Origin: an uncultured Actinomycetota bacterium
GTDB taxonomy: Bacteria > Actinomycetota > Actinomycetes > Prado026
Direction of reading: 5' to 3'
Assembly (NCBI GenBank): GCA_963849365.1
Contig: CAWKHA010000002.1
Location: 3,091-67,090 of the forward strand
Length of the DNA stretch: 64,000 nucleotides
Shown one piece after another: positions 1 to 64,000 of the stretch. The notes beneath the pieces are model-generated. The model was given only the letters and a program-made list of their open reading frames with translations. It did not search any database and was not told the origin of the DNA. The position numbers were made by a program, and so were the translations under genes. The first letter of the stretch is position 1. Each line of letters starts with the position of its first letter.

Positions 1-161
1 CTCGATCTGGGCGAGCAGATCCTGCTCATGCCGAGCCACGCGGACGATCATCCCATCCGGAGCCGACTGCAGGCCGGCGCTGATGGGTTAGCGATGGGTT
101 GGGGCCATGCCGCACCCGGTTACGCGGGTGTGACTCTGGTGTTTGCCCTGGTCGGAGTGGG

Positions 162-234
162 TCCCCCTGGCAGGACTTGAACCTGCGACCCGCGGATTAG
201 AAGTCCGCCGCTCTGTCCACTGAGCTACAGGGGG
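162..234 (-). tRNA. tRNA-Arg (anticodon UCU)
   Basis: Reverse complement CCCCCTG-TAGCTCAGTGGACAGAGC-GGCGGA-CTTCTAA-TCCGC-GGGTC-GCAGGTTCAAGTCCTGC-CAGGGGG-A. It has a 7-bp acceptor stem, D arm, TCT anticodon and T loop; CCA is not encoded. A TAGACT -10-like hexamer lies at 242-247 (minus). Confidence 0.95.
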
Positions 235-277
235 TGCGACGAGTCTAGGGCCGTCGCCGCACCCCGCCCCGGTCGAC

Positions 278-1249
278 TCAGCCGGCGAAGTACGGGTCCG
301 CCCCCATCGCTGCGAACGTCGACAGGGTGTTCGGCACCGTCTCCACCCGCCAGTCGCAGGCCTTGTTGAGGTTGAAGTACAGGACGCCCCGGAACCGCGA
401 GTAGGCAGCCGTCTGGAGCAGCGCCCGGGCGTCGTTCAGCCAGGCCGCCTTCCGGCCCGGCTGGGCCGGGTCCTCGACCGATGCGTACTCGGCGAGCCAC
501 ATCTCTTTGCCCAGGTGCGCCTGCGAGAAGGTCATGAACCCGGTGAGCAGCTGCTGCAGCGAGTTCCACGGGTTCTTGACGCTGGTGCGGCACGTGTACC
601 AGTTGTAGGCGTCGACGGCCATCGCGTCCACGACGTCGTCGCCGGGGTACCACTTGGACGCCTGCCGCCGGTCCTTGGCGCCCAGCTTGTGCGCGAAGGC
701 CGTGGTGATCCACATCGCCTTGGCGTTGGTCGCTCCCTCGGCGCGCATGATCGAGACCCACTTGCGCCAGGCGGCGATGTAGTCGGCCGACGTGCCCAGG
801 GTGGTCTTGGTCGACGCCTCGGGCTCGTGCTGCATCGTCACGTAGATCGGCACCCCGAAGTCGCGGACCCGGTCCGCCCACGACTTCATGTCGTTATAGA
901 GGGCGGAGCCCGGCGCGGCCGCGGCGATGGTCGCCCACTTGACCTGGCCGCCGCCGACCCTGCTGGTCGCGACCGAGAGCAGGATCGTGGTGCCGTCCGC
1001 CTTCAGCGTGTTCTCGTACGACGTCGGGAAAGGTGAGTCCCAGGAGAGGAAGTCGCGGATCGCGCCGAGATTGCGACCGACCTTGGTCTCGAAGGAGTGC
1101 ACGGCGTCGATCTGGGCGGTCGTGCCGGTCGCCTTGACAGTCGCGCCCCAGACGATCGGCGTCGGCGCGGCGCCGGCGGTCAGCGGCGCGACGATCACGG
1201 CGGTGAGCGCCACGGACGCAGCGACAGCCGACCACAGGATTCTTCGCAT
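278..1249 (-). CDS. Secreted GH26-like (clan GH-A) glycoside hydrolase
   Basis: Signal peptide MRRILWSAVAASVAL...AGA; HEPE acid/base motif; WYPGDDVVD, VDAYNW and WLAEYAS nucleophile motifs. Confidence 0.75.
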   Translation of the reverse strand: MRRILWSAVAASVALTAVIVAPLTAGAAPTPIVWGATVKATGTTAQIDAVHSFETKVGRNLGAIRDFLSWDSPFPTSYENTLKADGTTILLSVATSRVGGGQVKWATIAAAAPGSALYNDMKSWADRVRDFGVPIYVTMQHEPEASTKTTLGTSADYIAAWRKWVSIMRAEGATNAKAMWITTAFAHKLGAKDRRQASKWYPGDDVVDAMAVDAYNWYTCRTSVKNPWNSLQQLLTGFMTFSQAHLGKEMWLAEYASVEDPAQPGRKAAWLNDARALLQTAAYSRFRGVLYFNLNKACDWRVETVPNTLSTFAAMGADPYFAG

Positions 1250-1468
1250 CTCGGAGGCCCCCTACCGAGTCAGGTTGCCGGGGATGCAACCCCACTCCGC
1301 GGCCCGGCACAACCCTCCGTTCGGCCGACCGGAGCAATGTTCACGATCGGGATCGGGGCGCTCACAACCAGTCAAAGTCGTCCTAGGGGGAGCCGAACAC
1401 TCCCCGAAGGGTGCATGCTGCATCCACTCGAGGCCTGGGGGAGGGCCTCGTCGGGGTGGAGGTCAGTC

Positions 1469-4282
1469 ATGTCCCGTCGGAAGTCGCGGCTCAGGGCTGC
1501 AACCGTCGTCGGCGCAGGAGCGCTGGTGCTTTCATCTCTGGCGACCGCGCACCCAGCGGCAGCGGTTCCGGGCGGGCCGGTGCCCATCTCCTTCGGCAAG
1601 AGCCAGCTCTCCGGCGAGATCTCGACCCGGCCGACCACGCTGCAGTGGGGGCCGGACGGGCGCCTCTACGTGCTGCAGCAGGACGGGACGCTGTACATCT
1701 ACCGGGTGGCCCGGAACGCCGCCAACGACTACCGGGTCACCGCCACCGAGACCGTGCTGCTGGTCAAGAACATCCCCAACCACGACGACGACGGTGCCGT
1801 CAACAACACGCTCGGGGTGCGCCAGGCGACTGGGATGATCGTCCGCGGCACCGCAGCGCGGCCGGTGATCTACGTGTCCTCGAGCGACCCGCGCTACGGC
1901 GGCGGCCCGCGCGGTGACCTGAACCTGGACACGAACTCCGGCATGGTCTCCAAGCTGTCCTGGAACGGCACGGCCTGGTCGAAGTTCGACATCGTCCGGG
2001 GCCTGCCCCGCTCGGAGGAGAACCACTCGGTCAACGGGCTGGCCATCAACGCGGCGGGCACACTGCTCTACCTGGCGGTCGGCGGCAACACCAACATGGG
2101 CGCCCCCTCGCACGTGTTCGCCGACATGCCCGAGACCGCCCTGTCGGCTGCGATCCTCACGATCAACCTGACCGCGATCGGCAGCTCGACGTACGACCTG
2201 CCGACGCTGGACGACCCGAACCGCCCGGGCGTCGTCGACTCGAACGATCCCTTCGGCGGGGACAACGGCAACAACCAGGCAGTGATCGTGGCCGGCGGTC
2301 CGGTCCAGGTCTACGCGAGCGGTTTCCGCAACCCGTACGACATCCTGATCTCCAGCAAGGGGGTCATGTACAGCGACGACAACGGGAACAACGCGGGCCA
2401 GGGCGACGTCCCGATCAACGAGGGCCCGGGCGGGAACTGCACGAACGGCATCAACGAGCCGGGCGTCACCGGCCCGGACAGCCTGCACGTGGTGACCCAG
2501 GGCTACTACGGCGGGCACCCGAACCCGACCCGTGGGAACAAGGCCAACACGTTCAACGGTCAGTCGCCGATCCTGGCGGCCAACCCGGTCGAGTGCGACT
2601 ACCAGCTGCCGGGCAGTGCGGCCCGCCCGGTGCTGTCCACCGACCCGAGCTCGTCCAACGGCATTGCGGAGTACACGGCGTCGGACTTCGGCGGCGCCAT
2701 GAAGGGCGACCTGCTGCTCGCGGCGTACGACAACTACGTCGAGCGGATCCAGGTGGACAGCACCGGAACCGTGAACACGGGCAAGACGACGCTGTTCTCC
2801 GCCGTCGGCGTGCACCCGCTGGACATCACGACCATGGGCGACGCCGAGGCCTTCCCCGGGACGATCTGGGTCGCCGACGTCGCTGACCAGAACATCTACG
2901 TCTTCGAGCCGGGGGACTACGGCGGCGGGACCGGCGGGACCTGCACCGGCGCCGACAGCACGACGCTGGACGAGGACGGCGACGGCTTCACGAACGCGGA
3001 CGAGATCGACAACGGGACCGACCCGTGCTCGGCGGCCGACGCCCCGCACGACTGGGACGGCGACCACATCTCCGACCTGAACGACCCCGACGACGACAAC
3101 GACGGCATGGCCGACACCGTCGACCCGTTCGCCATCGACGCGACCAACGGGCTGGGTAAGTCGCTGCCCGCGTCGTACAACTTCGACAGTACGTTCGGCG
3201 GTCTGCTCGACATGGGCTTCACCGGGCTCATGACCAACGGGACGGCTGACTACCGCACCCTGTACGACCCGACCAAGCTCACCGCCGGCGGCGCGCCGGG
3301 CGTGCTCACCATCGACCAGCTCACCCCGGGGAGCGCCGGCACGGACGACCAGGAGTACGGGTTCCAGTTCGGGGTCAAGCCGGGCACGCTGCCGTTCACG
3401 GCCCACACCCGGGTCGTGTCGCCCTGGGCGGGCGAGACGCCGCACGCCGGCCAGTCCATCGGGCTGCAGCTGGGGACGGGGACGCAGAGCGACTACGTCG
3501 AGGTCGCGCTGACCGGCGACTCGGGCGGGGGCGTGGCGGTCTTGAGCGAGATCGGGGGCGTCCGCACGACGTCGCCGGCGATCCCGCTGGCGGTGCCCGG
3601 CCCGGACCAGGTCGAGCTCTACCTGGACGCCAACCCGGTCGCGCACACGGTGCAGCCCGCCTACCAGACAGTCACCGGTGGCGTGACGGGTCCGCGGCAG
3701 GCGATCGGCGGGCCGATCACGGTTCCGGCGTCCTGGCTGGACGGGCACACCGGCGTCGCCGTCGGGCTGCTCGGGACCTCGCCGAGTGGCGACACCCTGT
3801 CCGGGACGTGGGACCTGCTCGAGGCCACCCTCACCGGAGCGGGCGCCACCTCGCAGCCCGACGAGACGATCAAGCGCAGCGGTGACGCGACCGCGCTGGG
3901 CGACAACATCTACAACACCACCGGCGCCGGGCAGACGCGGACCATCACGACCGGGCGCGGCGTCTCCCGGACGTTCGTCATCAAGATCTGGAACGACAGC
4001 TCGAGCCCCGACGCCTACCTGATCAAGGGTGCGGCGTCGCAGACCGGGTTCACGGTCAAGTACCTGAAGGGGGCGAGCGGGACCACCGACATCACCGCGG
4101 CTGTGCTGGCAGGCACGTACAAGACGGCCAACATCCAGCCCGCCGGCGGCGTGGTGATCCGGATGGTGGTGACGATCGCGGCGAACGCACCGACGGGCGT
4201 GACCCGGAACTGGCTGGTCACCGCCACATCGGCCAGGGACGCCGGCGCCAAGGACGCCGTCGACGGCCAGCTGAAGACGTGA
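1469..4282 (+). CDS. Large secreted protein: PQQ/sugar-dehydrogenase-like beta-propeller, Ca-binding (TSP3-like) repeats, lectin-like region and C-terminal beta domain
   Basis: GGAGG RBS at 1458-1462 before ATG 1469; signal peptide; PTTLQWGPDGRLY, GLPRSEENH and GFRNPYD motifs; Asp-rich DEDGDGFTNADEIDNGTDP/DWDGDHISDLNDPDDDNDG. Confidence 0.7.
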   Translation: MSRRKSRLRAATVVGAGALVLSSLATAHPAAAVPGGPVPISFGKSQLSGEISTRPTTLQWGPDGRLYVLQQDGTLYIYRVARNAANDYRVTATETVLLVKNIPNHDDDGAVNNTLGVRQATGMIVRGTAARPVIYVSSSDPRYGGGPRGDLNLDTNSGMVSKLSWNGTAWSKFDIVRGLPRSEENHSVNGLAINAAGTLLYLAVGGNTNMGAPSHVFADMPETALSAAILTINLTAIGSSTYDLPTLDDPNRPGVVDSNDPFGGDNGNNQAVIVAGGPVQVYASGFRNPYDILISSKGVMYSDDNGNNAGQGDVPINEGPGGNCTNGINEPGVTGPDSLHVVTQGYYGGHPNPTRGNKANTFNGQSPILAANPVECDYQLPGSAARPVLSTDPSSSNGIAEYTASDFGGAMKGDLLLAAYDNYVERIQVDSTGTVNTGKTTLFSAVGVHPLDITTMGDAEAFPGTIWVADVADQNIYVFEPGDYGGGTGGTCTGADSTTLDEDGDGFTNADEIDNGTDPCSAADAPHDWDGDHISDLNDPDDDNDGMADTVDPFAIDATNGLGKSLPASYNFDSTFGGLLDMGFTGLMTNGTADYRTLYDPTKLTAGGAPGVLTIDQLTPGSAGTDDQEYGFQFGVKPGTLPFTAHTRVVSPWAGETPHAGQSIGLQLGTGTQSDYVEVALTGDSGGGVAVLSEIGGVRTTSPAIPLAVPGPDQVELYLDANPVAHTVQPAYQTVTGGVTGPRQAIGGPITVPASWLDGHTGVAVGLLGTSPSGDTLSGTWDLLEATLTGAGATSQPDETIKRSGDATALGDNIYNTTGAGQTRTITTGRGVSRTFVIKIWNDSSSPDAYLIKGAASQTGFTVKYLKGASGTTDITAAVLAGTYKTANIQPAGGVVIRMVVTIAANAPTGVTRNWLVTATSARDAGAKDAVDGQLKT

Positions 4283-5718
4283 TGAAGCGCCGTAGGGCCA
4301 CCGTCCTGCTCGTCGCCGTGAGCCTGCTCGCGGCGACCGCTCCCCCGCTGGCCGCGCTGGCCGCCGGGGGGACGGCCGGCCCCGGCGCGGCGGCCGCGAC
4401 CGCCGACGGGACCTGGACGACCGAGACACCCAGCGGCCTGCGCCGCCAGGAGGTCACCTACGTCACGGTGGGTTCGAAGATCTACCTGGCCGGCGGCAAG
4501 TCGTCCGTGCAGCAGGCGTTCGACCCGGTCGGCCACACCTGGAGCACGGTGGCGCCGCTGCCCGAGGCGCTGGACCACATCGGGGCCGTGGCGCTGAACG
4601 GCAAGATCTACTACGTCGGTGGCCTCGACGGCTACCCGGGTACCAGCTTCGGCAACGTGTACGTGTACGACCCCGCCACCGACACGGTCACCTCGGCGGC
4701 ATCGCTCCCGGCCGGCCGCGACCGCGGGGCGGCCGGGATCGCCGTCTACCAGGGCAGGATCTACCTGGCCGGCGGCTTCCACGCCGGTGCCAGCGTCGCG
4801 TTCTTCGACGTCTACGACCCGGCCACCAACGCCTGGACGTCGCTGCCCGACCTGCCCGAGCGCCGCGACCACGTCGCTGCCGCGGTCATCGGCGACCGGA
4901 TGTACGTGATCGGGGGCCGGACCTACGGCCACAGCGTCCAGCCGCAGAACGACGCCTTCGACTTCATCACCGGACGGTGGGTCACCGGCCTGGCGCCGCT
5001 GCCCACGCTGCGGGCCGGGGCCGCGACCGCCGTCTTCGGGACCGAGGTGATCGTCATCGGCGGCGAGTGCTGCGGCTCGACCTACAGCCAGGCCGAGGCG
5101 TACGACACCGCGACGGACACCTGGCGCGAGCTCACGCCGATGCCCACGTCGCGGCACGGGATCCAGGCCGCTGTCTACAACGGCAGCTTCTACATCGCCG
5201 ACGGCGGGACCCGGATGGGCGGGGGCGGGCAGACGGACATACAGGAGGTGCTGTCCCTGACCGGCGGGCCCCCGCCGCCGCCGACCGGCCGCCCGGACTG
5301 CCGGGTGCGCCTGTCGACCGAGTCGAAGCTGACCGGCAACAACGTCTACAACACGACCGGGACCGGACAGACGCGGGCGACGACCACGACCGCCACCACG
5401 ACGACCTTCGTGTTCTCGCTGCAGAACGACGCCACCTTCTCCGACCAGCTCACCGTGCGGGCGCCCGGCACTGCCGCGCCGTTCACCGTCCGCTACCTGG
5501 CCGGCACGAGCGGCACGACGGACATCACCGCGGCCGTGGTGGCCGGGACGTACAAGACCGCGTCCCTGGCCACCGGTGCGCTGAAGGCGATCCGGCTGCA
5601 GGTCACGGTGGCGGGCGGCACCGCGAGCGGGACGTCCGGCACCTGGCTGGCTTCGGTCGGGTCCGGGGCGGACCCGGGCACCTCCGACGCCTGCGCGGCC
5701 CGGATCACCGTCGGCTGA
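4279..5718 (+). CDS. Secreted Kelch-repeat protein with C-terminal beta domain
   Basis: GTGA overlap with the upstream gene; signal peptide; about six Kelch repeats (IYLAGG...YDP.T..W....LP..R); Pro linker; C-terminal domain similar to that of the upstream gene. Confidence 0.85.
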   Translation: MMKRRRATVLLVAVSLLAATAPPLAALAAGGTAGPGAAAATADGTWTTETPSGLRRQEVTYVTVGSKIYLAGGKSSVQQAFDPVGHTWSTVAPLPEALDHIGAVALNGKIYYVGGLDGYPGTSFGNVYVYDPATDTVTSAASLPAGRDRGAAGIAVYQGRIYLAGGFHAGASVAFFDVYDPATNAWTSLPDLPERRDHVAAAVIGDRMYVIGGRTYGHSVQPQNDAFDFITGRWVTGLAPLPTLRAGAATAVFGTEVIVIGGECCGSTYSQAEAYDTATDTWRELTPMPTSRHGIQAAVYNGSFYIADGGTRMGGGGQTDIQEVLSLTGGPPPPPTGRPDCRVRLSTESKLTGNNVYNTTGTGQTRATTTTATTTTFVFSLQNDATFSDQLTVRAPGTAAPFTVRYLAGTSGTTDITAAVVAGTYKTASLATGALKAIRLQVTVAGGTASGTSGTWLASVGSGADPGTSDACAARITVG

Positions 5719-5885
5719 TCGGCGCCAGGACAGCGGCGACCTGGGCGATCGCCTGCGTCGCGGCGTCCAGGCCGCCCACAGCTCGTCATCGGCAGGCGGA
5801 CGGCAACCGATGGTTGCTTGTCTGCGCCGGATCGGCAGCGACTGGTTGCGAGCGGCTGGAGGGAGCAGAACCGGGGACGACCGGC

Positions 5886-5928
5886 GGGACCAACGGCCCT
5901 GGCGCGGGTCGGACGCGAGACCGAGGCT
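5886..5928 (+). promoter_or_regulatory. DosR-like box plus -10 hexamer upstream of USP
   Basis: GGGACCAACGGCCC at 5886-5899, GAGGCT at 5923-5928; the 16-mer is identical to 55528-55543. Confidence 0.7.
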
Positions 5929-5973
5929 GATAGTGCGCACGAAGACTGCGCAGACAACTTCCGGGAGGCGGTC

Positions 5974-6876
5974 ATGTTCAACGACAAGCCGGTGCTCGTG
6001 GGCTACGACGGCTCAGCCGCGAGCGTTCTCGCACTGCGGTGGGCCGTGGACGAGGCTCAGCGGCGCCACTTGGCCCTGACCGTCCTGCACGCGGCTACAC
6101 CTGACCTGCCGCTGACCGTGGTGGGTATGGGCTACTACGGGGACGGGGAGTCGCAGGTCGCCATCGGTGAGTCCATCCTGGACGACGCCAAGAAGCGGGT
6201 CGCCGAGTGGGCGCCCGACCTCGCGATCAACGTCCGCCTGATCTCGTCGGCCCCGGCGCCGGCCCTGCTGGACGCCATGACCGATGCGTCCGTGGTGGTC
6301 CTCGGCTCGCGCGGCCTGGACGGGTTCTCCGAGCTCCTGGTCGGCTCGACCTCGCTGCACGCTGCAACGCACGCCACCATTCCGGTCGTCGTGGTCCGGC
6401 CGCACAAGGACGTACCCGCCGGCTCCGAGGCCGGACGCGTGGTCGTCGGCGTCGACGGGTCCGAGAGCGCCCAGGACGCGCTGGCGTTCGCCTTCGACGA
6501 GGCCTATCTGCGCGGCGTCGGACTGACCGCGGTCCGGGCCTGGTACTCGGAGTACTTCGACTCCTACGGCGCCAAGGGCGGTGCCATCCCGGTGTCGGTG
6601 GAGAACGAGACCTTCGTCCCGGCGGAGACGGCAGCGCTGCACGAGTCGGTCGTCGGCTGGCGGAACAAGTACCCCGAGGTGGACGTCCGCGAGCGGGTCG
6701 TGCACGCGACCGCCGCGCACGCCCTGATCGACGCCGCCCGCGGCGCCGAGCTGCTGGCCGTCGGTTCGCGCGGCCGCGGCGGGTTCCGCTCCGTGCTTCT
6801 GGGCTCGGTCAGCCACGCGGCGCTGCACCACGCAGCGTGCCCCGTCGCCGTCGTACGGCCGTACGCCACCGCCTGA
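5974..6876 (+). CDS. Tandem-domain universal stress protein
   Basis: Two USP domains: VLVGYDGS...GSRGLDGFSELLVGS and VVVGVDGS...GSRGRGGFRSVLLGSVS...ACPVAVV; GGAGG RBS. Confidence 0.95.
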   Translation: MFNDKPVLVGYDGSAASVLALRWAVDEAQRRHLALTVLHAATPDLPLTVVGMGYYGDGESQVAIGESILDDAKKRVAEWAPDLAINVRLISSAPAPALLDAMTDASVVVLGSRGLDGFSELLVGSTSLHAATHATIPVVVVRPHKDVPAGSEAGRVVVGVDGSESAQDALAFAFDEAYLRGVGLTAVRAWYSEYFDSYGAKGGAIPVSVENETFVPAETAALHESVVGWRNKYPEVDVRERVVHATAAHALIDAARGAELLAVGSRGRGGFRSVLLGSVSHAALHHAACPVAVVRPYATA

Positions 6877-6925
6877 CCGGCGGGACGCACGGGACCGCCG
6901 AAGGTCGAGAGGGCCAGGGATCGCC

Positions 6926-7906
6926 GTGAGCGAGAACGAGCTCGACCGGGAGGAACGGCTCGTTCTGCTCACGGCTGCCACGGCTGCCCCGTCGCTGTAC
7001 AACAGCCAGCCCTGGCGGTTCGTCGTCACGGGCCTGCAGATCGACCTGTACGCCGATCCGCGCCGGCAGCTGCGCGAGGCCGACCCGCACGGCCGCGAGC
7101 TCCTGATCAGTTGCGGCGCCGCGCTGTTCAACCTGCGGCTGGCCGCCCAGCACCTCGGCCGGGAACCGAAGGTCCGGTTGCTGCCGCGCAGAGACGACCC
7201 GCGACTGGTCGCGCAGGTGACCCTGGCTAGCCGCCGGGGCATCTCACGGATGGGCGAGATGCTCTACGACGCGATCCCGCTGCGCCACACGAACCGCTTC
7301 CCGTTCGAGGACGACGACACGATCCCGGCCGAGGCCGGGGACGCGATGGCGTCCGCAGCCCGGCTCGAAGGGGCGGAGCTGATCGCGCTCCGGGAAGGGA
7401 CCGAGCTCGGCCGGATGGCCGAGATCGTCCATCTGGCCGACATCGACCTGGACCACAGGCCCGGGCTGGCCGTCGAGGCCGCGGCGTGGACGGCCGTCGA
7501 GGCGGACCGCAGCGACGGCGTTCCCGGCTACGCGCTCGGGCCGCTCGCCGACAGCTCCGAGACGCCGGTCCGCGACCTTCGTCGTGGCGCGCCCATGCCC
7601 GACCGTCCGCACACGGCGTTCGAACGGTCGCCGCACCTGCTCGTGCTGGCCACCCGGGACGACGACCATGCTTCGTGGGTCCGGGCCGGCCAGGCGCTGC
7701 AGCGGGTGCTGTTGACGGCGACGTTGCACGGGCTCTCGGCGTCCTTCGTGAACCAGCCGCTGGAGTCCCCGGACCTGCGCGACTCGGTGCTCGCCGCGGG
7801 GAGCCAGCACGGGCACCCGCAGATGGTGATGCGGATCGGCCACGGCAGCCCCGTCCCGCCGACTCCCCGGCGACCGCTCGACGATGTGACCGGCCGCGAC
7901 CGATAA
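6926..7906 (+). CDS. Acg-family FMN-binding nitroreductase-like protein
   Basis: APSLYNSQPWRF, DPHGRELLISCGAALFNLR, RHTNR.PF and W.RAGQALQRVLL motifs. Confidence 0.9.
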   Translation: MSENELDREERLVLLTAATAAPSLYNSQPWRFVVTGLQIDLYADPRRQLREADPHGRELLISCGAALFNLRLAAQHLGREPKVRLLPRRDDPRLVAQVTLASRRGISRMGEMLYDAIPLRHTNRFPFEDDDTIPAEAGDAMASAARLEGAELIALREGTELGRMAEIVHLADIDLDHRPGLAVEAAAWTAVEADRSDGVPGYALGPLADSSETPVRDLRRGAPMPDRPHTAFERSPHLLVLATRDDDHASWVRAGQALQRVLLTATLHGLSASFVNQPLESPDLRDSVLAAGSQHGHPQMVMRIGHGSPVPPTPRRPLDDVTGRDR

Positions 7907-7915
7907 CCTCCGGGC

Positions 7916-8557
7916 ATGACGAACGACGGCCGCCTGGTCTGGATCGACTGCGAGATGACCGGGCTCGACCTGGACCGCGACGCCCTCGTGGAGATCGCCG
8001 TGGTCGTCACCGACTCCGAGCTCAACGTCCTGGGCGAGGGGGTGGACATCGTCATCCGGCCGCCCGACGAGGCGCTGGTCGACATGAACCCTGTGGTCGT
8101 CCAGATGCACACCGCCTCCGGGCTGCTCGACGAGCTGCCGAACGGCGTCACCCTCGCCGATGCCGAGGCGCACGTCCTGGCCTACGTCCGGGAGCACGTG
8201 CCAGAGCCGCGCAAGGCGCCGCTGGCCGGTAGCTCCGTCTACACCGACCGCGGGTTCATCACCCGGGACCTGCCTGCGCTGGACGCCCACCTGCACTACC
8301 GCCTCGTCGACGTCTCGACGATCAAGGAGCTCTCCCGGCGGTGGTACCCCCGCGCGTACTTCGCGGCCCCGGCCAAGCACGGCGGCCACCGGGCGCTCGC
8401 GGACATCCTGGAGAGCATCGAGGAGCTGCGGTACTACCGGGAGGCGGTCTTCGTGGCGGCGCCCGGCCCGGACAGCGCCGCAGCCCGGGAGATCGCCGCC
8501 AGGTTCGGCGCGTCGCCGGAGGACGTGCCGGAGACCGAGGAGCCTCCGACCGCCTGA
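7916..8557 (+). CDS. orn: Oligoribonuclease
   Basis: [37 protein letters not shown] and HRALADI.ESI.ELRYYR. TAACCT at 7904-7909 lies 6 nt before the ATG, suggesting a leaderless mRNA. Confidence 0.97.
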
Positions 8558-8624
8558 ACGAGGTGGCCGAGGGCCCCGACCAGCCTTGTACACTGCTTCG
8601 GCCGCTGCCCATCGGCGGCGACAT

Positions 8625-8701
8625 GGTGGGTGTAGCTCAGCTGGTAGAGCACCTGGTTGTGGTCCAGGGGGTCGCGGGTTCAAGTCCCGTCACTCACCCC
8701 A
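8625..8701 (+). tRNA. tRNA-His (anticodon GUG)
   Basis: G-1 plus GTGGGTG/CACTCAC acceptor stem, C73, encoded CCA, anticodon loop TTGTGGT and GGTTCAAGTCC T arm; directly follows orn. Confidence 0.97.
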
Positions 8702-8776
8702 AGGCAATCCCGGCATCCTCGCGTGCGCCACTCCTCCTCCTCCGTGGAGCAGCCGGACAGACGACCCACCGAATAG

Positions 8777-9184
8777 TTGACAGTCACCCAGCCCTTGTCC
8801 CAACGTTGGGCAGTGGGTCAACCAATGGGTAGCCTGAGCATGAGCCCGCGCCGCCTCTCATCCGCGCGGTGCCGGACCGCGACGGTGGCAGCAGGCGGGG
8901 CCGCACTCGCAGTCGGTCTCGGTCTCGGCCTCTGGGTCGGATCGGCACGACAGCCAGGGGTCGACGGCCTGCTCACCACCGGTCACCTCACCGACCTGTC
9001 CGCGAACGCGGCCAAAGCCTGCCTGCTGCCGGACGGCGGAAGGGACGCGCAGCGGATCTGCGGTCTGCTGGTCGTCGCCCCGGGGATCAGCCGGCCACAG
9101 CAGGGCGACCGCCTCAACGTGTTCGTGCGAAGCACGCCCGATGGGACGTTGCTGGTGGTGCACGCCACGTCGGCCCCGTCCTGA
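8777..9184 (+). CDS. Hypothetical small membrane-anchored protein (start uncertain, possibly ATG 8840)
   Basis: One hydrophobic segment (AAGGAALAVGLGLGLWVG) and two Cys; fills the gap after tRNA-His. Confidence 0.45.
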   Translation: MTVTQPLSQRWAVGQPMGSLSMSPRRLSSARCRTATVAAGGAALAVGLGLGLWVGSARQPGVDGLLTTGHLTDLSANAAKACLLPDGGRDAQRICGLLVVAPGISRPQQGDRLNVFVRSTPDGTLLVVHATSAPS

Positions 9185-9192
9185 GATGCGCG

Positions 9193-9723
9193 TCAGGCGC
9201 GCAACGAAGCCGCGGCGAAGGCGACGGAGAACCGCTCGCACCAGATGACGACACTGGCGTACCGGGTCGCGTCCACCGCAGCCGGTACCGCGTAGTTCTG
9301 GTTGCCGAGGTTGCCCTTGAGCTTCCCCAGCTCCACGTGTCCGGGCGGGAAGGCGGCCTCCTCCGACCCGGCTGGGGCCGAGGCCAGCCAGACGTGGACG
9401 TCGGGGCCGTCACTGGTCACGAGGTCCTGCAGCCGGACCAGGACGCGTCCGTCGGGAAGCCGCACGAGCAGCGCGCTGCCGGTGGTGTGGTGCTCGAACG
9501 AGCGGAACGACCCCTGCGCGAGCACCTGCGGTGTGGCCGCGGGAGCGGTGGCCGGCGCGCCGGCGGGTGCGCCGGCCGGGCTCGTCGCGACCGGGACGGT
9601 CGATGGGAGTGCTTCGTCGACCCGGGTGTCGACGAACAGCTTCCACGGCTGGAACACGACGAGCGCTACCACGAGAGCCCCCACCGCGAGGACCCCGGTC
9701 AGCGCGAGAAGGATGCGGCGCAT
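9193..9723 (-). CDS. DM13 domain-containing protein
   Basis: FQPWKLFVD..VDEALP, EH.TTG, GPDVHVWL, LG.LKGN.GNQNY and SVVIWCERFSVAF. Confidence 0.9.
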   Translation of the reverse strand: MRRILLALTGVLAVGALVVALVVFQPWKLFVDTRVDEALPSTVPVATSPAGAPAGAPATAPAATPQVLAQGSFRSFEHHTTGSALLVRLPDGRVLVRLQDLVTSDGPDVHVWLASAPAGSEEAAFPPGHVELGKLKGNLGNQNYAVPAAVDATRYASVVIWCERFSVAFAAASLRA

Positions 9724-9837
9724 ACGGGACAGTCTCGGCCGCACCCGCGGCGTTACGAGGCGCGAGCCGCTTCCGTCACGAAGACGTAAGACGGGCGATC
9801 GTCGCGGCGCGTCGTCGCCGTCCGGCCTGACCGCGGC

Positions 9838-10329
9838 CTAGCGGGGCAGTCGCGGGACCCAGGCCCGGACCGACCGGCGGTACGCCTCGTACTGCGCGCC
9901 GTACCGCCGTCGCAGCACCGGCTCCTCGTACGTCCGCACGAACAGCGCGGTCGTCGCCCACACGACCGCCGCGTACGCGACCAGCACCGGGCGGGCGAGC
10001 AGCATCGCCTGACCGACGATCAGCAGCACGACGGCGACGTACATGGGGTTGCGCACGTACCGGTACAGGCCGCCGATCACCAGGCGCTCGGTGGGCGCGA
10101 CCGGGGCGGGCGTGCCGCCGCCCTCGAGGACGAACCGCACGAACGAGCCGACGAGCGCGCCCGCCGAGGCCACCACCAGCGCGGCACCGAGCACCCTGAC
10201 GACCACGAACCAGCCCGGCGCTGCGCCGCTGTCCCAGCCGGTCAGCAGCCACGGCACCAGACCCGCGACGACACCCGGGGCGACCACGAGGAACACGGCA
10301 CTGCCCGCCGCCGCCCTGACCGTCCGCAT
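9838..10329 (-). CDS. Isoprenylcysteine carboxylmethyltransferase/PEMT-family membrane protein
   Basis: GTPAPVAP..LV.GGLYRYVRNPMY and EEP.L...YG..YE.YRR.V.AW.PR. Confidence 0.88.
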   Translation of the reverse strand: MRTVRAAAGSAVFLVVAPGVVAGLVPWLLTGWDSGAAPGWFVVVRVLGAALVVASAGALVGSFVRFVLEGGGTPAPVAPTERLVIGGLYRYVRNPMYVAVVLLIVGQAMLLARPVLVAYAAVVWATTALFVRTYEEPVLRRRYGAQYEAYRRSVRAWVPRLPR

Positions 10330-10374
10330 CCCTCGACCCTGGCACCGGTCGGCCTGCTGGTCAGCCGTTCCGGC

Positions 10375-11136
10375 TCAGCTCTTCTCCCGGCTCCCCGGAC
10401 CACTGGTCTCCCAGCCCCGGCGCGTGGGGCGCGAGGCCGGGGCGGCGCGCGCGAGCGCCCGCCGCCGGTAGACCAGGTAGGGCCGGAACAGGTAGCCCAC
10501 CGGCGCGCTGAACGCGTGCACCAGGCGGGTGAACGGCCACAGCGCGAACAGCAGCATCCCGATGAGCACGTGCACGTGGTACGAGGCGTCCGCGTGCGCC
10601 ATCGCGGTCACGTCCGGGTGCAGCACGAACAGCGACCGGAACCACGGGGACACGGTGAGCCGGTAGTTGTGCGCGTCGCCGGTCGCCTTCACTCCCAGCA
10701 GCGTGGTCGCCAGCCCGGCCACGATGGCGGCCACCAGCACGACGTACATGGTCTTGTCGTTGCGCGTCGTGGCCATGAAGACGGGGCCGGTGGTGCGCCT
10801 GCGGTAGACCAGGATCGCCACCCCGACCAGGGTCGCGATCCCGGCGACGCCGCCGAGCAGCACGGCCTGTACGTGGTACGCCTCCTGGCTGAGCCCGAAC
10901 CGTTCGGTGAGGGACTTGGGCACCAGCAGGCCGATGATGTGCCCGACCAGGACGACGAGGATCCCGAAGTGGAAGAGCGGGCTGCCGAGCCGCAGCAGCC
11001 GCGACTCGTAGAGCTGGGACGACCGCGTCGTCCAGCCGAACTGGTCGTAGCGCCACCGCCAGACCGTGCCGCCGATGAGGACGGCGACCACGACGTACGG
11101 CAGCACGCCCCAGAGCACGATGTCGAGCGTGCTCAT
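10375..11136 (-). CDS. narI: Respiratory nitrate reductase gamma subunit
   Basis: RYDQFGWTTRSSQLYE, LFHFGIL...GH, H..IGMLLFALWPFTRLVH heme-ligand motifs; operon position. Confidence 0.96.
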   Translation of the reverse strand: MSTLDIVLWGVLPYVVVAVLIGGTVWRWRYDQFGWTTRSSQLYESRLLRLGSPLFHFGILVVLVGHIIGLLVPKSLTERFGLSQEAYHVQAVLLGGVAGIATLVGVAILVYRRRTTGPVFMATTRNDKTMYVVLVAAIVAGLATTLLGVKATGDAHNYRLTVSPWFRSLFVLHPDVTAMAHADASYHVHVLIGMLLFALWPFTRLVHAFSAPVGYLFRPYLVYRRRALARAAPASRPTRRGWETSGPGSREKS

Positions 11137-11804
11137 AGGCGCGCCCCCGTCGTCAGCAGCGACGTCGGCCCGAGGTCGACGTCGACCGGGCCCGGCCGGG
11201 CGCCGTAGCCGGCGAGCCCGACCTGCTCGTCCGGAGGTCCCGTGCGTGCCAGCGCCCGGGCCGCCGCCTCGTCCGCCGGCGAGGCCCCGGGGAGCAGCGC
11301 GCAGACCGCCTCGACCGGCTCGGCGTACGGCGAGTCGAGCTCATGCAGGGCCAGCCGCAGCAGCTCGAGCCCGGGCCGGTAGCCCTGCAGCAGCGCGACG
11401 CCGTCCGCAACGTCCACGGCGGCCGCGTACTCCAGGACGACCGGGAGGAAGTCGGGCAGCTCGGTCGACACGAGCGCGAAACCGTGCTCGCGGTACAGCT
11501 GCTTGAGCCGGGCCAGCGCCAGTCCGCGCCGGCGCGTCTCCCCCTCGGTCCACCAGGTCAGGTACAGGCAGCACCGTCGCTTGAGGTCCAGCGTCCGGAC
11601 GTAGTGCTCCTGCCGCCCCAGCGGCGTCATCGACGCAGTCCGGTCGAAGAACGCCGACAGGTGCCGACGCGACGCGCCCGCGGCCAGCCCGGTGACCGCG
11701 ACCTGCACGACCGGCAGCGCCGCGAGGATGCTCTCGTCGGGGTACTGCAGCAGCACCGATGCTGCCTGCAGCACGACTGCGGTCTCGTGCGGGCGCCTTG
11801 TCAT
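11133..11804 (-). CDS. narJ: Nitrate reductase molybdenum cofactor assembly chaperone
   Basis: ASVLLQYPD, YVRTLD...CCLYLTWW..G.TR.RG and ELPDFLPVVLEY; ATGA overlaps on both sides. Confidence 0.93.
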   Translation of the reverse strand: MTRRPHETAVVLQAASVLLQYPDESILAALPVVQVAVTGLAAGASRRHLSAFFDRTASMTPLGRQEHYVRTLDLKRRCCLYLTWWTEGETRRRGLALARLKQLYREHGFALVSTELPDFLPVVLEYAAAVDVADGVALLQGYRPGLELLRLALHELDSPYAEPVEAVCALLPGASPADEAAARALARTGPPDEQVGLAGYGARPGPVDVDLGPTSLLTTGARL

Positions 11805-13483
11805 CGGTCGCCCTCGGTGTCGGCGGGCTCGCGCCGCGGCGGGAAGATGCCGCCGGGGGCGCCCTTGCCGTCCCAGTTGAGGAGGTTGACCCGGGACCTC
11901 GGCTGGTCGGTGTCGGCGATCCCGCCGCCGGTCTGCCGCTGCCGCAACGCGTGGAAGGTCTCCACCGACACCGGGGCGGGCCGTCCCGAAGCCTCGCCGA
12001 AAGGCCCGCTGTCGAGCATCCCCGGGCCGCCGTCGAAGTCCAGGCTGCAGGCGGTCTCCTCCAGCGCGTGACCCTGCTCCGCGTAGGCCGACGGGATGAC
12101 GTACCGCTCGTCGTACTTGGCGATCGCGAGCAGCCGGTACATCGCCGTGACCTCGGCACCGGTCAGGCCCGCGGCCGCCGCGATCGACTCGTCGACGCCC
12201 TCGTCCAGCGTGACCCGGCGCATGTACGCGCGCATGGCCGCGAGCCGCTGCAGCACGGCGGTCACCGGGGCGGTGTCCCCGGCGGTGAACAGCCCGGCCA
12301 GGTACTCGACCGGGATGCGCAGCGTCTGGATCGCCCCGAACAGGTTGTCGACGTCCTCGGCGTCGTGGCCGGTGTCGCGCAGCGCCTCGGCGACGGGTGA
12401 CAACGGCGGCACGTACCAGACCATCGGCAGGGTGCGGAACTCCGGGTGCAGCGGCAGCGCCAGCTTGTACGTCTTCGCGAGGGCGTACACCGGTGACGCC
12501 TGCGCGGCCTCGATCCAGTCGTCGCTGATGCCCTCCCGGCGCGCGGCGGCGACCACCTCGGGGTCGCGCGGGTCCAGCATCAGGTCGAGCTGCGCCTCGT
12601 ACAGGTCCTGCGGGTCTTCGGTCGCGGCCGCGGCGCTGACGCGGTCCGCGTCGTACAGCACGAGCCCGATGTAGCGCAGCCGCCCGACGCAGGTCTCGCT
12701 GCACACCGTCGGCAGGCCGACCTCGACGCGCGGGTAGCAGAACGTGCACTTCTCCGCCTTGCCGGTGCGGTGGTTGAAGTACACCTTCTTGTACGGGCAG
12801 CCGGTCACGCACATCCGCCAGCCCCGGCAGCGGTCCTGGTCGACCAGCACGATGCCGTCCTCGCTGCGCTTGTACATCGCCCCGGACGGGCAGGACGCGA
12901 CGCAGGACGGGTTCAGGCAGTGCTCGCAGATGCGCGGCAGGAAGAACATGAACGCCTGCTCGTACTCGAACGTGACCTTGGCCGACGCGTCGCGGCGCAG
13001 CTGCTCGACGATCGGGTCCAGGTGGCCGTGCTCGGGCGCCCCGCCGAGGTCGTCGTCCCAGTTGGCGCTCCACTCGATGGTGGTGTTCTGGCCGGTGAGC
13101 AGCGACTTGGGCCGGGCCACCGGGAAGTCGTCCCCGAGCGGCGCTGAGATCAGGTTCTCGTAGTCGTACGTCCAGGGCTCGTAGTAGTCCTTGATGTTCG
13201 GCAGCAGCGGGTTGGAGAAGATCGAGAGCAGCTTGCGGGCGCGGCCGCCGGCCTTGAGCGTCAGCCGGCCCCGGCTGTTCAGCCGCCAGCCGCCGCGCCA
13301 GCGCTCCTGGTCCTCGTAGCGGCGCGGGTAGCCCTGTCCCGGGCGGGTCTCGACGTTGTTGAACCAGACGTACTCGACTCCGGACCGGTTGGTCCACGCC
13401 TGCTTGCAGGTGACCGAGCAGGTGTGGCAGCCGATGCACTTGTCCAGGTTCATGACCATCGCCAGCTGCGCCATGACCTTCAT
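11801..13483 (-). CDS. narH: Nitrate reductase beta subunit
   Basis: MKVMAQLAMVMNLDKCIGCHTCSVTCK, CEHCLNPSCVASCP, CRGWRMCVTGCP and CTFCYPR...CSETCVGR. Confidence 0.98.
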   Translation of the reverse strand: MKVMAQLAMVMNLDKCIGCHTCSVTCKQAWTNRSGVEYVWFNNVETRPGQGYPRRYEDQERWRGGWRLNSRGRLTLKAGGRARKLLSIFSNPLLPNIKDYYEPWTYDYENLISAPLGDDFPVARPKSLLTGQNTTIEWSANWDDDLGGAPEHGHLDPIVEQLRRDASAKVTFEYEQAFMFFLPRICEHCLNPSCVASCPSGAMYKRSEDGIVLVDQDRCRGWRMCVTGCPYKKVYFNHRTGKAEKCTFCYPRVEVGLPTVCSETCVGRLRYIGLVLYDADRVSAAAATEDPQDLYEAQLDLMLDPRDPEVVAAARREGISDDWIEAAQASPVYALAKTYKLALPLHPEFRTLPMVWYVPPLSPVAEALRDTGHDAEDVDNLFGAIQTLRIPVEYLAGLFTAGDTAPVTAVLQRLAAMRAYMRRVTLDEGVDESIAAAAGLTGAEVTAMYRLLAIAKYDERYVIPSAYAEQGHALEETACSLDFDGGPGMLDSGPFGEASGRPAPVSVETFHALRQRQTGGGIADTDQPRSRVNLLNWDGKGAPGGIFPPRREPADTEGDR

Positions 13484-16400
13484 CAGTAGGTCACCTCCTG
13501 GCTGCGCCGGCGCACCACGGTGACCTCGTCCCGCTGGTTGCCGGTGGGGCCGAGGTAGTTGAAGGCGAAGGACAGCTGGGCGTAGCCGCCGACCAGGTGC
13601 GTCGGCTTCACCAGGACACGCGTGAGGGAGTTGTGGATCCCGCCGCGCCGGCCGGAGGTCTCCGCGACCGGGACGTTCACCACGCGCTCCTGGGCGTGGT
13701 AGACGAAGACGGTGCCCTCCGGGAGCCGGTGCGTGACGATCGCGCGCGCGACCAGCACGCCGTTGCGGTTCACGGCCTCCACCCACTCGTTGTCCTTGAC
13801 CTCGATGGCCGCGGCGTCCTGCACGCTCATCCAGATCGTGGGCCCGCCGCGGGACAGCGACAGCATCAGCAGGTTGTCCTGGTACTCGGAGTGGATGGAC
13901 CACTTCGAGTGCGGCGTGAGGTAGCGGACCGTGACCTGCTTGGACCCGTCGGGGCCGATCCGCGGCTCGCCGAACAGCTGGTGCATGTCCAGCGGCGGGC
14001 GGTAGATGGGCATCGTCTCGCCGAACTCGTGCATCCAGTCGTGGTCCAGGAAGAAGTGCATGCGCCCGGTGAGCGTGTGCCAGGGCTTGAGCCGCTCGAC
14101 GTTGATGGTGAAGGGTGCGTACCGCCGACCGCCGGTCTCGCTGCCGGACCACTCCGGGCTGGTGATCACCGGGACCGGTCGGGCCTGGGTGTCGGCGAAG
14201 CTGATCCGCTTCTCCTCGCTGCCCTCGGCCAGGTCGACGAGGTGCCGGCCGGTGCGCTCCTCGAGGCGGCGGAAGCCCTCGACCGCGAGCCGTCCGTTGG
14301 TCGTCCCGGACAGGGCCAGGATCGTCTCGGCCATCTTCGCGTCGCTGTCCAGGGCGGGCCGCCCGTCACCCGCGCCGCCGAGCATGACGCCGTTCGACGC
14401 GGCCAGCCTGGCGACCTCCTGGTCGGGCACCACCGTGACCGCCTTGGTGGTCAGCCCGAGCCGCTCGACCAGCGGGCCGAGCGAGGCGAGCTTGTCGGCC
14501 ACGGCGCCGTAGTCCCGCTCCACCACGGTGAACGCCGGCATCGTGCGGCCCGGCACCATCGGAGCCGAACCGTCCCGCCAGTCGAGCACGCGGCCGCCGG
14601 GCTGGGCCGTCTCCCCCGGCGAGTCGTGCTGCAGCGGGGTGGCGACCAGGTCGCTGCGTACGCCCAGGTGCGTCCTGGCCAGCTCGCTGAAGCGCCGGGC
14701 GACGGCGTGGAACGCGTCGAAGTCCGACCGCGTCTGGAACGGCGGGTCGATCGCCGGCGTGAAGGCGTGCACGAACGGGTGCATGTCGGTCGAGGACAGG
14801 TCGTGCTTCTCGTACCACGTCGCCGCGGGCAGGACGACGTCGGACAGCAGCGTGGAGCTGGTCATGCGGAAGTCGAGGGAGACCAGCAGGTCGAGCTTGC
14901 CCTCGGGGGCCTCGTCGTGCCAGGTCACGTCCCGCGGGCGGCGGTCGAGCGGAGTCTCGTCGGCGCGCACGCTGGAGTGCGTCCCGAGCAGATGCTTGAG
15001 GAAGTACTCGTTGCCCTTGGAGGAGGACCCGAGCAGGTTCGCCCGCCAGAGCGTCAGCACGCGCGGCCAGTTCTCCGGCGCGTCCGGGTCCTCGGCGGCC
15101 CACCTGAGCGCGCCGGCGCGGAGCTGGTCGACGATGTACTCCCCCGGCTGCACGCCGGCAGCGGCCGCACCCTCGGCGAGGTCCAGGGGGCTGCGGTCGA
15201 ACTGCGGGTAGGAGGGCATCCAGCCGAGCCGCGCCGACTGCGCGATCGTGTCGGCCGTGTGCATCCCGGCCAGGTGGCCCGCGGCGAGCGGGGACGTGAG
15301 CGCGTCGGCCCGGTAGCCGTCGTACCGCCACTGGTCGGTGTGCGTGTACCAGAACGCGGTCCCGATCATCTGCCGCGGCGGGCGCACCCAGTCCAGCGCC
15401 ATGGCCATCGTGGCGTGACCTGTCAGCGGGCGGCACTTCTCCTGGCCGACGTAGTGCGCCCAGCCGCCGCCGTTGCGTCCCATCGAGCCGGTGAACAGCA
15501 GCAGCGACAGGATGGCCCGGTAGGTGGCGTCGCCGTGGAACCACTGGCAGACGCCGGCCCCCATGATGATCATGGTGCGGCCCTGCGAGACCTCCGCGTT
15601 GCGGGCCATCTCGCGAGCCACCCGGACGCACTGGTCGGCCGGCACCGAGGTCAGCGACTCCTGCCAGGCCGGCGTGTACGGCTCATCGACGTCGTCGTAG
15701 CCCGACGGCCAGGTCCCCGGCAGACCGGGACGGCCCACGCCGTACTGCGCGAGGACGAGGTCGAAGACCGTCGTCACCAGCCGGCCGCCGACCCTGCGCA
15801 CGGGCACTCCGCGGTGCAGCACCTCGCCGTGCCCGTCGGGTGTGTCGAAGCGTGGCAGCAGCACCTCCACGGGCTGCTCGCCCAGCGGGTCGGACTGCAG
15901 CGTGAGCTGGGGGGCGACGCCGTCGAGGTCGAGGTTCCACCGACCCCGCCCGGACTCGGTGTGGCGGAAGCCGAGCGACCCGTTCGGGACCACGGTGCCG
16001 CCGGTGCGCCCGTCCACCAGCACCGTCTTCCACTGCGCGCCCTCGGTCTCGTCGCCGAGGTCGGCGGCGGTCAGGAACTTGCCGGGGACGTGGGACCCGT
16101 CCCGCTCGTCCAGCGTCACCAGGAAGGGCATGTCCGTGTACAGCCCGAGGTAGTCGGTGAAGAACGGCGTGCGCCGGTCGACCAGGTACTCCTTCAGGAC
16201 GACGTGCCCCATGGCCATGGCCAGGGCGCCGTCGGTGCCGGGCTGGGCCGGCATCCACTCGTCGGCGAACTTGGTGTTGTCCGCGTAGTCCGGCGAGATC
16301 GTCACGACCTTCTGGCCTTTGTAGCGCGCCTCCGCCATCCAGTGCGCGTCCGGCGTGCGCGTGACCGGGACGTTCGACCCCCACATCAGCAGGTACGTCG

Positions 16401-17157
16401 CGTTCCACCAGTCGCCGGACTCGGGCACGTCGGTCTGGTCGCCGAACACCTGCGGCGAGGCGACCGGAAGGTCGGCGTACCAGTCGTAGAACGAGGTCAT
16501 CACGCCGCCGAGCAGCTCGATGAACCGGGCCCCGACCGCGTGCGACACCATCGACATCGCCGGGATCGGCGAGAACCCGACGACCCGGTCCGGCCCGTAC
16601 GTGCGGATCGTGTGCACGTGGGCGGCCGCGATGATCTCGACGGCCTCCTCCCACTGCACCCGCACGTGGCCGCCCTTGCCGCGAGCCCGCTGGTAGCGGC
16701 GGCGGCGCTCCGGGTCCCCCACGACGTCGGCCCACGCCAGCACCGGGTCGCCGAGACGGGCCTTGGCCTCGCGGTACATCTCGACGAGCACGCCGCGCAC
16801 GTACGGGAAGCGGACCCGGGTCGGCGAGTACGTGTACCAGGAGAACGCGGCGCCGCGCGGGCAGCCGCGCGGCTCGTACTCCGGGGAGTCCGGCCCGACG
16901 CTGGGGTAGTCGGTCTGCTGGCTCTCCCAGGTGATGATGCCGTCCTTGACGTAGACCTTCCACGAGCAGGAGCCGGTGCAGTTCACGCCGTGCGTCGAGC
17001 GGACCACCTTGTCGTGGCTCCACCGGTCCCGGTAGAACACGTCACCGTCACGGCCGCCGGTGTGCTCCACCGAACGCAGGTCCGGCGATGTCTGCGCGCT
17101 GCGGTCGAAGAAGCGACCGAGCCGGAGCAGAGCGTCGGCACCGGTCCCGGTGCTCAC
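13483..17157 (-). CDS. narG: Nitrate reductase alpha subunit
   Basis: STHGVNCTGSCSW, EPRGCPRGA, SFYDWYADLP and TPHSKWSIHS; the GTG start overlaps the narK stop. Confidence 0.98.
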   Translation of the reverse strand: MSTGTGADALLRLGRFFDRSAQTSPDLRSVEHTGGRDGDVFYRDRWSHDKVVRSTHGVNCTGSCSWKVYVKDGIITWESQQTDYPSVGPDSPEYEPRGCPRGAAFSWYTYSPTRVRFPYVRGVLVEMYREAKARLGDPVLAWADVVGDPERRRRYQRARGKGGHVRVQWEEAVEIIAAAHVHTIRTYGPDRVVGFSPIPAMSMVSHAVGARFIELLGGVMTSFYDWYADLPVASPQVFGDQTDVPESGDWWNATYLLMWGSNVPVTRTPDAHWMAEARYKGQKVVTISPDYADNTKFADEWMPAQPGTDGALAMAMGHVVLKEYLVDRRTPFFTDYLGLYTDMPFLVTLDERDGSHVPGKFLTAADLGDETEGAQWKTVLVDGRTGGTVVPNGSLGFRHTESGRGRWNLDLDGVAPQLTLQSDPLGEQPVEVLLPRFDTPDGHGEVLHRGVPVRRVGGRLVTTVFDLVLAQYGVGRPGLPGTWPSGYDDVDEPYTPAWQESLTSVPADQCVRVAREMARNAEVSQGRTMIIMGAGVCQWFHGDATYRAILSLLLFTGSMGRNGGGWAHYVGQEKCRPLTGHATMAMALDWVRPPRQMIGTAFWYTHTDQWRYDGYRADALTSPLAAGHLAGMHTADTIAQSARLGWMPSYPQFDRSPLDLAEGAAAAGVQPGEYIVDQLRAGALRWAAEDPDAPENWPRVLTLWRANLLGSSSKGNEYFLKHLLGTHSSVRADETPLDRRPRDVTWHDEAPEGKLDLLVSLDFRMTSSTLLSDVVLPAATWYEKHDLSSTDMHPFVHAFTPAIDPPFQTRSDFDAFHAVARRFSELARTHLGVRSDLVATPLQHDSPGETAQPGGRVLDWRDGSAPMVPGRTMPAFTVVERDYGAVADKLASLGPLVERLGLTTKAVTVVPDQEVARLAASNGVMLGGAGDGRPALDSDAKMAETILALSGTTNGRLAVEGFRRLEERTGRHLVDLAEGSEEKRISFADTQARPVPVITSPEWSGSETGGRRYAPFTINVERLKPWHTLTGRMHFFLDHDWMHEFGETMPIYRPPLDMHQLFGEPRIGPDGSKQVTVRYLTPHSKWSIHSEYQDNLLMLSLSRGGPTIWMSVQDAAAIEVKDNEWVEAVNRNGVLVARAIVTHRLPEGTVFVYHAQERVVNVPVAETSGRRGGIHNSLTRVLVKPTHLVGGYAQLSFAFNYLGPTGNQRDEVTVVRRRSQEVTY

Positions 17158-18374
17158 GCGTGCACCGCGGCCGGACGGCGCACCACGGTGGCCGTGAAGA
17201 CGAGGGTGCCCAGGGCGACCAGCGCCAGCAGGGCGAGCCCGAGCCCGTACGAGCCGGAACGGCCGTAGACCGCCCCCATCAGCAGTGGCGGGACGAAGCC
17301 ACCGAGCCCACCCGCCGCCCCGACCACACCGGTGACCGCGCCCACGGTCCCGGCCGGACTGCGCTGGGCGACGAGCGCGAACGTCGCGCCCGCACCCGCG
17401 CCGAGCGCGCCCGCCATGGTCAGGAAGGCCGTGGTCCCGACCGGGATGAGTGAGGGGGTCGCGGCCTGCACGGTCGCCCCGGCCGCGACGACGGCGAAGA
17501 CGCCGACGAGGACCGGGACCGGGCCGAAGCGGTCGGACAGCCAGCCGCCCACCGGCCGCATCACGACCGCGACCAGGACGAAGCCGGCCATGCGGTTGGC
17601 CGCGTCGGCCTGGGCGAGGCCGTAGCCGGTCTTGAGATAGGTGGGCAGGTACACCGAGAACGCGACGTAGCCGCCGAAGGCGAGCGCGTACAGGGCCGAC
17701 GCCTGCCACGTGATCGGCATGCGCAGCGCCGCCGCCAGACGCGTCGTCACCCGCTCGGTCGGGAGCACGCGTCCGGGCGCGTCACGCAGCACCAGCATGG
17801 CGACGAGCCCGTACCCGGCCAGGACGACCGCAGTCAGCACGAACGGGCTGGCGAAGCCGTGGCCCGCGGCGAGCTTCACCGTGGTCAGCGCACTGATCGC
17901 CGTGCCGCCCATGCCGGCGCCGAAGACACCGATCGCGGTGCCGCGCCGCTGCGGGGTGTACCACGCGTTGACGAACGGCACGCCGACCGCGAACGCGGTC
18001 CCGGCGATGCCGAGGAAGAAGCCGCCGACCAGCAGCCCGGCGAGCGAGTTGTGTCCCCACAGGCCCAGGTAGAGCACCGGCACGATCGCCGCGAACGAGA
18101 CGGCCGGGAACATCACCCGGCCGCCCAGGCGGTCGGTCAGCGCGCCGACCGGGATCCGCCCCAGCGCACCCACGATGACCGGGACCGCGACGATCAGGGC
18201 CTGCTGGAACGAGGTCAGGTGCAGGTTGTCCTTGAGCTTCGGCCCGAGCGGGCTGAGCAGGGCCCAGGCCCAGAAGTTGAGCGCGAAACCGAGGGTCGCC
18301 AGGCCGAGCATCAGGCCGGGCGAGGCGAGCGCGGTGCCGGACGGCGCCGCCCGGCCCTTCTGTTCAGTGCTCAC
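17154..18374 (-). CDS. narK: MFS nitrate/nitrite transporter
   Basis: NFWAW, GRIPVGALTDR.GGR, GVPFVNAWY...RRG.A.G.FG.G.GG and VGAAGGLGGF.PP; directly upstream of narG. Confidence 0.92.
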   Translation of the reverse strand: MSTEQKGRAAPSGTALASPGLMLGLATLGFALNFWAWALLSPLGPKLKDNLHLTSFQQALIVAVPVIVGALGRIPVGALTDRLGGRVMFPAVSFAAIVPVLYLGLWGHNSLAGLLVGGFFLGIAGTAFAVGVPFVNAWYTPQRRGTAIGVFGAGMGGTAISALTTVKLAAGHGFASPFVLTAVVLAGYGLVAMLVLRDAPGRVLPTERVTTRLAAALRMPITWQASALYALAFGGYVAFSVYLPTYLKTGYGLAQADAANRMAGFVLVAVVMRPVGGWLSDRFGPVPVLVGVFAVVAAGATVQAATPSLIPVGTTAFLTMAGALGAGAGATFALVAQRSPAGTVGAVTGVVGAAGGLGGFVPPLLMGAVYGRSGSYGLGLALLALVALGTLVFTATVVRRPAAVHA

Positions 18375-19066
18375 GGGACTCGCTCCTCGGTGAGTGTGTT
18401 CGGGACGAGGCCCAGGTCGGGGCCGGGAACCGGTTCCAGGTACAACAGGCAGGGGCCGGAGCCGGTGAGCACGGGCCGGAGGTCGGCCGTCAGGCGGGCC
18501 CCGACCGCCTCGAGGATCCCGGTGACCAGGCCCTGGTGGACGCCGCAGACCACCTCCGGATGCTCGACCGCGAGCTCGCGGAACGGGCACCGGTGCAGCT
18601 CGATCGTCCGACCACCCGCGGCGAGGGTGGGCCGGAACCCGGTGTCCTCGAAGAGCGTCATCAGGGCTCCGACCGCGTCGGTGGAGCCGACCTGTTCGGT
18701 CGCGCTCAGCGCCTGCCGGGCCCAGGTCCGGCCCGCGTCGGCGGGGAGCTGCGGGCGACCGGACTGCGCCAGCTCCCGCGCGAGCAGCCCGGCAAGGACC
18801 CGGTAGGCGGAGGCGGGGTCGACGCCCTCAGCGGGCGCAGCGGTGTAGAGGATGGCCGGCCGTCCGGGGCCGTCGTGGCCGGGGTCCTTGGCCGAGCGGG
18901 CCGCGCGGAGCACGATCAGCTGCTTGAGGTGGAACCGGACGGCGTTCGCGGACAGTCCGGTCGCGTCCTGCAGAGCGCCCACGCCCAGCGGAGCGGGCGC
19001 CCCGCGCAGGACGGCTAGCACCCGGTCACGGCTGCCCTCGGGTACCGGGTCGGGTGCTGGGGCCAC
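18371..19066 (-). CDS. Winged-HTH regulator with three C-terminal Cys (ArnR/SufR-like)
   Basis: HTH LS.NAVRFHL..L, GPGRPA..Y, HRCPF-x-VVCGVH...GPC. The GTG at 19066 lies about 6 nt after the -10-like AAAACT, so it may be leaderless; GTG 19090 is an alternative start. Confidence 0.8.
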   Translation of the reverse strand: MAPAPDPVPEGSRDRVLAVLRGAPAPLGVGALQDATGLSANAVRFHLKQLIVLRAARSAKDPGHDGPGRPAILYTAAPAEGVDPASAYRVLAGLLARELAQSGRPQLPADAGRTWARQALSATEQVGSTDAVGALMTLFEDTGFRPTLAAGGRTIELHRCPFRELAVEHPEVVCGVHQGLVTGILEAVGARLTADLRPVLTGSGPCLLYLEPVPGPDLGLVPNTLTEERVP

Positions 19067-19072
19067 CTCCGC

Positions 19073-19116
19073 AGTTTTTTGCCTATCCACTGGTGACAAC
19101 CAGGGACTTAGGTCCC
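19073..19116 (-). promoter_or_regulatory. DosR-like box plus -10 for the regulator-narK-narGHJI operon
   Basis: Near-perfect palindrome GGGACTTAGGTCCC at 19103-19116; AAAACT on the minus strand at 19073-19078. Confidence 0.75.
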
Positions 19117-19196
19117 GGTACCGACCCGGCAGATCCCCTGCTCGTCCTCGAGCGGCCGCCCCGGAGCTAGACTCGACAGTCTCCGGACGGAGAGCG

Positions 19197-19847
19197 ATGA
19201 GCATCGAAGCCGCTGGCCGCACGACCATGACACACGCCGATCAGCTGGAGCTGCTCGTCGACGCGGTCGAGGAGTACGCGATCTTCATGCTCGCCCCCGA
19301 CGGCCGGGTCGTCACGTGGAACGCGGGGGCTCGCCGGATCAAGGGCTACACCGCCCACGAGATCGTGGGGAAGCACTTCCGGGTCTTCTACCCGCCGGAG
19401 GACATCGCCGCCGGCAAGCCCGAGAGCGAACTCGCCCAGGCGCTCAAGTCCGGTCAGTGCCAGGACGAGGGCTGGCGACTGCGCAAGGACGGCAGCCGGT
19501 TCTGGGCCAACGTCGTGATCACCGCCGTCGTCGACCAGGACGGCCGCCCCGAAGGCTTCGCCAAGATCACCCGGGACGACACCGACCGCAGGCGGGCCGA
19601 GGAGCAGGTGCGCCGGCTCGAGCTGCTCACCGAGCGGGAGCGCATCGCCGGCCAGCTGCACGAGCAGATCGTGCACCGGATCTTCGGTGCGGGCCTGGCC
19701 CTGGAGAGCTCGCTCCAGTTCATCCACGACGCCAGCGCCGAGCGCCGGATCCAGGACGCGGTCGAGATGCTCGACGAAGCCGTCAAGGAGATCCGTGCGG
19801 TGGCGCTGGGACTTCGCGAGACCGGCACCATCGGCCCGGCGACCTAG
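19197..19847 (+). CDS. PAS domain plus HisKA_3-type DHp domain, no ATPase domain
   Basis: YAIFML.PDG.V.TWN.GA.RIKGY...EIVG.HF..FY, EGWRLRKDGSRFWANVVIT and GFAKITRD; then ERERIAGQLHEQIVHRIF..GL.L; stops after EIRAVALGLR. TAGACT -10 at 19168-19173. Confidence 0.85.
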   Translation: MSIEAAGRTTMTHADQLELLVDAVEEYAIFMLAPDGRVVTWNAGARRIKGYTAHEIVGKHFRVFYPPEDIAAGKPESELAQALKSGQCQDEGWRLRKDGSRFWANVVITAVVDQDGRPEGFAKITRDDTDRRRAEEQVRRLELLTERERIAGQLHEQIVHRIFGAGLALESSLQFIHDASAERRIQDAVEMLDEAVKEIRAVALGLRETGTIGPAT

Positions 19848-19870
19848 CAGGCCGGTCCCGACGCGCCCGG

Positions 19871-20719
19871 TCAGGCCACGCGCAGACCGGTGATAGCGAA
19901 GCGCTCGACCGCCCGGACATGGCCGCCGGTCGACACCGCGACCGTCAGCACGCTGCCCGACGGCGCGGCGAAGGGCACCTCGACCGACCACGGGGACCGC
20001 ATGCCGCCGGCCGGCACGCCCCCGACCAGGCCGACCTGCCCGGACAACGTGCGAACCTGCACCCGCAGGCTCTCGTCGACACCGGTGATCCGGCCGCCGA
20101 CGGTGACCGGCGAGGTCACCCGGGCGCCGTACGCGGGCGTGGTCAGGGTCAGCGTCGTGTCCCGGCTGCCGACGACCTCCCAGGGCGCGTCGGCCCCGGC
20201 GCCGATCCGGGCCAGGTGCAGCACCGCCGCGACCGACGGCCGGCCGTCCGGTGCCGCGGCGCCGACCGGCACCCAGGCCGCGCGAGCGGTCACCGTGGGC
20301 GTGCCGACCACCCGGTCGATCTCCCGGTAGCCGAGGAAGTCGCGCGTGAAGCGGAGTGCGGTCTGGGCGGCGTCCAGGTGCCATGCCTGCGCGCCCGTGC
20401 TGCGGTACTGCTCCTGCCAGGCGCCGGCCTCCGCGACGGTACCGAACGGCCACAGCGGCACGGCCCCGAAGGCGGGCACCACGGCCGACCGGCTGGCGCT
20501 GGGGGTCGGGCCGGTGACGCTGGTCGTGGCGCTCGGGGTCGGCGTCGCCGAGGCTCCCGGCGTCGCCGGCTCGGGCTCGCGCAACAGGCTGACGCCGAGG
20601 GCGACCAGCAGGAGCAGGACCAGGACAGCGATCCCGACCGCGACCAGGAGACCGCGCCGGACCGGGTGGTCGGGACGGCCGGGCAGCTCGGACCCGGGCT
20701 TCAGCAGTGGCGTGGTCAT
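19871..20719 (-). CDS. Membrane-anchored protein with C-terminal Gmad2-like immunoglobulin domain
   Basis: TM helix, Pro/Thr linker, PLWPF...W.....Q.WHLD...TAL.F and P..G..V.SPVTVGG.ITGVDE. Confidence 0.7.
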   Translation of the reverse strand: MTTPLLKPGSELPGRPDHPVRRGLLVAVGIAVLVLLLLVALGVSLLREPEPATPGASATPTPSATTSVTGPTPSASRSAVVPAFGAVPLWPFGTVAEAGAWQEQYRSTGAQAWHLDAAQTALRFTRDFLGYREIDRVVGTPTVTARAAWVPVGAAAPDGRPSVAAVLHLARIGAGADAPWEVVGSRDTTLTLTTPAYGARVTSPVTVGGRITGVDESLRVQVRTLSGQVGLVGGVPAGGMRSPWSVEVPFAAPSGSVLTVAVSTGGHVRAVERFAITGLRVA

Positions 20720-20783
20720 GGTTTCCACCTCGACCCGTTCAGGCGACGCCGCCGGTGCGCGCCGATGCGTTCCGCCTCCTCCC

Positions 20784-20856
20784 AGCGTCATCGGCCCCAG
20801 CGCGCGCCGGTAGGGCAGAACGTCACTTCCGCGCACGGCCCCGGACCGTCGAGCAT
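20784..20856. promoter_or_regulatory. Bidirectional DosR-like promoter region
   Basis: Degenerate box GGGCAGAACGTCAC at 20813-20826; GACGCT (minus, 20784-20789) and GAGCAT (plus, 20851-20856). Confidence 0.55.
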
Positions 20857-20898
20857 GGTCTCGGGACAGGTTCGGGACCCAGGACGGGAGCGCGTGTC

Positions 20899-22371
20899 GT
20901 GACCACTCCTCCGGCGCCGTTCGCAGCCGACCTCCTCGCGGACCAGGCGGCCGCCGTCCGCGAGACCCACAGCGCCGTGGTGATCCTGGTCGGGGACCGT
21001 GCGTACAAGGTCAAGAAGCCGGTGGACCTGGGGTTCCTCGACTTCCGCAGCCTGGAAGCCCGTCGCGGGGTGACCGGCCGCGAGCTCGAGCTCAACCGCC
21101 GGCTGGCGCCCGACGTCTACCTCGACGTCGCCACGGTGTCGGGCAGCGACGGCCACCCGAGCGAGTACGTGCTGGTGATGCGCCGCATGCCGGAGGCGGC
21201 CCGGCTGTCCACGATGATCCGCGAAGGCACCCCTGTGGACGAGCACCTGAGCCGGCTCGCCCGGCTGGTCGCACGGTTCCACGCGGGAGCTCTGCGCGGC
21301 CCGGCGATCGCCGCCGAGGGCGGTGCCGACGCGCTGCGGCGCCGGTGGACCGCCAACCTGCTCGAGACCGAGCGCTTCCGGGGCAGCCTGCTCTCCGCCG
21401 ACGACCACGCGGAGCTCACCGAGCTGGTCCAGCAGTACATCGCGGGCAGGCAGCCGCTGTTCGCGGAGCGGGCGGCGGCCGGATGCGTCGTCGACGGCCA
21501 CGGGGACCTGATCGCCGACGACGTGTTCTGCCTGGCCGACGGGCCGCGCGTCCTGGACTGCCTGGAGTTCGACGACCGGCTGCGCTGGGTCGACGTCCTC
21601 GACGACGTGGGGTTCATGGCCATGGACCTGGAGCGGCTGGGCCGGCCGGACCTCGCGGAGCGGTTCCTCGACCGGTACGCCGAGTTCAGCGGCGCGGTCC
21701 CGGTGCGCTCGCTGCAGCACCACTACGTGTCCTACCGCGCCTTCGTACGGGCCAAGGTCTCGTGCATCCGGGCCGCGCAGGGCGACCGGTCGTCGGTGTC
21801 GGAGATCGAGACCTACGTGGACCTCGCGCTCACCCACGCCCGGGCCGCGCAGGTGTCCCTCGTCCTCGTCGGCGGCGCGCCGGGGACCGGCAAGACGACG
21901 CTGGCCGCCGGGCTGGCCGACCGGATGGGCGGCGTGCTGCTCAGCTCGGACCGGGTGCGCACCGAGGTGGCCGGTGTTCCACCGGACCGCAGGTACGCCC
22001 CGGAAGGGAAGGCCGCCACGTACGCAGAGCTCCTGCACCGCGCCGAGCAGGCGCTGCGGCACGGAGAGGACGTGGTGCTGGACGCGACGTGGGGGGCCGG
22101 CGAGCCGCGCCGGTCTGCGGAAGAGCTCGCGGCGCGCACGTGCTCGCGGCTGTTCGCGCTCGAGTGCCGGGTCGATCCGGCCGTCGCCGCGGCCCGGGCC
22201 GAGCGGCGCCTGCTCGCCGGCACGGACTCCTCCGAGGCCGGCGCCCAGGTGTCGCGCGCGCTGGCCGCCGCCCGCGAAGCCTGGCCCCAGGCCCGTGCGA
22301 TCGACACGTCCGGCACGGCGAAGCAGTCGCTGGCGGCAGCCTGCGCGTTCCTGCCGCACGCACGGCGCTGA
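20899..22371 (+). CDS. Aminoglycoside-phosphotransferase-like domain plus P-loop kinase (Rv2004c-like)
   Basis: ETH...AYKVKKPVDLGFLDF, ELNRRLAP.VY, DGHGDL, DCLEFDDRLR; Walker A GAPGTGKTT. Confidence 0.92.
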   Translation: MTTPPAPFAADLLADQAAAVRETHSAVVILVGDRAYKVKKPVDLGFLDFRSLEARRGVTGRELELNRRLAPDVYLDVATVSGSDGHPSEYVLVMRRMPEAARLSTMIREGTPVDEHLSRLARLVARFHAGALRGPAIAAEGGADALRRRWTANLLETERFRGSLLSADDHAELTELVQQYIAGRQPLFAERAAAGCVVDGHGDLIADDVFCLADGPRVLDCLEFDDRLRWVDVLDDVGFMAMDLERLGRPDLAERFLDRYAEFSGAVPVRSLQHHYVSYRAFVRAKVSCIRAAQGDRSSVSEIETYVDLALTHARAAQVSLVLVGGAPGTGKTTLAAGLADRMGGVLLSSDRVRTEVAGVPPDRRYAPEGKAATYAELLHRAEQALRHGEDVVLDATWGAGEPRRSAEELAARTCSRLFALECRVDPAVAAARAERRLLAGTDSSEAGAQVSRALAAAREAWPQARAIDTSGTAKQSLAAACAFLPHARR

Positions 22372-23298
22372 CTACGGCACCGGCTCGCTCGTGGGCAGGG
22401 CCCGGGCCGGCGATGGGTGCGCGGCGAGGATCTCGCGCAGTCCGGCCACGAACCGCAGCGACTCGGTGTGGCCGCGCTGCCAGGTGTTGCGCCCGAAGAT
22501 CAGCCCGAGCGCCCCGGCGTCCATCGACTCGCGGGCCTTCTCCAGCATCGCGTCGTCGCCCGCGCGCTCCCCGCCGGAGACCAGCACCAGCGTGCGGTTG
22601 GCCGACCTCACCACGGCGCCGATCGCCTCTCGGCTGGAGAACTCGCGGTCGTACTCCGGCTTCACCGCCGTACGCAGCTCGGGCTGCGGGAAGTTCACCT
22701 TGACCACATCGGCTCCGAGCTCGCTGGCCACCCGCGCGGCGTAGTCGACCGCGTAGAACGACGTCTTGCCGCCCTTGGCCTCGATGGCCGACCCGCGTGG
22801 GTAGGCCCACACGACCAGCGGCATCCCCAGCCGCTGGGCGTCCGCGCGGACCGTGCGCAGGACCTCGAAGTCCGCCTCCTGCGCGGGGCTGCCCACGTAC
22901 AGCGTGTAGCCCACGGCGTCGGCACCCAGCCGGACCGCCTCCGCGACCGTCGCGTTCACCGGCGAGCGCGGCGCCGCGTCCGACGGCACGTCCGTCCTGC
23001 CGTTCAGCTTGAGGACCAGCGGGATCTCGCCCGCGTACGTCCAGTAGAACTTCTCGGCCAGGCCGATCTGCAGCACGATGCCGTTGAAGCCGCCCTCGAT
23101 CGCCAGCCGCAGGACGTACCCGGGATCGCTCGCCGGCGGGTTCGCGAAGAAGTCCCGTGGCCCGTGCTCGAGCCCCTGGTCGTAGGGAAGGAACAGGGCG
23201 GTGCCGTTGCCGAGACCGTTCAGGTAGAGCAGCCGGTGCAGCCGCGCCTTCTTCCCGGTGCTCAGTCCGAGCTCGTCCAGTCCCGCCCTGCTCGTCAT
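22372..23298 (-). CDS. Class I (DhnA/FbaB-type) fructose-bisphosphate aldolase family protein
   Basis: LPYDQGLEHGP, EAVRLGADAVGYTLYVGS, WAYPRG, ELGADVVKVN (Schiff-base Lys), VSGG and GLIFGRN.WQR. Confidence 0.9.
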   Translation of the reverse strand: MTSRAGLDELGLSTGKKARLHRLLYLNGLGNGTALFLPYDQGLEHGPRDFFANPPASDPGYVLRLAIEGGFNGIVLQIGLAEKFYWTYAGEIPLVLKLNGRTDVPSDAAPRSPVNATVAEAVRLGADAVGYTLYVGSPAQEADFEVLRTVRADAQRLGMPLVVWAYPRGSAIEAKGGKTSFYAVDYAARVASELGADVVKVNFPQPELRTAVKPEYDREFSSREAIGAVVRSANRTLVLVSGGERAGDDAMLEKARESMDAGALGLIFGRNTWQRGHTESLRFVAGLREILAAHPSPARALPTSEPVP

Positions 23299-23336
23299 CG
23301 CGACCTCCCGCTGCTCGCGGCCACCCGGAAGGACCG

Positions 23337-23497
23337 ACGCTGGCAGCGCCGCCGCCGCAGGGTCAGAGGCCAAAGTCCCGGACCGGGCAGCCGACCGGCC
23401 ACGGCGCGGGACCGCTGCCGGCCGCGACGCAAGGGTCTTAGGACTGCGAGTTCGGTGTCGAAGGCCTCTCCGCAAGGGCCGCCGCGGGTTGCAGCGT
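23337..23497. promoter_or_regulatory. Divergent DosR-like promoters (aldolase and baeRF gene)
   Basis: GAGGCCAAAGTCCC at 23366-23379 with CAGCGT (minus, 23337-23342); GTGTCGAAGGCCTC at 23455-23468 with CAGCGT (plus, 23492-23497). Confidence 0.6.
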
Positions 23498-23527
23498 GGG
23501 TGCTGCGGATGTCCCGAGGAGGCTTCC

Positions 23528-24676
23528 ATGCTCACTCGCCTGCACGGCTCGGCGTTCGATCGGGTCGTGGATCTCTACAGCGTCCCGGGGCCGGTGACCT
23601 CGGTGTACCTGGGACTCGGCGCGGTCGATGACGTGCGCATGATCGACCTGCGCTGGCGCCACCTCCGCGGCGAGCTGGCCGCAGGCGGCGCGCCGGACGA
23701 CGACCTGGTCCTGCTCGACCTGGAGGTGCAGGCCGCCCGGGCGCACCCGGGGCCGCGCGTGCTGGCGGCGTTCTGCGCCGACGGTCGGCTCGTGGCCTCG
23801 CAGCTGCTCGAGCACGCGGACACACCGGACCGTGCGTGCTTCGGCGCGCTCGCCGCCGGGGGGCCGATGCTCGCCTGGGCACAGCAGCGGATCGCGTACC
23901 TGGTCGTGGTCACCGACCACACCGGCGCCGACATCGAGACCCGGCTGTGGCCGGCGCAGACGCTCTCGGTGGAACACGTCGAGGGCTCCGACGACGAGAT
24001 CCAGATGCACGGCTCCGGCGGCTGGGCGGCGCTCGCGCAGAGCCGGTACCAGCAGCGGGCCGTCGACTCCTGGGAGCACAACGCGGTCGAGGTCGCCGAG
24101 GAAGTCGCCGCCGAGTTCGAGCGCGTCCAGGCGCAGGTCGTCTTCCTGACCGGCGACCCCCGTTCGGTGCACTTCCTGAACGAGTCCCTCCCCAAGCACG
24201 TCCGGCACTGCGTGCGGGTGGTCGACATGGGCGGCACGCGTGGTGCCGGCGGGACCCGTGGTGCGGCCGGCACCTCGCCCCGGCTCGAGGCGGACGTGCA
24301 GGACCTCGTCCAGCGCACGAACACCGCCGCGACGGACGCGATGCTGCGGACCTGGCGTGACCTCGCCGGGCAGGGCCGTGCGGCCACGACCGGCGACCGG
24401 GAGACGGCGACGGCACTGCGCGGGGGCAAGGTGCAGACACTGCTCCTCGGCTACGAACAGGCCAGCCGCCGCAAGGCGTGGCTAGGGCCGGCGCCCGCCC
24501 AGGTGGCCGTCGACCACCACGAGCTGGTGGAGCTCGGCGTGCCCGTCCACCGGGTGCCGCTCGCGGACGCGCTGATCGGCGCAGCGCTGGCGACCAAGGC
24601 CGACGTGTACTTCCTGCCGCCGGACCTGGCGGACGCGCCCCCCGACGGCGTCGCGGCCGTCCTGCGGTACGCCTGA
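23528..24676 (+). CDS. Bacterial aeRF1-fold (baeRF2) protein, Rv2629/Balon-like
   Basis: GPVTSVYL, LRW..LR.EL...GA, YLVVV.D..GADI, GGW...Q.RYQQR..DSWE.N, AL..G.V.TLLL and DGVAAVLRY C-terminus; GGAGG RBS. Confidence 0.82.
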   Translation: MLTRLHGSAFDRVVDLYSVPGPVTSVYLGLGAVDDVRMIDLRWRHLRGELAAGGAPDDDLVLLDLEVQAARAHPGPRVLAAFCADGRLVASQLLEHADTPDRACFGALAAGGPMLAWAQQRIAYLVVVTDHTGADIETRLWPAQTLSVEHVEGSDDEIQMHGSGGWAALAQSRYQQRAVDSWEHNAVEVAEEVAAEFERVQAQVVFLTGDPRSVHFLNESLPKHVRHCVRVVDMGGTRGAGGTRGAAGTSPRLEADVQDLVQRTNTAATDAMLRTWRDLAGQGRAATTGDRETATALRGGKVQTLLLGYEQASRRKAWLGPAPAQVAVDHHELVELGVPVHRVPLADALIGAALATKADVYFLPPDLADAPPDGVAAVLRYA

Positions 24677-24700
24677 TCCGCCGTGCGCCCTCGGGGGTGC

Positions 24701-24743
24701 GGGACCTTCGGCCCTCGCCTGCGCCCCCGGGGTCCTCTAGCGT
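24701..24743 (+). promoter_or_regulatory. DosR-like box plus -10 for the USP-GT4-GH65-GDE operon
   Basis: GGGACCTTCGGCCC at 24701-24714; TAGCGT at 24738-24743. Confidence 0.72.
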
Positions 24744-24780
24744 GCGACGAGGGCGATGGACCCGACGCTGAGGAGCGGCC

Positions 24781-25587
24781 ATGACGCGCGTACTGGCCGG
24801 TGTGGACGGCAGCCCGGTGAGCGTGGACGTCCTGCGCGGGGCGGTCGTGATGGCCGACCTGCTCGGGGCGCAGGCGGAGGCCCTGCACGTGGGACCTGGG
24901 CCGTTGCCGGAGCTGCAGCGGCTGGCGGCCGCGACCGGGGTGCGCCTCGCCGAACGCGAAGGCACGGCCGAGCGCGTCCTGGCAGCGGTCCTGCGGGAGC
25001 ACGACGTGGTCCTCGGCGTCGTCGGCACGTCCGGCGGCGGCCGTGCCGAGGTCCCGGTGGGGCACACGGCCACCGCGGTGATGACCGGCTCCGTCCGGCC
25101 CCTGCTCGTCGTGCCGCCCGGTTCCTTCCCCCCGCACCGCCGGCACGTGCAGCACGCCCTCGTACCCCTGGACGGCCGTCCGGCATCCGCCGAGGCCGTC
25201 GAGCCGATGCTGCGGCTGCTGGGCGAGGCGGGCGTCGACATGCTCGTGGTGCACGTCTTCGACGACGCCACCGTCCCGACCTTCTGGGACCAGCCGCAGC
25301 ACGCCGTGCCCGCCTGGGAGCGCGAGTTCCTGCACCGCAACCTGCCGATGCTGCGCACCCGGCTGCGGCTGTGCCAGGGCGAGCCGGCTGCGCAGCTCGT
25401 GCGCACCGCGAGCGAGCAGGGCATCGATCTCGTCGTCGTGGGCTGGTCGCAGGACCTCTCCCCCGGGCACGCCCGCACCATGCAGCAGCTGCTCAAGGCG
25501 GGCGGCGTCTCGTTGCTGCTCCTCCCGACAGACGGATCCGTGATCGACCTGACCGAAGGCTTCCCCGCCGTCGCCGACCGGGCCTAG
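24781..25587 (+). CDS. Divergent tandem universal stress protein
   Basis: VLAGVDGS, VG.TA.AV....RPLLVVP; second domain LVPLDG...GEPA...DLVVVGWSQDLSPG. Confidence 0.8.
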   Translation: MTRVLAGVDGSPVSVDVLRGAVVMADLLGAQAEALHVGPGPLPELQRLAAATGVRLAEREGTAERVLAAVLREHDVVLGVVGTSGGGRAEVPVGHTATAVMTGSVRPLLVVPPGSFPPHRRHVQHALVPLDGRPASAEAVEPMLRLLGEAGVDMLVVHVFDDATVPTFWDQPQHAVPAWEREFLHRNLPMLRTRLRLCQGEPAAQLVRTASEQGIDLVVVGWSQDLSPGHARTMQQLLKAGGVSLLLLPTDGSVIDLTEGFPAVADRA

Positions 25588-25603
25588 GACGAGGAGGCGA
25601 GCC

Positions 25604-26674
25604 ATGAGAGTCGGACTGGTCGCGCCACCGTTCCTGCCCGTGCCCCCGCCCCGCTACGGCGGCACCGAGCTGGTCGTCGACGCCCTGGCCCGCGGCCTGC
25701 AGGCCGCCGGGCACGATGTGGTGCTGTTCAGCGTCGGCGAGTCCAGCTGCCCGGTGCCGAGCGCCTGGTGGTTCCAGCACGCCGTGGCGCCCATCGGCTC
25801 CTCCGCCGCCGAGGCGACACAGGTCACCGCGGCCTACCGCGACCTCGTCGACGTCGACATCGTGCACGACCACACGCTGCTCGGGCCGCTGGTCTTCGGC
25901 GGCCGGGCCGGCCCGCCCGTGGTCATGACCGTCCACTCCGCGTTCACTCCCGACCTGCGGCCGGTGTACGCCGAGATCGCCCGCCGGGTACCGCTCGTCG
26001 CGGTCTCCCAGGCGCAGTCCGACAGCGCGGGCCGGGTACCGATCCTGCGGGTGGTCCATCACGGCCTCGACCTGCAGCGGTACCCGCCCGGCCCCGGCGA
26101 CGGCGGCTACCTGCTGTTCCTGGCCCGGATGAGCCCGGACAAGGGACCGCAGCACGCCATCCGCATCGCGCGCGCCGCCGGCGTACGGCTCGTCGTGGCC
26201 GCGAAGATGCGCGAGCCCGACGAGCTCGCGTTCTTCCGTTCCGAGATCGAGCCGCAGCTCGGTCCCGACGTCGAGTTCGCCGGCGAGATCGACGTCGCCG
26301 AGCGGGTGCGCCTGCTGCGTGGCGCGACCGCCCTGGTCAACCCCATCCAGTGGCCGGAGCCGTTCGGCCTGAACATGATCGAGGCCCTGGCCTGCGGCAC
26401 CCCGGTGCTGGCCCTGCGGCACGGCGCGGCGCCCGAGATCGTCGTGGACGGGCTGACCGGCTTCCTGCGCACCGATCCTGCGGAGCTGGCGGAGTGCGTG
26501 CACCGGATCGGCGAGATCGACCGGGTCACCTGCCGCGCCGACGCGCAGCGGCGGTTCTCGATGCACCGGATGGTGCAGGACTACCTCGACGTGTACGCCG
26601 GCGTGCTCGGTGACTGCGACCCGAGCAGGCCGATGCGCCCCGAACCCTGGCTGCACGCTGCCCGAGTCACGTGA
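25604..26674 (+). CDS. Glycosyltransferase family 4
   Basis: VPP.RYGGTE, DIVHDH, LARMSPDKG and PIQWPEPFGL.MIEALACGTPV. Confidence 0.93.
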   Translation: MRVGLVAPPFLPVPPPRYGGTELVVDALARGLQAAGHDVVLFSVGESSCPVPSAWWFQHAVAPIGSSAAEATQVTAAYRDLVDVDIVHDHTLLGPLVFGGRAGPPVVMTVHSAFTPDLRPVYAEIARRVPLVAVSQAQSDSAGRVPILRVVHHGLDLQRYPPGPGDGGYLLFLARMSPDKGPQHAIRIARAAGVRLVVAAKMREPDELAFFRSEIEPQLGPDVEFAGEIDVAERVRLLRGATALVNPIQWPEPFGLNMIEALACGTPVLALRHGAAPEIVVDGLTGFLRTDPAELAECVHRIGEIDRVTCRADAQRRFSMHRMVQDYLDVYAGVLGDCDPSRPMRPEPWLHAARVT

Positions 26675-29220
26675 GCGGGACGCCCGAGCACACGTTCGCC
26701 GCCGTGGTGCTCGACTGGTACGGGACGGCAGTGCCGGACCGGCGGTCGGGTGCGGTCCGGCTGCGCCGGCTGCTCGAGAGTCTGTGCGGCTACGGCGTCG
26801 AGATCATCGTCCTCGGTGGTCCCGGCGCCATCGCCGAGATCGACGGCCAGCTCGCCGCCCGCCCGGGCGGGCCGGGCGCCCTGCACGTGTGCGCCGACGG
26901 CGGGACGCACGTGTACCGGATCACGACGGGCGGACCGGTCCGCACGCGGACTGCGGTGACCGGGCCGCAGGGCTGGGTGGTCGACCACCTCGACCGGCAC
27001 GGGATCGGCCCGGGCCTGGTGCTGGCCGTCGGCCCGCGGTCGGCCGAGCTCTTCGCCGGCGCCGCACCGCAGCCGCATCGCGGCGACGGGCCGGCCGCCG
27101 TCCGCGCCCTGCTCGCCCAGCAGGTCGCGGGCCATCGCGACGGCGCGGTGCCCGATCTCGACGACGACGCGCGCTGGCTCGTCCGCGCTCGTACGCCCCC
27201 GTCGCCGCGCCGGGTGTGCCAGGCCCTGACCACTGTGTCCGACGGGCATTTCGGCACCCGCGGCTCGCTCGAGGAGGAGGGTCCCGGCGCAGGTGCCGGC
27301 GTGCTGGCCGCCGGCGTGTACGAGGGGCACGGCGCCGACCAGCACCTGCTCCCCGGACCGCTGTGGACCGTCCTGGGGACTCCCGACGGGCGGGACCCCG
27401 ACGGTCCCCGCCTGCAGACGCTCGACCTGCGGACCGGAGTGCTGTCGCGCCGCTCGGAGGAGGACGGTCACGGGCTGACGAGCCTGCGGTTCGCCTCGGT
27501 CGCCCGGGCCGGCGTGGTCGCCATGCGTGCCCAGGGGCGCCCGGCCGGTGACCCCGGTCCGCCGCTGCGACTGCCCGCCGGCGCGCTCGGGCACAGCGGG
27601 TCATCGTCCGACCTGATGTGGGCGACCGTCGACGGCGGCACCGGGTCCGTGTCCGCGGCCGCTTCCCAGCGCACGTGGCCGTCGCCTCCGCGGGTGGAGC
27701 GCATCGCGGCGTTCACGTCGCAGCCGAGCGGTGCGCCGCGGCCCGGTCCGGTCCGCCGCCGGTTGCGCGCGGCCGCCCGGATCGGGTTCCCCGCCCTGCT
27801 CGCCGAGCAGCGCGCCGCCTGGGCCTCACGGTGGGCGGACGCACGCGTCGACCTGCCCGACGACCCCGCCGCGGAGCTGGCCCTGCGGTTCGCCACGTTC
27901 CACCTGCTCGCGACCGTCGGCGCCGACGGCGAGGCGGCGGTGGGTGCGCGCGGACTGTCTGGTCCCGGCTACTCCGGCCACGTCTTCTGGGACGCCGACG
28001 TGTACGTGCTGCCGGTGCTCGCCGCGGTCCGGCCCGCTGCGGCCAGGGCCATGCTCGGCTACCGCCTGCGACGGCTGGACGCGGCCCGCGCCACCGCCGT
28101 GTCCGAAGGCGGGCGGGGAGCCCGGTTCCCGTGGGAGTCGGCCCGGGACGGCAGCGACGTGACCCCCCGGTCGGCTGTGCTCGGCGACCGGGTGACGGCG
28201 ATCCGGACCGGCGACCTCGAGGTGCACATCGTCGCCGACGTCGCCTGGAGCGCGTGGCGCTACGCGCAGTGGTCCGGCGATGAGGGTTTCCTGCGCGGCC
28301 CGGGGCGCCCGCTGCTCGTCGAGACGGCTCGCTACTGGTCGACCCGAGCCCGCCGCGACCCCGCCGGCGTCGCCCACATCGACGCGGTGATCGGGCCCGA
28401 CGAGTACCACGTGGGTGTCGACGACGACGCGTTCACGAACGTCATGGCCCGGTGGAATCTGCGCCGCGCCGCCGAGCTCGTGCGGCAGGACGGGCCCCCC
28501 GGGCTGTGCGCAGAGGCCGCCGACTGGTGCCGGCTGGCGGATGCCCTGGTCGACGGTTACGACGGGCGCACCCGACGGCACGAGCAGTTCGCCGGCTTCG
28601 ACGGGCTCGAGCCGCTGCTGATCGCGGAGGTCGCCCAGCCACCCGTCGCCGCCGACATCCTGCTCGGGTCCGAACGCGTCGCCGGGGCGCAGATCCTCAA
28701 GCAGGCCGACGTCGTACTCCTGCACCTCCTGGTGCCCGACGAGCTGCCACCGGGTTCGCTGGAGCGCGACCTGGACTACTACGGGCCCCGGACCGCGCAC
28801 GGCTCGTCGCTCTCGCCGGCAGTCAACGCGGCCGTACTGGCCCGGGCAGGGCGCACCGAGGAGGCGCTCCGCTGGTTCCGGATCGCGGCCGCGATGGACC
28901 TCGAGGACTTGTCCGGCATGGCGGGTTCCGGACTGCACCTGGCGACCATGGGCGGCCTCTGGCAGGCGTACGTGCAGGGCTTCATGGGCATCGTTCCCAG
29001 CGCCGCCGGGCTGCAGTTCGACCCGAGGCTTCCGGAGCAGTGGCGGTCCGCGGCCGTCCGCGTGCGCTACCGGGGCCGGCGGGTACGGGCCAGCGTGGAG
29101 GGTGACACCGCGGTGGTCGAGGCGGACCGTCCGATCCGTCTCCTGCTCCCGGAGGCCGGCCCACTGGATGGTCGCCGGATCCGCCTGCGTCGTGACCCGG
29201 CAGGGTGGACGCCCGCGTGA
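26671..29220 (+). CDS. GH65 glycoside phosphorylase/hydrolase with degenerate N-terminal HAD-like segment
   Basis: GARGLSGPGYSGHVFWD, GARFPWES, VIGPDEYH, KQADV and TAHGSSLS; N-terminal FAAVVLDWYGTAV. Confidence 0.9.
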   Translation: MSGTPEHTFAAVVLDWYGTAVPDRRSGAVRLRRLLESLCGYGVEIIVLGGPGAIAEIDGQLAARPGGPGALHVCADGGTHVYRITTGGPVRTRTAVTGPQGWVVDHLDRHGIGPGLVLAVGPRSAELFAGAAPQPHRGDGPAAVRALLAQQVAGHRDGAVPDLDDDARWLVRARTPPSPRRVCQALTTVSDGHFGTRGSLEEEGPGAGAGVLAAGVYEGHGADQHLLPGPLWTVLGTPDGRDPDGPRLQTLDLRTGVLSRRSEEDGHGLTSLRFASVARAGVVAMRAQGRPAGDPGPPLRLPAGALGHSGSSSDLMWATVDGGTGSVSAAASQRTWPSPPRVERIAAFTSQPSGAPRPGPVRRRLRAAARIGFPALLAEQRAAWASRWADARVDLPDDPAAELALRFATFHLLATVGADGEAAVGARGLSGPGYSGHVFWDADVYVLPVLAAVRPAAARAMLGYRLRRLDAARATAVSEGGRGARFPWESARDGSDVTPRSAVLGDRVTAIRTGDLEVHIVADVAWSAWRYAQWSGDEGFLRGPGRPLLVETARYWSTRARRDPAGVAHIDAVIGPDEYHVGVDDDAFTNVMARWNLRRAAELVRQDGPPGLCAEAADWCRLADALVDGYDGRTRRHEQFAGFDGLEPLLIAEVAQPPVAADILLGSERVAGAQILKQADVVLLHLLVPDELPPGSLERDLDYYGPRTAHGSSLSPAVNAAVLARAGRTEEALRWFRIAAAMDLEDLSGMAGSGLHLATMGGLWQAYVQGFMGIVPSAAGLQFDPRLPEQWRSAAVRVRYRGRRVRASVEGDTAVVEADRPIRLLLPEAGPLDGRRIRLRRDPAGWTPA

Positions 29221-29257
29221 GAGGGTCGGCCCGCGCGAGTGGCCGAGGAGGTGCGCG

Positions 29258-31378
29258 GTGAGCGAGGCCTGGTCCTTCCAGGGCGGCCCGCCCGCCCTGC
29301 CCGGAGCGTCCGGCGCGGTCACGCTCGTCGACGGGTCGACCTTCTGCATCAGCAACCGGACCGGCGACATCCTCCCCGGCTCGGTCATGGGTCTGTTCAT
29401 CCGCGACACGCGTTTCGTGTCCACCTGGGTCACCGAGCTGGACGGAACGCGGCTGGAGGCCCTGACCGTGACGGCGGACGACCCGTTCTCGGCAGTGCAC
29501 CTGACCCGTGTGCCGCCCCAGCGGGGTCGGGCCGACAGCGCTCTGCTGATCCTGCACGAGCGCCGGGTCGGCGAGGGCATGTGCATGCAGCTGGAGGTGC
29601 GCAACCTCGGTGCGGACCCGGTCACGTGCACCCTCGCGGTGAACGTGGACGCCGACTTCGCCGACCTGTTCGAGGTCAAGGAGGGGCGGCTCCCCGGGCC
29701 GCAGGAGGTCATGCGGTCCGTGCGCGACGGCACCATCTGGCTGGAGGTCGGGCACCAGGGCGGCCGGCGGGCGCTGGCCCTGTCCGCCACCGGCGGGCCA
29801 GTGCTCTCCCCCGGCTCGCTGACGTGGTACCTGCGGCTGCCGGGCCGTTCGGCCTGGACCGCGTCGGTCGAGGCCGATGCGGTCATCGACGACGTACGGC
29901 TGCGGCCCAGCCACCGCTGCGGCGCGCCGGCGCACGAGGCCGAGCCCGCGGTCCGGCTCCGCCAGTGGCGGTCCGCGGCGCCGGCCGTGACCACCCCCGA
30001 CGCGGGGCTGGCCCGGACCGTGGCCCGCAGCATCGAGGACCTCGGCTCGCTGCGCATGTTCGACCCCAGGCACCCTGCGCGGGTCGTCGTGGCCGCCGGG
30101 GCTCCTTGGTTCATGGCCCTGTTCGGGCGGGACGCCCTGCTCACCTCGCTGATGCTGCTGCCCCTGGACCGCGACCTCGCCCTGGGCTCGCTGCAGAGCC
30201 TCGCCGCCCTGCAGGGCGGCGCCGTCGATCCAGCCAGCGAGGAGGAGCCCGGCCGTATCCCGCACGAGACCCGGTTCGGGCCTGGTGCCGCACTGGCGCT
30301 CGGCGGCGGCAACGTCTACTACGGGACGGCCGACGCGACCCCGTTGTTCGTCGTCCTGCTCGGCGAGCTGCACCGCTTCGGCGCTGACTGGGCGGACGTG
30401 CAGGCCCTCCTTCCGCACGCCGACCGCGCACTGGACTGGGCCGAACGCTTCGGCGACCGGGACGGCGACGGATTCGTGGAGTACGGACGCGCCACCGCGC
30501 GCGGGCTGGCGAACCAGGGCTGGAAGGACTCCTTCGACGGCGTCAACTTCGCCGACGGAAGCCTGGCCGAGCCGCCGATCGCGCTGTGCGAGGTGCAGGG
30601 CTACGTGTACGCCGCGCTGCTCGCCCGGGCCGCCATCGCCGACAGCGAGGGCGACGCTGCGACCGCCCGCAGGTGCACGGACCGCGCCGCGCGGCTGAAG
30701 GCCGCCTTCAACGAAGAGTTCTGGCTGCCCGGACCGGGGTGGTTCGCGGTGGGCCTGGACAAGGACAAGCGGCCGATCGACGCGCTCACCTCGAACGTCG
30801 GGCACTGCCTGTGGTCCGGCATCGTCGACGAGGACAAGGCAGCGATCCTGGCCGAGCACCTCCTGTCCGAGCGCATGTTCACCGGATGGGGTGTACGCAC
30901 GCTCGCGTCCGACATGGGTGCGTACAACCCCATGAGCTACCACAACGGGTCGGTGTGGCCGCACGACAGCACCCTCGTCACGGCCGGACTCATGCGCTAC
31001 GGCTTCGTGGACCAGGCCCAGCGGATCGCGGTCGGCCTGCTGGACGCGGCCGAGCACTTCGGCGGCCGGCTGCCCGAGCTGTTCTGCGGGTTCGACCGGG
31101 ACGACTTCGCAGTGCCGGTGCCGTACCCCACGTCGTGCTCCCCTCAGGCCTGGGCTGCGGCCGCGCCGATCCACCTGCTCCGAACCCTGCTGCGCCTGCA
31201 CCCCGACGTGCCCGCTGGGACGGTGTCCGTGGCGCCGGCCCTGCCCTGGCGCTACCTGCCCATGAGCCTGGACCACCTCAGTCTGGCCGGCGCGCGGGTC
31301 AGCCTGTCGGTCGGCTACGAAGGCTTCACACTCGCCCCGTTGCCGGAGGGTCTCGCCCTGTCCCGGCCCGCCGAATAG
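29258..31378 (+). CDS. Amylo-alpha-1,6-glucosidase (glycogen debranching enzyme-like)/MGH1-like hydrolase
   Basis: GLFIRDTRF.S, DFADLFEV, AAGAPWF.ALFGRD, EEPGRI.HE, YYGT.DATPLF, NQGWKDS, YHNGSVWPHD and RLPELFCG. Confidence 0.92.
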   Translation: MSEAWSFQGGPPALPGASGAVTLVDGSTFCISNRTGDILPGSVMGLFIRDTRFVSTWVTELDGTRLEALTVTADDPFSAVHLTRVPPQRGRADSALLILHERRVGEGMCMQLEVRNLGADPVTCTLAVNVDADFADLFEVKEGRLPGPQEVMRSVRDGTIWLEVGHQGGRRALALSATGGPVLSPGSLTWYLRLPGRSAWTASVEADAVIDDVRLRPSHRCGAPAHEAEPAVRLRQWRSAAPAVTTPDAGLARTVARSIEDLGSLRMFDPRHPARVVVAAGAPWFMALFGRDALLTSLMLLPLDRDLALGSLQSLAALQGGAVDPASEEEPGRIPHETRFGPGAALALGGGNVYYGTADATPLFVVLLGELHRFGADWADVQALLPHADRALDWAERFGDRDGDGFVEYGRATARGLANQGWKDSFDGVNFADGSLAEPPIALCEVQGYVYAALLARAAIADSEGDAATARRCTDRAARLKAAFNEEFWLPGPGWFAVGLDKDKRPIDALTSNVGHCLWSGIVDEDKAAILAEHLLSERMFTGWGVRTLASDMGAYNPMSYHNGSVWPHDSTLVTAGLMRYGFVDQAQRIAVGLLDAAEHFGGRLPELFCGFDRDDFAVPVPYPTSCSPQAWAAAAPIHLLRTLLRLHPDVPAGTVSVAPALPWRYLPMSLDHLSLAGARVSLSVGYEGFTLAPLPEGLALSRPAE

Positions 31379-32668
31379 TCGTGGTGCCCGACCACAGCCG
31401 GTCGCCACGGAGGTTCGGGGGGTGGTTGGGGTGGTGGGTGCCAGCTGACGCCGTCGGTGGGGTTGATGGTGATGGTCCATCCGTCGTGGTGGGCCATGTC
31501 GTGGTGGCGGTCGCAGGCCAGGGTCAGGGTGTTCAGGTCGGTGGTCCCGCCCTGGCTCCAGGGCATGATGTGGTGGGCCTGGCACCATTCGGGGGGCCGG
31601 TCGCAGCCCGGGGCGGTGCAGCCGCGGTCGCGTAGTGCCAGGGCGCGGGGTTGGGCGGCGGTGGCGGTGCGCACGGCCCGGCCCAGGTCCAGCAGCTGGC
31701 TGGGCCCCGCCCAGGACGGCCGGGATGAGCGCGGCGTCACAGGCGATCTGGCGGGCCGCCGCCGCCGAGATCGGTTCGCGCACGCTCGACCCGGCGATCA
31801 GCGCACATCCCTCACCGCGGGCGGCTGCCCGGCCCGGGGCGGGCTCGTGGATGCGGGCCCGGAGCTGGTCCACGCTCATGGTGACCACCACCTGCGGGGC
31901 CAGCCCGCCGGAGACCGGCAGCCGGCCAGCGGCCAGGGCCCGGCGGGCCAGCTCGACCAGCGCGTCGGCGCGCCGGCGCCCCGGGCCGCGACGGTCCGGG
32001 CCGTTCACCGTGGACGGGGCCGGGGCGGCGAGTGGGTCCAGCGCCGCGGCCAGGGTGGCGGCGGCCGCGGTGTCCAACCGCCCACCCAGGTGATGCATCC
32101 CATCGGTGCCGCGCCACACGGTCAGCTCACGGCCGGCCCGGGCGGCGCGTTCTGGCCCGGCCAGGTCCCCGGACCCGGCCGGGTCGACCCGGGCCGCCTC
32201 GACGAGCGCCAGCCGACGCAACCGGCCCAGGTCCAACCGCCCGGCCTGCGCCAACAACCGGGCCTCGAGCTGACCGCGATCCTGCTCCCCGACCCGATCG
32301 GACAGCCCGTCCAACGCGGCGGTGATCACCTGCGCCCGCTCGGGGTCGATCACCCCGGAGGCCAACGCCCGCCGGGTCCGGTCGTGCTCGACCAGCGCGG
32401 CCGCCAACCCGACCTGCCGGGCCGCGGCCCCCGCGCCCATCCCGTCCGCGCGCAGCCACCCCGCCGTCGAGATGGCCCCGGTCGTACGTCGGGCCGCCCC
32501 GCGCCGATCCACCTCGGCCACCGCGGCGAGCTCGACCGCGGCCAGCCGGGACGCTTGCGCGTTCAGCTGCCGCACCACGTCGACCAGGGCCGAGTCGTCG
32601 GCTCGGCGTACGTCGATACCTGTCAGGGCGTCCAATGCACGAGCCAGGCATGCGAGCGCGCCAGACAT
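31315..32668 (-). pseudogene. DUF222-HNH endonuclease (REP13E12-like), split by a single-base frameshift near 31705
   Basis: N-terminal frame: G.LD...A.L.AALD.LA.P...D.R...RRADALVEL, ARQIACDA.LIPAVLG. C-terminal frame: LDLGR..R.AT, RDRGC.APGC.RP..WC.AHH...W..GG.T.L..L.L.C..HH. Could be a sequencing error. Confidence 0.85.
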
Positions 32669-32774
32669 CGACGCACCGACACGAAACCCCTTTGTCCACA
32701 ACGGTTTCCGTGTCCAACTCACGACATGTCCGACAACGGACACGAGCGGCGCAGGACCAACTCGACCGCATGCG

Positions 32775-35087
32775 TCAAGCGGCAGCGCGGTTCGCCGCCG
32801 ACAGCAGGATCCTGCGCTCGGCAACGGCGATCGCCTGCCGTGCACGTGCGATCGCGTCCGCGTTCACCGAGATCGACGTGATGCCGAAGCGCACGAGCTT
32901 CTCCGCGAAGTCCGGCCGGTTGGACGGCGCCTGACCGCACAGCGACGACGTGATCCCCGCCGCCGTGCTCGCCTCGATGATCCGCCGTATCGCGTCCAGC
33001 ACCGCAGCGTCGGACTCGTCGAACAGCTCCGCGCAGACCTCCGAGTCGCGGTCCACGCCGAGCATGAGCTGGGTGAGGTCGTTGGACCCGATCGACACCC
33101 CGTCGATGCCCAGCGCGGCGTACTCCGGGATGCGGTAGACGACGGACGGCACCTCCGCCATGACCCAGCGGTGCAGCCCGCGCTGCCGACCGAGCGGGCT
33201 GGCATCGACCAGCTCCAGGCAGGCCTCCAGCTCCCAGAGCGTGCGGACGAACGGGATCATCAGGTGCAGGTTCGGCGTCTGCTCGCGCACCTGCGCGAGC
33301 ACCTCGAGCTCGAGCGCGAACAGGTCCGGCTCGCGGACGTACCGGTAGCAGCCGCGATAGCCGATCATCGGGTTGCCCTCGACCGGCTCGAACCGTTCGC
33401 CGCCGGCCAGGCCCCGGAACTCGTTGGTACGGAAGTCGATGCTGCGGTAGATCACCGGCCGGGGCGCGAACGCCCGCGTGATGCGCAGCAGCGAGTCCGA
33501 CATCTTCGCGGCGAACTCCTGCCGTCCCCCGCGGGCGAGCAGCTCCCGCGGGTGCACGCCGCCGAGCGCGTCGGTGAGCATGAACTCGGCGCGCAGCAGT
33601 CCGACCCCGTCGACCGGCTGGGCCGCCACCTCCTCGGCGTGGTCGGCCATCGCGAGGTTGACGTACAGCCGCGTCGCCAGCGGTTCGGGAGCCGCCGCCG
33701 GCTCGCCACGTGGGGTCGTGACCGCCACGGGCCGGGCGGCCATCGCCGCGGTCACGTCGCCGGCCAGCACGCGGCCGGCGGTCGCGTCCACCGTCACGAG
33801 CTGTCCGTCGTGCAGCACGGTCGTGCCGATCCGGGTCCCGACGACGCACGGCACGCCGAGCTCGCGCGCGACGATCGCGGCGTGACAGGTCATCCCACCG
33901 CCGTCGGTCACCAGGGCCGCCGCCCGCCGGATCGTCGGTACCCAGTCCGGGCTGGTCATCGGCGCGACGAGGATCTCACCGGGCTTCAGCTCGTCGCCGC
34001 TCGCCGGCGCGGTCAGGATCCGCACCGTCCCGGCCACCACCCCGGGCGACGCCGCCTGCCCCTTCAGCAGGACCGGAGCCCCCGCGGCCGCTTCGCCGCC
34101 GGCCGGCCCGGCCGGCGCCTGCGGCGACCGGAGCAGGGTGGTGATCGGTCGGGACTGCACGACGTACCAGTGACCGCCCGACTCGGCCCACTCGATGTCC
34201 TGCGGTTTCCCGTAGTGCTCGTCGACCCGCAGGCCCGTGCGGCTGAGCTCGAGGACCTCCTCGTCGCTGAGCACCCGGCGGCCGGCCTGCTCCGGGCTCA
34301 GCTCGACGGTCGCGTCGTGGCCGTCGGCGCCGCGGACCACCGCGATGGCCTTGTTCCCGACACGCACGGACAGCAGCCGCGGTCCGGACTTGTCGACGAC
34401 GTACGTGTCCGGCTCGACCTTGCCTCCGACGACGACCTCGCCGAGGCCGAACGCGGCCTCGACGACAACCTTGGACAGGTCGGCCGTGGCCGGGTCCGCG
34501 GTGAACATGACGCCGGAGCGCTCGGAGTCGACCATCTCCTGGACGACGACGGCCAGCGCCGGCTCCTCCTGCACGGCCTGGCTGACGCGGTAGGCGACCA
34601 CCCGGCCGCCGTACAGCGACGCCCAGCAGCTGCGGACGGCGTCGAGCAGCTCGACGTCTCCCCTGACGTTCGTGAACGTGGAGTTCATCCCGGCGAAGGA
34701 CAGGTCGCTGCTGTCCTCACCGGTGGCCGAGGAACGGACCGCGACCGGGATCGTGTCTCCCATCGCGTGGTAGGCCGCGAGGATCCGGCTGCGCAGCGGC
34801 TCCGGCACGGTCACGTCGCGGACCAGCGCCTGCAACGCCTCGGCGGCGGCGGACAGTCCCGCGGGGTCGTCGATGTCGACGGCGGCGGACTGCCGGCGCA
34901 GCTCTTCGCGGACGCCGGACTCGTCCAGGACCCACAGGTAGGCCGGTGCGGTGACGACGAAGCCGGGCGGGACGGCCAGGCCGGCCTTGAGCAGCTCGCC
35001 GAGGTTGGCACCCTTGCCCCCGGCCAGGTCGACGTCGTCCTTGCCGATCTCGGACAGCGGCAGCACCCAGGTCTCCATCGTGGTCAC
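32775..35087 (-). CDS. ppsA: Phosphoenolpyruvate synthase (pyruvate, water dikinase)
   Basis: [21 protein letters not shown]...[24 protein letters not shown] (phospho-His), [15 protein letters not shown] and SIGSNDLTQ; the GTG overlaps the ACP stop (ATG 35078 is an alternative). Confidence 0.95.
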
Positions 35088-35362
35088 GTCCCTTCGGACC
35101 CGGCCGCGGCCGCGCCCGCGGTGGCACGCGCCGTGACGTAGCCGGTGAGCCCGTCCAGGCTGCGTACCTGGGCGTAGTCGGCCTCGGGGATGTCGACGCC
35201 GAGGGTCTGCGCGACGCCTTCCACGAGGTTGAGGAAGTCCATCGAGTCTAGGTCGGCCTCGGTCCGCAGGTCGGCCTGCGGGTCGAGCTCGGCGGGGTCG
35301 CAGTCGGGGGCGATCTCCACCAGCAGCGCCTCGAGAGCGGTCCTGACGTCGTCGGTGTTCAT
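35084..35362 (-). CDS. Acyl carrier protein
   Basis: 92 aa, acidic; DLDSMDFL phosphopantetheine site; GVDIPEADY; coupled overlaps on both sides. Confidence 0.9.
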
Positions 35363-36705
35363 AGCTCCTCCGGGTGCTGCAGGGCCGAGTCGACCTCGGC
35401 CAGGTAGAGGGCGCCGCGGTGACCGTCACTCACCCGGTGGTCGGCCGCGAGCGTGGCGACCACGACGCGGCGGACGGTGAGCATCCCGTCGACCGCCCAG
35501 GGCCGCTCCTGCACGCGGCCGAAGCCGACCAGCGCCACCTGCGGCGGGTAGATGACGCCGTGCACCGCTTCGACGCCCTGGTCGCCGAGGTTGGTGACGG
35601 TCAGCGTCGGGTCGCTCATCTCCGACCCGCGCAGCCGGCCGCTGCGGGTCCGCGCGACCAGGTCCTTCAGCCGTGCCATGACCTCCTCCAGCGGCAGCTG
35701 GTCGACGTCGTGGATCGCCGGCGCGATGAGCCCGCCGCCGCGCAGGGACACGGCGACGCCGAGATGGATGTGCTCGGCCGGCCGGAACGCGCCGTCGACG
35801 TAGAAGCCGTTGATCTCGGGCACCTTGCGCACTGCGGTGGCGGCCGCCTTGAGCAGCACGGCGGCGGGCAGGATCCGGTCGGCGACCGCACGGCCGGCGT
35901 TCACCCGCTCGAGCCAGGTCAGCGCGTGGTCCAGGTCGATCGTCGTCTGCAGGTAGTAGTGCGGGATCTCCTTCTTCGACCGGGCCATGAGCGCACCGAT
36001 CGCCTCGCGCATCGCCGCCCCCTTGTCCTGGGCGGCCGCCTTGTCCTGCGCCGCCGCCTTCGCCGGCGCCGCCGGCTTGCGCGGGGTGATGGCCTTCGCA
36101 GGGGTGGCGGGTTCCTGCGTGGGACCTGCCTGCACCGCTGCCTCGACGTCGGCCACGGTACGGATGCCGCCGGCGCGGGTCCCGGGTACCGAGGCCAGGT
36201 CGACACCCAGCTCCGCGGCCCTGCGCCGGGCGAACGGCGATGCGAGCACGCGACCCGGCGCACCGGCCGCGGCGGCGGGTTCCGGCGCGACCGGGACGAG
36301 CTCCGGCGCGACCGCGACGGGTTCCGGGGCGCCGGCCAGGTCGGCCCGCGTCACCGCACCGCCGGGTCCGCTGCCGACCACGTGCTCCAGATCGATCCCG
36401 CGCTCGTGCGCCAGGTGCCGGACGATCGGCGAGGTCACGGCGCCGGGTCCGGGGGCGGGCCCCGCGCCGTCCACCGGGGCGAGCACGGCCAGCGGCGTGC
36501 CCACCGCGACCGTCGTCCCCGGCTCGACGAGCAGCTCGTGCACCCGGCCGTCCTCGAAGACCTCGACGTCGATGGCCGACTTGGCCGTGTCGACGACCGC
36601 CACGATGTCCCCGCGGTGCACGACGTCGCCGGGGTGCACCAGCCACTCCAGCAGCGTCCCCTCGGTCATGTCCGCTCCCAGCGAAGGCATCCGGAACTCA
36701 GCCAC
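35359..36705 (-). CDS. 2-oxoacid dehydrogenase E2 (dihydrolipoamide acyltransferase)
   Basis: [10 protein letters not shown]...W lipoyl domain with DTAKS; two subunit-binding domains; IPHYY and DHRVSDG catalytic motif. Confidence 0.93.
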
Positions 36706-37693
36706 GGCCGACCGCCTCCTCCGCGGCCGCGACGACCCGGTCGAGTCCTGGCAACGCCGCCTGCTCGAGGTGCCGGGCGTACGGGATCGGGACCTCGACG
36801 GCGGCGACCCTGCGGACAGGTGCGTCCAGGTCGTAGAAGCACTCCTCGGCGATCCGGGCGGCTACCTCGGCGGACAGCCCGACGCTGCGCCAGCCCTCGT
36901 CGACCACGACCGCGCGGTGCGTCCTGGTCACCGAGCCGAACACGGTCGCGTCGTCCAGCGGACGCAGCGTGCGCAGGTCGACCACCTCCGCGTCCACACC
37001 GTCCGCGGCCAGGACCTCGGCTGCGTCCAGGCAGGTGGAGAGGCTGCCGCCGGACGTCACCAGCGTGACGTCCGCACCTGCCCTGCGTACCACCGCCCGG
37101 TCGATGTCGACCGGTCCGGCGTCGGCGTCCAGCTCGCCGGAGACGTTGTAGAGCGAGCCGTGCTCGAAGACGACCACCGGGTCCGGGTCCTCCAGCGCCG
37201 TCCACAGCATCCCGCGCGCGTCCGCCAGCGTCGCCGGCGCGACGACGCGCAGGCCGGGGATGTGCGCGTAGAACCCCTCGAGCGAGTGCGAGTGCTGCGC
37301 CGCGAGCTGGCGGCCCGCCCCGGTCGTCATGCGGATCACGAGCGGCACGTTGAACTGGCCGCCGCTCATGTGCAGCAACGTCGCGGCCGAGTTCAGGATC
37401 TGGTCCAGCGCCAACAGCGAGAAGTTCACGGTCATGATCTCGACGATCGGCCGCATGCCGCCCAGGGCCGCGCCGATCCCGGCGCCGACGAACGCCGACT
37501 CCGACAGCGGGGTGTCGCGGACGCGCTGCTCGCCGAACTCCTCGACCAGGCCCAGGCTCACCCCGAAGCCGCCGCCGTACCGGCCGACGTCCTCGCCCAT
37601 GAGGAACACCCGCTCGTCACGGCGCAGCGCGTCCCGGAGCGCTTCACGGACCGCCTCGCGGTACGTGAGGGTGCGTACGGTGGTGACGCTCAT
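36698..37693 (-). CDS. pdhB: Pyruvate/acetoin dehydrogenase-like E1 beta subunit
   Basis: [27 protein letters not shown] and [10 protein letters not shown]. Confidence 0.9.
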
Positions 37694-38667
37694 GACCCAC
37701 TCCTCGGGCTCATGACGAACCGGGTGAGATCCTCGACCGGCTCGTCGCTCCCCTGCTCGGCGAAGGCCACCGCGGCGTCCAGCTCGGCGACGACCTCGGC
37801 CTGAGTCGCGGCCAGCGAGTCGTCGTCGGCCAGGCCCTCGGCGCGCAGCCGGGCCTCGAGCAGGACGAGCGGGTCGCGCAGCTTCCAGTGCTCGATCTCG
37901 GCCTTGTCGCGGTAGCGGTCGGGGTCGTACATCGAGTGCGCCCGGAAGCGGTACGTCCGCGCCTCCAGGAACACCGGCCCACCACCGTCGCGCACGAGGG
38001 CCACCGCGCGCTCGGCGGACTCCCACACCTGCTCGACGTCCATGCCGTCGCAGCTCCAGGCCGGGATCTCGTACGACGCCGCCTTCAGCGGCAGGTTCGT
38101 CTCGGACTCGGACCGGTCCAGCGCGGTGCCCATCGCGTACAGGTTGTTCTCGCACAGGAAGAGCACGGGCAGGTGCCAGAGCGCGGCGAGGTTCACCGAC
38201 TCGTGGAACTCGCCCTCGGCCATGGCCCCCTCGCCGAAGAAGCACACGGTGACCCGCCGGCGCCCAAGCATGCTGTCGGCCAGCGCGAGCCCCACGGCGA
38301 GCGGCAGGCCGCCCCCGACGATCGCGTTCCCGCCGTAGAACCGGGTCGGGGCGTGGAACAGGTGCATCGATCCGCCTCGCCCACGACAGACCCCTTCCAT
38401 CCGGCCGTACATCTCGGCCATCACCGCGTCCATGGGCACGCCCCTGACGAGCGCCTGCCCGTGGTCGCGGTAGGTCGCCACCACCGCGTCCTCGGGCTCG
38501 ACATGGGCGAGGACTCCGGCGGCGATCGCCTCCTCGCCGATGTACAGGTGCACGAAGCCGCGGACCTGCCCGGAGCTGTAGAGCTCGGCGCAGCGCTCCT
38601 CGAACCGGCGGACGCGGAGCATCTGCCGGTACAGGGCCGGCAGGTCCGGGCCGCCCGCCGCGGTCAT
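37690..38667 (-). CDS. pdhA: Pyruvate dehydrogenase-like E1 alpha subunit
   Basis: [27 protein letters not shown] motif GEGA...ENN and [11 protein letters not shown]. Confidence 0.9.
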
Positions 38668-40448
38668 GGCGTCGCTCCGAGGGTGGACAGGTCGCCCTCG
38701 GCCAGCCCCAGCTCGCGTGCTTTCAGCAGGCGCCGCATGATCTTCCCGCTCTGGGTCTTCGGCAGGTCCGGGTCGAAGGCGATCTCGCGGGGGGCCACCG
38801 CCGAACCCAGGCGCTTGCGGCCGAACCCGAGCAGCTCGCGGCGCAGGTCGTCGGTCGGCGCGTACTCCGGCCGCAGCGTGACGAACGCCTTGACCGCCTC
38901 GCCGAAGACCGGGTCGGGCACCCCGATCACCCCGGCCTCCGCGACCGCCGGGTGCTCCATCAACGCGCTCTCGACCTCGAACGGCCCGATGAGGTGTCCG
39001 GCGGACTTGATGACGTCGTCGCCACGACCGACGAACCACACGTAGCCGTCGGCGTCGATCCGGGCCAGGTCCCCGGACAGGTACCACGGGCCGGCGAAGC
39101 ACTTGGCGTACCGGTCGGGGGCGCCCAGGTAGGCGCGCATCAGCGACGGCCACGGGGTACGGAGCGCGATCTCGCCCTCCTCGTCAGGGGCGTCGACGAG
39201 GACGGGGGCGCCGTCCGGGCCGAGGACCCGCTCGCCCGTGGCGTCGTGCCGGACGAGGACGATGTCGACACCGGGCACCGGCCGTCCCATGGACCCCGGA
39301 CGGATCGGTTCGCTCGCGTAGTTCGCGACCATGATCGCGCCTGTCTCGGTCTGCCACCACGTGTCGTGGATCGGGCGGCCGATCGCCTGCTCGCCCCAGA
39401 GCACGACCTCGGGGTTCAGCGGCTCGCCCACGCTGGCGACGTGACGCAGCCGGGACAGGTCGTGCCCCACGATCGGTGCCGGACCCGCCTTCATCAGCAT
39501 CCGCAGCGCGGTCGGGGCCGTGTACCAGACGGTGACCTGCTCGCGCTCCAGCAGTGTGTACCAGCGCGCCACGTCGAACTCGCACTCGTCCACGATGCAG
39601 GTGACACCGCAGGTCAGCGGCGCGACCAGACCGTACGACGTGCCCGTCACCCAGCCCGGGTCCGCCGTGCACCAGAACACGTCGCCGGCGCGCAGGTCCA
39701 GCACGGCCCGGCCGGTGGCGTGGTGGGCGACGACGGCGTCGTGCACGTGCACAGCGCCCTTCGGGGTCCCCGTCGTGCCGCTGGTGAAGTGCACGAACGC
39801 CATGTCCTCCGGGTCCGTCCTGGCGATCTCGTAGTCGGAGGGGGCCGCGTCCATGAGTGGCGCCAGCGGCTGCACGCCCGGCGCGTCGACGCTGTCGGCC
39901 CCCGGCCCGACCAGCAGGACGTGCTCGAGGTCAGGCAGCTGGTCCCGTACCGGCGCGACCTTGCGCCGGTACGCCGCGGCCGTGGTCAGCAGCACCCGCC
40001 CGTGCCCGGCCTGCAGCCGCTGCCGCACCGGCTCCGGTCCGAAGGCCGAGAACAGCGGCGCCACGACGCAGCGCGCCTTGAGCGTGCCCAGCATCGCGAT
40101 GTACAGCTCCGGCAGCCGGCCGCAGAGTCCGAAGACCAGCTGGCCGGGCAGCACGCCGAGGCTTTCCAGCACGTGCGCGAACCTGTTGCTCTGCGCCGCG
40201 AGCTGCGCGTACGTCAGCTCCCGGTCGACGCCGGCCTCGGACAGGAAGCGCAGCGCGGTGACGTCACCGCGACCGCCGGCGACGTGCCGGTCCACCGCTT
40301 CGTACGCAATGTTGAGCCCGCCGCCGGGCAGCCCGTCGAGCTCGGCCCGCGCACGGTCCCAGCTGAAGCCTGCCCTGGCTCGCTCGTAGTCGACGAGGTT
40401 CGCGGCCGCAGCCGCCTGAGCATCCTTGGCGATCACACGTCCGCTCAC
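38664..40448 (-). CDS. acsA: Acetate--CoA ligase (AMP-forming, AcsA type)
   Basis: [51 protein letters not shown] and LPKT.SGKIMRR. Confidence 0.92.
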
Positions 40449-40480
40449 GACCTGCTCCCTCCGCACCCGGTGCACTGACC

Positions 40481-40524
40481 AGCACACCCCAGGGCGGACC
40501 CGCCCGGACAGGGCCGGAGGTCCC
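40481..40524 (-). promoter_or_regulatory. DosR-like box upstream of the acsA operon
   Basis: GGGCCGGAGGTCCC at 40511-40524; weak -10 (TGTGCT, minus, 40481-40486). Confidence 0.62.
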
Positions 40525-40541
40525 CAACGACGTGCGCGGCC

Positions 40542-41339
40542 TCACGTCCCGACGTCGCGGCGCCGGAAGGCCACGACCGACAGCACGAACAGCAGCACGG
40601 AACCGGCCAGCAGGACGGCGGTGTACCCGGGCGACAGCCCGTTGCGCAGCGGGTCGTTCCCGAGCGCCCACTGGAACGGGGTGAACTTGAGCCAGGGCCG
40701 CAGCCCGTCGACCAACGGGCCGAGCGAGTAGAGCAGGAACGCGGCGAGGGCCAGCGCCACCGCGGCGCCGACGGCCACGGCCCTCCGGCCGGTCAGCGCG
40801 CCGCCGAGCAGCGCCACGCCGGTGTACAGCCAGCCCAGGAGCACGACGGCCGCGCAGGCGCCCAGCAGCTCGACGCCGCCGACCCGGAGGTCGACCGTAC
40901 GGGCACCGATCATGAGCACGAGCCACAGCAGCGCGCCGAGCCCGGCCAACGCGGTCAGCAGCGCCGCCAGCTTGGACAGCACGATCCGGTCCCGGCTCAC
41001 CGGGAGCGTGAGCAACAGGTCGGCGGTGCCGCGTTCCTCCTCGACGGCGGTGGCCGACGCGCCCCAGCCGGCCCCGATCCCGATGAAGACGAGCGGGACC
41101 ATGATGCTGAACAGCTCAGCCCCCAGGTAGCCCGGGCCGGAGGTGTAGTCGGTCATCCGGAACATGGTCTTGAAGGCCTCGGGGAAGCTCTCGATCATCT
41201 GCGCGGTACCGGCGGCCGCGCTGCGGATGCTCGGGTAGACCGCGAGCTGCACCGACGACAGCGCGGTGAGGCCGAGCGACCAGCCGACGATGGCCCGCCA
41301 GTGGTCACGCCACGTCTTGACGGTCAGCGTCATCGACAT
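40542..41339 (-). CDS. ABC-2 type transporter permease
   Basis: Six hydrophobic segments; EEERGT.DLLL.LPVSR..I.L.K motif; C-terminal FRRRDV. Confidence 0.9.
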   Translation of the reverse strand: MSMTLTVKTWRDHWRAIVGWSLGLTALSSVQLAVYPSIRSAAAGTAQMIESFPEAFKTMFRMTDYTSGPGYLGAELFSIMVPLVFIGIGAGWGASATAVEEERGTADLLLTLPVSRDRIVLSKLAALLTALAGLGALLWLVLMIGARTVDLRVGGVELLGACAAVVLLGWLYTGVALLGGALTGRRAVAVGAAVALALAAFLLYSLGPLVDGLRPWLKFTPFQWALGNDPLRNGLSPGYTAVLLAGSVLLFVLSVVAFRRRDVGT

Positions 41340-42237
41340 GGTCCTGCCCTCCCCCAACGTAGCCGAGGAAGATCTCTTCGAGGTCCGGTTCGTGGCTGAC
41401 GACGTTCACGACGCCCTGCTCGACGGCGGCGCGCAGCAGCTCGGCCACGTGCCCGGTCACGACACAGGTCACGACGTCGCCGTGCGCGCTGGCCTCGGTG
41501 ACACCAGGGACTGCCCGGAAGACCGACGGGTCGACGGGGCGGCCGAGGTCCAGGTCCAGCCGGCGGACGGCGCGCTGCTTCAGCGTGCTGATCCGCTCGA
41601 CCACGACCAGGTGCCCGTCGACCACGATGCCGACCCGGTCGGCCAGCTGTTCGACCTCCGCCAGCACGTGCGAGGACAGGAACACGCAGGCACCGCGCGC
41701 GGTTGCCTCGCGGACGAGCTCGGTGAACTCCAGCTGCACCAGCGGGTCCAGCCCGGACGTCGGCTCGTCGAGCACCAGCAGGTCCGGCTTGTGCATGAAC
41801 GCCTGCACGACGCCGATCTTCTGCCGGTTGCCCTTGGACAGATCGTGGATGTGCCGGCCGAGGTCCACGTCGAGCCGTTCGGCCAGCTTGGTGATCTCGG
41901 CGCCGGGCACCCCGCCACGCATCCGGGCCATGAACCGGAGGAACTCGCCGCCGTGCAGGTTCTCGTACATCGCGAGGTCGCCGGGCAGGTAGCCGATGCG
42001 GCGGCGCACCTCGACGCCGCGGCGCTGCGCATCCATACCCAGCAGCTGCGCGCTCCCGCGGGTGGGGTGCAACAGGCCCAGCAGCAGCCGGATCGTGGTG
42101 GTCTTGCCGGCCCCGTTGGGTCCGAGGAAGCCGAACACCTCGCCGGGCCGCACCTGCAGGTCGAGGTCCTCGATGCCGCGCTGCCGGCCGTAGTACTTGG
42201 TCAGGCCGTCGGTCCGCAGGGCCACGTCGTCGGTCAT
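41305..42237 (-). CDS. ABC transporter ATP-binding protein
   Basis: GPNGAGKTT, LSKGNRQK, LDEPTSGLDP and SSH motifs. Confidence 0.95.
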   Translation of the reverse strand: MTDDVALRTDGLTKYYGRQRGIEDLDLQVRPGEVFGFLGPNGAGKTTTIRLLLGLLHPTRGSAQLLGMDAQRRGVEVRRRIGYLPGDLAMYENLHGGEFLRFMARMRGGVPGAEITKLAERLDVDLGRHIHDLSKGNRQKIGVVQAFMHKPDLLVLDEPTSGLDPLVQLEFTELVREATARGACVFLSSHVLAEVEQLADRVGIVVDGHLVVVERISTLKQRAVRRLDLDLGRPVDPSVFRAVPGVTEASAHGDVVTCVVTGHVAELLRAAVEQGVVNVVSHEPDLEEIFLGYVGGGQDHVDDADRQDVA

Positions 42238-42253
42238 GCCACCACGCCCTCGG

Positions 42254-43147
42254 CTAGCTTCCGTGCGGACGGACGACGGCGACGGCGCAGCGCGCGTGGT
42301 TGACGACCGCGTGGCACACCGACCCCAGCAACAGCGAGCGGAAGCCGCCGCGCCCGCGCGACCCCACCACGACGAGCGCCGCGCCCGGCGAAGCGCCGAC
42401 CAGTGCCTGGGCCGGTCCGCCGTGCACGAGCACCTGACGGACCTGCACGTCGGGGTACTTCTCCCGCCAGCCTGCCAGTGCCTCGGACAGGACGCGCAGC
42501 TCCCCGCGCTCGACCTCGGCGAAGAACTCCTGGTCGGGCTCCGGTGCGCTCCGGACCGGGACCTCGTAGTACGGCGCCTCCCAGGCGTGCATCGCGGTGA
42601 GGCCGGCCCCGCGCAGGGACGCCTCCTCGAATGCGAACGCGACGGCGTCCGTCGAGGACTCCGAGCCGTCGATCCCGACGACGACACGGCCCGCCTGCGG
42701 ACCGGGCGGGGTGTAGTCCAGCGAGCGCACCACGACGATCGGGCACGGCGCGTAGGTCACGAGCTCCAGGGCCGTCGAGCCGAGCAGCAGCTCGGTGAAC
42801 GTGCCCAGCCCGCGGCCGCCGACGACGCCCATCTGCGCCCCGACGAGCTGTTCCATCAGGACCGGGACCGGTGGTCCCTCGATGACGCGGCTGGACACCT
42901 CGACGCCTGGCTGCTCCAGACGCGACTCGTGCTCGGCCGCGAGCAGCATGCGCTCCGCGGCCGCGCGCATCGCGTCCTCGGCCGGACGGACGAACGAGCC
43001 GAACCCGGCGAAGCTCCCGATCGGCTGGAACAGCGCGTGCACGATCAGGACGGACGTGGCCCGCTCGCGGGCGGCCCCCATCGCCCAGGTCAGCGCCACC
43101 CGGCTGGACTCCGAGCCGTCGAAGCCGACGACGATTCTGCTGGCCAT
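42254..43147 (-). CDS. Tandem-domain universal stress protein
   Basis: IVVGFDGS...G.RGLG.F.ELLLGS and VVVGIDGS...GSRGRGGFRSLLLGSV. Confidence 0.95.
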   Translation of the reverse strand: MASRIVVGFDGSESSRVALTWAMGAARERATSVLIVHALFQPIGSFAGFGSFVRPAEDAMRAAAERMLLAAEHESRLEQPGVEVSSRVIEGPPVPVLMEQLVGAQMGVVGGRGLGTFTELLLGSTALELVTYAPCPIVVVRSLDYTPPGPQAGRVVVGIDGSESSTDAVAFAFEEASLRGAGLTAMHAWEAPYYEVPVRSAPEPDQEFFAEVERGELRVLSEALAGWREKYPDVQVRQVLVHGGPAQALVGASPGAALVVVGSRGRGGFRSLLLGSVCHAVVNHARCAVAVVRPHGS

Positions 43148-43179
43148 GACAACCTCCGGGGCCTCAGGTGCCTGGTCCC

Positions 43180-43302
43180 AGGGTCCCGCCCGGGTCTGGC
43201 GACCGGCAGGGTCTTCAGTCCCATCGCCGTCCCGGGCCCCGTCGCGCAGCGACGCCGGCGGGACCAAAGTCTCTGCCGGGGCCCGCGTCGCACGCGCAGG
43301 AT
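43180..43302. promoter_or_regulatory. Divergent DosR-like promoters (USP-ABC and Hsp20)
   Basis: GGGTCTTCAGTCCC at 43209-43222 with GACCCT (minus, 43180-43185); GGGACCAAAGTCTC at 43260-43273 with CAGGAT (plus, 43297-43302). Confidence 0.68.
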
Positions 43303-43402
43303 CGAAGGGTCGGACGCGCTCGCGGATGCACGCGATGCCCGACGCCGTGGGCATTGTGAGCCGTCCGGTGCCCCGGATCGTCGCGTCACACAGGAGGTCG
43401 AG

Positions 43403-43825
43403 ATGAACGAGATCGTTCGCACGTCGGTACGACCAGGCTGGTCGGACCTGGTCGACTGGGTCGAGGGGCTCTCCCCGGCGAGTTTCCGCGCGGGGCCCGG
43501 CTCGGTCGCTATGCGCGCTGAGGAGTTCGTCCAGGACGGCCGGTACGTCCTGCGCGTCGAGGCTCCCGGCGTCGACCCGGCGAAAGACGTCGAGGTCACC
43601 GTCGAGGGCGACATGTTGCTGATCCGCGTCGAGCGGCGCGAAGAGGTCAAGGAGGAAAAGAGGTCGGAGTTCCGGTACGGCTCCTTCGAGCGGCGCGCGG
43701 TGCTCCCGGTCCACGTCCGCACGGACGACGTGACCGCGACCTACCGCGACGGCATCCTCGAGGTGTCGGTCGGCATGGAAGAGGCCAAGCCCGAGTCCCG
43801 TCACATCCCGGTACAGGCGGCCTGA
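43403..43825 (+). CDS. Hsp20/alpha-crystallin family protein (HspX/Acr-like)
   Basis: [27 protein letters not shown]...LP and ATY.DGILEV; AGGAGG RBS. Confidence 0.93.
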
Positions 43826-46600
43826 ACAGGACCGCCGGCGCCGCGTCCCGGGTCATTCCTGCGGGCGCGGCGCCGCACTGCGCGCACCGCTTCGTCGACA
43901 CCCCAGACCAGCACCGCGAAGAACGGCAGTAGGGCGAGCTGCCGCGGCGGCGGCAGCGCCATCCCCAGGGCCGCGTCCACCCCGGGAACCAGCACGACCG
44001 CCGCTGCGAACACCAGCTCGAACGCGATCCCGCCGAGCAGGAGCCGGTTGCTGAACACCCCGACCTGCCACAGCGACGCTCGCTCGGTGCGGGCGGCGAA
44101 CGCGGTACCGACCTGGCAGGCGACGATCCCGAGGAACGTCATGGTCGTCGCCTGCAGGTACGTGTGGTGCAGAGCGCTCCCGGCCGCGACGTCGGCCCCG
44201 GGGACCCAGCCGCCGTCGTGCAGCACCCAGAAGAAGCCGAGCATGACCAGCACGGCCGAGACCCCGCCCAGCAGCAGCCAGGCCCGCAGCAGCAGGTCAC
44301 GGCGGATGATCCGTTCGCTGCGCGGCCGTGGGGACCTGCTCATCGTGCCCGGCTCGGCCGGCTCCCGTCCCAGCGCAAGAGCGGGCAGCGTCTCGGTGAA
44401 GATGTCGATGGCGAGGATCTGCAGCACCGTGAGCGGGAGCGGCACGCGCCCTCCGGAGAGCGCGAAGACCAGGAAGGGGATCACCTCGGGAGTCGCGTGG
44501 GCGAAGATGTAGAGGATGAACTTGCGGACGTTGTCGTAGACCCGCCGTCCCTCGCCGACCGCGGTCACGATCGTGCCGAAGTTGTCGTCGGTCAGCACCA
44601 TCGTGGACGCCTCGCGTGCGACGTCCGTCCCGTTCTCCCCCATCGCGACGCCGATGTCGGCACGCCGCAGCGCGGGGGCGTCGTTGACGCCGTCACCGGT
44701 CATCGCGACGACTTCTCCGGACGCCTGCAGGGCGTCCGCGACGCGCATCTTCATCTCGGCCGAGCTCCTGGCCAGCACCAGCTCCTCGTCGCCGGCCAGG
44801 AACTGGTCGAACTCCGGCTCGGTGAGCCGGTCGAGGTCGCTCGCGTTCACGGTCACGACGTGGTCCCCCCCGATGCCGACCTGCGTCGCGATCTCGCCCG
44901 CGGTGAGGCGGTGGTCGCCGGTGACGACGATGATCCGGATGCCGGCCCGGTGACAGGCGTCGACCGCGGACCTCACCTCGGGGCGGGGCGGGTCGAACAG
45001 CGCGACGACGCCGAGCAGCGTGAGTCCGCGCTCCACGTCGGAGCGCTCCTCGGGCACCGCCTCCGACTCGAGGCTGCGCTCGGCCGCCGCGATGAGGCGC
45101 AGCCCGCGCGCGGCGTAGCCGCCGACCGCGGCAGTGACCTGGTCGCGGGTGACCGCGTCCAGCGGGCGGGCCGACCCGTCCGCCGCGACGTACGCGACAC
45201 TGCGCGCCAGCACGTCCTCCGGGGCGCCTTTCGTATGGACCACGATCCCCCGCGGCTCGGCGTCGACGGTCGTCATCAGCCGGAGCAACGGGTCGAAGTG
45301 GAACATCCGCAGCCGGCTGGCGGTACGGCGGGCGGGGTCGACGTCGGCGCCGAGCCGGCGGGCGGCCTCCAGCAGGGCAACGTCGGTCGGGTCGCCGGTC
45401 CCGCGCGGCTTGGCCGGGTCGAGCTCGGCGGTGTTGCAGCGGGCGAGCGTCTCGGCGAGGCGGTCCCGGACGGTGGCCGGTACCGGGGTGTCCGGCGGTC
45501 GCGTCGTCGTCCAGCTCGCCCTGCAGCGTCCAGGACGAGACCGCTCGCATGCGGTTCTCGGTGAGCGTCCCGGTCTTGTCGGTGCAGATGACGCTCGTCG
45601 ACCCCAGCGTCTCGACGGCGCTCAGCCGTTTCACCAGCGCACCCTTGCGGGCCAGCTCGCGTACGGCGACGGCGAGCGCCAGCGTGATCGTCGGGAGCAG
45701 GCCCTCGGGCACGTTGGCGACGATCAGGCCGATGGCGAAGTTGATCGCGTTCGTGAAGGAAAGGCCCGCGACCAGGGCGCCGAGCGGGATGAAGGCCACC
45801 GCCACGACCACGGCGACGAGGGCGATCAGCCAGGCCACCCGGCGCACCTGCAGCTCCAGCGGGCTGGGCTCGCGGACCACCCGCTGGGAGAGCGCCGCGA
45901 TCCGGCCGAGCTCGGTCTGCATCCCGGTGCGGACGACGAGGGCCACGGCCTCACCGCCGGTGCACGCCGTACCGCTGAAGACGACGTTCGGAGCCTGCAG
46001 CAGCGGAACGCCCGGGTCGGTGGCGGTCGCCGACCGCAGCACCGGCAGCGACTCCCCGGTCAGGGTCGAGGTGTCCAGCTCGACGGCGCCCTCGAGGATG
46101 CGGCCGTCGGCGCACACCCGGTCGCCCTCGGCGAGCAGCAGGACGTCGCCGGGGACCAGGTCGGCTGCGGCGACCTCCAGGCGCAGCCCTTCCCGGCGGA
46201 CCGCGGCACGCTGGGGCAGGTACTGCGTCAGCGCCTCGACGGCACGTTCGGTCTGGCGCTCCTGGGCGAACGCGAAGACGGCGTTGAGCAGGATCACGAG
46301 GCAGATCGCAGCGCACAGGATCCACGTGCCGGTGACGGCAGACAGCGCAGCCGCCGTCCACAGCAGCAGGGCGAGCGGGTGGACGAGCTGCTCGCCGAGC
46401 TCACGGAACGGGCTGCGTCGCCCCGTCGCACGCAGCTCGTTGGGCCCGTAGGCGACCAGGCGGCGGGCCGCCTCGCGCGCGGACAGCCCGCGGGGGTCCG
46501 TGCGCAGGTCGCGCATGAGCAGCCGGACCGGCTCGGTGACGTCGACCGGCAGGTCCGGCTCCCCGAGCCGGACCTGCGAGATCTCACGCTGGCCTGGCAC
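43801..46600 (-). pseudogene. Cation-transporting P-type ATPase (type II), frameshifted near 45500
   Basis: N-terminal frame has TGES, ANVPEGL and CTDKTGTLT. The second frame continues LARCN...GDPT...[23 protein letters not shown] and the TM helices. Could be a sequencing error. Confidence 0.85.
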
Positions 46601-46639
46601 GGCTGACCACCCCTCGCGGCACGCGGGCGGGTGGCTCCC

Positions 46640-47131
46640 TCAGCCGCGCAAGGACACGGGACGACCCTCGATGGCCGAGATGTCGTCGGCCGCCGTGCCG
46701 AGCAGGCGCTCGGACAGCTGCCGCAGCGCACGGGCCACGGCGATCTCGTCGCCGATCTCCGGCACGTCCTCGTCGCCCGACCGGCGGTGCGCCTTTCCAC
46801 GCGCATCCAGGTGCTGGGGCGCCTCGGTGATCAGCACCGCGTGGGCGCTGGTCTCCTCGCCTGCCTCGAAGAGGTCGATCCTGACCTGCCAGGACCGCAC
46901 GTGCCGCAGCGGCGCGTGCGCGGCCTCGGCCTCGGGGGTCCCCGGCTCGGCGGACTGCACGAATGCGTCCGGACCGGGGAACACCAGGGCCTGCTGACCG
47001 GTGTCGGCCCACTGCACCAGGTAGGGCGGAGACCCGTCCTCGTGCCGTACCTCCACGATGCGCCCGTCGCGGACCGGCCCGTCGAGCCTGGTCGCCGCGA
47101 TGATGATCCTGTCTCCGACCGAAGCCTTCAT
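46640..47131 (-). CDS. DUF1918 (Rv0569-like) plus DUF1876/Rv1738-like fusion protein
   Basis: MKA.VGDRI...R.G.I.EV...DGSPPY.V.W...FPGPDA; then W.V.IDL.E...T.A.A.L...G.A.R...D..VPEIGDE.AVARAL. Confidence 0.85.
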   Translation of the reverse strand: MKASVGDRIIIAATRLDGPVRDGRIVEVRHEDGSPPYLVQWADTGQQALVFPGPDAFVQSAEPGTPEAEAAHAPLRHVRSWQVRIDLFEAGEETSAHAVLITEAPQHLDARGKAHRRSGDEDVPEIGDEIAVARALRQLSERLLGTAADDISAIEGRPVSLRG

Positions 47132-47213
47132 GGGACACCACCTTCCATACCCCGTGCCGCCGTCGCGAGCCGGGCCCTGAGGACATCAGACGCCTGATGC
47201 CGGCTCGCCACCA

Positions 47214-47287
47214 GGTACCAAAGTCCCCGCCCCGCACCGCAACCGGGACCTTCGGCCGTGGAGACCGGCCCGGGCGAGGACGAGGGT
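47214..47287. promoter_or_regulatory. Two DosR-like boxes in a divergent intergenic region
   Basis: GGTACCAAAGTCCC at 47214-47227; GGGACCTTCGGCCG at 47245-47258 with GAGGGT at 47282-47287. Confidence 0.62.
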
Positions 47288-47324
47288 GGGAAGCCGGGGT
47301 CCGTCGCAAGTCTTGGAGGGGTCG

Positions 47325-49139
47325 ATGAACGGCCACCAGGAGGGTGACTGGTCACGGCGCGAGTTCCTGGGGGCGGTGGGAGCCGCCGGCGCGGCCGGGC
47401 TGTTCCTGCCGCAGGGGCTGTGGCTCCCCGAGCCCGGCGCGGTCGGCGCGCCCAGCAGCTTCACCGGGTCGAACGCGCTGCGACTGGCCATGCACGTGCA
47501 CGGGACGTGGTCGGAGGGGCTCGGCAGCTGGGGGGCTCAGTTCACCCAGGCCGCCGCCAACGGTCTGGACGTCCTGTACCTGACCGATCACGACTTCCGG
47601 GCGACGGCCGACAAGTACCTGACGTCCCTGACCGGCGTGACCTGGGTGAAGACCAAGACCGGGACGCTCGCGCAGCAGGCCCAGACCGCGAGCGGCGGCG
47701 GCATCCGCGTCCTCGCCGAGAGCTCGGCCGCCGGGAGCGCGGCGTCGGTGACCATGGCCGTGCAGCCCAAACCGCAGGCGTTCAACCGGCTGCGCACCTC
47801 CGTCGCCGGCCAGACGATCGAGCACACGGTGACCTCCGCGCGGCTCACCGCCGGCGCCCGCTACGAGGTGGTCGTCGAGCTGAGCTACCACCCAGCGGCC
47901 ACCGGTGGCCCCGCGGGCCAGTACAAGCTCGTCTACCGGTTCGGCGCGGCCACCGCCTCGCGGTTCAAGGAGAACGGCGGCCTGACCGGCGTGGTCGCGG
48001 CGCCGGCCCCGGCCGCCGGCTCGGTCCAGCGGCTGTCGCCGGAGACGGACATCGCCGCGCTCTGGCCGTCGATGCTGCCGATGGACAACGCGATGTATGG
48101 CGTGTCGTTCACTGCCAGGAGCCCGCGCAAGGGTGCCGTCGCCGACATCCGGGTGGCCGGCGTGCGGTTCCTGCGCACCCAGAACGGCGCTGCGGCCGTC
48201 ACCGCGAACCAGGCCGCGCTCATCGCGGCCTACCAGTCGCAGTTCCCGACGCTCACGGCACGCGCCACGACCGAGACCAGCCGCACGCTGCCGGACATGA
48301 CCCCGTTCGGAGTCCCGCAGTACTTCCCCGACTACCCGAACCTGCCCGGCGACCTCGACGCGCAGCACGCCGCGATCGTGGCGGACGTGCACGCCAAGAA
48401 CGGGCTGGTCTCCTGGAACCATCCGTTCGGGTACAACACCGGCCCGCTGCTGAGCGCGGCAGAGCGCGACGCCAGGCGGCGCCAGCTGTTCGCCACGATG
48501 CGGGCGGTGCAGCAGTACGGCGTGGACCTGCTGGAAGTGGGTTACACGCTGCGTGGCAACGTCGACGCCGCCACTCACATCGCGCTGTGGGACACCTTCT
48601 CCCGCAACGGGACCTTCCTGACCGGGAACGGCACGAGCGACGACCACAGCGGCGAGGGGTGGAAGAACCTGAGCAACGGTTTCGTCACCGGCCTGTGGGG
48701 GGCGTCGCGCTCGGAGAGCGAGGTGCTGGCCGGCCTCGCCGCCGGACGGGCCTTCGCCGCGCACCTGGGGAAGTGGTCGGGCAGCGAGACAGACCTGCTG
48801 GTCGACGGGACGGTTCCGATGGGCTCGGACTCGGTGGCCACCAAGGCCAGCCGGTCGCTGGCGATCTGGGCGACCGCCCTGCCCGCAGGCAGTGCGGTCC
48901 AGCTCGTGTCGGGACCGGTCGACTTCGCCGGCGCACCGGACCCGGGAACGGCGGTGGTCCGCTCGCTGGCGCCGTCCGAGTTCTCCGGCGGGACCGCGAC
49001 CGTAACGGTCGACACCACGGTCTCGCGGTTCTACCGCGTGCAGGTGCTCGCAGCGGACGGCTCCGTCATCGGCTGCGGCAACCCGGTGTGGCTGCTCAGG
49101 CAGCAGCCGCCCGGCGGGATCCCGACCCCGCGGAGCTGA
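47325..49139 (+). CDS. Tat-exported PHP-like (CehA/McbA-type) metallohydrolase
   Basis: SRREFLG twin-arginine signal; metal-binding motifs HVHGTWSEG, TDHD, NHPFG and SDDH. Confidence 0.75.
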   Translation: MNGHQEGDWSRREFLGAVGAAGAAGLFLPQGLWLPEPGAVGAPSSFTGSNALRLAMHVHGTWSEGLGSWGAQFTQAAANGLDVLYLTDHDFRATADKYLTSLTGVTWVKTKTGTLAQQAQTASGGGIRVLAESSAAGSAASVTMAVQPKPQAFNRLRTSVAGQTIEHTVTSARLTAGARYEVVVELSYHPAATGGPAGQYKLVYRFGAATASRFKENGGLTGVVAAPAPAAGSVQRLSPETDIAALWPSMLPMDNAMYGVSFTARSPRKGAVADIRVAGVRFLRTQNGAAAVTANQAALIAAYQSQFPTLTARATTETSRTLPDMTPFGVPQYFPDYPNLPGDLDAQHAAIVADVHAKNGLVSWNHPFGYNTGPLLSAAERDARRRQLFATMRAVQQYGVDLLEVGYTLRGNVDAATHIALWDTFSRNGTFLTGNGTSDDHSGEGWKNLSNGFVTGLWGASRSESEVLAGLAAGRAFAAHLGKWSGSETDLLVDGTVPMGSDSVATKASRSLAIWATALPAGSAVQLVSGPVDFAGAPDPGTAVVRSLAPSEFSGGTATVTVDTTVSRFYRVQVLAADGSVIGCGNPVWLLRQQPPGGIPTPRS

Positions 49140-49148
49140 GGGGGACCG

Positions 49149-51719
49149 ATGTCGACAGCGCCAGGTCTGTCGGTCGCCGAAGCCCAGCGCCGGCTCGCAC
49201 TGACGGGTCCCAACCGGATCCCGCAGCGCGGCCGCGTCTCGGTCTGGTCGAGCATCGGGACCCAGCTGCGCGACCCGCTGATCGTCGTGCTCCTGGCCGC
49301 CTGCGCGCTGACCCTGGCGACCGGCGACGTGGCCGACGCGATGGTGATCGCGCTGGTCGTGGTCGTCAACACCGCCGTGGGGGTCAGCCAGGAGGTCAGG
49401 GCCGACCACGCGGTGACGGCCCTGTCCGAGCTGAGCGCGCCGTCGGTCCGGGTCCGGCGCGGGGGCGTCGAGGGGAGGCTGCCGGCCGACGAACTGGTGC
49501 CGGGCGACGTCGTCCTGCTCGGCGAGGGCGACGTCGTCCCGGCCGACGGGGACCTGCTCGAGGCGTCCGGCCTGCTCGTCGACGAGTCGGCCCTCACCGG
49601 GGAGTCGGTCGCCGTCGGCCGGCGCGGCCCGCACGGCGAGGCGGCCGGGGAGACGCTGTCGGCCGGCACCGTGGTGGTCCGGGGTCGCGCGGTGCTGTCG
49701 GTGACCGGGACCGGGGAGTCCAGCGCGCTCGGCCGGATCGCCGCCCTGATGGACTCGCGCGTCCAGCCGACGCCGCTGCAGCGGCGCCTGGTCGGCCTCG
49801 GCCGGACCCTCGCCCTGGTCGCCGTCGCGCTGTGCGCCGTCGTCCTGGTGTCGGGTCTGCTGCGCGGCCAGCCGCTCGAGCTGATGGTCGTCACCGCGAT
49901 CAGCCTCGCCGTCGCGGCCGTACCCGAGTCGCTGCCCGCAGTCGTGACGTTCAGCCTCGCGCTGGGGGCGCGCCGGATGGCCGAACGCAACGCCATCGTC
50001 CGGCGCCTGCCGGCCGTCGAGACGCTGGGGTCGGTGACGGTGCTCGCGACCGACAAGACCGGCACCCTGACCCAGGGGCGCATGGCGGTCCGCGAGCTGT
50101 GGACTCCCGAACGCGTCGTGGCGGTGTCCGGGGACGGGGACGGCCCGCGTGGCGAGCTGGTCAGCGCCGGCCGCACCCTGGACGCGGCGGACACGCCGGA
50201 CGTCGTCGCCCTGTTGCGGGCCGCTGCGCTGTGCAACGACGCCACGCTCGTCGTACCGAGCCGTCCGGGCGGGCGCTGGGAAGGCCTCGGTGACCCGACC
50301 GAGGTCGCGTTGCTCGCGGCGGCCGGGAAGATCGGCCTGACCAGGCCGGGCCTCGAGCAGGACTACCCGCGGGTGCGCGAGGTGCCGTTCGACAGCCTCG
50401 CCCGGCGCATGACGACGGTGCACCGGATCCCGGGAGCCGGGCCGGAGCGCCTGCTCGTGGTCACGAAGGGCTCACCGGAGACACTCTGCGACGGCGGCGA
50501 GGGTGGCCGGCAGGGGCCGGTTCGCGCAGAGGCGCTGCGAAGGGCGGCCCAGCTGGCCGACCGCGGCTTCCGGGTGCTCGCCGTCGCCCGTGGGTTGGTG
50601 GCGGCCGGGTCGCCCTGGCAGGACGCCGAGCTGGAGCTGCTGGGCCTGGTCGCGATGGAGGACCCGGCCAAGCCCGCGGCCCGGGCCACCGTCCTGGCCT
50701 GTACGGATGCGGGCGTGATCCCGGTCCTGATCACCGGCGACCATCTCGCCACGGCCCAGGCCATGGCGGTCCGCGTCGGCGTGCTGAGCGATGCCACGGC
50801 AGGCCGGCCCGACCTGGTTGTGACGGGCGAGCAGGTCACCTCCGGCGAGGTCCCCGACCTGACCGTCCCACGGGTGTTCGCGCGCACGAACCCGGCACAG
50901 AAGCTCGACATCATCCAGGCCTGGAAGGACCGCGGAGCGGTGGTGGCCATGACCGGCGACGGGGTGAACGACGGTCCCGCGCTGCGGCGGGCCGACATCG
51001 GGGTGGCGATGGGGCATCGCGGGACCGAGGTCGCCCGGCAGGCTGCGGACCTCGTCCTCGCCGACGACGAGCTGGGGACCGTGGTGGCGGCGGTCGAAGA
51101 GGGCCGCCGCGTCTACGCGAACATCCGACGGTTCCTCGTGTTCGGCCTGTCGGGGGGCGCCGCCGAGATCCTGCTGATGCTGCTGGGACCGTTCGTGGGA
51201 CTCACCCTGCCGCTGCTGGCGGCCCAGATCCTGTGGATCAACCTGCTGACGCACGGGCTGACCGGGGTCGCGCTGGGAGCCGAACCGGCCGAGCCCGGCC
51301 TCATGCGGCGACCGCCGCGCCCGCCTGAGCAGAGCGTGCTGGGGGACGGGCTGTGGGGGCGCGTCCTCGTCCTCGGCGCCATCCTGACCGTGACCTGTCT
51401 CGGGCTGGGCGTGTGGGCCCACGACAGCGGGCGGGCGTGGCAGACCATGGTGTTCGTCGCGCTCACCAGCCTCCAGCTGGGTGTCGCGGTCGGGCTGCGG
51501 CCACGGCTGCTGACGGCACAGAACCCGCTGCTCCCTGCGGCCGTCGGAGGCGCCCTGCTGCTGGCGCTGGCCGGTGTCTACGTGCCGGCGCTCAGCGACC
51601 TGCTCGGCACGACCGCGCTCCCCTGGGCCGACACCCTGCTCGCGGTCGGCACCGGGCTGGTCGGCTGGTGCGCGGTGCGGCTGCCGACGCTTGCGCGGGT
51701 CGGGCGACCGGCCAGCTAG
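49149..51719 (+). CDS. Cation-transporting P-type ATPase (type IIA/CtpF-like)
   Basis: DESALTGES, AVPESL, DKTGTLT, TGDH, TGDGVNDGPAL and QILWINL. Confidence 0.95.
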   Translation: MSTAPGLSVAEAQRRLALTGPNRIPQRGRVSVWSSIGTQLRDPLIVVLLAACALTLATGDVADAMVIALVVVVNTAVGVSQEVRADHAVTALSELSAPSVRVRRGGVEGRLPADELVPGDVVLLGEGDVVPADGDLLEASGLLVDESALTGESVAVGRRGPHGEAAGETLSAGTVVVRGRAVLSVTGTGESSALGRIAALMDSRVQPTPLQRRLVGLGRTLALVAVALCAVVLVSGLLRGQPLELMVVTAISLAVAAVPESLPAVVTFSLALGARRMAERNAIVRRLPAVETLGSVTVLATDKTGTLTQGRMAVRELWTPERVVAVSGDGDGPRGELVSAGRTLDAADTPDVVALLRAAALCNDATLVVPSRPGGRWEGLGDPTEVALLAAAGKIGLTRPGLEQDYPRVREVPFDSLARRMTTVHRIPGAGPERLLVVTKGSPETLCDGGEGGRQGPVRAEALRRAAQLADRGFRVLAVARGLVAAGSPWQDAELELLGLVAMEDPAKPAARATVLACTDAGVIPVLITGDHLATAQAMAVRVGVLSDATAGRPDLVVTGEQVTSGEVPDLTVPRVFARTNPAQKLDIIQAWKDRGAVVAMTGDGVNDGPALRRADIGVAMGHRGTEVARQAADLVLADDELGTVVAAVEEGRRVYANIRRFLVFGLSGGAAEILLMLLGPFVGLTLPLLAAQILWINLLTHGLTGVALGAEPAEPGLMRRPPRPPEQSVLGDGLWGRVLVLGAILTVTCLGLGVWAHDSGRAWQTMVFVALTSLQLGVAVGLRPRLLTAQNPLLPAAVGGALLLALAGVYVPALSDLLGTTALPWADTLLAVGTGLVGWCAVRLPTLARVGRPAS

Positions 51720-52606
51720 GGCGACGCAGTCGCGCCGCTGCAGGTCGCCGGCTGGGCCCGGACCCAGTCCCGGATGGTCGTCGCGATGACGCCCGGCTGG
51801 TAGACGGTCTGGTGTGTCGCGCCCGGGACGACGACCACGCGCACGGGATGCCCGGCCCGGGCGAGCTGCCGCGCGAAGGCCGTCGTGAACGAGACCGGCA
51901 CCTGGTCGTCGCTGTCGCCGTGCGCCAGCAGGACGGCCAGCGGGCACGGGCGCAGCCGTTCGCCCACCCAGGTCGCCGGGTCGGCCTGGTGCCACAGATC
52001 GGGCCGCTCCTCGGGTGACGCGCCGATCAACGGCTGTGCCAGGTCCGACAGCGCGGCCACGTCGTACGCGCCGGCCAGCCCCACCAGCCCGTCGACGCTC
52101 GTCGCGGGGTCCGGGCAGCGGCCCCCGAGCTGCCGGCCGGCCAGTGCCGCGAGGGCCGCGAGGTGCGCACCGGACGAGTGCCCCACCAGGATCACCGGTC
52201 CAGGAGCGATCCCGGCTGCGCGCGCTCGCGCCACCGCGAAGTCGGCGGCACAGACGATGTCCTGCACCGGAGTCGGGAACCGCACGCCGTCGGCCGCTGC
52301 CCGGTACGTCGCGTTCACGACCACCATGCCGTCGCCCGCCAGCGTGTCCGCCAGCGGGGCGAGTCCCGCCCGGTCGGCCGTCTGCCATCCGCCGCCGGGC
52401 ACCAGCACCACGACGGGGGCCGCAGCCGAGCGGGCCGGCAGGTAGAGGTCGGCCGCCACCCCGGGGAGGTAGTGCTCGGTCCCGGCCAGGTGCTGCGCGG
52501 GCGGCCCGTCGGTCGCCGGACGCGTCAGGCGCCAGACCGCGACCGCCAGCACCAGCAGGCCGGTGGCGGCCAGCGCCATGCGTCGACCGGGCCGCCGCAC
52601 GGTCAC
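51716..52606 (-). CDS. Secreted or membrane-anchored alpha/beta hydrolase (esterase-like)
   Basis: N-terminal TM; PGGGW oxyanion motif, GHSSG nucleophile, HG..D..V and terminal His; GTGA overlap with the upstream gene. Confidence 0.85.
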   Translation of the reverse strand: MTVRRPGRRMALAATGLLVLAVAVWRLTRPATDGPPAQHLAGTEHYLPGVAADLYLPARSAAAPVVVLVPGGGWQTADRAGLAPLADTLAGDGMVVVNATYRAAADGVRFPTPVQDIVCAADFAVARARAAGIAPGPVILVGHSSGAHLAALAALAGRQLGGRCPDPATSVDGLVGLAGAYDVAALSDLAQPLIGASPEERPDLWHQADPATWVGERLRPCPLAVLLAHGDSDDQVPVSFTTAFARQLARAGHPVRVVVVPGATHQTVYQPGVIATTIRDWVRAQPATCSGATASP

Positions 52607-53022
52607 ACGGACGTCAGCCGGTGGCCGGTGGCGTCCTGGGTCGACGTGGCGGCGAGCTGCGTCGGCCGCGCGACCATGTGCCGGACGGTCGCGCCGAACC
52701 ACAGCAGCACGGTGGACACCACGAGCACGGTCAGTGCCGCCTCGCTCGCGGTCACGAGCGCCATCACGGCCGCCACCAGGGCCACGGCGCCGATCGCCGT
52801 GAGCACGGCGACGAGCAGCGGAGACGTCTGCTTGCGCGTATACGCGTCGCCGACCCCGCTGAGGGCGCACCCGCCGACCCAGCCGAGCGCGAGGACGACG
52901 CCTGCCGTCCCGCGCACGCTGCCGAGGAACGGCAGGTCCGCGCCCTGGAGGAAGGCGACGTACACCCCCACCACCGCACCCGTGAAGAGCGTCGCTGCGA
53001 GATCCTTGCCGGTCAGCCTCAT
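52603..53022 (-). CDS. Hypothetical four-TM membrane protein
   Basis: Four hydrophobic segments ending LWFGATVRH; upstream box GAGCCGAAAGTCAC at 53086-53099 with GACGCT at 53057-53062. Confidence 0.7.
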   Translation of the reverse strand: MRLTGKDLAATLFTGAVVGVYVAFLQGADLPFLGSVRGTAGVVLALGWVGGCALSGVGDAYTRKQTSPLLVAVLTAIGAVALVAAVMALVTASEAALTVLVVSTVLLWFGATVRHMVARPTQLAATSTQDATGHRLTSV

Positions 53023-53113
53023 CACCACCGCCCCCTCATGGACAGGACATGGAGCCAGCGTCACCGGGCCGGGGCGCCGCGCACAGAGCCGAAAGTCACG
53101 GCACCCGACGGCC

Positions 53114-54520
53114 TCACGGGCAGGTCGCCCCAGCGCAGGTGCGGGCGACGGCGAGCTGGGCGGCGACCGTCGCGAGACGGGCAGCCGAGGGGTTGTCCGC
53201 GTCGGCGTCCCTGAGCAGGTTGCGGTTCTCGCCGGGGTCGGCGTCGAGGTCGTAGTACTCCTTGAACGCGACCGCCCCGGTTGAGCTGTACGTCTCGATG
53301 TACGCGAAGTGCATGTCGTGGATCTGCGCCCAGTCGGGCACCTTGCCGTTGGCGGGGTAGTCGTACCAGTACTCGTTCAGCTCGTACGGCCTGGCGACGT
53401 GGGCCAGCAGGGAGTGCCCGTCGATGACGACCGAGGCCGCCGGGGCGGTCCCGGTGGCCGCGTAGATCGTGGCGGCCAGGTCGACGTTGGACACCAGGTC
53501 GGTGTTCGTGACCGCGGGCAGGTGCCCGTCCCAGCGGATGAACAGCGGCACGTTCACCGACGGCAGGTAGGGCACGAACTTGGACGTGCGGTTGTGCTCG
53601 CCCCACATCGTGCCGTTGTCGCTCCACAGGACGACCATCGTGCTGGCGAGCTGGCCGGACGCCTGCAGCGTCGTCATCATCCGGTCGATCTGGACGTCCA
53701 CGCTCATCAGCGCCCGCAGCTGGCTCTCGCACAGTGCCTCGGACTGCGCCACGGTCTTGGGCGCCCACTTAACGTAGGGCGGCATGTCGGACACATCGGG
53801 GTCGTGCGGGATCGCGCACTGGCGGACCGGAGCGTTCGCATACTTCGCCTCCGGGAGCGCCAGGCCGTCGGCCTGCGGGTGCGGGGCGTGGAAGGCCACG
53901 TACTCGTACCACTGCCGGCCCTGGGCGTCGGTCGTCAGCGCCCGCAGGTACTGCACGGCGATGTTGCCGGTGCTGGTGGTGGCGTAGCCGGGCAGCTTGG
54001 CCACCTTCCCCTGCACGTTCGCCTGCGGGGTGTTGTACGCGGCGCTCTGCCACATCGAGTACCGGTCGAAGTCGTTGGGAGCCTTGTTCAGCGGCCAGTT
54101 GTGCAGGTACTTGCCGACCAGCGCGGTCTGGTAGCCGGCCTGGTGCAGCACGTGCTGCACGGTCGTGTCCAGGTTCACTCTCGCGACGTCCTGCTGGTGC
54201 CGCATCCCGTTGTTGTGGTCGTACTGGCCGGTCATGCCCGCGGCCCGCGAGGGACAGCAGGACGGCGTCGACACATCCGCGTACGCGAAGAAGGTCCCCG
54301 GTGCGAACCACTGCACCGTCTTGGGCATGTACGCGGCCATCCGCGCCAGCGTGTCGTCCCGCATGTCGTCGAGCACGATGTTGAGGACGTTGGCACGAAC
54401 CGGCGCGGCCACCGGCGCGCTCGCGGCTGTAGCCGGCCCACCGGATGTCGCCACGGCGAACGAGCCGAGCAGTCCAAGGGCCACGATCATGACGGTTCGC
54501 TGCATGCGTCTGCGGGCCAC
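53114..54520 (-). CDS. Secreted formylglycine-type sulfatase
   Basis: Signal peptide; NVL.I..DDMR, CCPSR...TG.Y.HN, GY.T...GKYL, APH and SDNG...GEH. Confidence 0.92.
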   Translation of the reverse strand: MARRRMQRTVMIVALGLLGSFAVATSGGPATAASAPVAAPVRANVLNIVLDDMRDDTLARMAAYMPKTVQWFAPGTFFAYADVSTPSCCPSRAAGMTGQYDHNNGMRHQQDVARVNLDTTVQHVLHQAGYQTALVGKYLHNWPLNKAPNDFDRYSMWQSAAYNTPQANVQGKVAKLPGYATTSTGNIAVQYLRALTTDAQGRQWYEYVAFHAPHPQADGLALPEAKYANAPVRQCAIPHDPDVSDMPPYVKWAPKTVAQSEALCESQLRALMSVDVQIDRMMTTLQASGQLASTMVVLWSDNGTMWGEHNRTSKFVPYLPSVNVPLFIRWDGHLPAVTNTDLVSNVDLAATIYAATGTAPAASVVIDGHSLLAHVARPYELNEYWYDYPANGKVPDWAQIHDMHFAYIETYSSTGAVAFKEYYDLDADPGENRNLLRDADADNPSAARLATVAAQLAVARTCAGATCP

Positions 54521-54566
54521 CGCAACTCCTGACTCAGGCCGCTCCGAGCGGGGCGTCGCCGTGAAC

Positions 54567-55436
54567 CTAGGCCGGGCCGGAACCGTTCGCGAGGGTCTTT
54601 CGTCCCGGAGCCCGGACCACGGCGACCGGGCTCTCGGCGTGGTGCAGCAGCGCGTGCGTGACCGACCCCAACAGCACCGCGCGCGGGCCTCCGAGGCCGC
54701 GCGTGCCCATGACGATCAGCTCGGCACCGGCGGAGGCCGCCACCAGTGCGCGCGTCGCCGAGTCCCGGACCGGGCGCTCGCGCACGTCGACCTCGTCGTA
54801 CTTGTCGGTCCAGGCCGACAGCCAGCCGGACAGCCGCAGCGCGGCCTCGCGCTCGTCGTCGCCGTCCCAGGCGTGCACGGCGGTGAGCCCGCACCCGCGC
54901 AGCGCTGCCTCGCCGAACGCGAAGCCGAGCGCCTCCTCCGCACCCGCCGACCCGTCGACGCCGACGACCACGCGGCCGGCCTCTGGTCCCGGCTGGCAGT
55001 AGTAGCTGGACCGGACGACGACGACCGGACACGCTGCGTGGGCGGCCAGCTGCAGGCTGGTCGAACCGACCAGCAGCTCGGCGAGAGTGCCCAGACCGCG
55101 GCAGCCGACCACGCCCATCTGGGCGCCGTCCATGACCTCGAGCAGGGAGGGCACCGTCGGTCCGGTGACCGCGGCCGCCTCGGCCTCGACCCCCGGCGCG
55201 TCCGTTCGGGCCTGGCGCAACGCGTCGGCGAGCAGCCCTTCGTCTTCCCGCTGCAGCAGTTCCGGGTCGGGTTCCACCTGCGTCACGAAGCCCGCGACCG
55301 CGGCAGTGGCCGTGTACCCCGCGTGCGCGATGAGCAGCGGGGCGTGCCGGCCCTCCGCCGCGCGGGCGGCCCAGGTCAGCGCGAGCCGGCTGGAGTACGA
55401 GCCGTCGTAGCCGACCACGACGCGTCCGGTCACCAT
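54567..55436 (-). CDS. Tandem-domain universal stress protein (second domain shortened)
   Basis: VVVGYDGS...G.RGLG...ELLVGS and VVVGVDGS...GTRGLGG...LLGSV; GGGAGG RBS. Confidence 0.92.
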   Translation of the reverse strand: MVTGRVVVGYDGSYSSRLALTWAARAAEGRHAPLLIAHAGYTATAAVAGFVTQVEPDPELLQREDEGLLADALRQARTDAPGVEAEAAAVTGPTVPSLLEVMDGAQMGVVGCRGLGTLAELLVGSTSLQLAAHAACPVVVVRSSYYCQPGPEAGRVVVGVDGSAGAEEALGFAFGEAALRGCGLTAVHAWDGDDEREAALRLSGWLSAWTDKYDEVDVRERPVRDSATRALVAASAGAELIVMGTRGLGGPRAVLLGSVTHALLHHAESPVAVVRAPGRKTLANGSGPA

Positions 55437-55498
55437 CGCGTCCTCCCGTCGATCGGTCCGTCGGTCCGGCCCGCCAGCCGGACCGACGGACGTACTCC

Positions 55499-55570
55499 AC
55501 GTTCCCCCGCCGCGCCGTCCAGGGGCAGGGACCAACGGCCCTGTCCGGACCGGGCCGGCGGCATGAGGCT
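55499..55570. promoter_or_regulatory. Bidirectional DosR-like promoter between two USP genes
   Basis: GGGACCAACGGCCC at 55528-55541; GAACGT (minus, 55499-55504) and GAGGCT (plus, 55565-55570), each 23 nt from the box. Confidence 0.72.
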
Positions 55571-55612
55571 GGAGTCGTCAGGAGTGCGGCGCGTTCCGCG
55601 TGGGAGGCGGCC

Positions 55613-56512
55613 ATGGACGCCAGAGTGATCGTCGTCGGCTACGACGGGTCCCAGAGCAGCGTGCACGCCCTCGACTGGGCGTTGGACGCCGCTCGGCGGC
55701 GTGGCCTGTCCGTGCGCATCGTGCATGCGGCGCACCCGTACGTGGAGCCCTACCCGGCGTGGGGCGGTTACGCCGGTCCGAGCCCGCAGGCCCTGATGAC
55801 CGCCGCCGAGCACACGCTGGCCCGCGGCCTGTCGTACGCGAGCAAGCGGGCACCGCTGCTGCCCGTCGAGACGCGCCTGGTCACCTCAGGGGTGACTGCC
55901 GCGCTCATGGCCGAGCCGGACACGACCGAGCTGATCGTGGTCGGGTCCCGGGGGCTCGAGGGTCTCGGCGAGCTGCTCATGGGGTCGACCGGGATCCAGC
56001 TGGCGATGCACGCGCCCTGCCCCGTCGTGGTCGTCCGCCCGCACGACACGGACGCCGAACCGGGCCCCGACGCCGGCCGCGTCGTGGTCGGGGTGGACGG
56101 TTCGACGCTGTCCGAGGACGCCCTCGCGTTCGCGTTCGACGAGGCGGCGGCACGCGGGTGCGGGCTGACCGCCATCCACGCATGGCGGATCCCGTACTAC
56201 GAGGTCCCCGGCCACGGCGCCCCGATCCCGGCCAGCGTCATCGACACCGAGTTCCGCGGAGACGAGCTGCGTTCCCTCAGTGACGCCCTGGCGACATGGC
56301 GGGAGAAGCACCCCCTCGTCGAAGTGCGCAACATCGTCGTCCACGCGGACGCGGCATCCGCCCTCGTGGCGGCCTCGTCCGGTGCGGAGCTGCTGGTGGT
56401 GGGCTCGCGCGGTCGCGGTGGATTCCGCAGCCTGCTGCTCGGTTCCGTCAGCCATGCGGTGCTGCACCACGCGCACTGCCCAGTAGCCATCGTCCGGCCG
56501 ACCAAGACCTGA
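55613..56512 (+). CDS. Tandem-domain universal stress protein
   Basis: IVVGYDGS and VVVGVDGS...GSRGRGGFRSLLLGSVS...HCPVAIV. Confidence 0.95.
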   Translation: MDARVIVVGYDGSQSSVHALDWALDAARRRGLSVRIVHAAHPYVEPYPAWGGYAGPSPQALMTAAEHTLARGLSYASKRAPLLPVETRLVTSGVTAALMAEPDTTELIVVGSRGLEGLGELLMGSTGIQLAMHAPCPVVVVRPHDTDAEPGPDAGRVVVGVDGSTLSEDALAFAFDEAAARGCGLTAIHAWRIPYYEVPGHGAPIPASVIDTEFRGDELRSLSDALATWREKHPLVEVRNIVVHADAASALVAASSGAELLVVGSRGRGGFRSLLLGSVSHAVLHHAHCPVAIVRPTKT

Positions 56513-56558
56513 CGTCCGGAGCACGGGCCGGGAACGGCCCAGACAAGAGGCGATACTC

Positions 56559-57974
56559 ATGACTACGCTCACCAGACCGCCGATCGCCGGGACCGCGGCG
56601 CCGACCAAGGGTGCCGGCGGCCTCGGTCTACCCTCGGCGACCGCGCTGGTCATCGGCAGCATCATCGGTACCGGCGTCTTCACCATGCCGGCCGTGATGG
56701 CCGGCGCCGGCACCATCTCCATCATCACCCTCGGCGTCATCTCGGTCTGCGCGGTGCTGCTGGGCATCATGTTCGGTCAGCTCACCAAGCGGATCCCGAC
56801 CAGCGACGGCGGACTGTACGCCTACGCCAGGCACGAGTTCGGCGACTTCGCCGGCTTCCTGACCGCGTGGTGCTACTGGATCACCTGCTGGGCCGGCAAC
56901 GCCGCGATCGTCTCGTCGTGGGTGCTGTACGTCGAGTCTCTGTTCGACCTGCGGCCCACCACGGCGACCAACCTGCTGATCGCGATGACCGGCCTGTGGA
57001 TCCCGGCCGTCGTCAACCTCGGTGGCATCCGGGGGATGGCCTGGTTCCAGAACGTCACCGTGATCCTGAAGTACATCCCGCTCCTGCTCGTGGGTGTCAT
57101 CGGCTGGTTCTTCGTCAGCTCGGCGAACTTCCCGCCGTTCAACGCCTCCGGCGGCAGCCTCTGGGACGCCGTCTCCATCGCGGCGGGCGTCGCGCTGTTC
57201 TCCTTCATCGGTGTCGAGTGCGCGGCGATCGCGGCCGGACGGGTCAGGAACCCGCGGCTCAACGTCGGCCGTGCGTCGACGATCGGTACCGCCCTGAGCG
57301 CCTTCGTGTACCTCGCGGTCACCGCCGCGGTCATGGGCCTCGTGCCGCACGACTCGCTGGTCAACGACGGCGCGCCGTTCGTCGCGGCGTTCCAGACGAT
57401 GTTCGGCACGGCCGCGTGGGTCGGCAAGGGCGTCGCCCTGGTGGCCGTCATCTCCGGCATCGGTGCCCTCAACGGCTGGACGATGGTGACGGCCGAGATG
57501 CCGTTCGCCGCGGCCAAGGACGGGCTGTTCCCCAAGCAGTTCGCCCTGCTCAACCGGCGCCAGGCACCGTGGTTCGGCATCGTCGTCTCGACGGTCGTCG
57601 CCTCGCTGCTGATGTTCTACAGCTACGCCGGTGGCACGCTGGGCCTGAAGGTCTTCACGTACCTCGTCTCGCTGTCCGTGGTGACCGTCGCCATCCCGTA
57701 CTTCTTCTCCGCTGCAGCGCAGCTGACCTACCTGGTCTCCCGGCGCCGCACGGTGAACGGTGCGCGGCTGGCCCGTGACCTGGCGATCGCGACGTCCAGC
57801 CTGCTCTTCTCCCTGTGGGTGACGGCGGCGTCCGGCTACCAGGCCGTCTACCAGGCAGTGCTCCTGCTCCTGGTCGGGCTTCCGATCTACGCCTTCATCA
57901 AGGCGGCCCGCGAGCGGCAGGGCCTGGCACCCGAGCCGGTCGAGTACGTGGCCGAAAGGCGGATCACCGTGTGA
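56559..57974 (+). CDS. APC-family amino acid permease (ArcD/PotE-like antiporter)
   Basis: [14 protein letters not shown]...FG.F.GF, FSFIGVE and NP..N...A; about 12 TM segments; precedes arcA. Confidence 0.9.
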
Positions 57975-57985
57975 GCGACCAAGCC

Positions 57986-59242
57986 ATGACGACCTCGGCG
58001 CAGCTCGGCGTCCACTCCGAAGTGGGCCGGCTGCGCCAGGTCGTCGTGCACCGTCCGGGGCTCGAGCTGACCCGGCTGACCCCGGCCAACGTCCACGACC
58101 TGCTCTTCGACGACGTCCTGTGGACCGAGCGGGCACGCGAGGAGCACGACGCCTTCGCCGGCGTGCTCACCACCCGCGGCGTCACCGTGCACCACTTCGG
58201 CGACCTTTTCGCCCAGACCCTGGCGATCGACGAGGCCCGCCGGTTCGTCCTCGACCGGATCCTCACCCCGGAACAGTTCGGCCCGGCCCTCGTGCCCGAC
58301 CTGCGCCGCCTGTTCGACGACGCCGACCCGGCACTGCTCGCGGACTACCTGGTCGGCGGCATCGTCAAGGCCGACCTGTCGCCGCTGCGGGTCGGCAGCC
58401 TGCGCTGGCAGGACCTCGACCTGGACGACTTCGTGCTGCCGCCCCTGCCCAACACGATGTTCACCAGGGACAGCTCCGCCTGGTTGTACGAAGGCGTCAG
58501 CATCAACCCGATGGCCATGCAGGCCCGCCGCCGCGAGACCCTGCACGCCCGGGTCGTCTACGCGTTCCACCCGCTGTTCGCCGGCCAGAAGTTCCACCGG
58601 TACTACGGCGACGACGACCTCCCGCACCAGCCGGCCAGCATCGAGGGTGGCGACGTCGCCCCGCTCGGCCGGGGCCTGGTCGTGGTGGGGATGGGCGAGC
58701 GCACCACACCGCAGGCCGTCGAGATCCTCTCCCGGGCGCTCTTCGCGGCCGGTCAGGCCGATCGGGTGCTCGCGGTCCGGCTGCCCAAGTCGCATGCCTT
58801 CATGCATCTCGACACGATCATGACCATGGTCGACCGGGAGACCGTCGTGTTCTACCCCTACCTCGACCCGGACAGCATGGCCGTGTGGTCGGTGACGCCG
58901 GCCGACCCGGACGAGCGCGGTTTCCACGACACCGGCGGCCTGCACATCTCGCGGGCGGACGGACTGTTCGCAGCCATCGCGGAGGGCCTCGGCGTGGTGC
59001 GGCTGCGCGTCCTGACCGCGGACGACGACCTGCGCGCCGCCCAGCGCGAGCAGTGGAACGACGCGAACAACTACCTGGCGCTGGAGCCGGGCGTCGTCGT
59101 CGGCTACGACCGGAACGTCGTCACGAACACCCTGCTGCGCCGCAACCGGATCGAGGTCATCACCATCTCGGGCAGCGAGCTCGGCCGCGGACGCGGCGGC
59201 TCGCACTGCATGAGCTGCCCGATCCAGCGCGACCCGATCTAG
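57986..59242 (+). CDS. arcA: Arginine deiminase
   Basis: [51 protein letters not shown] and [17 protein letters not shown] 57971 is an alternative start. Confidence 0.96.
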
Positions 59243-59249
59243 CTAGCAC

Positions 59250-61892
59250 CTAGCCGGCCACCGCCCGGTGCGCGGTCGTGAAACGGTCCGCGCGGCGCCG
59301 GACCCGGTGCGTGGCCCGGCGTTCCCGCACCGCGGGCACCGGGGCGATCCGGCGGTAGAACCACGCCTTGGTGAACTCGATCAGGACGAGGTAGCTGGCC
59401 ACCATCAGCACCAGCGTCAGGAAGAACGCCCACGGCAGGGGCTGGAAGCCGAGCGCCCCGGCCACGGGCGACTCGGGCAGCAGCGCGCCCACCGTGGCGA
59501 CGCTGACGGCGGCCAGCAGCAGGGCACGGCTGGGCCGGCTGCGCATGAACGGCACCCTGCGGGTCCTGATGCAGAAGACCACCAGCGTCTGCGTCGCCAG
59601 CGACTCGACGAACCAGCCGGAACGGAACAGCTCCGGACCGGCGTCGAACACCCAGAGCATGACGCCGAAGGTCGCGAAGTCGAAGATCGAGCTGATCGGG
59701 CCGAACACGAGCATGAACCGCCGGACGAAGGAGATGTCCCACCGGCACGGCCGCTCCACCTCCTCCGGGTCGACGCGGTCGGTGGGGATGGCGAGCTGGC
59801 TCGTGTCGTACATCAGGTTGTTGAGCAGGATCTGGCTGGGCAGCATGGGCAGGAAGCTCAGGAACGCGGACGCGCCGGCCGCGCTGAACATGTTGCCGAA
59901 GTTGCTCGACGTGCCCATCAGCACGTACTTCATCGTGTTGGCGAAGATCCGCCGGCCCTCGGCGACACCGTCGGCGAGGACGCCCAGGTCCTTCTCCAGC
60001 AGGACCACGTCCGCGGCGTCCTTGGCCACGTCGGTGCCCGAGTCGACCGAGATCCCCACGTCCGCGGCGTGCAGCGCCAGGGCGTCGTTGACCCCGTCGC
60101 CGAGGAACGCGACGTCGACGCCCGTGCTGCGCTGCGCGCGGACGATGCGGGCCTTCTGCTCGGGGCTCATGCGGGCGAACACGGTGGTCGCCCGCACGGT
60201 CTCGACGAGGTCCCCGTCCGCCACCTCGTCCAGCTCGGCCCCGGTCAGGGTGCCCTGCACCTGCAGGCCGAGCTCACGGCACACCCGCTCGGCCACCTTG
60301 GCGTTGTCCCCGGTGACCACCCTGACCGCGATGCCGAGCGCCGCGAGCCGGGCCAGCGCCGGTGTCGCGCTCTTCTTCGGGGCATCCAGGAACACCAGCA
60401 GGCCGGCGAGCTCCAGGTCGCTCTCGTCCTGGGTCACCAGTGTGGTCCGGTCCGCGGCCGGGCGGGTGGCGATGGCGACCACCCGGCTGCCGGCATCGAA
60501 CTCCGCCTCGAGGGCGGCTCGGGCGGGGGCCGAGACGTGCGTGCAGCGAGACAGGACCGTCTCCGGAGCGCCTTTGGTGATCTGCACGGCGGTGCCGTCG
60601 GGACGGCGCACGATCACCGACGACATCTGCCGGTGGTGGTCGAACGCCAGGACCGCGACCTCGGCCCAGCCGGCCACGTCCGCCGCGACCCGGGTGGCGG
60701 CGGCCGACTCCCACAGGGCGACGTCCAGGGCGTTGCCGCCGACCGCGCGGCCGCCCTCCACAACAGCCTCGTTGCACAGCAGGCCCAGGCGCAGCGGTTC
60801 GTCGGCGGGCTGCCCGTCCGGGCCCAGCGCCCTCATGAAGGTGATCCGCCCTTCTGTCAGCGTGCCGGTCTTGTCGGTGAACAGCACGTCGATGTCGCCG
60901 AGGTCCTCGATGCAGACCAGGCGCTTCACCAGCACCTTGTGCCGGGCGAGCTCGTGCGAGCCGCGGGCCAGGCTCGTCGAGACGATCGCTGGGAGCAGCT
61001 GCGGGGTGATGCCCACCGCGATCGCGAGCGAGAACAGCAGCGCGTCCAGGATCGACCGGTGCTGCAGGACGTTGACGACGAAGATGAACACGGTCAGGAC
61101 CGCGGCCACCTGCACGAGGAGCATCGAGAACTGGCGCAGCCCGACCTGGAACTCGGTCTCGGGTTCGCGCTCGGTCAGGCCCACCGTGACCCGGCCCAGC
61201 TCGGTCCGCGCCCCGGTCGCGACGACGACGCCGCGCCCGCTCCCGGCCTGCACGACGGTCCCCATCAGCGCGCAGCTGACCAGCTCCGGGAGAGCCGTTC
61301 CGGCGGGCACCGGGGACACCGCCTTGGCCACCGCCGACGACTCACCGGTGAGAACCGACTCATCGCACTCCAGATCGTCCACGTGCAGCAGGCGCAGGTC
61401 CGCCGGCACCACCTCGCCGGCCTGGATCTCGATGACGTCGCCGGGGACCAGGTGTCCGACGTCGACCTGCTGTCCTTCGCCGTCCCGCCAGGTCAAGCAG
61501 TCGTAGCGGATCCGGGAACGCAGCGCCTGCGCCGCCTGCTCGGCCCGGAACTCGTTCCAGAATCCGAGGCCGACCGAGACCACCAGGATCGTCCCGATGA
61601 TCACCGCGTCCGCCTGCTCCCCGACGAAGTACGAGGCGGTCGCCGTCACCGCCAGGAGCAGGAGCAGCGGTGACTTCAGCTGCCGGCCGAGGACGGACCA
61701 GGCACGCGTGCGCCTGACCCGCACCGCGTTGGGACCGAACTGCGCCAGCCGGCGCGCAGCCTCCGACCCGCTGAGCCCGGACGCAGTGGTGGCGAGCTCT
61801 TCGAGCACGGCGTCGACCGGCCTCGCGGCCGCCACGGCGAGGTGCGCGGCGACCGTTGGCCGGGAGGCGACCAGATCCGTGCTCTGGGTCAC
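59250..61892 (-). CDS. mgtA: Magnesium-translocating P-type ATPase
   Basis: [58 protein letters not shown] and GWFVESL.TQTL. Confidence 0.93.
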   Translation of the reverse strand: MTQSTDLVASRPTVAAHLAVAAARPVDAVLEELATTASGLSGSEAARRLAQFGPNAVRVRRTRAWSVLGRQLKSPLLLLLAVTATASYFVGEQADAVIIGTILVVSVGLGFWNEFRAEQAAQALRSRIRYDCLTWRDGEGQQVDVGHLVPGDVIEIQAGEVVPADLRLLHVDDLECDESVLTGESSAVAKAVSPVPAGTALPELVSCALMGTVVQAGSGRGVVVATGARTELGRVTVGLTEREPETEFQVGLRQFSMLLVQVAAVLTVFIFVVNVLQHRSILDALLFSLAIAVGITPQLLPAIVSTSLARGSHELARHKVLVKRLVCIEDLGDIDVLFTDKTGTLTEGRITFMRALGPDGQPADEPLRLGLLCNEAVVEGGRAVGGNALDVALWESAAATRVAADVAGWAEVAVLAFDHHRQMSSVIVRRPDGTAVQITKGAPETVLSRCTHVSAPARAALEAEFDAGSRVVAIATRPAADRTTLVTQDESDLELAGLLVFLDAPKKSATPALARLAALGIAVRVVTGDNAKVAERVCRELGLQVQGTLTGAELDEVADGDLVETVRATTVFARMSPEQKARIVRAQRSTGVDVAFLGDGVNDALALHAADVGISVDSGTDVAKDAADVVLLEKDLGVLADGVAEGRRIFANTMKYVLMGTSSNFGNMFSAAGASAFLSFLPMLPSQILLNNLMYDTSQLAIPTDRVDPEEVERPCRWDISFVRRFMLVFGPISSIFDFATFGVMLWVFDAGPELFRSGWFVESLATQTLVVFCIRTRRVPFMRSRPSRALLLAAVSVATVGALLPESPVAGALGFQPLPWAFFLTLVLMVASYLVLIEFTKAWFYRRIAPVPAVRERRATHRVRRRADRFTTAHRAVAG

Positions 61893-62452
61893 CCGGCGTC
61901 CTGCCGCCTGGGCTCACCCGCCACCGGGCCCGACGCCGCGCTGGCCAGGGACCGACCCCACTGCTCGGCGCGATCGGCCTCCCCCGCCTTGAGCCCGGTC
62001 GTCTTGACGACAAGGAAGCTCTGCGGACGGTCCGCCGCCGTGAACCCGGCGCGGCGCAGCCGCTGCGCGATGCCGCGCGACGCGCGACCGGTGAACGCGG
62101 CCGGCCCGTCGACCCTGGTGTCAAAGGCGGCCGCCGCGCCGCTGCACACCGGCAGGCCGGTGAACCACTCGCGCAACCCGATGCCCCCGGCGCCCGGTTC
62201 CACCGGGCTCGTGCTGCTGTACTTCGTCGGCTCGTCCACCGCGGCCTTGCGGGTCTGCGGGCGGGACATGCCGTGCGCGTGCGTGGGCCCGCCGACGACG
62301 ACGAGGTCCGCGTGCAGAACGCTCACGACGTCGGCCTCGCTGACGCGGCGCACGTCCACCCGCTCGAACGTCGACCGCAGCCCGACGGCCACCCGCTCGG
62401 CGATCTCCCGGGTGTTTCCGAACATCGACTCGTACACGACCAGTGCGCGCAT
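61889..62452 (-). CDS. Flavodoxin-domain protein
   Basis: ALVVYESMFGNT..IA, VVGGPTH, G.REW and AAFDTR. Confidence 0.88.
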   Translation of the reverse strand: MRALVVYESMFGNTREIAERVAVGLRSTFERVDVRRVSEADVVSVLHADLVVVGGPTHAHGMSRPQTRKAAVDEPTKYSSTSPVEPGAGGIGLREWFTGLPVCSGAAAAFDTRVDGPAAFTGRASRGIAQRLRRAGFTAADRPQSFLVVKTTGLKAGEADRAEQWGRSLASAASGPVAGEPRRQDAG

Positions 62453-62483
62453 GGCCCGCTCCTTTCTGCTTCGGGTCCGCGAG

Positions 62484-63494
62484 TCAGAGCTGGAAGACCA
62501 CGCGGGCCGGGACGTCCCCTGAGAGCACTTCGTCGATGCACGCGTTGACCTCGTCCAGCTTGCGCTCGACGGCGATCACGGTGGTACGCCCGGCCGCGTG
62601 CAGGGCGAAGACGTCGGCCAGGTCGTTCCTGGTCCCGACGATCGAGCCGATGACCGACTTCCCGTTGAGCACCGTGTCGAAGATCGGCAGCGTCATCGTC
62701 CCGTCGGCCGGCAGCGCCACGCAGACCAGCCGGCCGCCGCGGCGCAGCGACCGGTACGCCTGGTCGAACGACTCCGCGGACGCCGCCAGCGCGACCGCGA
62801 CGTCTGCCCCGCCCAGGTCGCGGATCGCGCGGACCGGGTCGGTCGTGCGGGCGTTCACGACGTGGTCGGCGCCGAGCTCCCTGGCCATCGCGAGCTTGCG
62901 GTCCGTCACATCCACGCCGACGACGAAGCCGCCGGCGATCCGCGCGTACTGCAGAGCAAGGTGACCGAGCCCGCCGACACCGAAGACCGCGACGGTCTCC
63001 GCCGGCGCCACCCGCGCCACCTTGATGGCTTTGTACGTGGTGACGCCTGCGCACGTCAGCGGCGCGGCGTCACGGGAAGAGACCGCGTCCGGGACCGGTG
63101 TGGCGAAGGCGGCCTTCACGACGGTGAACTCGGCGAAGGCGCCGTTCACCGAGTAGCCCGAGTTGTGCTGGCTCTCGCACAGCGTCTCCCAGCCACCGAC
63201 GCAGTACCGGCAGTGTCCGCAGGCGTAGCCGAGCCAGGCGATCGCCACGCGGTCCCCGACCGACCGGTCGACGACCGCCGAGCCCAGCCGCTCGACGCGG
63301 CCGACGCCCTCGTGCCCCGGGACGAACGGCGGCGTCGGCCGGACCGGCCAGTCGCCGCGAGCGGCATGGATGTCGGTGTGGCAAAGACCGCTGGACTCGA
63401 TCCGCACGAGGACCTCGTCTGGTCCGGGCTCGGGGATGTCGATGTCCTGAAGCTCCAACGGCGAGCGGAAGTCGGTGACGACGGCAGCCTTCAT
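62484..63494 (-). CDS. adhP: Zinc-dependent alcohol dehydrogenase (AdhP-like)
   Basis: CHTD.H, GHEGVG, CG.C.YC..G.E..C, LTCAGVT.YKA and GVGGLGH. Confidence 0.93.
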   Translation of the reverse strand: MKAAVVTDFRSPLELQDIDIPEPGPDEVLVRIESSGLCHTDIHAARGDWPVRPTPPFVPGHEGVGRVERLGSAVVDRSVGDRVAIAWLGYACGHCRYCVGGWETLCESQHNSGYSVNGAFAEFTVVKAAFATPVPDAVSSRDAAPLTCAGVTTYKAIKVARVAPAETVAVFGVGGLGHLALQYARIAGGFVVGVDVTDRKLAMARELGADHVVNARTTDPVRAIRDLGGADVAVALAASAESFDQAYRSLRRGGRLVCVALPADGTMTLPIFDTVLNGKSVIGSIVGTRNDLADVFALHAAGRTTVIAVERKLDEVNACIDEVLSGDVPARVVFQL

Positions 63495-63542
63495 GGCTGG
63501 CTCCTTCGCATGCTCACGGACAGTCGGCTTCTTGCTGTCTCG

Positions 63543-63585
63543 ACTCTGGCCGGTCTGGACCGGCGGACGTAGGGCCGTAGGGCCC
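63543..63585 (-). promoter_or_regulatory. DosR-like box plus -10 for adh-flavodoxin-mgtA
   Basis: Palindrome AGGGCCGTAGGGCCCT at 63571-63586; CAGAGT (minus) at 63543-63548. Confidence 0.65.
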
Positions 63586-63630
63586 TTGGACGCGGCCGGC
63601 TACCGGCCGCAGCGGCACACCCGAAGAAGC

Positions 63631-63669
63631 GACCCGGTGCCCTGGGACTGAGCCCAGGGGCACCGGGTC
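63631..63669 (-). terminator. GC-rich hairpin, probable intrinsic terminator
   Basis: GACCCGGTGCCCTGGG-actgag-CCCAGGGGCACCGGGTC, 24 nt after the stop of the last gene, followed by GCTTCTT on the minus strand. Confidence 0.7.
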
Positions 63670-63693
63670 GGAGCGGCGAGCCGCCGGTTGCAG

Positions 63694-64000
63694 CTAGGCC
63701 TCGACCGGAGCCGGGACCCGGGAGCCTAGCTCGGCGTCCACCGCCGTCTTGCGTGCGTGCACCAGGCCGAGCACCGAGAGCAGGATCAGCACTCCTGCGC
63801 CGACGAACGAGGCGATGGCGGCGAACCAGGCGATCGTTCCCATCTTCCCGAATGCGTAGGCGTTGAGCAGCAGACCGCGCAGCGCGTTGCCCTTGAACAG
63901 GGTGTTCGCCTGGCCCTGCAGTGTGGTGTTGGTGGGGTCGGCCTGTGCGGCCGAGCTGACCTGGGCGTAGGTCTTGCCGTCGGCCACCTCGTTCAGGTGG
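63694..64000 (-). CDS. Conserved actinobacterial membrane protein (5'-truncated by the window end)
   Basis: GKTYAQ...TLFKG.ALRGLLLNAYAF followed by a TM helix; the frame is open to the window edge. Confidence 0.7.
   Translation of the reverse strand, partial: HLNEVADGKTYAQVSSAAQADPTNTTLQGQANTLFKGNALRGLLLNAYAFGKMGTIAWFAAIASFVGAGVLILLSVLGLVHARKTAVDAELGSRVPAPVEA

Follow-up and report, generated by a model that had tools for sequence, protein, structure and literature searches.

The operon described here joins an AMP-forming acetate ligase (AcsA), both subunits of a pyruvate dehydrogenase (PDH) E1, a dihydrolipoyl acyltransferase (E2) and a dedicated acyl carrier protein (ACP) in a five-gene cassette that recurs in many phyla. 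It lies in a low-oxygen gene island of an uncultured Actinomycetota bacterium, within a stretch of 64,000 nucleotides (GCA_963849365.1, contig CAWKHA010000002.1; hereafter the window), where a PEP synthase gene (PpsA) follows as the sixth gene. The explanation that we favour, with a probability of roughly one half, is that the operon is an OsdR/DosR-type low-oxygen-induced unit, made of a widespread and horizontally spread cassette to which PpsA has been added by the genus, in which acetyl groups are held on a private ACP and E3 is supplied in trans.

In such a unit, E1 would decarboxylate pyruvate and acetylate the lipoyl arm of E2, and E2 would then acetylate the private holo-ACP on its phosphopantetheine thiol, instead of or besides free CoA, comparable to the transfer from QncL to QncM. 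The housekeeping dihydrolipoamide dehydrogenase (Lpd, the E3) would dock on the binding domains of E2 and re-oxidise the lipoyl arm, and the resulting NADH could feed the nitrate reductase of the island. AcsA would convert acetyl thioester, AMP and PPi into acetate and ATP or the reverse, and PpsA would likewise link PEP and pyruvate to AMP and ATP. Two features of the proteins speak against this explanation: AcsA scores as a CoA ligase, and E2 keeps the general active-site motifs of E2p enzymes. If a carrier protein is indeed built into a PDH and acetate ligase set, acetyl units in central metabolism would not always travel on coenzyme A.

Operon layout and low-oxygen setting

Open reading frames and profile searches place six genes on the minus strand in the order AcsA, E1alpha, E1beta, E2, ACP and PpsA (Table 1). 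That these form one operon with overlapping couplings had been claimed in a preliminary description, and direct reading of the junctions confirms it, as every junction is a start/stop overlap. AcsA/E1alpha, E1alpha/E1beta and E2/ACP each share an ATGA, E1beta and E2 overlap by 8 nt (GTGGCTGA), and ACP/PpsA share a GTGA if PpsA starts with GTG at 35087 (770 aa), the other candidate start being the ATG 9 nt later at 35078 (767 aa). AcsA begins with a GTG 8 nt downstream of GGAGGGAG and is separated from the stop codon of an ABC permease gene by a 93-nt spacer, which contains the OsdR/DosR-like box. A terminator and promoter scan 3' of PpsA gave no match. A search for sequencing runs returned no RNA data set and a single DNA run, from a soil metagenome (share 0.07).

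Table 1. Features of the operon (window positions)
Feature	Position	Strand	Basis or remark
OsdR/DosR-like 16-nt box GGGGACCTCCGGCCCT	40510..40525	-	centre ~70 nt upstream of AcsA start; pattern match, candidate binding site
AcsA-type AMP-forming acetate ligase, 594 aa, C-terminal SGKIMRR lysine motif	38664..40448	-	PF00501 + PF13193; NF003313
E1 alpha (ThDP subunit), 325 aa, GEG...ENN	37690..38667	-	PF00676; TIGR03182
E1 beta, 331 aa	36698..37693	-	Transket_pyr + Transketolase_C; NF006667
E2 dihydrolipoyl acyltransferase, 448 aa: lipoyl, two peripheral-subunit-binding and catalytic domains	35359..36705	-	Pfam
Acyl carrier protein, 92 aa, Ser40 attachment site in DLDSMD	35084..35362	-	PP-binding
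PEP synthase (pyruvate, water dikinase)	32775..35087	-	three Pfam domains; TIGR01418, NF005057

The box is identical at 14 of 16 positions to CGGGACCTTCGGCCCT, the EMSA-validated OsdR site upstream of SCO5979 described in PMC5069765. A pattern search of the window found similar boxes ahead of genes of the universal stress protein (USP) type at 5886, 24701, 43209/43260, 47214/47245 and 54593/55528. The relaxed motif shows a modest excess in the window, with 21 matches where 13.7 +/- 3.1 would be expected, a count reached by 1 of 100 shuffles. Plain GGGAC-N4-GTCCC, allowing 2 mismatches, shows no enrichment (79 matches against 115 expected). Around the operon, the island contains five USP genes, a narG/narI nitrate reductase, a nitroreductase and an Rv2632c-like gene, and 0.3-3.4 kb outside the window lies a DosS/DosR-type pair of a GAF-GAF-HisKA_3 kinase and a REC+GerE regulator. 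The hypoxia-linked setting suggested earlier from the sequence holds, and the likeness of the box to a validated site, the gene content of the island and the nearby regulator pair speak for low-oxygen control.

In its type of box, USPs, nitroreductase and nitrate reductase, the island resembles the DosR/OsdR regulons of mycobacteria and Streptomyces. Enzymes of the PEP-pyruvate step have been linked to these regulators before: hypoxia is reported to cause strong induction of the DosR-regulated PEP synthase MSMEG_3934 in M. smegmatis (bioRxiv 10.1101/2023.09.11.557286), and OsdR is reported to bind between SCO0207 and its neighbour SCO0208, which encodes a pyruvate phosphate dikinase (PMC5069765). 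The main text of neither report, as searched, mentions an AcsA-E1-E2-ACP unit. The present operon bears on the reason for which dormancy regulons include AMP-dependent enzymes, PEP synthase among them. Its PpsA exceeds the cut-offs of TIGR01418 (772 bits against 739.75) and NF005057 and is the only PEP synthase of the genome to score above cut-off.

A Zn alcohol dehydrogenase gene at 62484-63599 also stands behind a similar box. Could the operon work in reverse, as a reductive sink for NADH? In that case AcsA would activate acetate and pass it through the ACP and E2 to E1, and the acetaldehyde or acyloin released could be reduced further by this dehydrogenase. AcsA would then run in its usual direction; however, the route would cost ATP during an energy shortage, no carboligase-specific feature was seen, and we know of no precedent for net reversal through a PDH-type E1. 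We consider this reverse route very improbable. The acyloin-type condensation by E1 and E2 that the preliminary description had put forward as one of two readings gained no support.

Conservation of the cassette and its PDH-type enzymes

Where the preliminary description had treated six genes as the unit, comparison with other genomes retains five. The six genes are present in the window, and the order AcsA-E1alpha-E1beta-E2-ACP is conserved in 9 of 9 relatives' loci compared, but PpsA directly follows the ACP only in the window, in two loci of the same genus (L014, L015) and in one further locus (L098). The gene lies outside the conserved cassette, as an accessory found in this genus and a small number of others. 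Among the best 80 ACP loci, which come from many phyla, 55 have all five genes in order and 15 more are ended by a contig edge, giving 70 of the cassette type. Non-tuberculous mycobacteria, Burkholderiales, Vibrionaceae, Gemmatimonadota and Acidobacteriota are among the taxa represented. One of the relatives' loci (L020) carries AcsA on the opposite strand, convergent with the rest of the cassette.

The low-oxygen boxes ahead of the cassette differ in type between phyla. Of 14 mycobacterial loci, 8 have an exact GGGNC-N4-GNCCC, a DosR-type box, upstream of AcsA (a density of 1.75 per kb, compared with 0.147 in the rest of the loci). Of 22 proteobacterial loci, 6 have the FNR-type box TTGAT-N4-ATCAA upstream when one mismatch is allowed (0.71 per kb, compared with 0.052). 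Found in many phyla behind what appear to be distinct regulators of the low-oxygen response, the cassette probably plays a common and as yet unstudied part in the survival of anoxia by aerobes.

E1 is of the PDH type. E1alpha reaches 427.5 bits with TIGR03182 (cut-off 393.85) and E1beta 398.4 bits with NF006667 (cut-off 321), both PDH E1 equivalogs, and scores with transketolase models are far under their cut-offs. The GEG of E1alpha, singled out earlier as a departure from the usual GDG, is present in the window but is no signature, as 37 of 62 cassette E1alphas have GEG and 25 have GDG.

E2 keeps its lipoyl lysine (Lys42 in DTAKS) and the catalytic DHRVSDG, as had been noted from the sequence, and the lipoyl lysine is retained in 32 of the 33 alignment rows that cover the position. 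Its closest solved structures are mitochondrial-type E2p cores. It nevertheless scores too low for each of the E2 equivalogs of NCBIfam (at best 252.9 bits, where 445 would be needed), whereas E1, AcsA and PpsA exceed their cut-offs, which marks E2 as the diverged partner of the set. It also forms its own clade, in which orthologues share at least 54% identity and all other E2 matches and paralogues at most 37%. Orthologues at or above 54% were found only in 10 relatives (one of them the unpublished genome G034), with the ACP adjoining in 10 of 10. The neighbourhood and clade analysis called for earlier thus finds E1, E2, AcsA and ACP together as a group of their own. We also looked for active-site divergence by comparing conserved cassette positions with the four other E2 domains of the genome, and no interpretable change emerged; the Thr at the oxyanion position of E2 is common to 3 of the 4 paralogues.

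Where does the set obtain its E3? The window lacks E3, phosphopantetheinyl transferase and ketosynthase genes, as the preliminary description had stated: tblastn with the genome's own Lpd found no homologue in the window and 1 distant match in 87 loci, the only AcpS of the genome is on contig C4, and ketosynthase matches occur only on contigs C1, C3 and C4. A complex devoid of E3 does not follow, because Lpd-type genes are present elsewhere in the genome and E2 has two E3_binding stretches besides its lipoyl and 2-oxoacid_dh domains (Pfam), so that E3 is available in trans to an E2 that keeps two E3/E1-binding domains. In its E1 scores, E2 domains and E2p-core matches, the set resembles the heterotetrameric-E1 PDH (PdhA/PdhB/PdhC with Lpd) of alphaproteobacteria, mitochondria and Gram-positive bacteria. 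It differs in that the unit and its surroundings lack an E3 gene, an ACP follows E2, AcsA precedes E1, and E2 lies under every equivalog cut-off in its own clade. The genome also holds a canonical Acs and a housekeeping AceE-type PDH, beside which the cassette is a second, probably hypoxia-controlled set.

The ACP as a possible partner of E2

The ACP exceeds the PP-binding cut-off (35.4 bits against 20.8) with a DLDSMDF motif. Ser40, the predicted site of phosphopantetheine attachment, is invariant and DLDSMD occurs in 61 of 61 cassette ACPs. ATGA overlaps of the E2 stop with the ACP start were seen at 22 of 61 loci. The genome has three carrier-protein genes, that of this ACP included.

A model of the E2 catalytic trimer with the ACP, built from custom alignments in a job unlike the calibration set, weakly suggests that E2 is the partner of the ACP. 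Its median score is 0.58 (runs of 0.57, 0.58 and 0.63; best of 3 controls 0.00), with at least 86% of contacts common to the runs and a partner pLDDT of at least 81. The mark that it passes was also passed by 58 of 80 solved complexes and by 2 of 110 mismatched pairs; passing scores of 0.60 or less, given by 7 of the 80 solved complexes and by both passing mismatches, lie in a range that is more often wrong than right.

No publication on the five-gene cassette was found in the literature searched, in line with the earlier statement that no biochemical description of the combination was known. A PDH-like E1/E2 pair that loads a dedicated ACP, however, has a precedent in the glycolicacyl-ACP systems QncN/QncL/QncM of quinocarcin and SclQ1-4 of scleric acid (PMC6335953). 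There too, genes for a ThDP-dependent E1-type enzyme, a lipoyl E2-type acyltransferase and an ACP of their own are grouped with no E3 among them, a likeness of features as described. In those systems the acyl group is reported to end on the ACP (PMC6335953), as we infer for the cassette. They are described as using a ketose phosphate and a transketolase-like E1 within secondary-metabolite clusters, whereas the cassette has a PDH-type E1, an AcsA and a dormancy island around it.

Alternatively, acetyl-ACP made by E1/E2 out of pyruvate and by AcsA out of acetate might serve as primer or donor for enzymes encoded elsewhere, for instance of the KAS III type for a hypoxic storage lipid, much as assembly lines are fed by Qnc-type systems. 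Besides the Qnc/Scl precedent (PMC6335953), two neighbourhoods fit such a biosynthetic supply: one cassette (L019) has a WS/DGAT gene and two genes of the KAS III-like kind as neighbours, and distant members of the ACP family occur in KS-ACP-amine oxidase loci (4 of the best 80). Yet across 86 loci, genes for condensing enzymes, acyltransferases or NRPS/PKS proteins are not conserved beside the cassette, the window has no NRPS, PKS or KS gene, no assembly line lies near the operon, and E1 is not transketolase-like. We judge biosynthetic supply improbable. A loader or consumer of acetyl-ACP, or a phosphopantetheinyl transferase, conserved with the cassette was likewise not found in the compared loci, which counts against the explanation favoured here.

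AcsA and Pat-type acetyltransferases

AcsA reaches 849.7 bits with the acetate-CoA ligase equivalog NF003313 (cut-off 729) and aligns from end to end with the acetyl-CoA synthetase of PDB 9g79 (572 aa; 525 bits); its sequence gives no sign of a switch from CoA to ACP. A more far-reaching reading is that the PDH-loaded ACP drives AcsA backwards in a CoA-independent acetyl branch, with pyruvate, NAD+, AMP and PPi giving acetate, CO2, NADH and ATP. As the essentially irreversible PDH step would load a private ACP, the ratio of acetyl-ACP to holo-ACP could far exceed that of acetyl-CoA to CoA in the cell. In this genus, a second conversion of AMP to ATP, from PEP, would be contributed by PpsA; the ACP family would also donate acetyl groups to Pat-type acetyltransferases, and aerobes of many phyla would possess an unrecognised substrate-level phosphorylation for the loss of oxygen. 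In Syntrophus aciditrophicus, an AMP-forming Acs is reported to make ATP from acetyl-CoA, a precedent for Acs working towards acetate and ATP from AMP and PPi (PMC4992975) that also speaks for the favoured explanation, and PTA_PTB was likewise not found in the present genome, which is 97.6% complete. The Syntrophus enzyme is described as using free acetyl-CoA, with neither private carrier nor PDH coupling, and an acetate kinase gene elsewhere in the present genome counts against the favoured explanation. We regard the CoA-independent branch as rather unlikely. The AMP-recharging fermentation from PEP through pyruvate to acetate, proposed in the preliminary description, may operate here.

The ACP family has a second context. 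Among 75 longer homologues in protein clusters, 56 are fused to Pat-type GNAT acetyltransferases, and in five loci the family is joined to such GNATs, with AcsA directly upstream in three (gene order AcsA-ACP-GNAT in L025, L050 and L082). The best matches of the fused or adjoining GNATs are the Pat protein acetyltransferases 9it0, 4nxy, 4ava and 4orf, plus NF058543. A description of an ACP-GNAT domain fusion was not found in the literature searched. Occurring beside E1/E2, AcsA and GNATs, the ACP family keeps company with three kinds of enzyme that as a rule work with acetyl-CoA, which speaks for a role of the ACP as acetyl carrier.

These associations allow a regulatory role for the ACP, in which an ordinary CoA-dependent second PDH and Acs would serve hypoxia and the ACP would act as a regulator or sensor, for example by reporting the acetyl-thioester state to Pat-type lysine acetyltransferases that switch AcsA off. 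Such a role, possible in our view though less probable than acetyl transfer to a private ACP, agrees with the scores of AcsA, E1alpha and E1beta as a bona fide acetate-CoA ligase and PDH E1, and with the likeness of AcsA to the Bacillus-type enzymes under GNAT control (AcuA, Pat), as a close full-length relative of 9g79 that keeps the acetylatable lysine motif SGKIMRR. Descriptions of those systems, however, were not found to include an ACP; GNAT genes are absent from the operon in the window and from the 70 cassette-type loci, the translational coupling of the ACP is to E2 rather than AcsA, and the complex model, weakly, points to E2 as well.

Apparent E2-ACP (7 of 75) and AcsA-ACP (3 of 75) fusions in the databases were discounted as evidence. 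In one protein of the former kind (P0044), the E2 homology ends after residue 328, probably through a frameshift, and the AMP-binding/ACP fusions, which hold only N-terminal fragments of the ligase domain ahead of the ACP, look like decayed cassettes.

Operon, genome and dormancy island

The stretch has a G+C content of 73% and belongs to contig C2; the genome measures 3.84 Mb and is 97.6% complete. The preliminary description proposed an overlapping six-gene operon, which lies on the minus strand and was borne out at every point checked. Read directly from the sequence, the junctions are ATGA for AcsA/E1alpha, E1alpha/E1beta and E2/ACP, GTGGCTGA for E1beta/E2, and GTGA, or an alternative ATG start 9 nt downstream, for ACP/PpsA. 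The GEG noted in E1alpha is present, as are both the DHRVSDG catalytic motif and the lipoyl lysine (Lys42) of E2, and the window indeed holds no gene for E3 (by Lpd homology search), a PPTase or a ketosynthase. E1, AcsA and PpsA look by sequence like ordinary members of their respective families, and the alignment of AcsA with an acetyl-CoA synthetase of 572 aa, PDB 9g79, spans its full length (525 bits). E2 is the diverged component, falling under every equivalog cut-off.

Coordinates of features in the window, elsewhere in this genome (G000, contigs C2 and C4) and in fetched loci of other genomes (L numbers). Positions are those of the window unless a contig or locus is named.
Feature	Position	Strand	Details
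AcsA-type AMP-forming ligase	38664-40448	-	NF003313 acetate-CoA ligase, 849.7 bits vs cut-off 729
E1alpha	37690-38667	-	TIGR03182, 427.5 vs cut-off 393.85
E1beta	36698-37693	-	NF006667, 398.4 vs cut-off 321
E2	35359-36705	-	lipoyl domain, two E3_binding stretches, catalytic domain
ACP, 92 aa	35084-35362	-	PP-binding, DLDSMDF
PEP synthase (PpsA)	32775-35087	-	TIGR01418, 772 vs cut-off 739.75
Candidate box before AcsA	40510-40525	-	GGGGACCTCCGGCCCT
PAS/HisKA_3 ORF	18852-19847
Perfect palindrome	19103-19116		GGGACTTAGGTCCC
Genes from nitrate reductase to operon	22372-31378
Kinase and REC+GerE regulator	G000:C2:67404-70466 (= L108:405-3467)		0.3-3.4 kb past the window's right end
Acetate kinase gene	C4:8288-9199
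ACP-GNAT fusion	L035:8932-9798	+	in frame
ACP-GNAT fusion	L053:8908-9828	+	in frame
Fused E1alpha-E1beta, 671 aa	L070:5731-7743		Vibrio albus
Genes beside cassette	L019:2327-9896		G057, a 6.2-Mb relative
Lone ACP and neighbours	L096:7766-12136		Burkholderia diffusa

The AcsA-E1alpha-E1beta-E2-ACP cassette is a second, specialised set in this genome, which also encodes a canonical Acs (966 bits), an AceE-type E1p, four other E2 domains, Lpd-type genes of which one adjoins another E2, one AcpS and, next to ketosynthases, two further carrier proteins. No PEP synthase other than the operon PpsA exceeds the cut-off in the genome. An acetate kinase gene is present, and a PTA_PTB domain was not found anywhere in the 97.6% complete assembly.

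A DosR-like box had been proposed ahead of the operon. The 93-nt spacer from the stop of an ABC-2 permease gene to the AcsA GTG carries a candidate that differs at 2 of 16 positions (a 14/16 match) from the EMSA-validated OsdR site of SCO5979, CGGGACCTTCGGCCCT, the OsdR consensus being given in the same source as AGGGCCGATCGGCCCT (PMC5069765). Look-alike boxes stand at promoter-like positions ahead of USP-type genes in the window, where the bare pattern is only modestly enriched (21 matches vs 13.7 +/- 3.1 expected). The surroundings of the operon are a dormancy island, with five USP genes, a nitroreductase, narG, narI, an Rv2632c-like gene, P-type ATPases, arginine deiminase and a Zn-ADH. Immediately past the window, a GAF-GAF-HisKA_3-HATPase kinase and a REC+GerE protein are encoded, which share the architecture of DosS/DosR and are likely the regulators of the island; an Acg-like nitroreductase, an acetyl-CoA hydrolase/transferase and cytochrome bd subunit II follow them. 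Within the window, the perfect palindrome falls inside the stop-to-stop frame of the PAS/HisKA_3 ORF, in which a HATPase domain was not detected. This ORF may encode a second sensor, either truncated or under its own control. The genes between nitrate reductase and the operon (a DeoC-type aldolase, a baeRF family-2 release-factor-like gene, a USP, a GT4 glycosyltransferase, a GH65 phosphorylase and a debranching-enzyme-like gene) suggest turnover of sugar or trehalose-type storage in the same island.

Conservation and probable low-oxygen control across phyla

The cassette ACP found matches in 20 of 61 related genomes at E <= 0.001 and, among these, in 11 at E <= 4e-11, this genome counted in both cases; the other matches are far weaker. 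AcsA, E1alpha, E1beta, E2 and ACP are kept together in 9/9 loci fetched from relatives, AcsA lying convergent on the opposite strand in one (L020). PpsA follows ACP in only two of these loci, both from genomes of this organism's genus, and the conserved unit is five genes. E2 orthologues with 54-71% identity occur in exactly 10 relatives (the unpublished G034 included), each with an ACP immediately adjacent, and G004 has an 80%-identical E2 fragment at a contig end. The remaining E2 matches reach at most 37% identity, a clean gap below the orthologues, and the coincidence of this gap with an adjacent ACP upholds the expectation that E1, E2, AcsA and ACP co-occur as a clade of their own.

In a wider scan with one genome per species, the ACP profile gave at least 584 matching stretches. 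All five genes stand in the same order in 55 of the 80 best ACP loci, and in a further 15 E2 directly precedes ACP with the upstream part lost to a contig end; the others show KS-ACP-amine oxidase (4), AcsA-ACP-GNAT (3), an ACP-GNAT fusion (2) and an ACP on its own next to CBS/BON and GroEL genes (1). Clustering of 86 loci revealed no sixth conserved gene beside the cassette, USP genes being the next commonest real neighbour (14 loci), and an Lpd homologue was found in 1/87 loci (29% identity). When the phylum was sampled evenly, the profile matched 25/401 genomes at 1e-12, 12 strongly and 13, all of one family and including the unpublished G374, weakly. In the E1beta tree the Mycobacteriaceae copies form a single clade (support 100), and the actinobacterial group of the window is separate, nested in a starred set of 27 rows, mostly Pseudomonadota; such nesting fits transfer between phyla, without proving it. 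Cassette E1alpha and E1beta are fused as one protein in Vibrio albus and in a second locus, L068. Harmless bacteria with the cassette include Curvibacter and Piscinibacter strains.

Upstream of AcsA, with positions counted from the longest ORF, an exact GGGNC-N4-GNCCC box occurs in 8/14 mycobacterial loci, often in tandem (GGGTCCTTGGTCCC / GGGTCATTGGGCCC), at 1.75 per kb vs 0.147 per kb elsewhere in the same loci. An FNR-type TTGAT-N4-ATCAA box with at most one mismatch occurs in 6/22 proteobacterial loci, at 0.71 per kb vs a background of 0.052 per kb. These contrasts are conservative, since the background contains other stress promoters, and they suggest that the cassette is under different low-oxygen regulators in different phyla. 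Neighbours in the mycobacterial-type loci include Acg-like nitroreductases, a WS/DGAT gene and a group-3b-like NiFe hydrogenase. In the 6.2-Mb relative, a WS/DGAT (triacylglycerol synthase-type) gene, two KAS III-like genes and four subunits of such a hydrogenase lie beside the cassette, with USP and GAF-kinase genes on the other side.

The carrier protein and possible acetyl transfer

What would the carrier protein carry? Its attachment motif DLDSMD is invariant in 61/61 cassette ACPs. In 22/61 loci, the stop codon of E2 and the start codon of the ACP overlap. ACP-GNAT fusions of ~265 aa make up 56/75 longer homologues. In the two fusions that we read, the GNAT halves have Pat-type protein lysine acetyltransferases as best matches (PDB 9it0, 4nxy, 4ava, 4orf) and match NF058543 below its cut-off; AcsA, ACP and GNAT occur as separate genes in three Rhodocyclales-like loci (L025, L050, L082). 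An ACP-Pat architecture is described nowhere in the literature that we searched. The family thus accompanies three normally acetyl-CoA-linked enzymes, E2, AcsA and Pat, which we take as the best indirect sign that the ACP may stand in for CoA as a private acetyl carrier.

Three short database proteins, P0070 (Mycolicibacterium gilvum, named acetyl-CoA synthetase at source), P0006 and P0056, join an N-terminal AMP-binding domain fragment to the ACP and look like remnants of cassettes that lack the rest of AcsA, E1 and E2. In Burkholderia diffusa, a member of this ACP family stands alone, flanked by a CBS/BON-domain gene and a GroEL paralogue; the gene set resembles the low-oxygen (lxa) locus of B. 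cenocepacia, and the main text of the lxa paper does not mention an ACP.

The reading that we regard as best, with a probability of about 0.5, is that at low oxygen pyruvate would be oxidised by E1/E2 and the acetyl group passed from E2 to the private holo-ACP, as QncL hands an acyl group to QncM (PMC6335953). Lpd would work in trans via the retained binding domains of E2, and AcsA would interconvert thioester and acetate with AMP/ATP. We modelled three copies of the E2 catalytic domain (residues 218-448) with ACP, each from a 62-row alignment. Scores were 0.57, 0.58 and 0.63 (median 0.58; best of three controls 0.00), with at least 86% of contacts in common between runs and a partner pLDDT of at least 81. 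The mark was reached by 58/80 solved complexes and 2/110 mismatched pairs, and the passing cases at <= 0.60 comprise only 7/80 solved complexes plus both mismatches, counts that are only rough for a job with custom alignments and unlike the calibration set. The model weakly supports an association of the E2 trimer with ACP.

This weak score, and an AcsA sequence typical of a CoA ligase, count against transfer to the ACP. The main rival, which we consider somewhat unlikely, sees in the cassette a PDH/Acs pair of the ordinary kind, hypoxic and dependent on CoA, whose ACP would have a regulatory role as an acetyl sensor linked with Pat-type acetylation. Under the preferred acetyl-carrier reading, AcsA, and here also PpsA, could run towards ATP, as in the AMP-recharging fermentation from PEP or pyruvate to acetate first proposed for this operon; this is plausible, if rather improbable, by analogy with the AMP-forming Acs of Syntrophus, which runs towards ATP (PMC4992975).

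Our literature searches, which covered main texts, turned up no account of the cassette. The coupling of a PDH-like E1/E2 to a carrier protein is known from secondary metabolism; what would be new here is its shift to central, hypoxia-controlled metabolism. In hypoxic M. smegmatis, a DosR-regulated PEP synthase of unknown function is reported as induced ~70-fold (10.1101/2023.09.11.557286), which fits PpsA as a recurrent accessory of the island.
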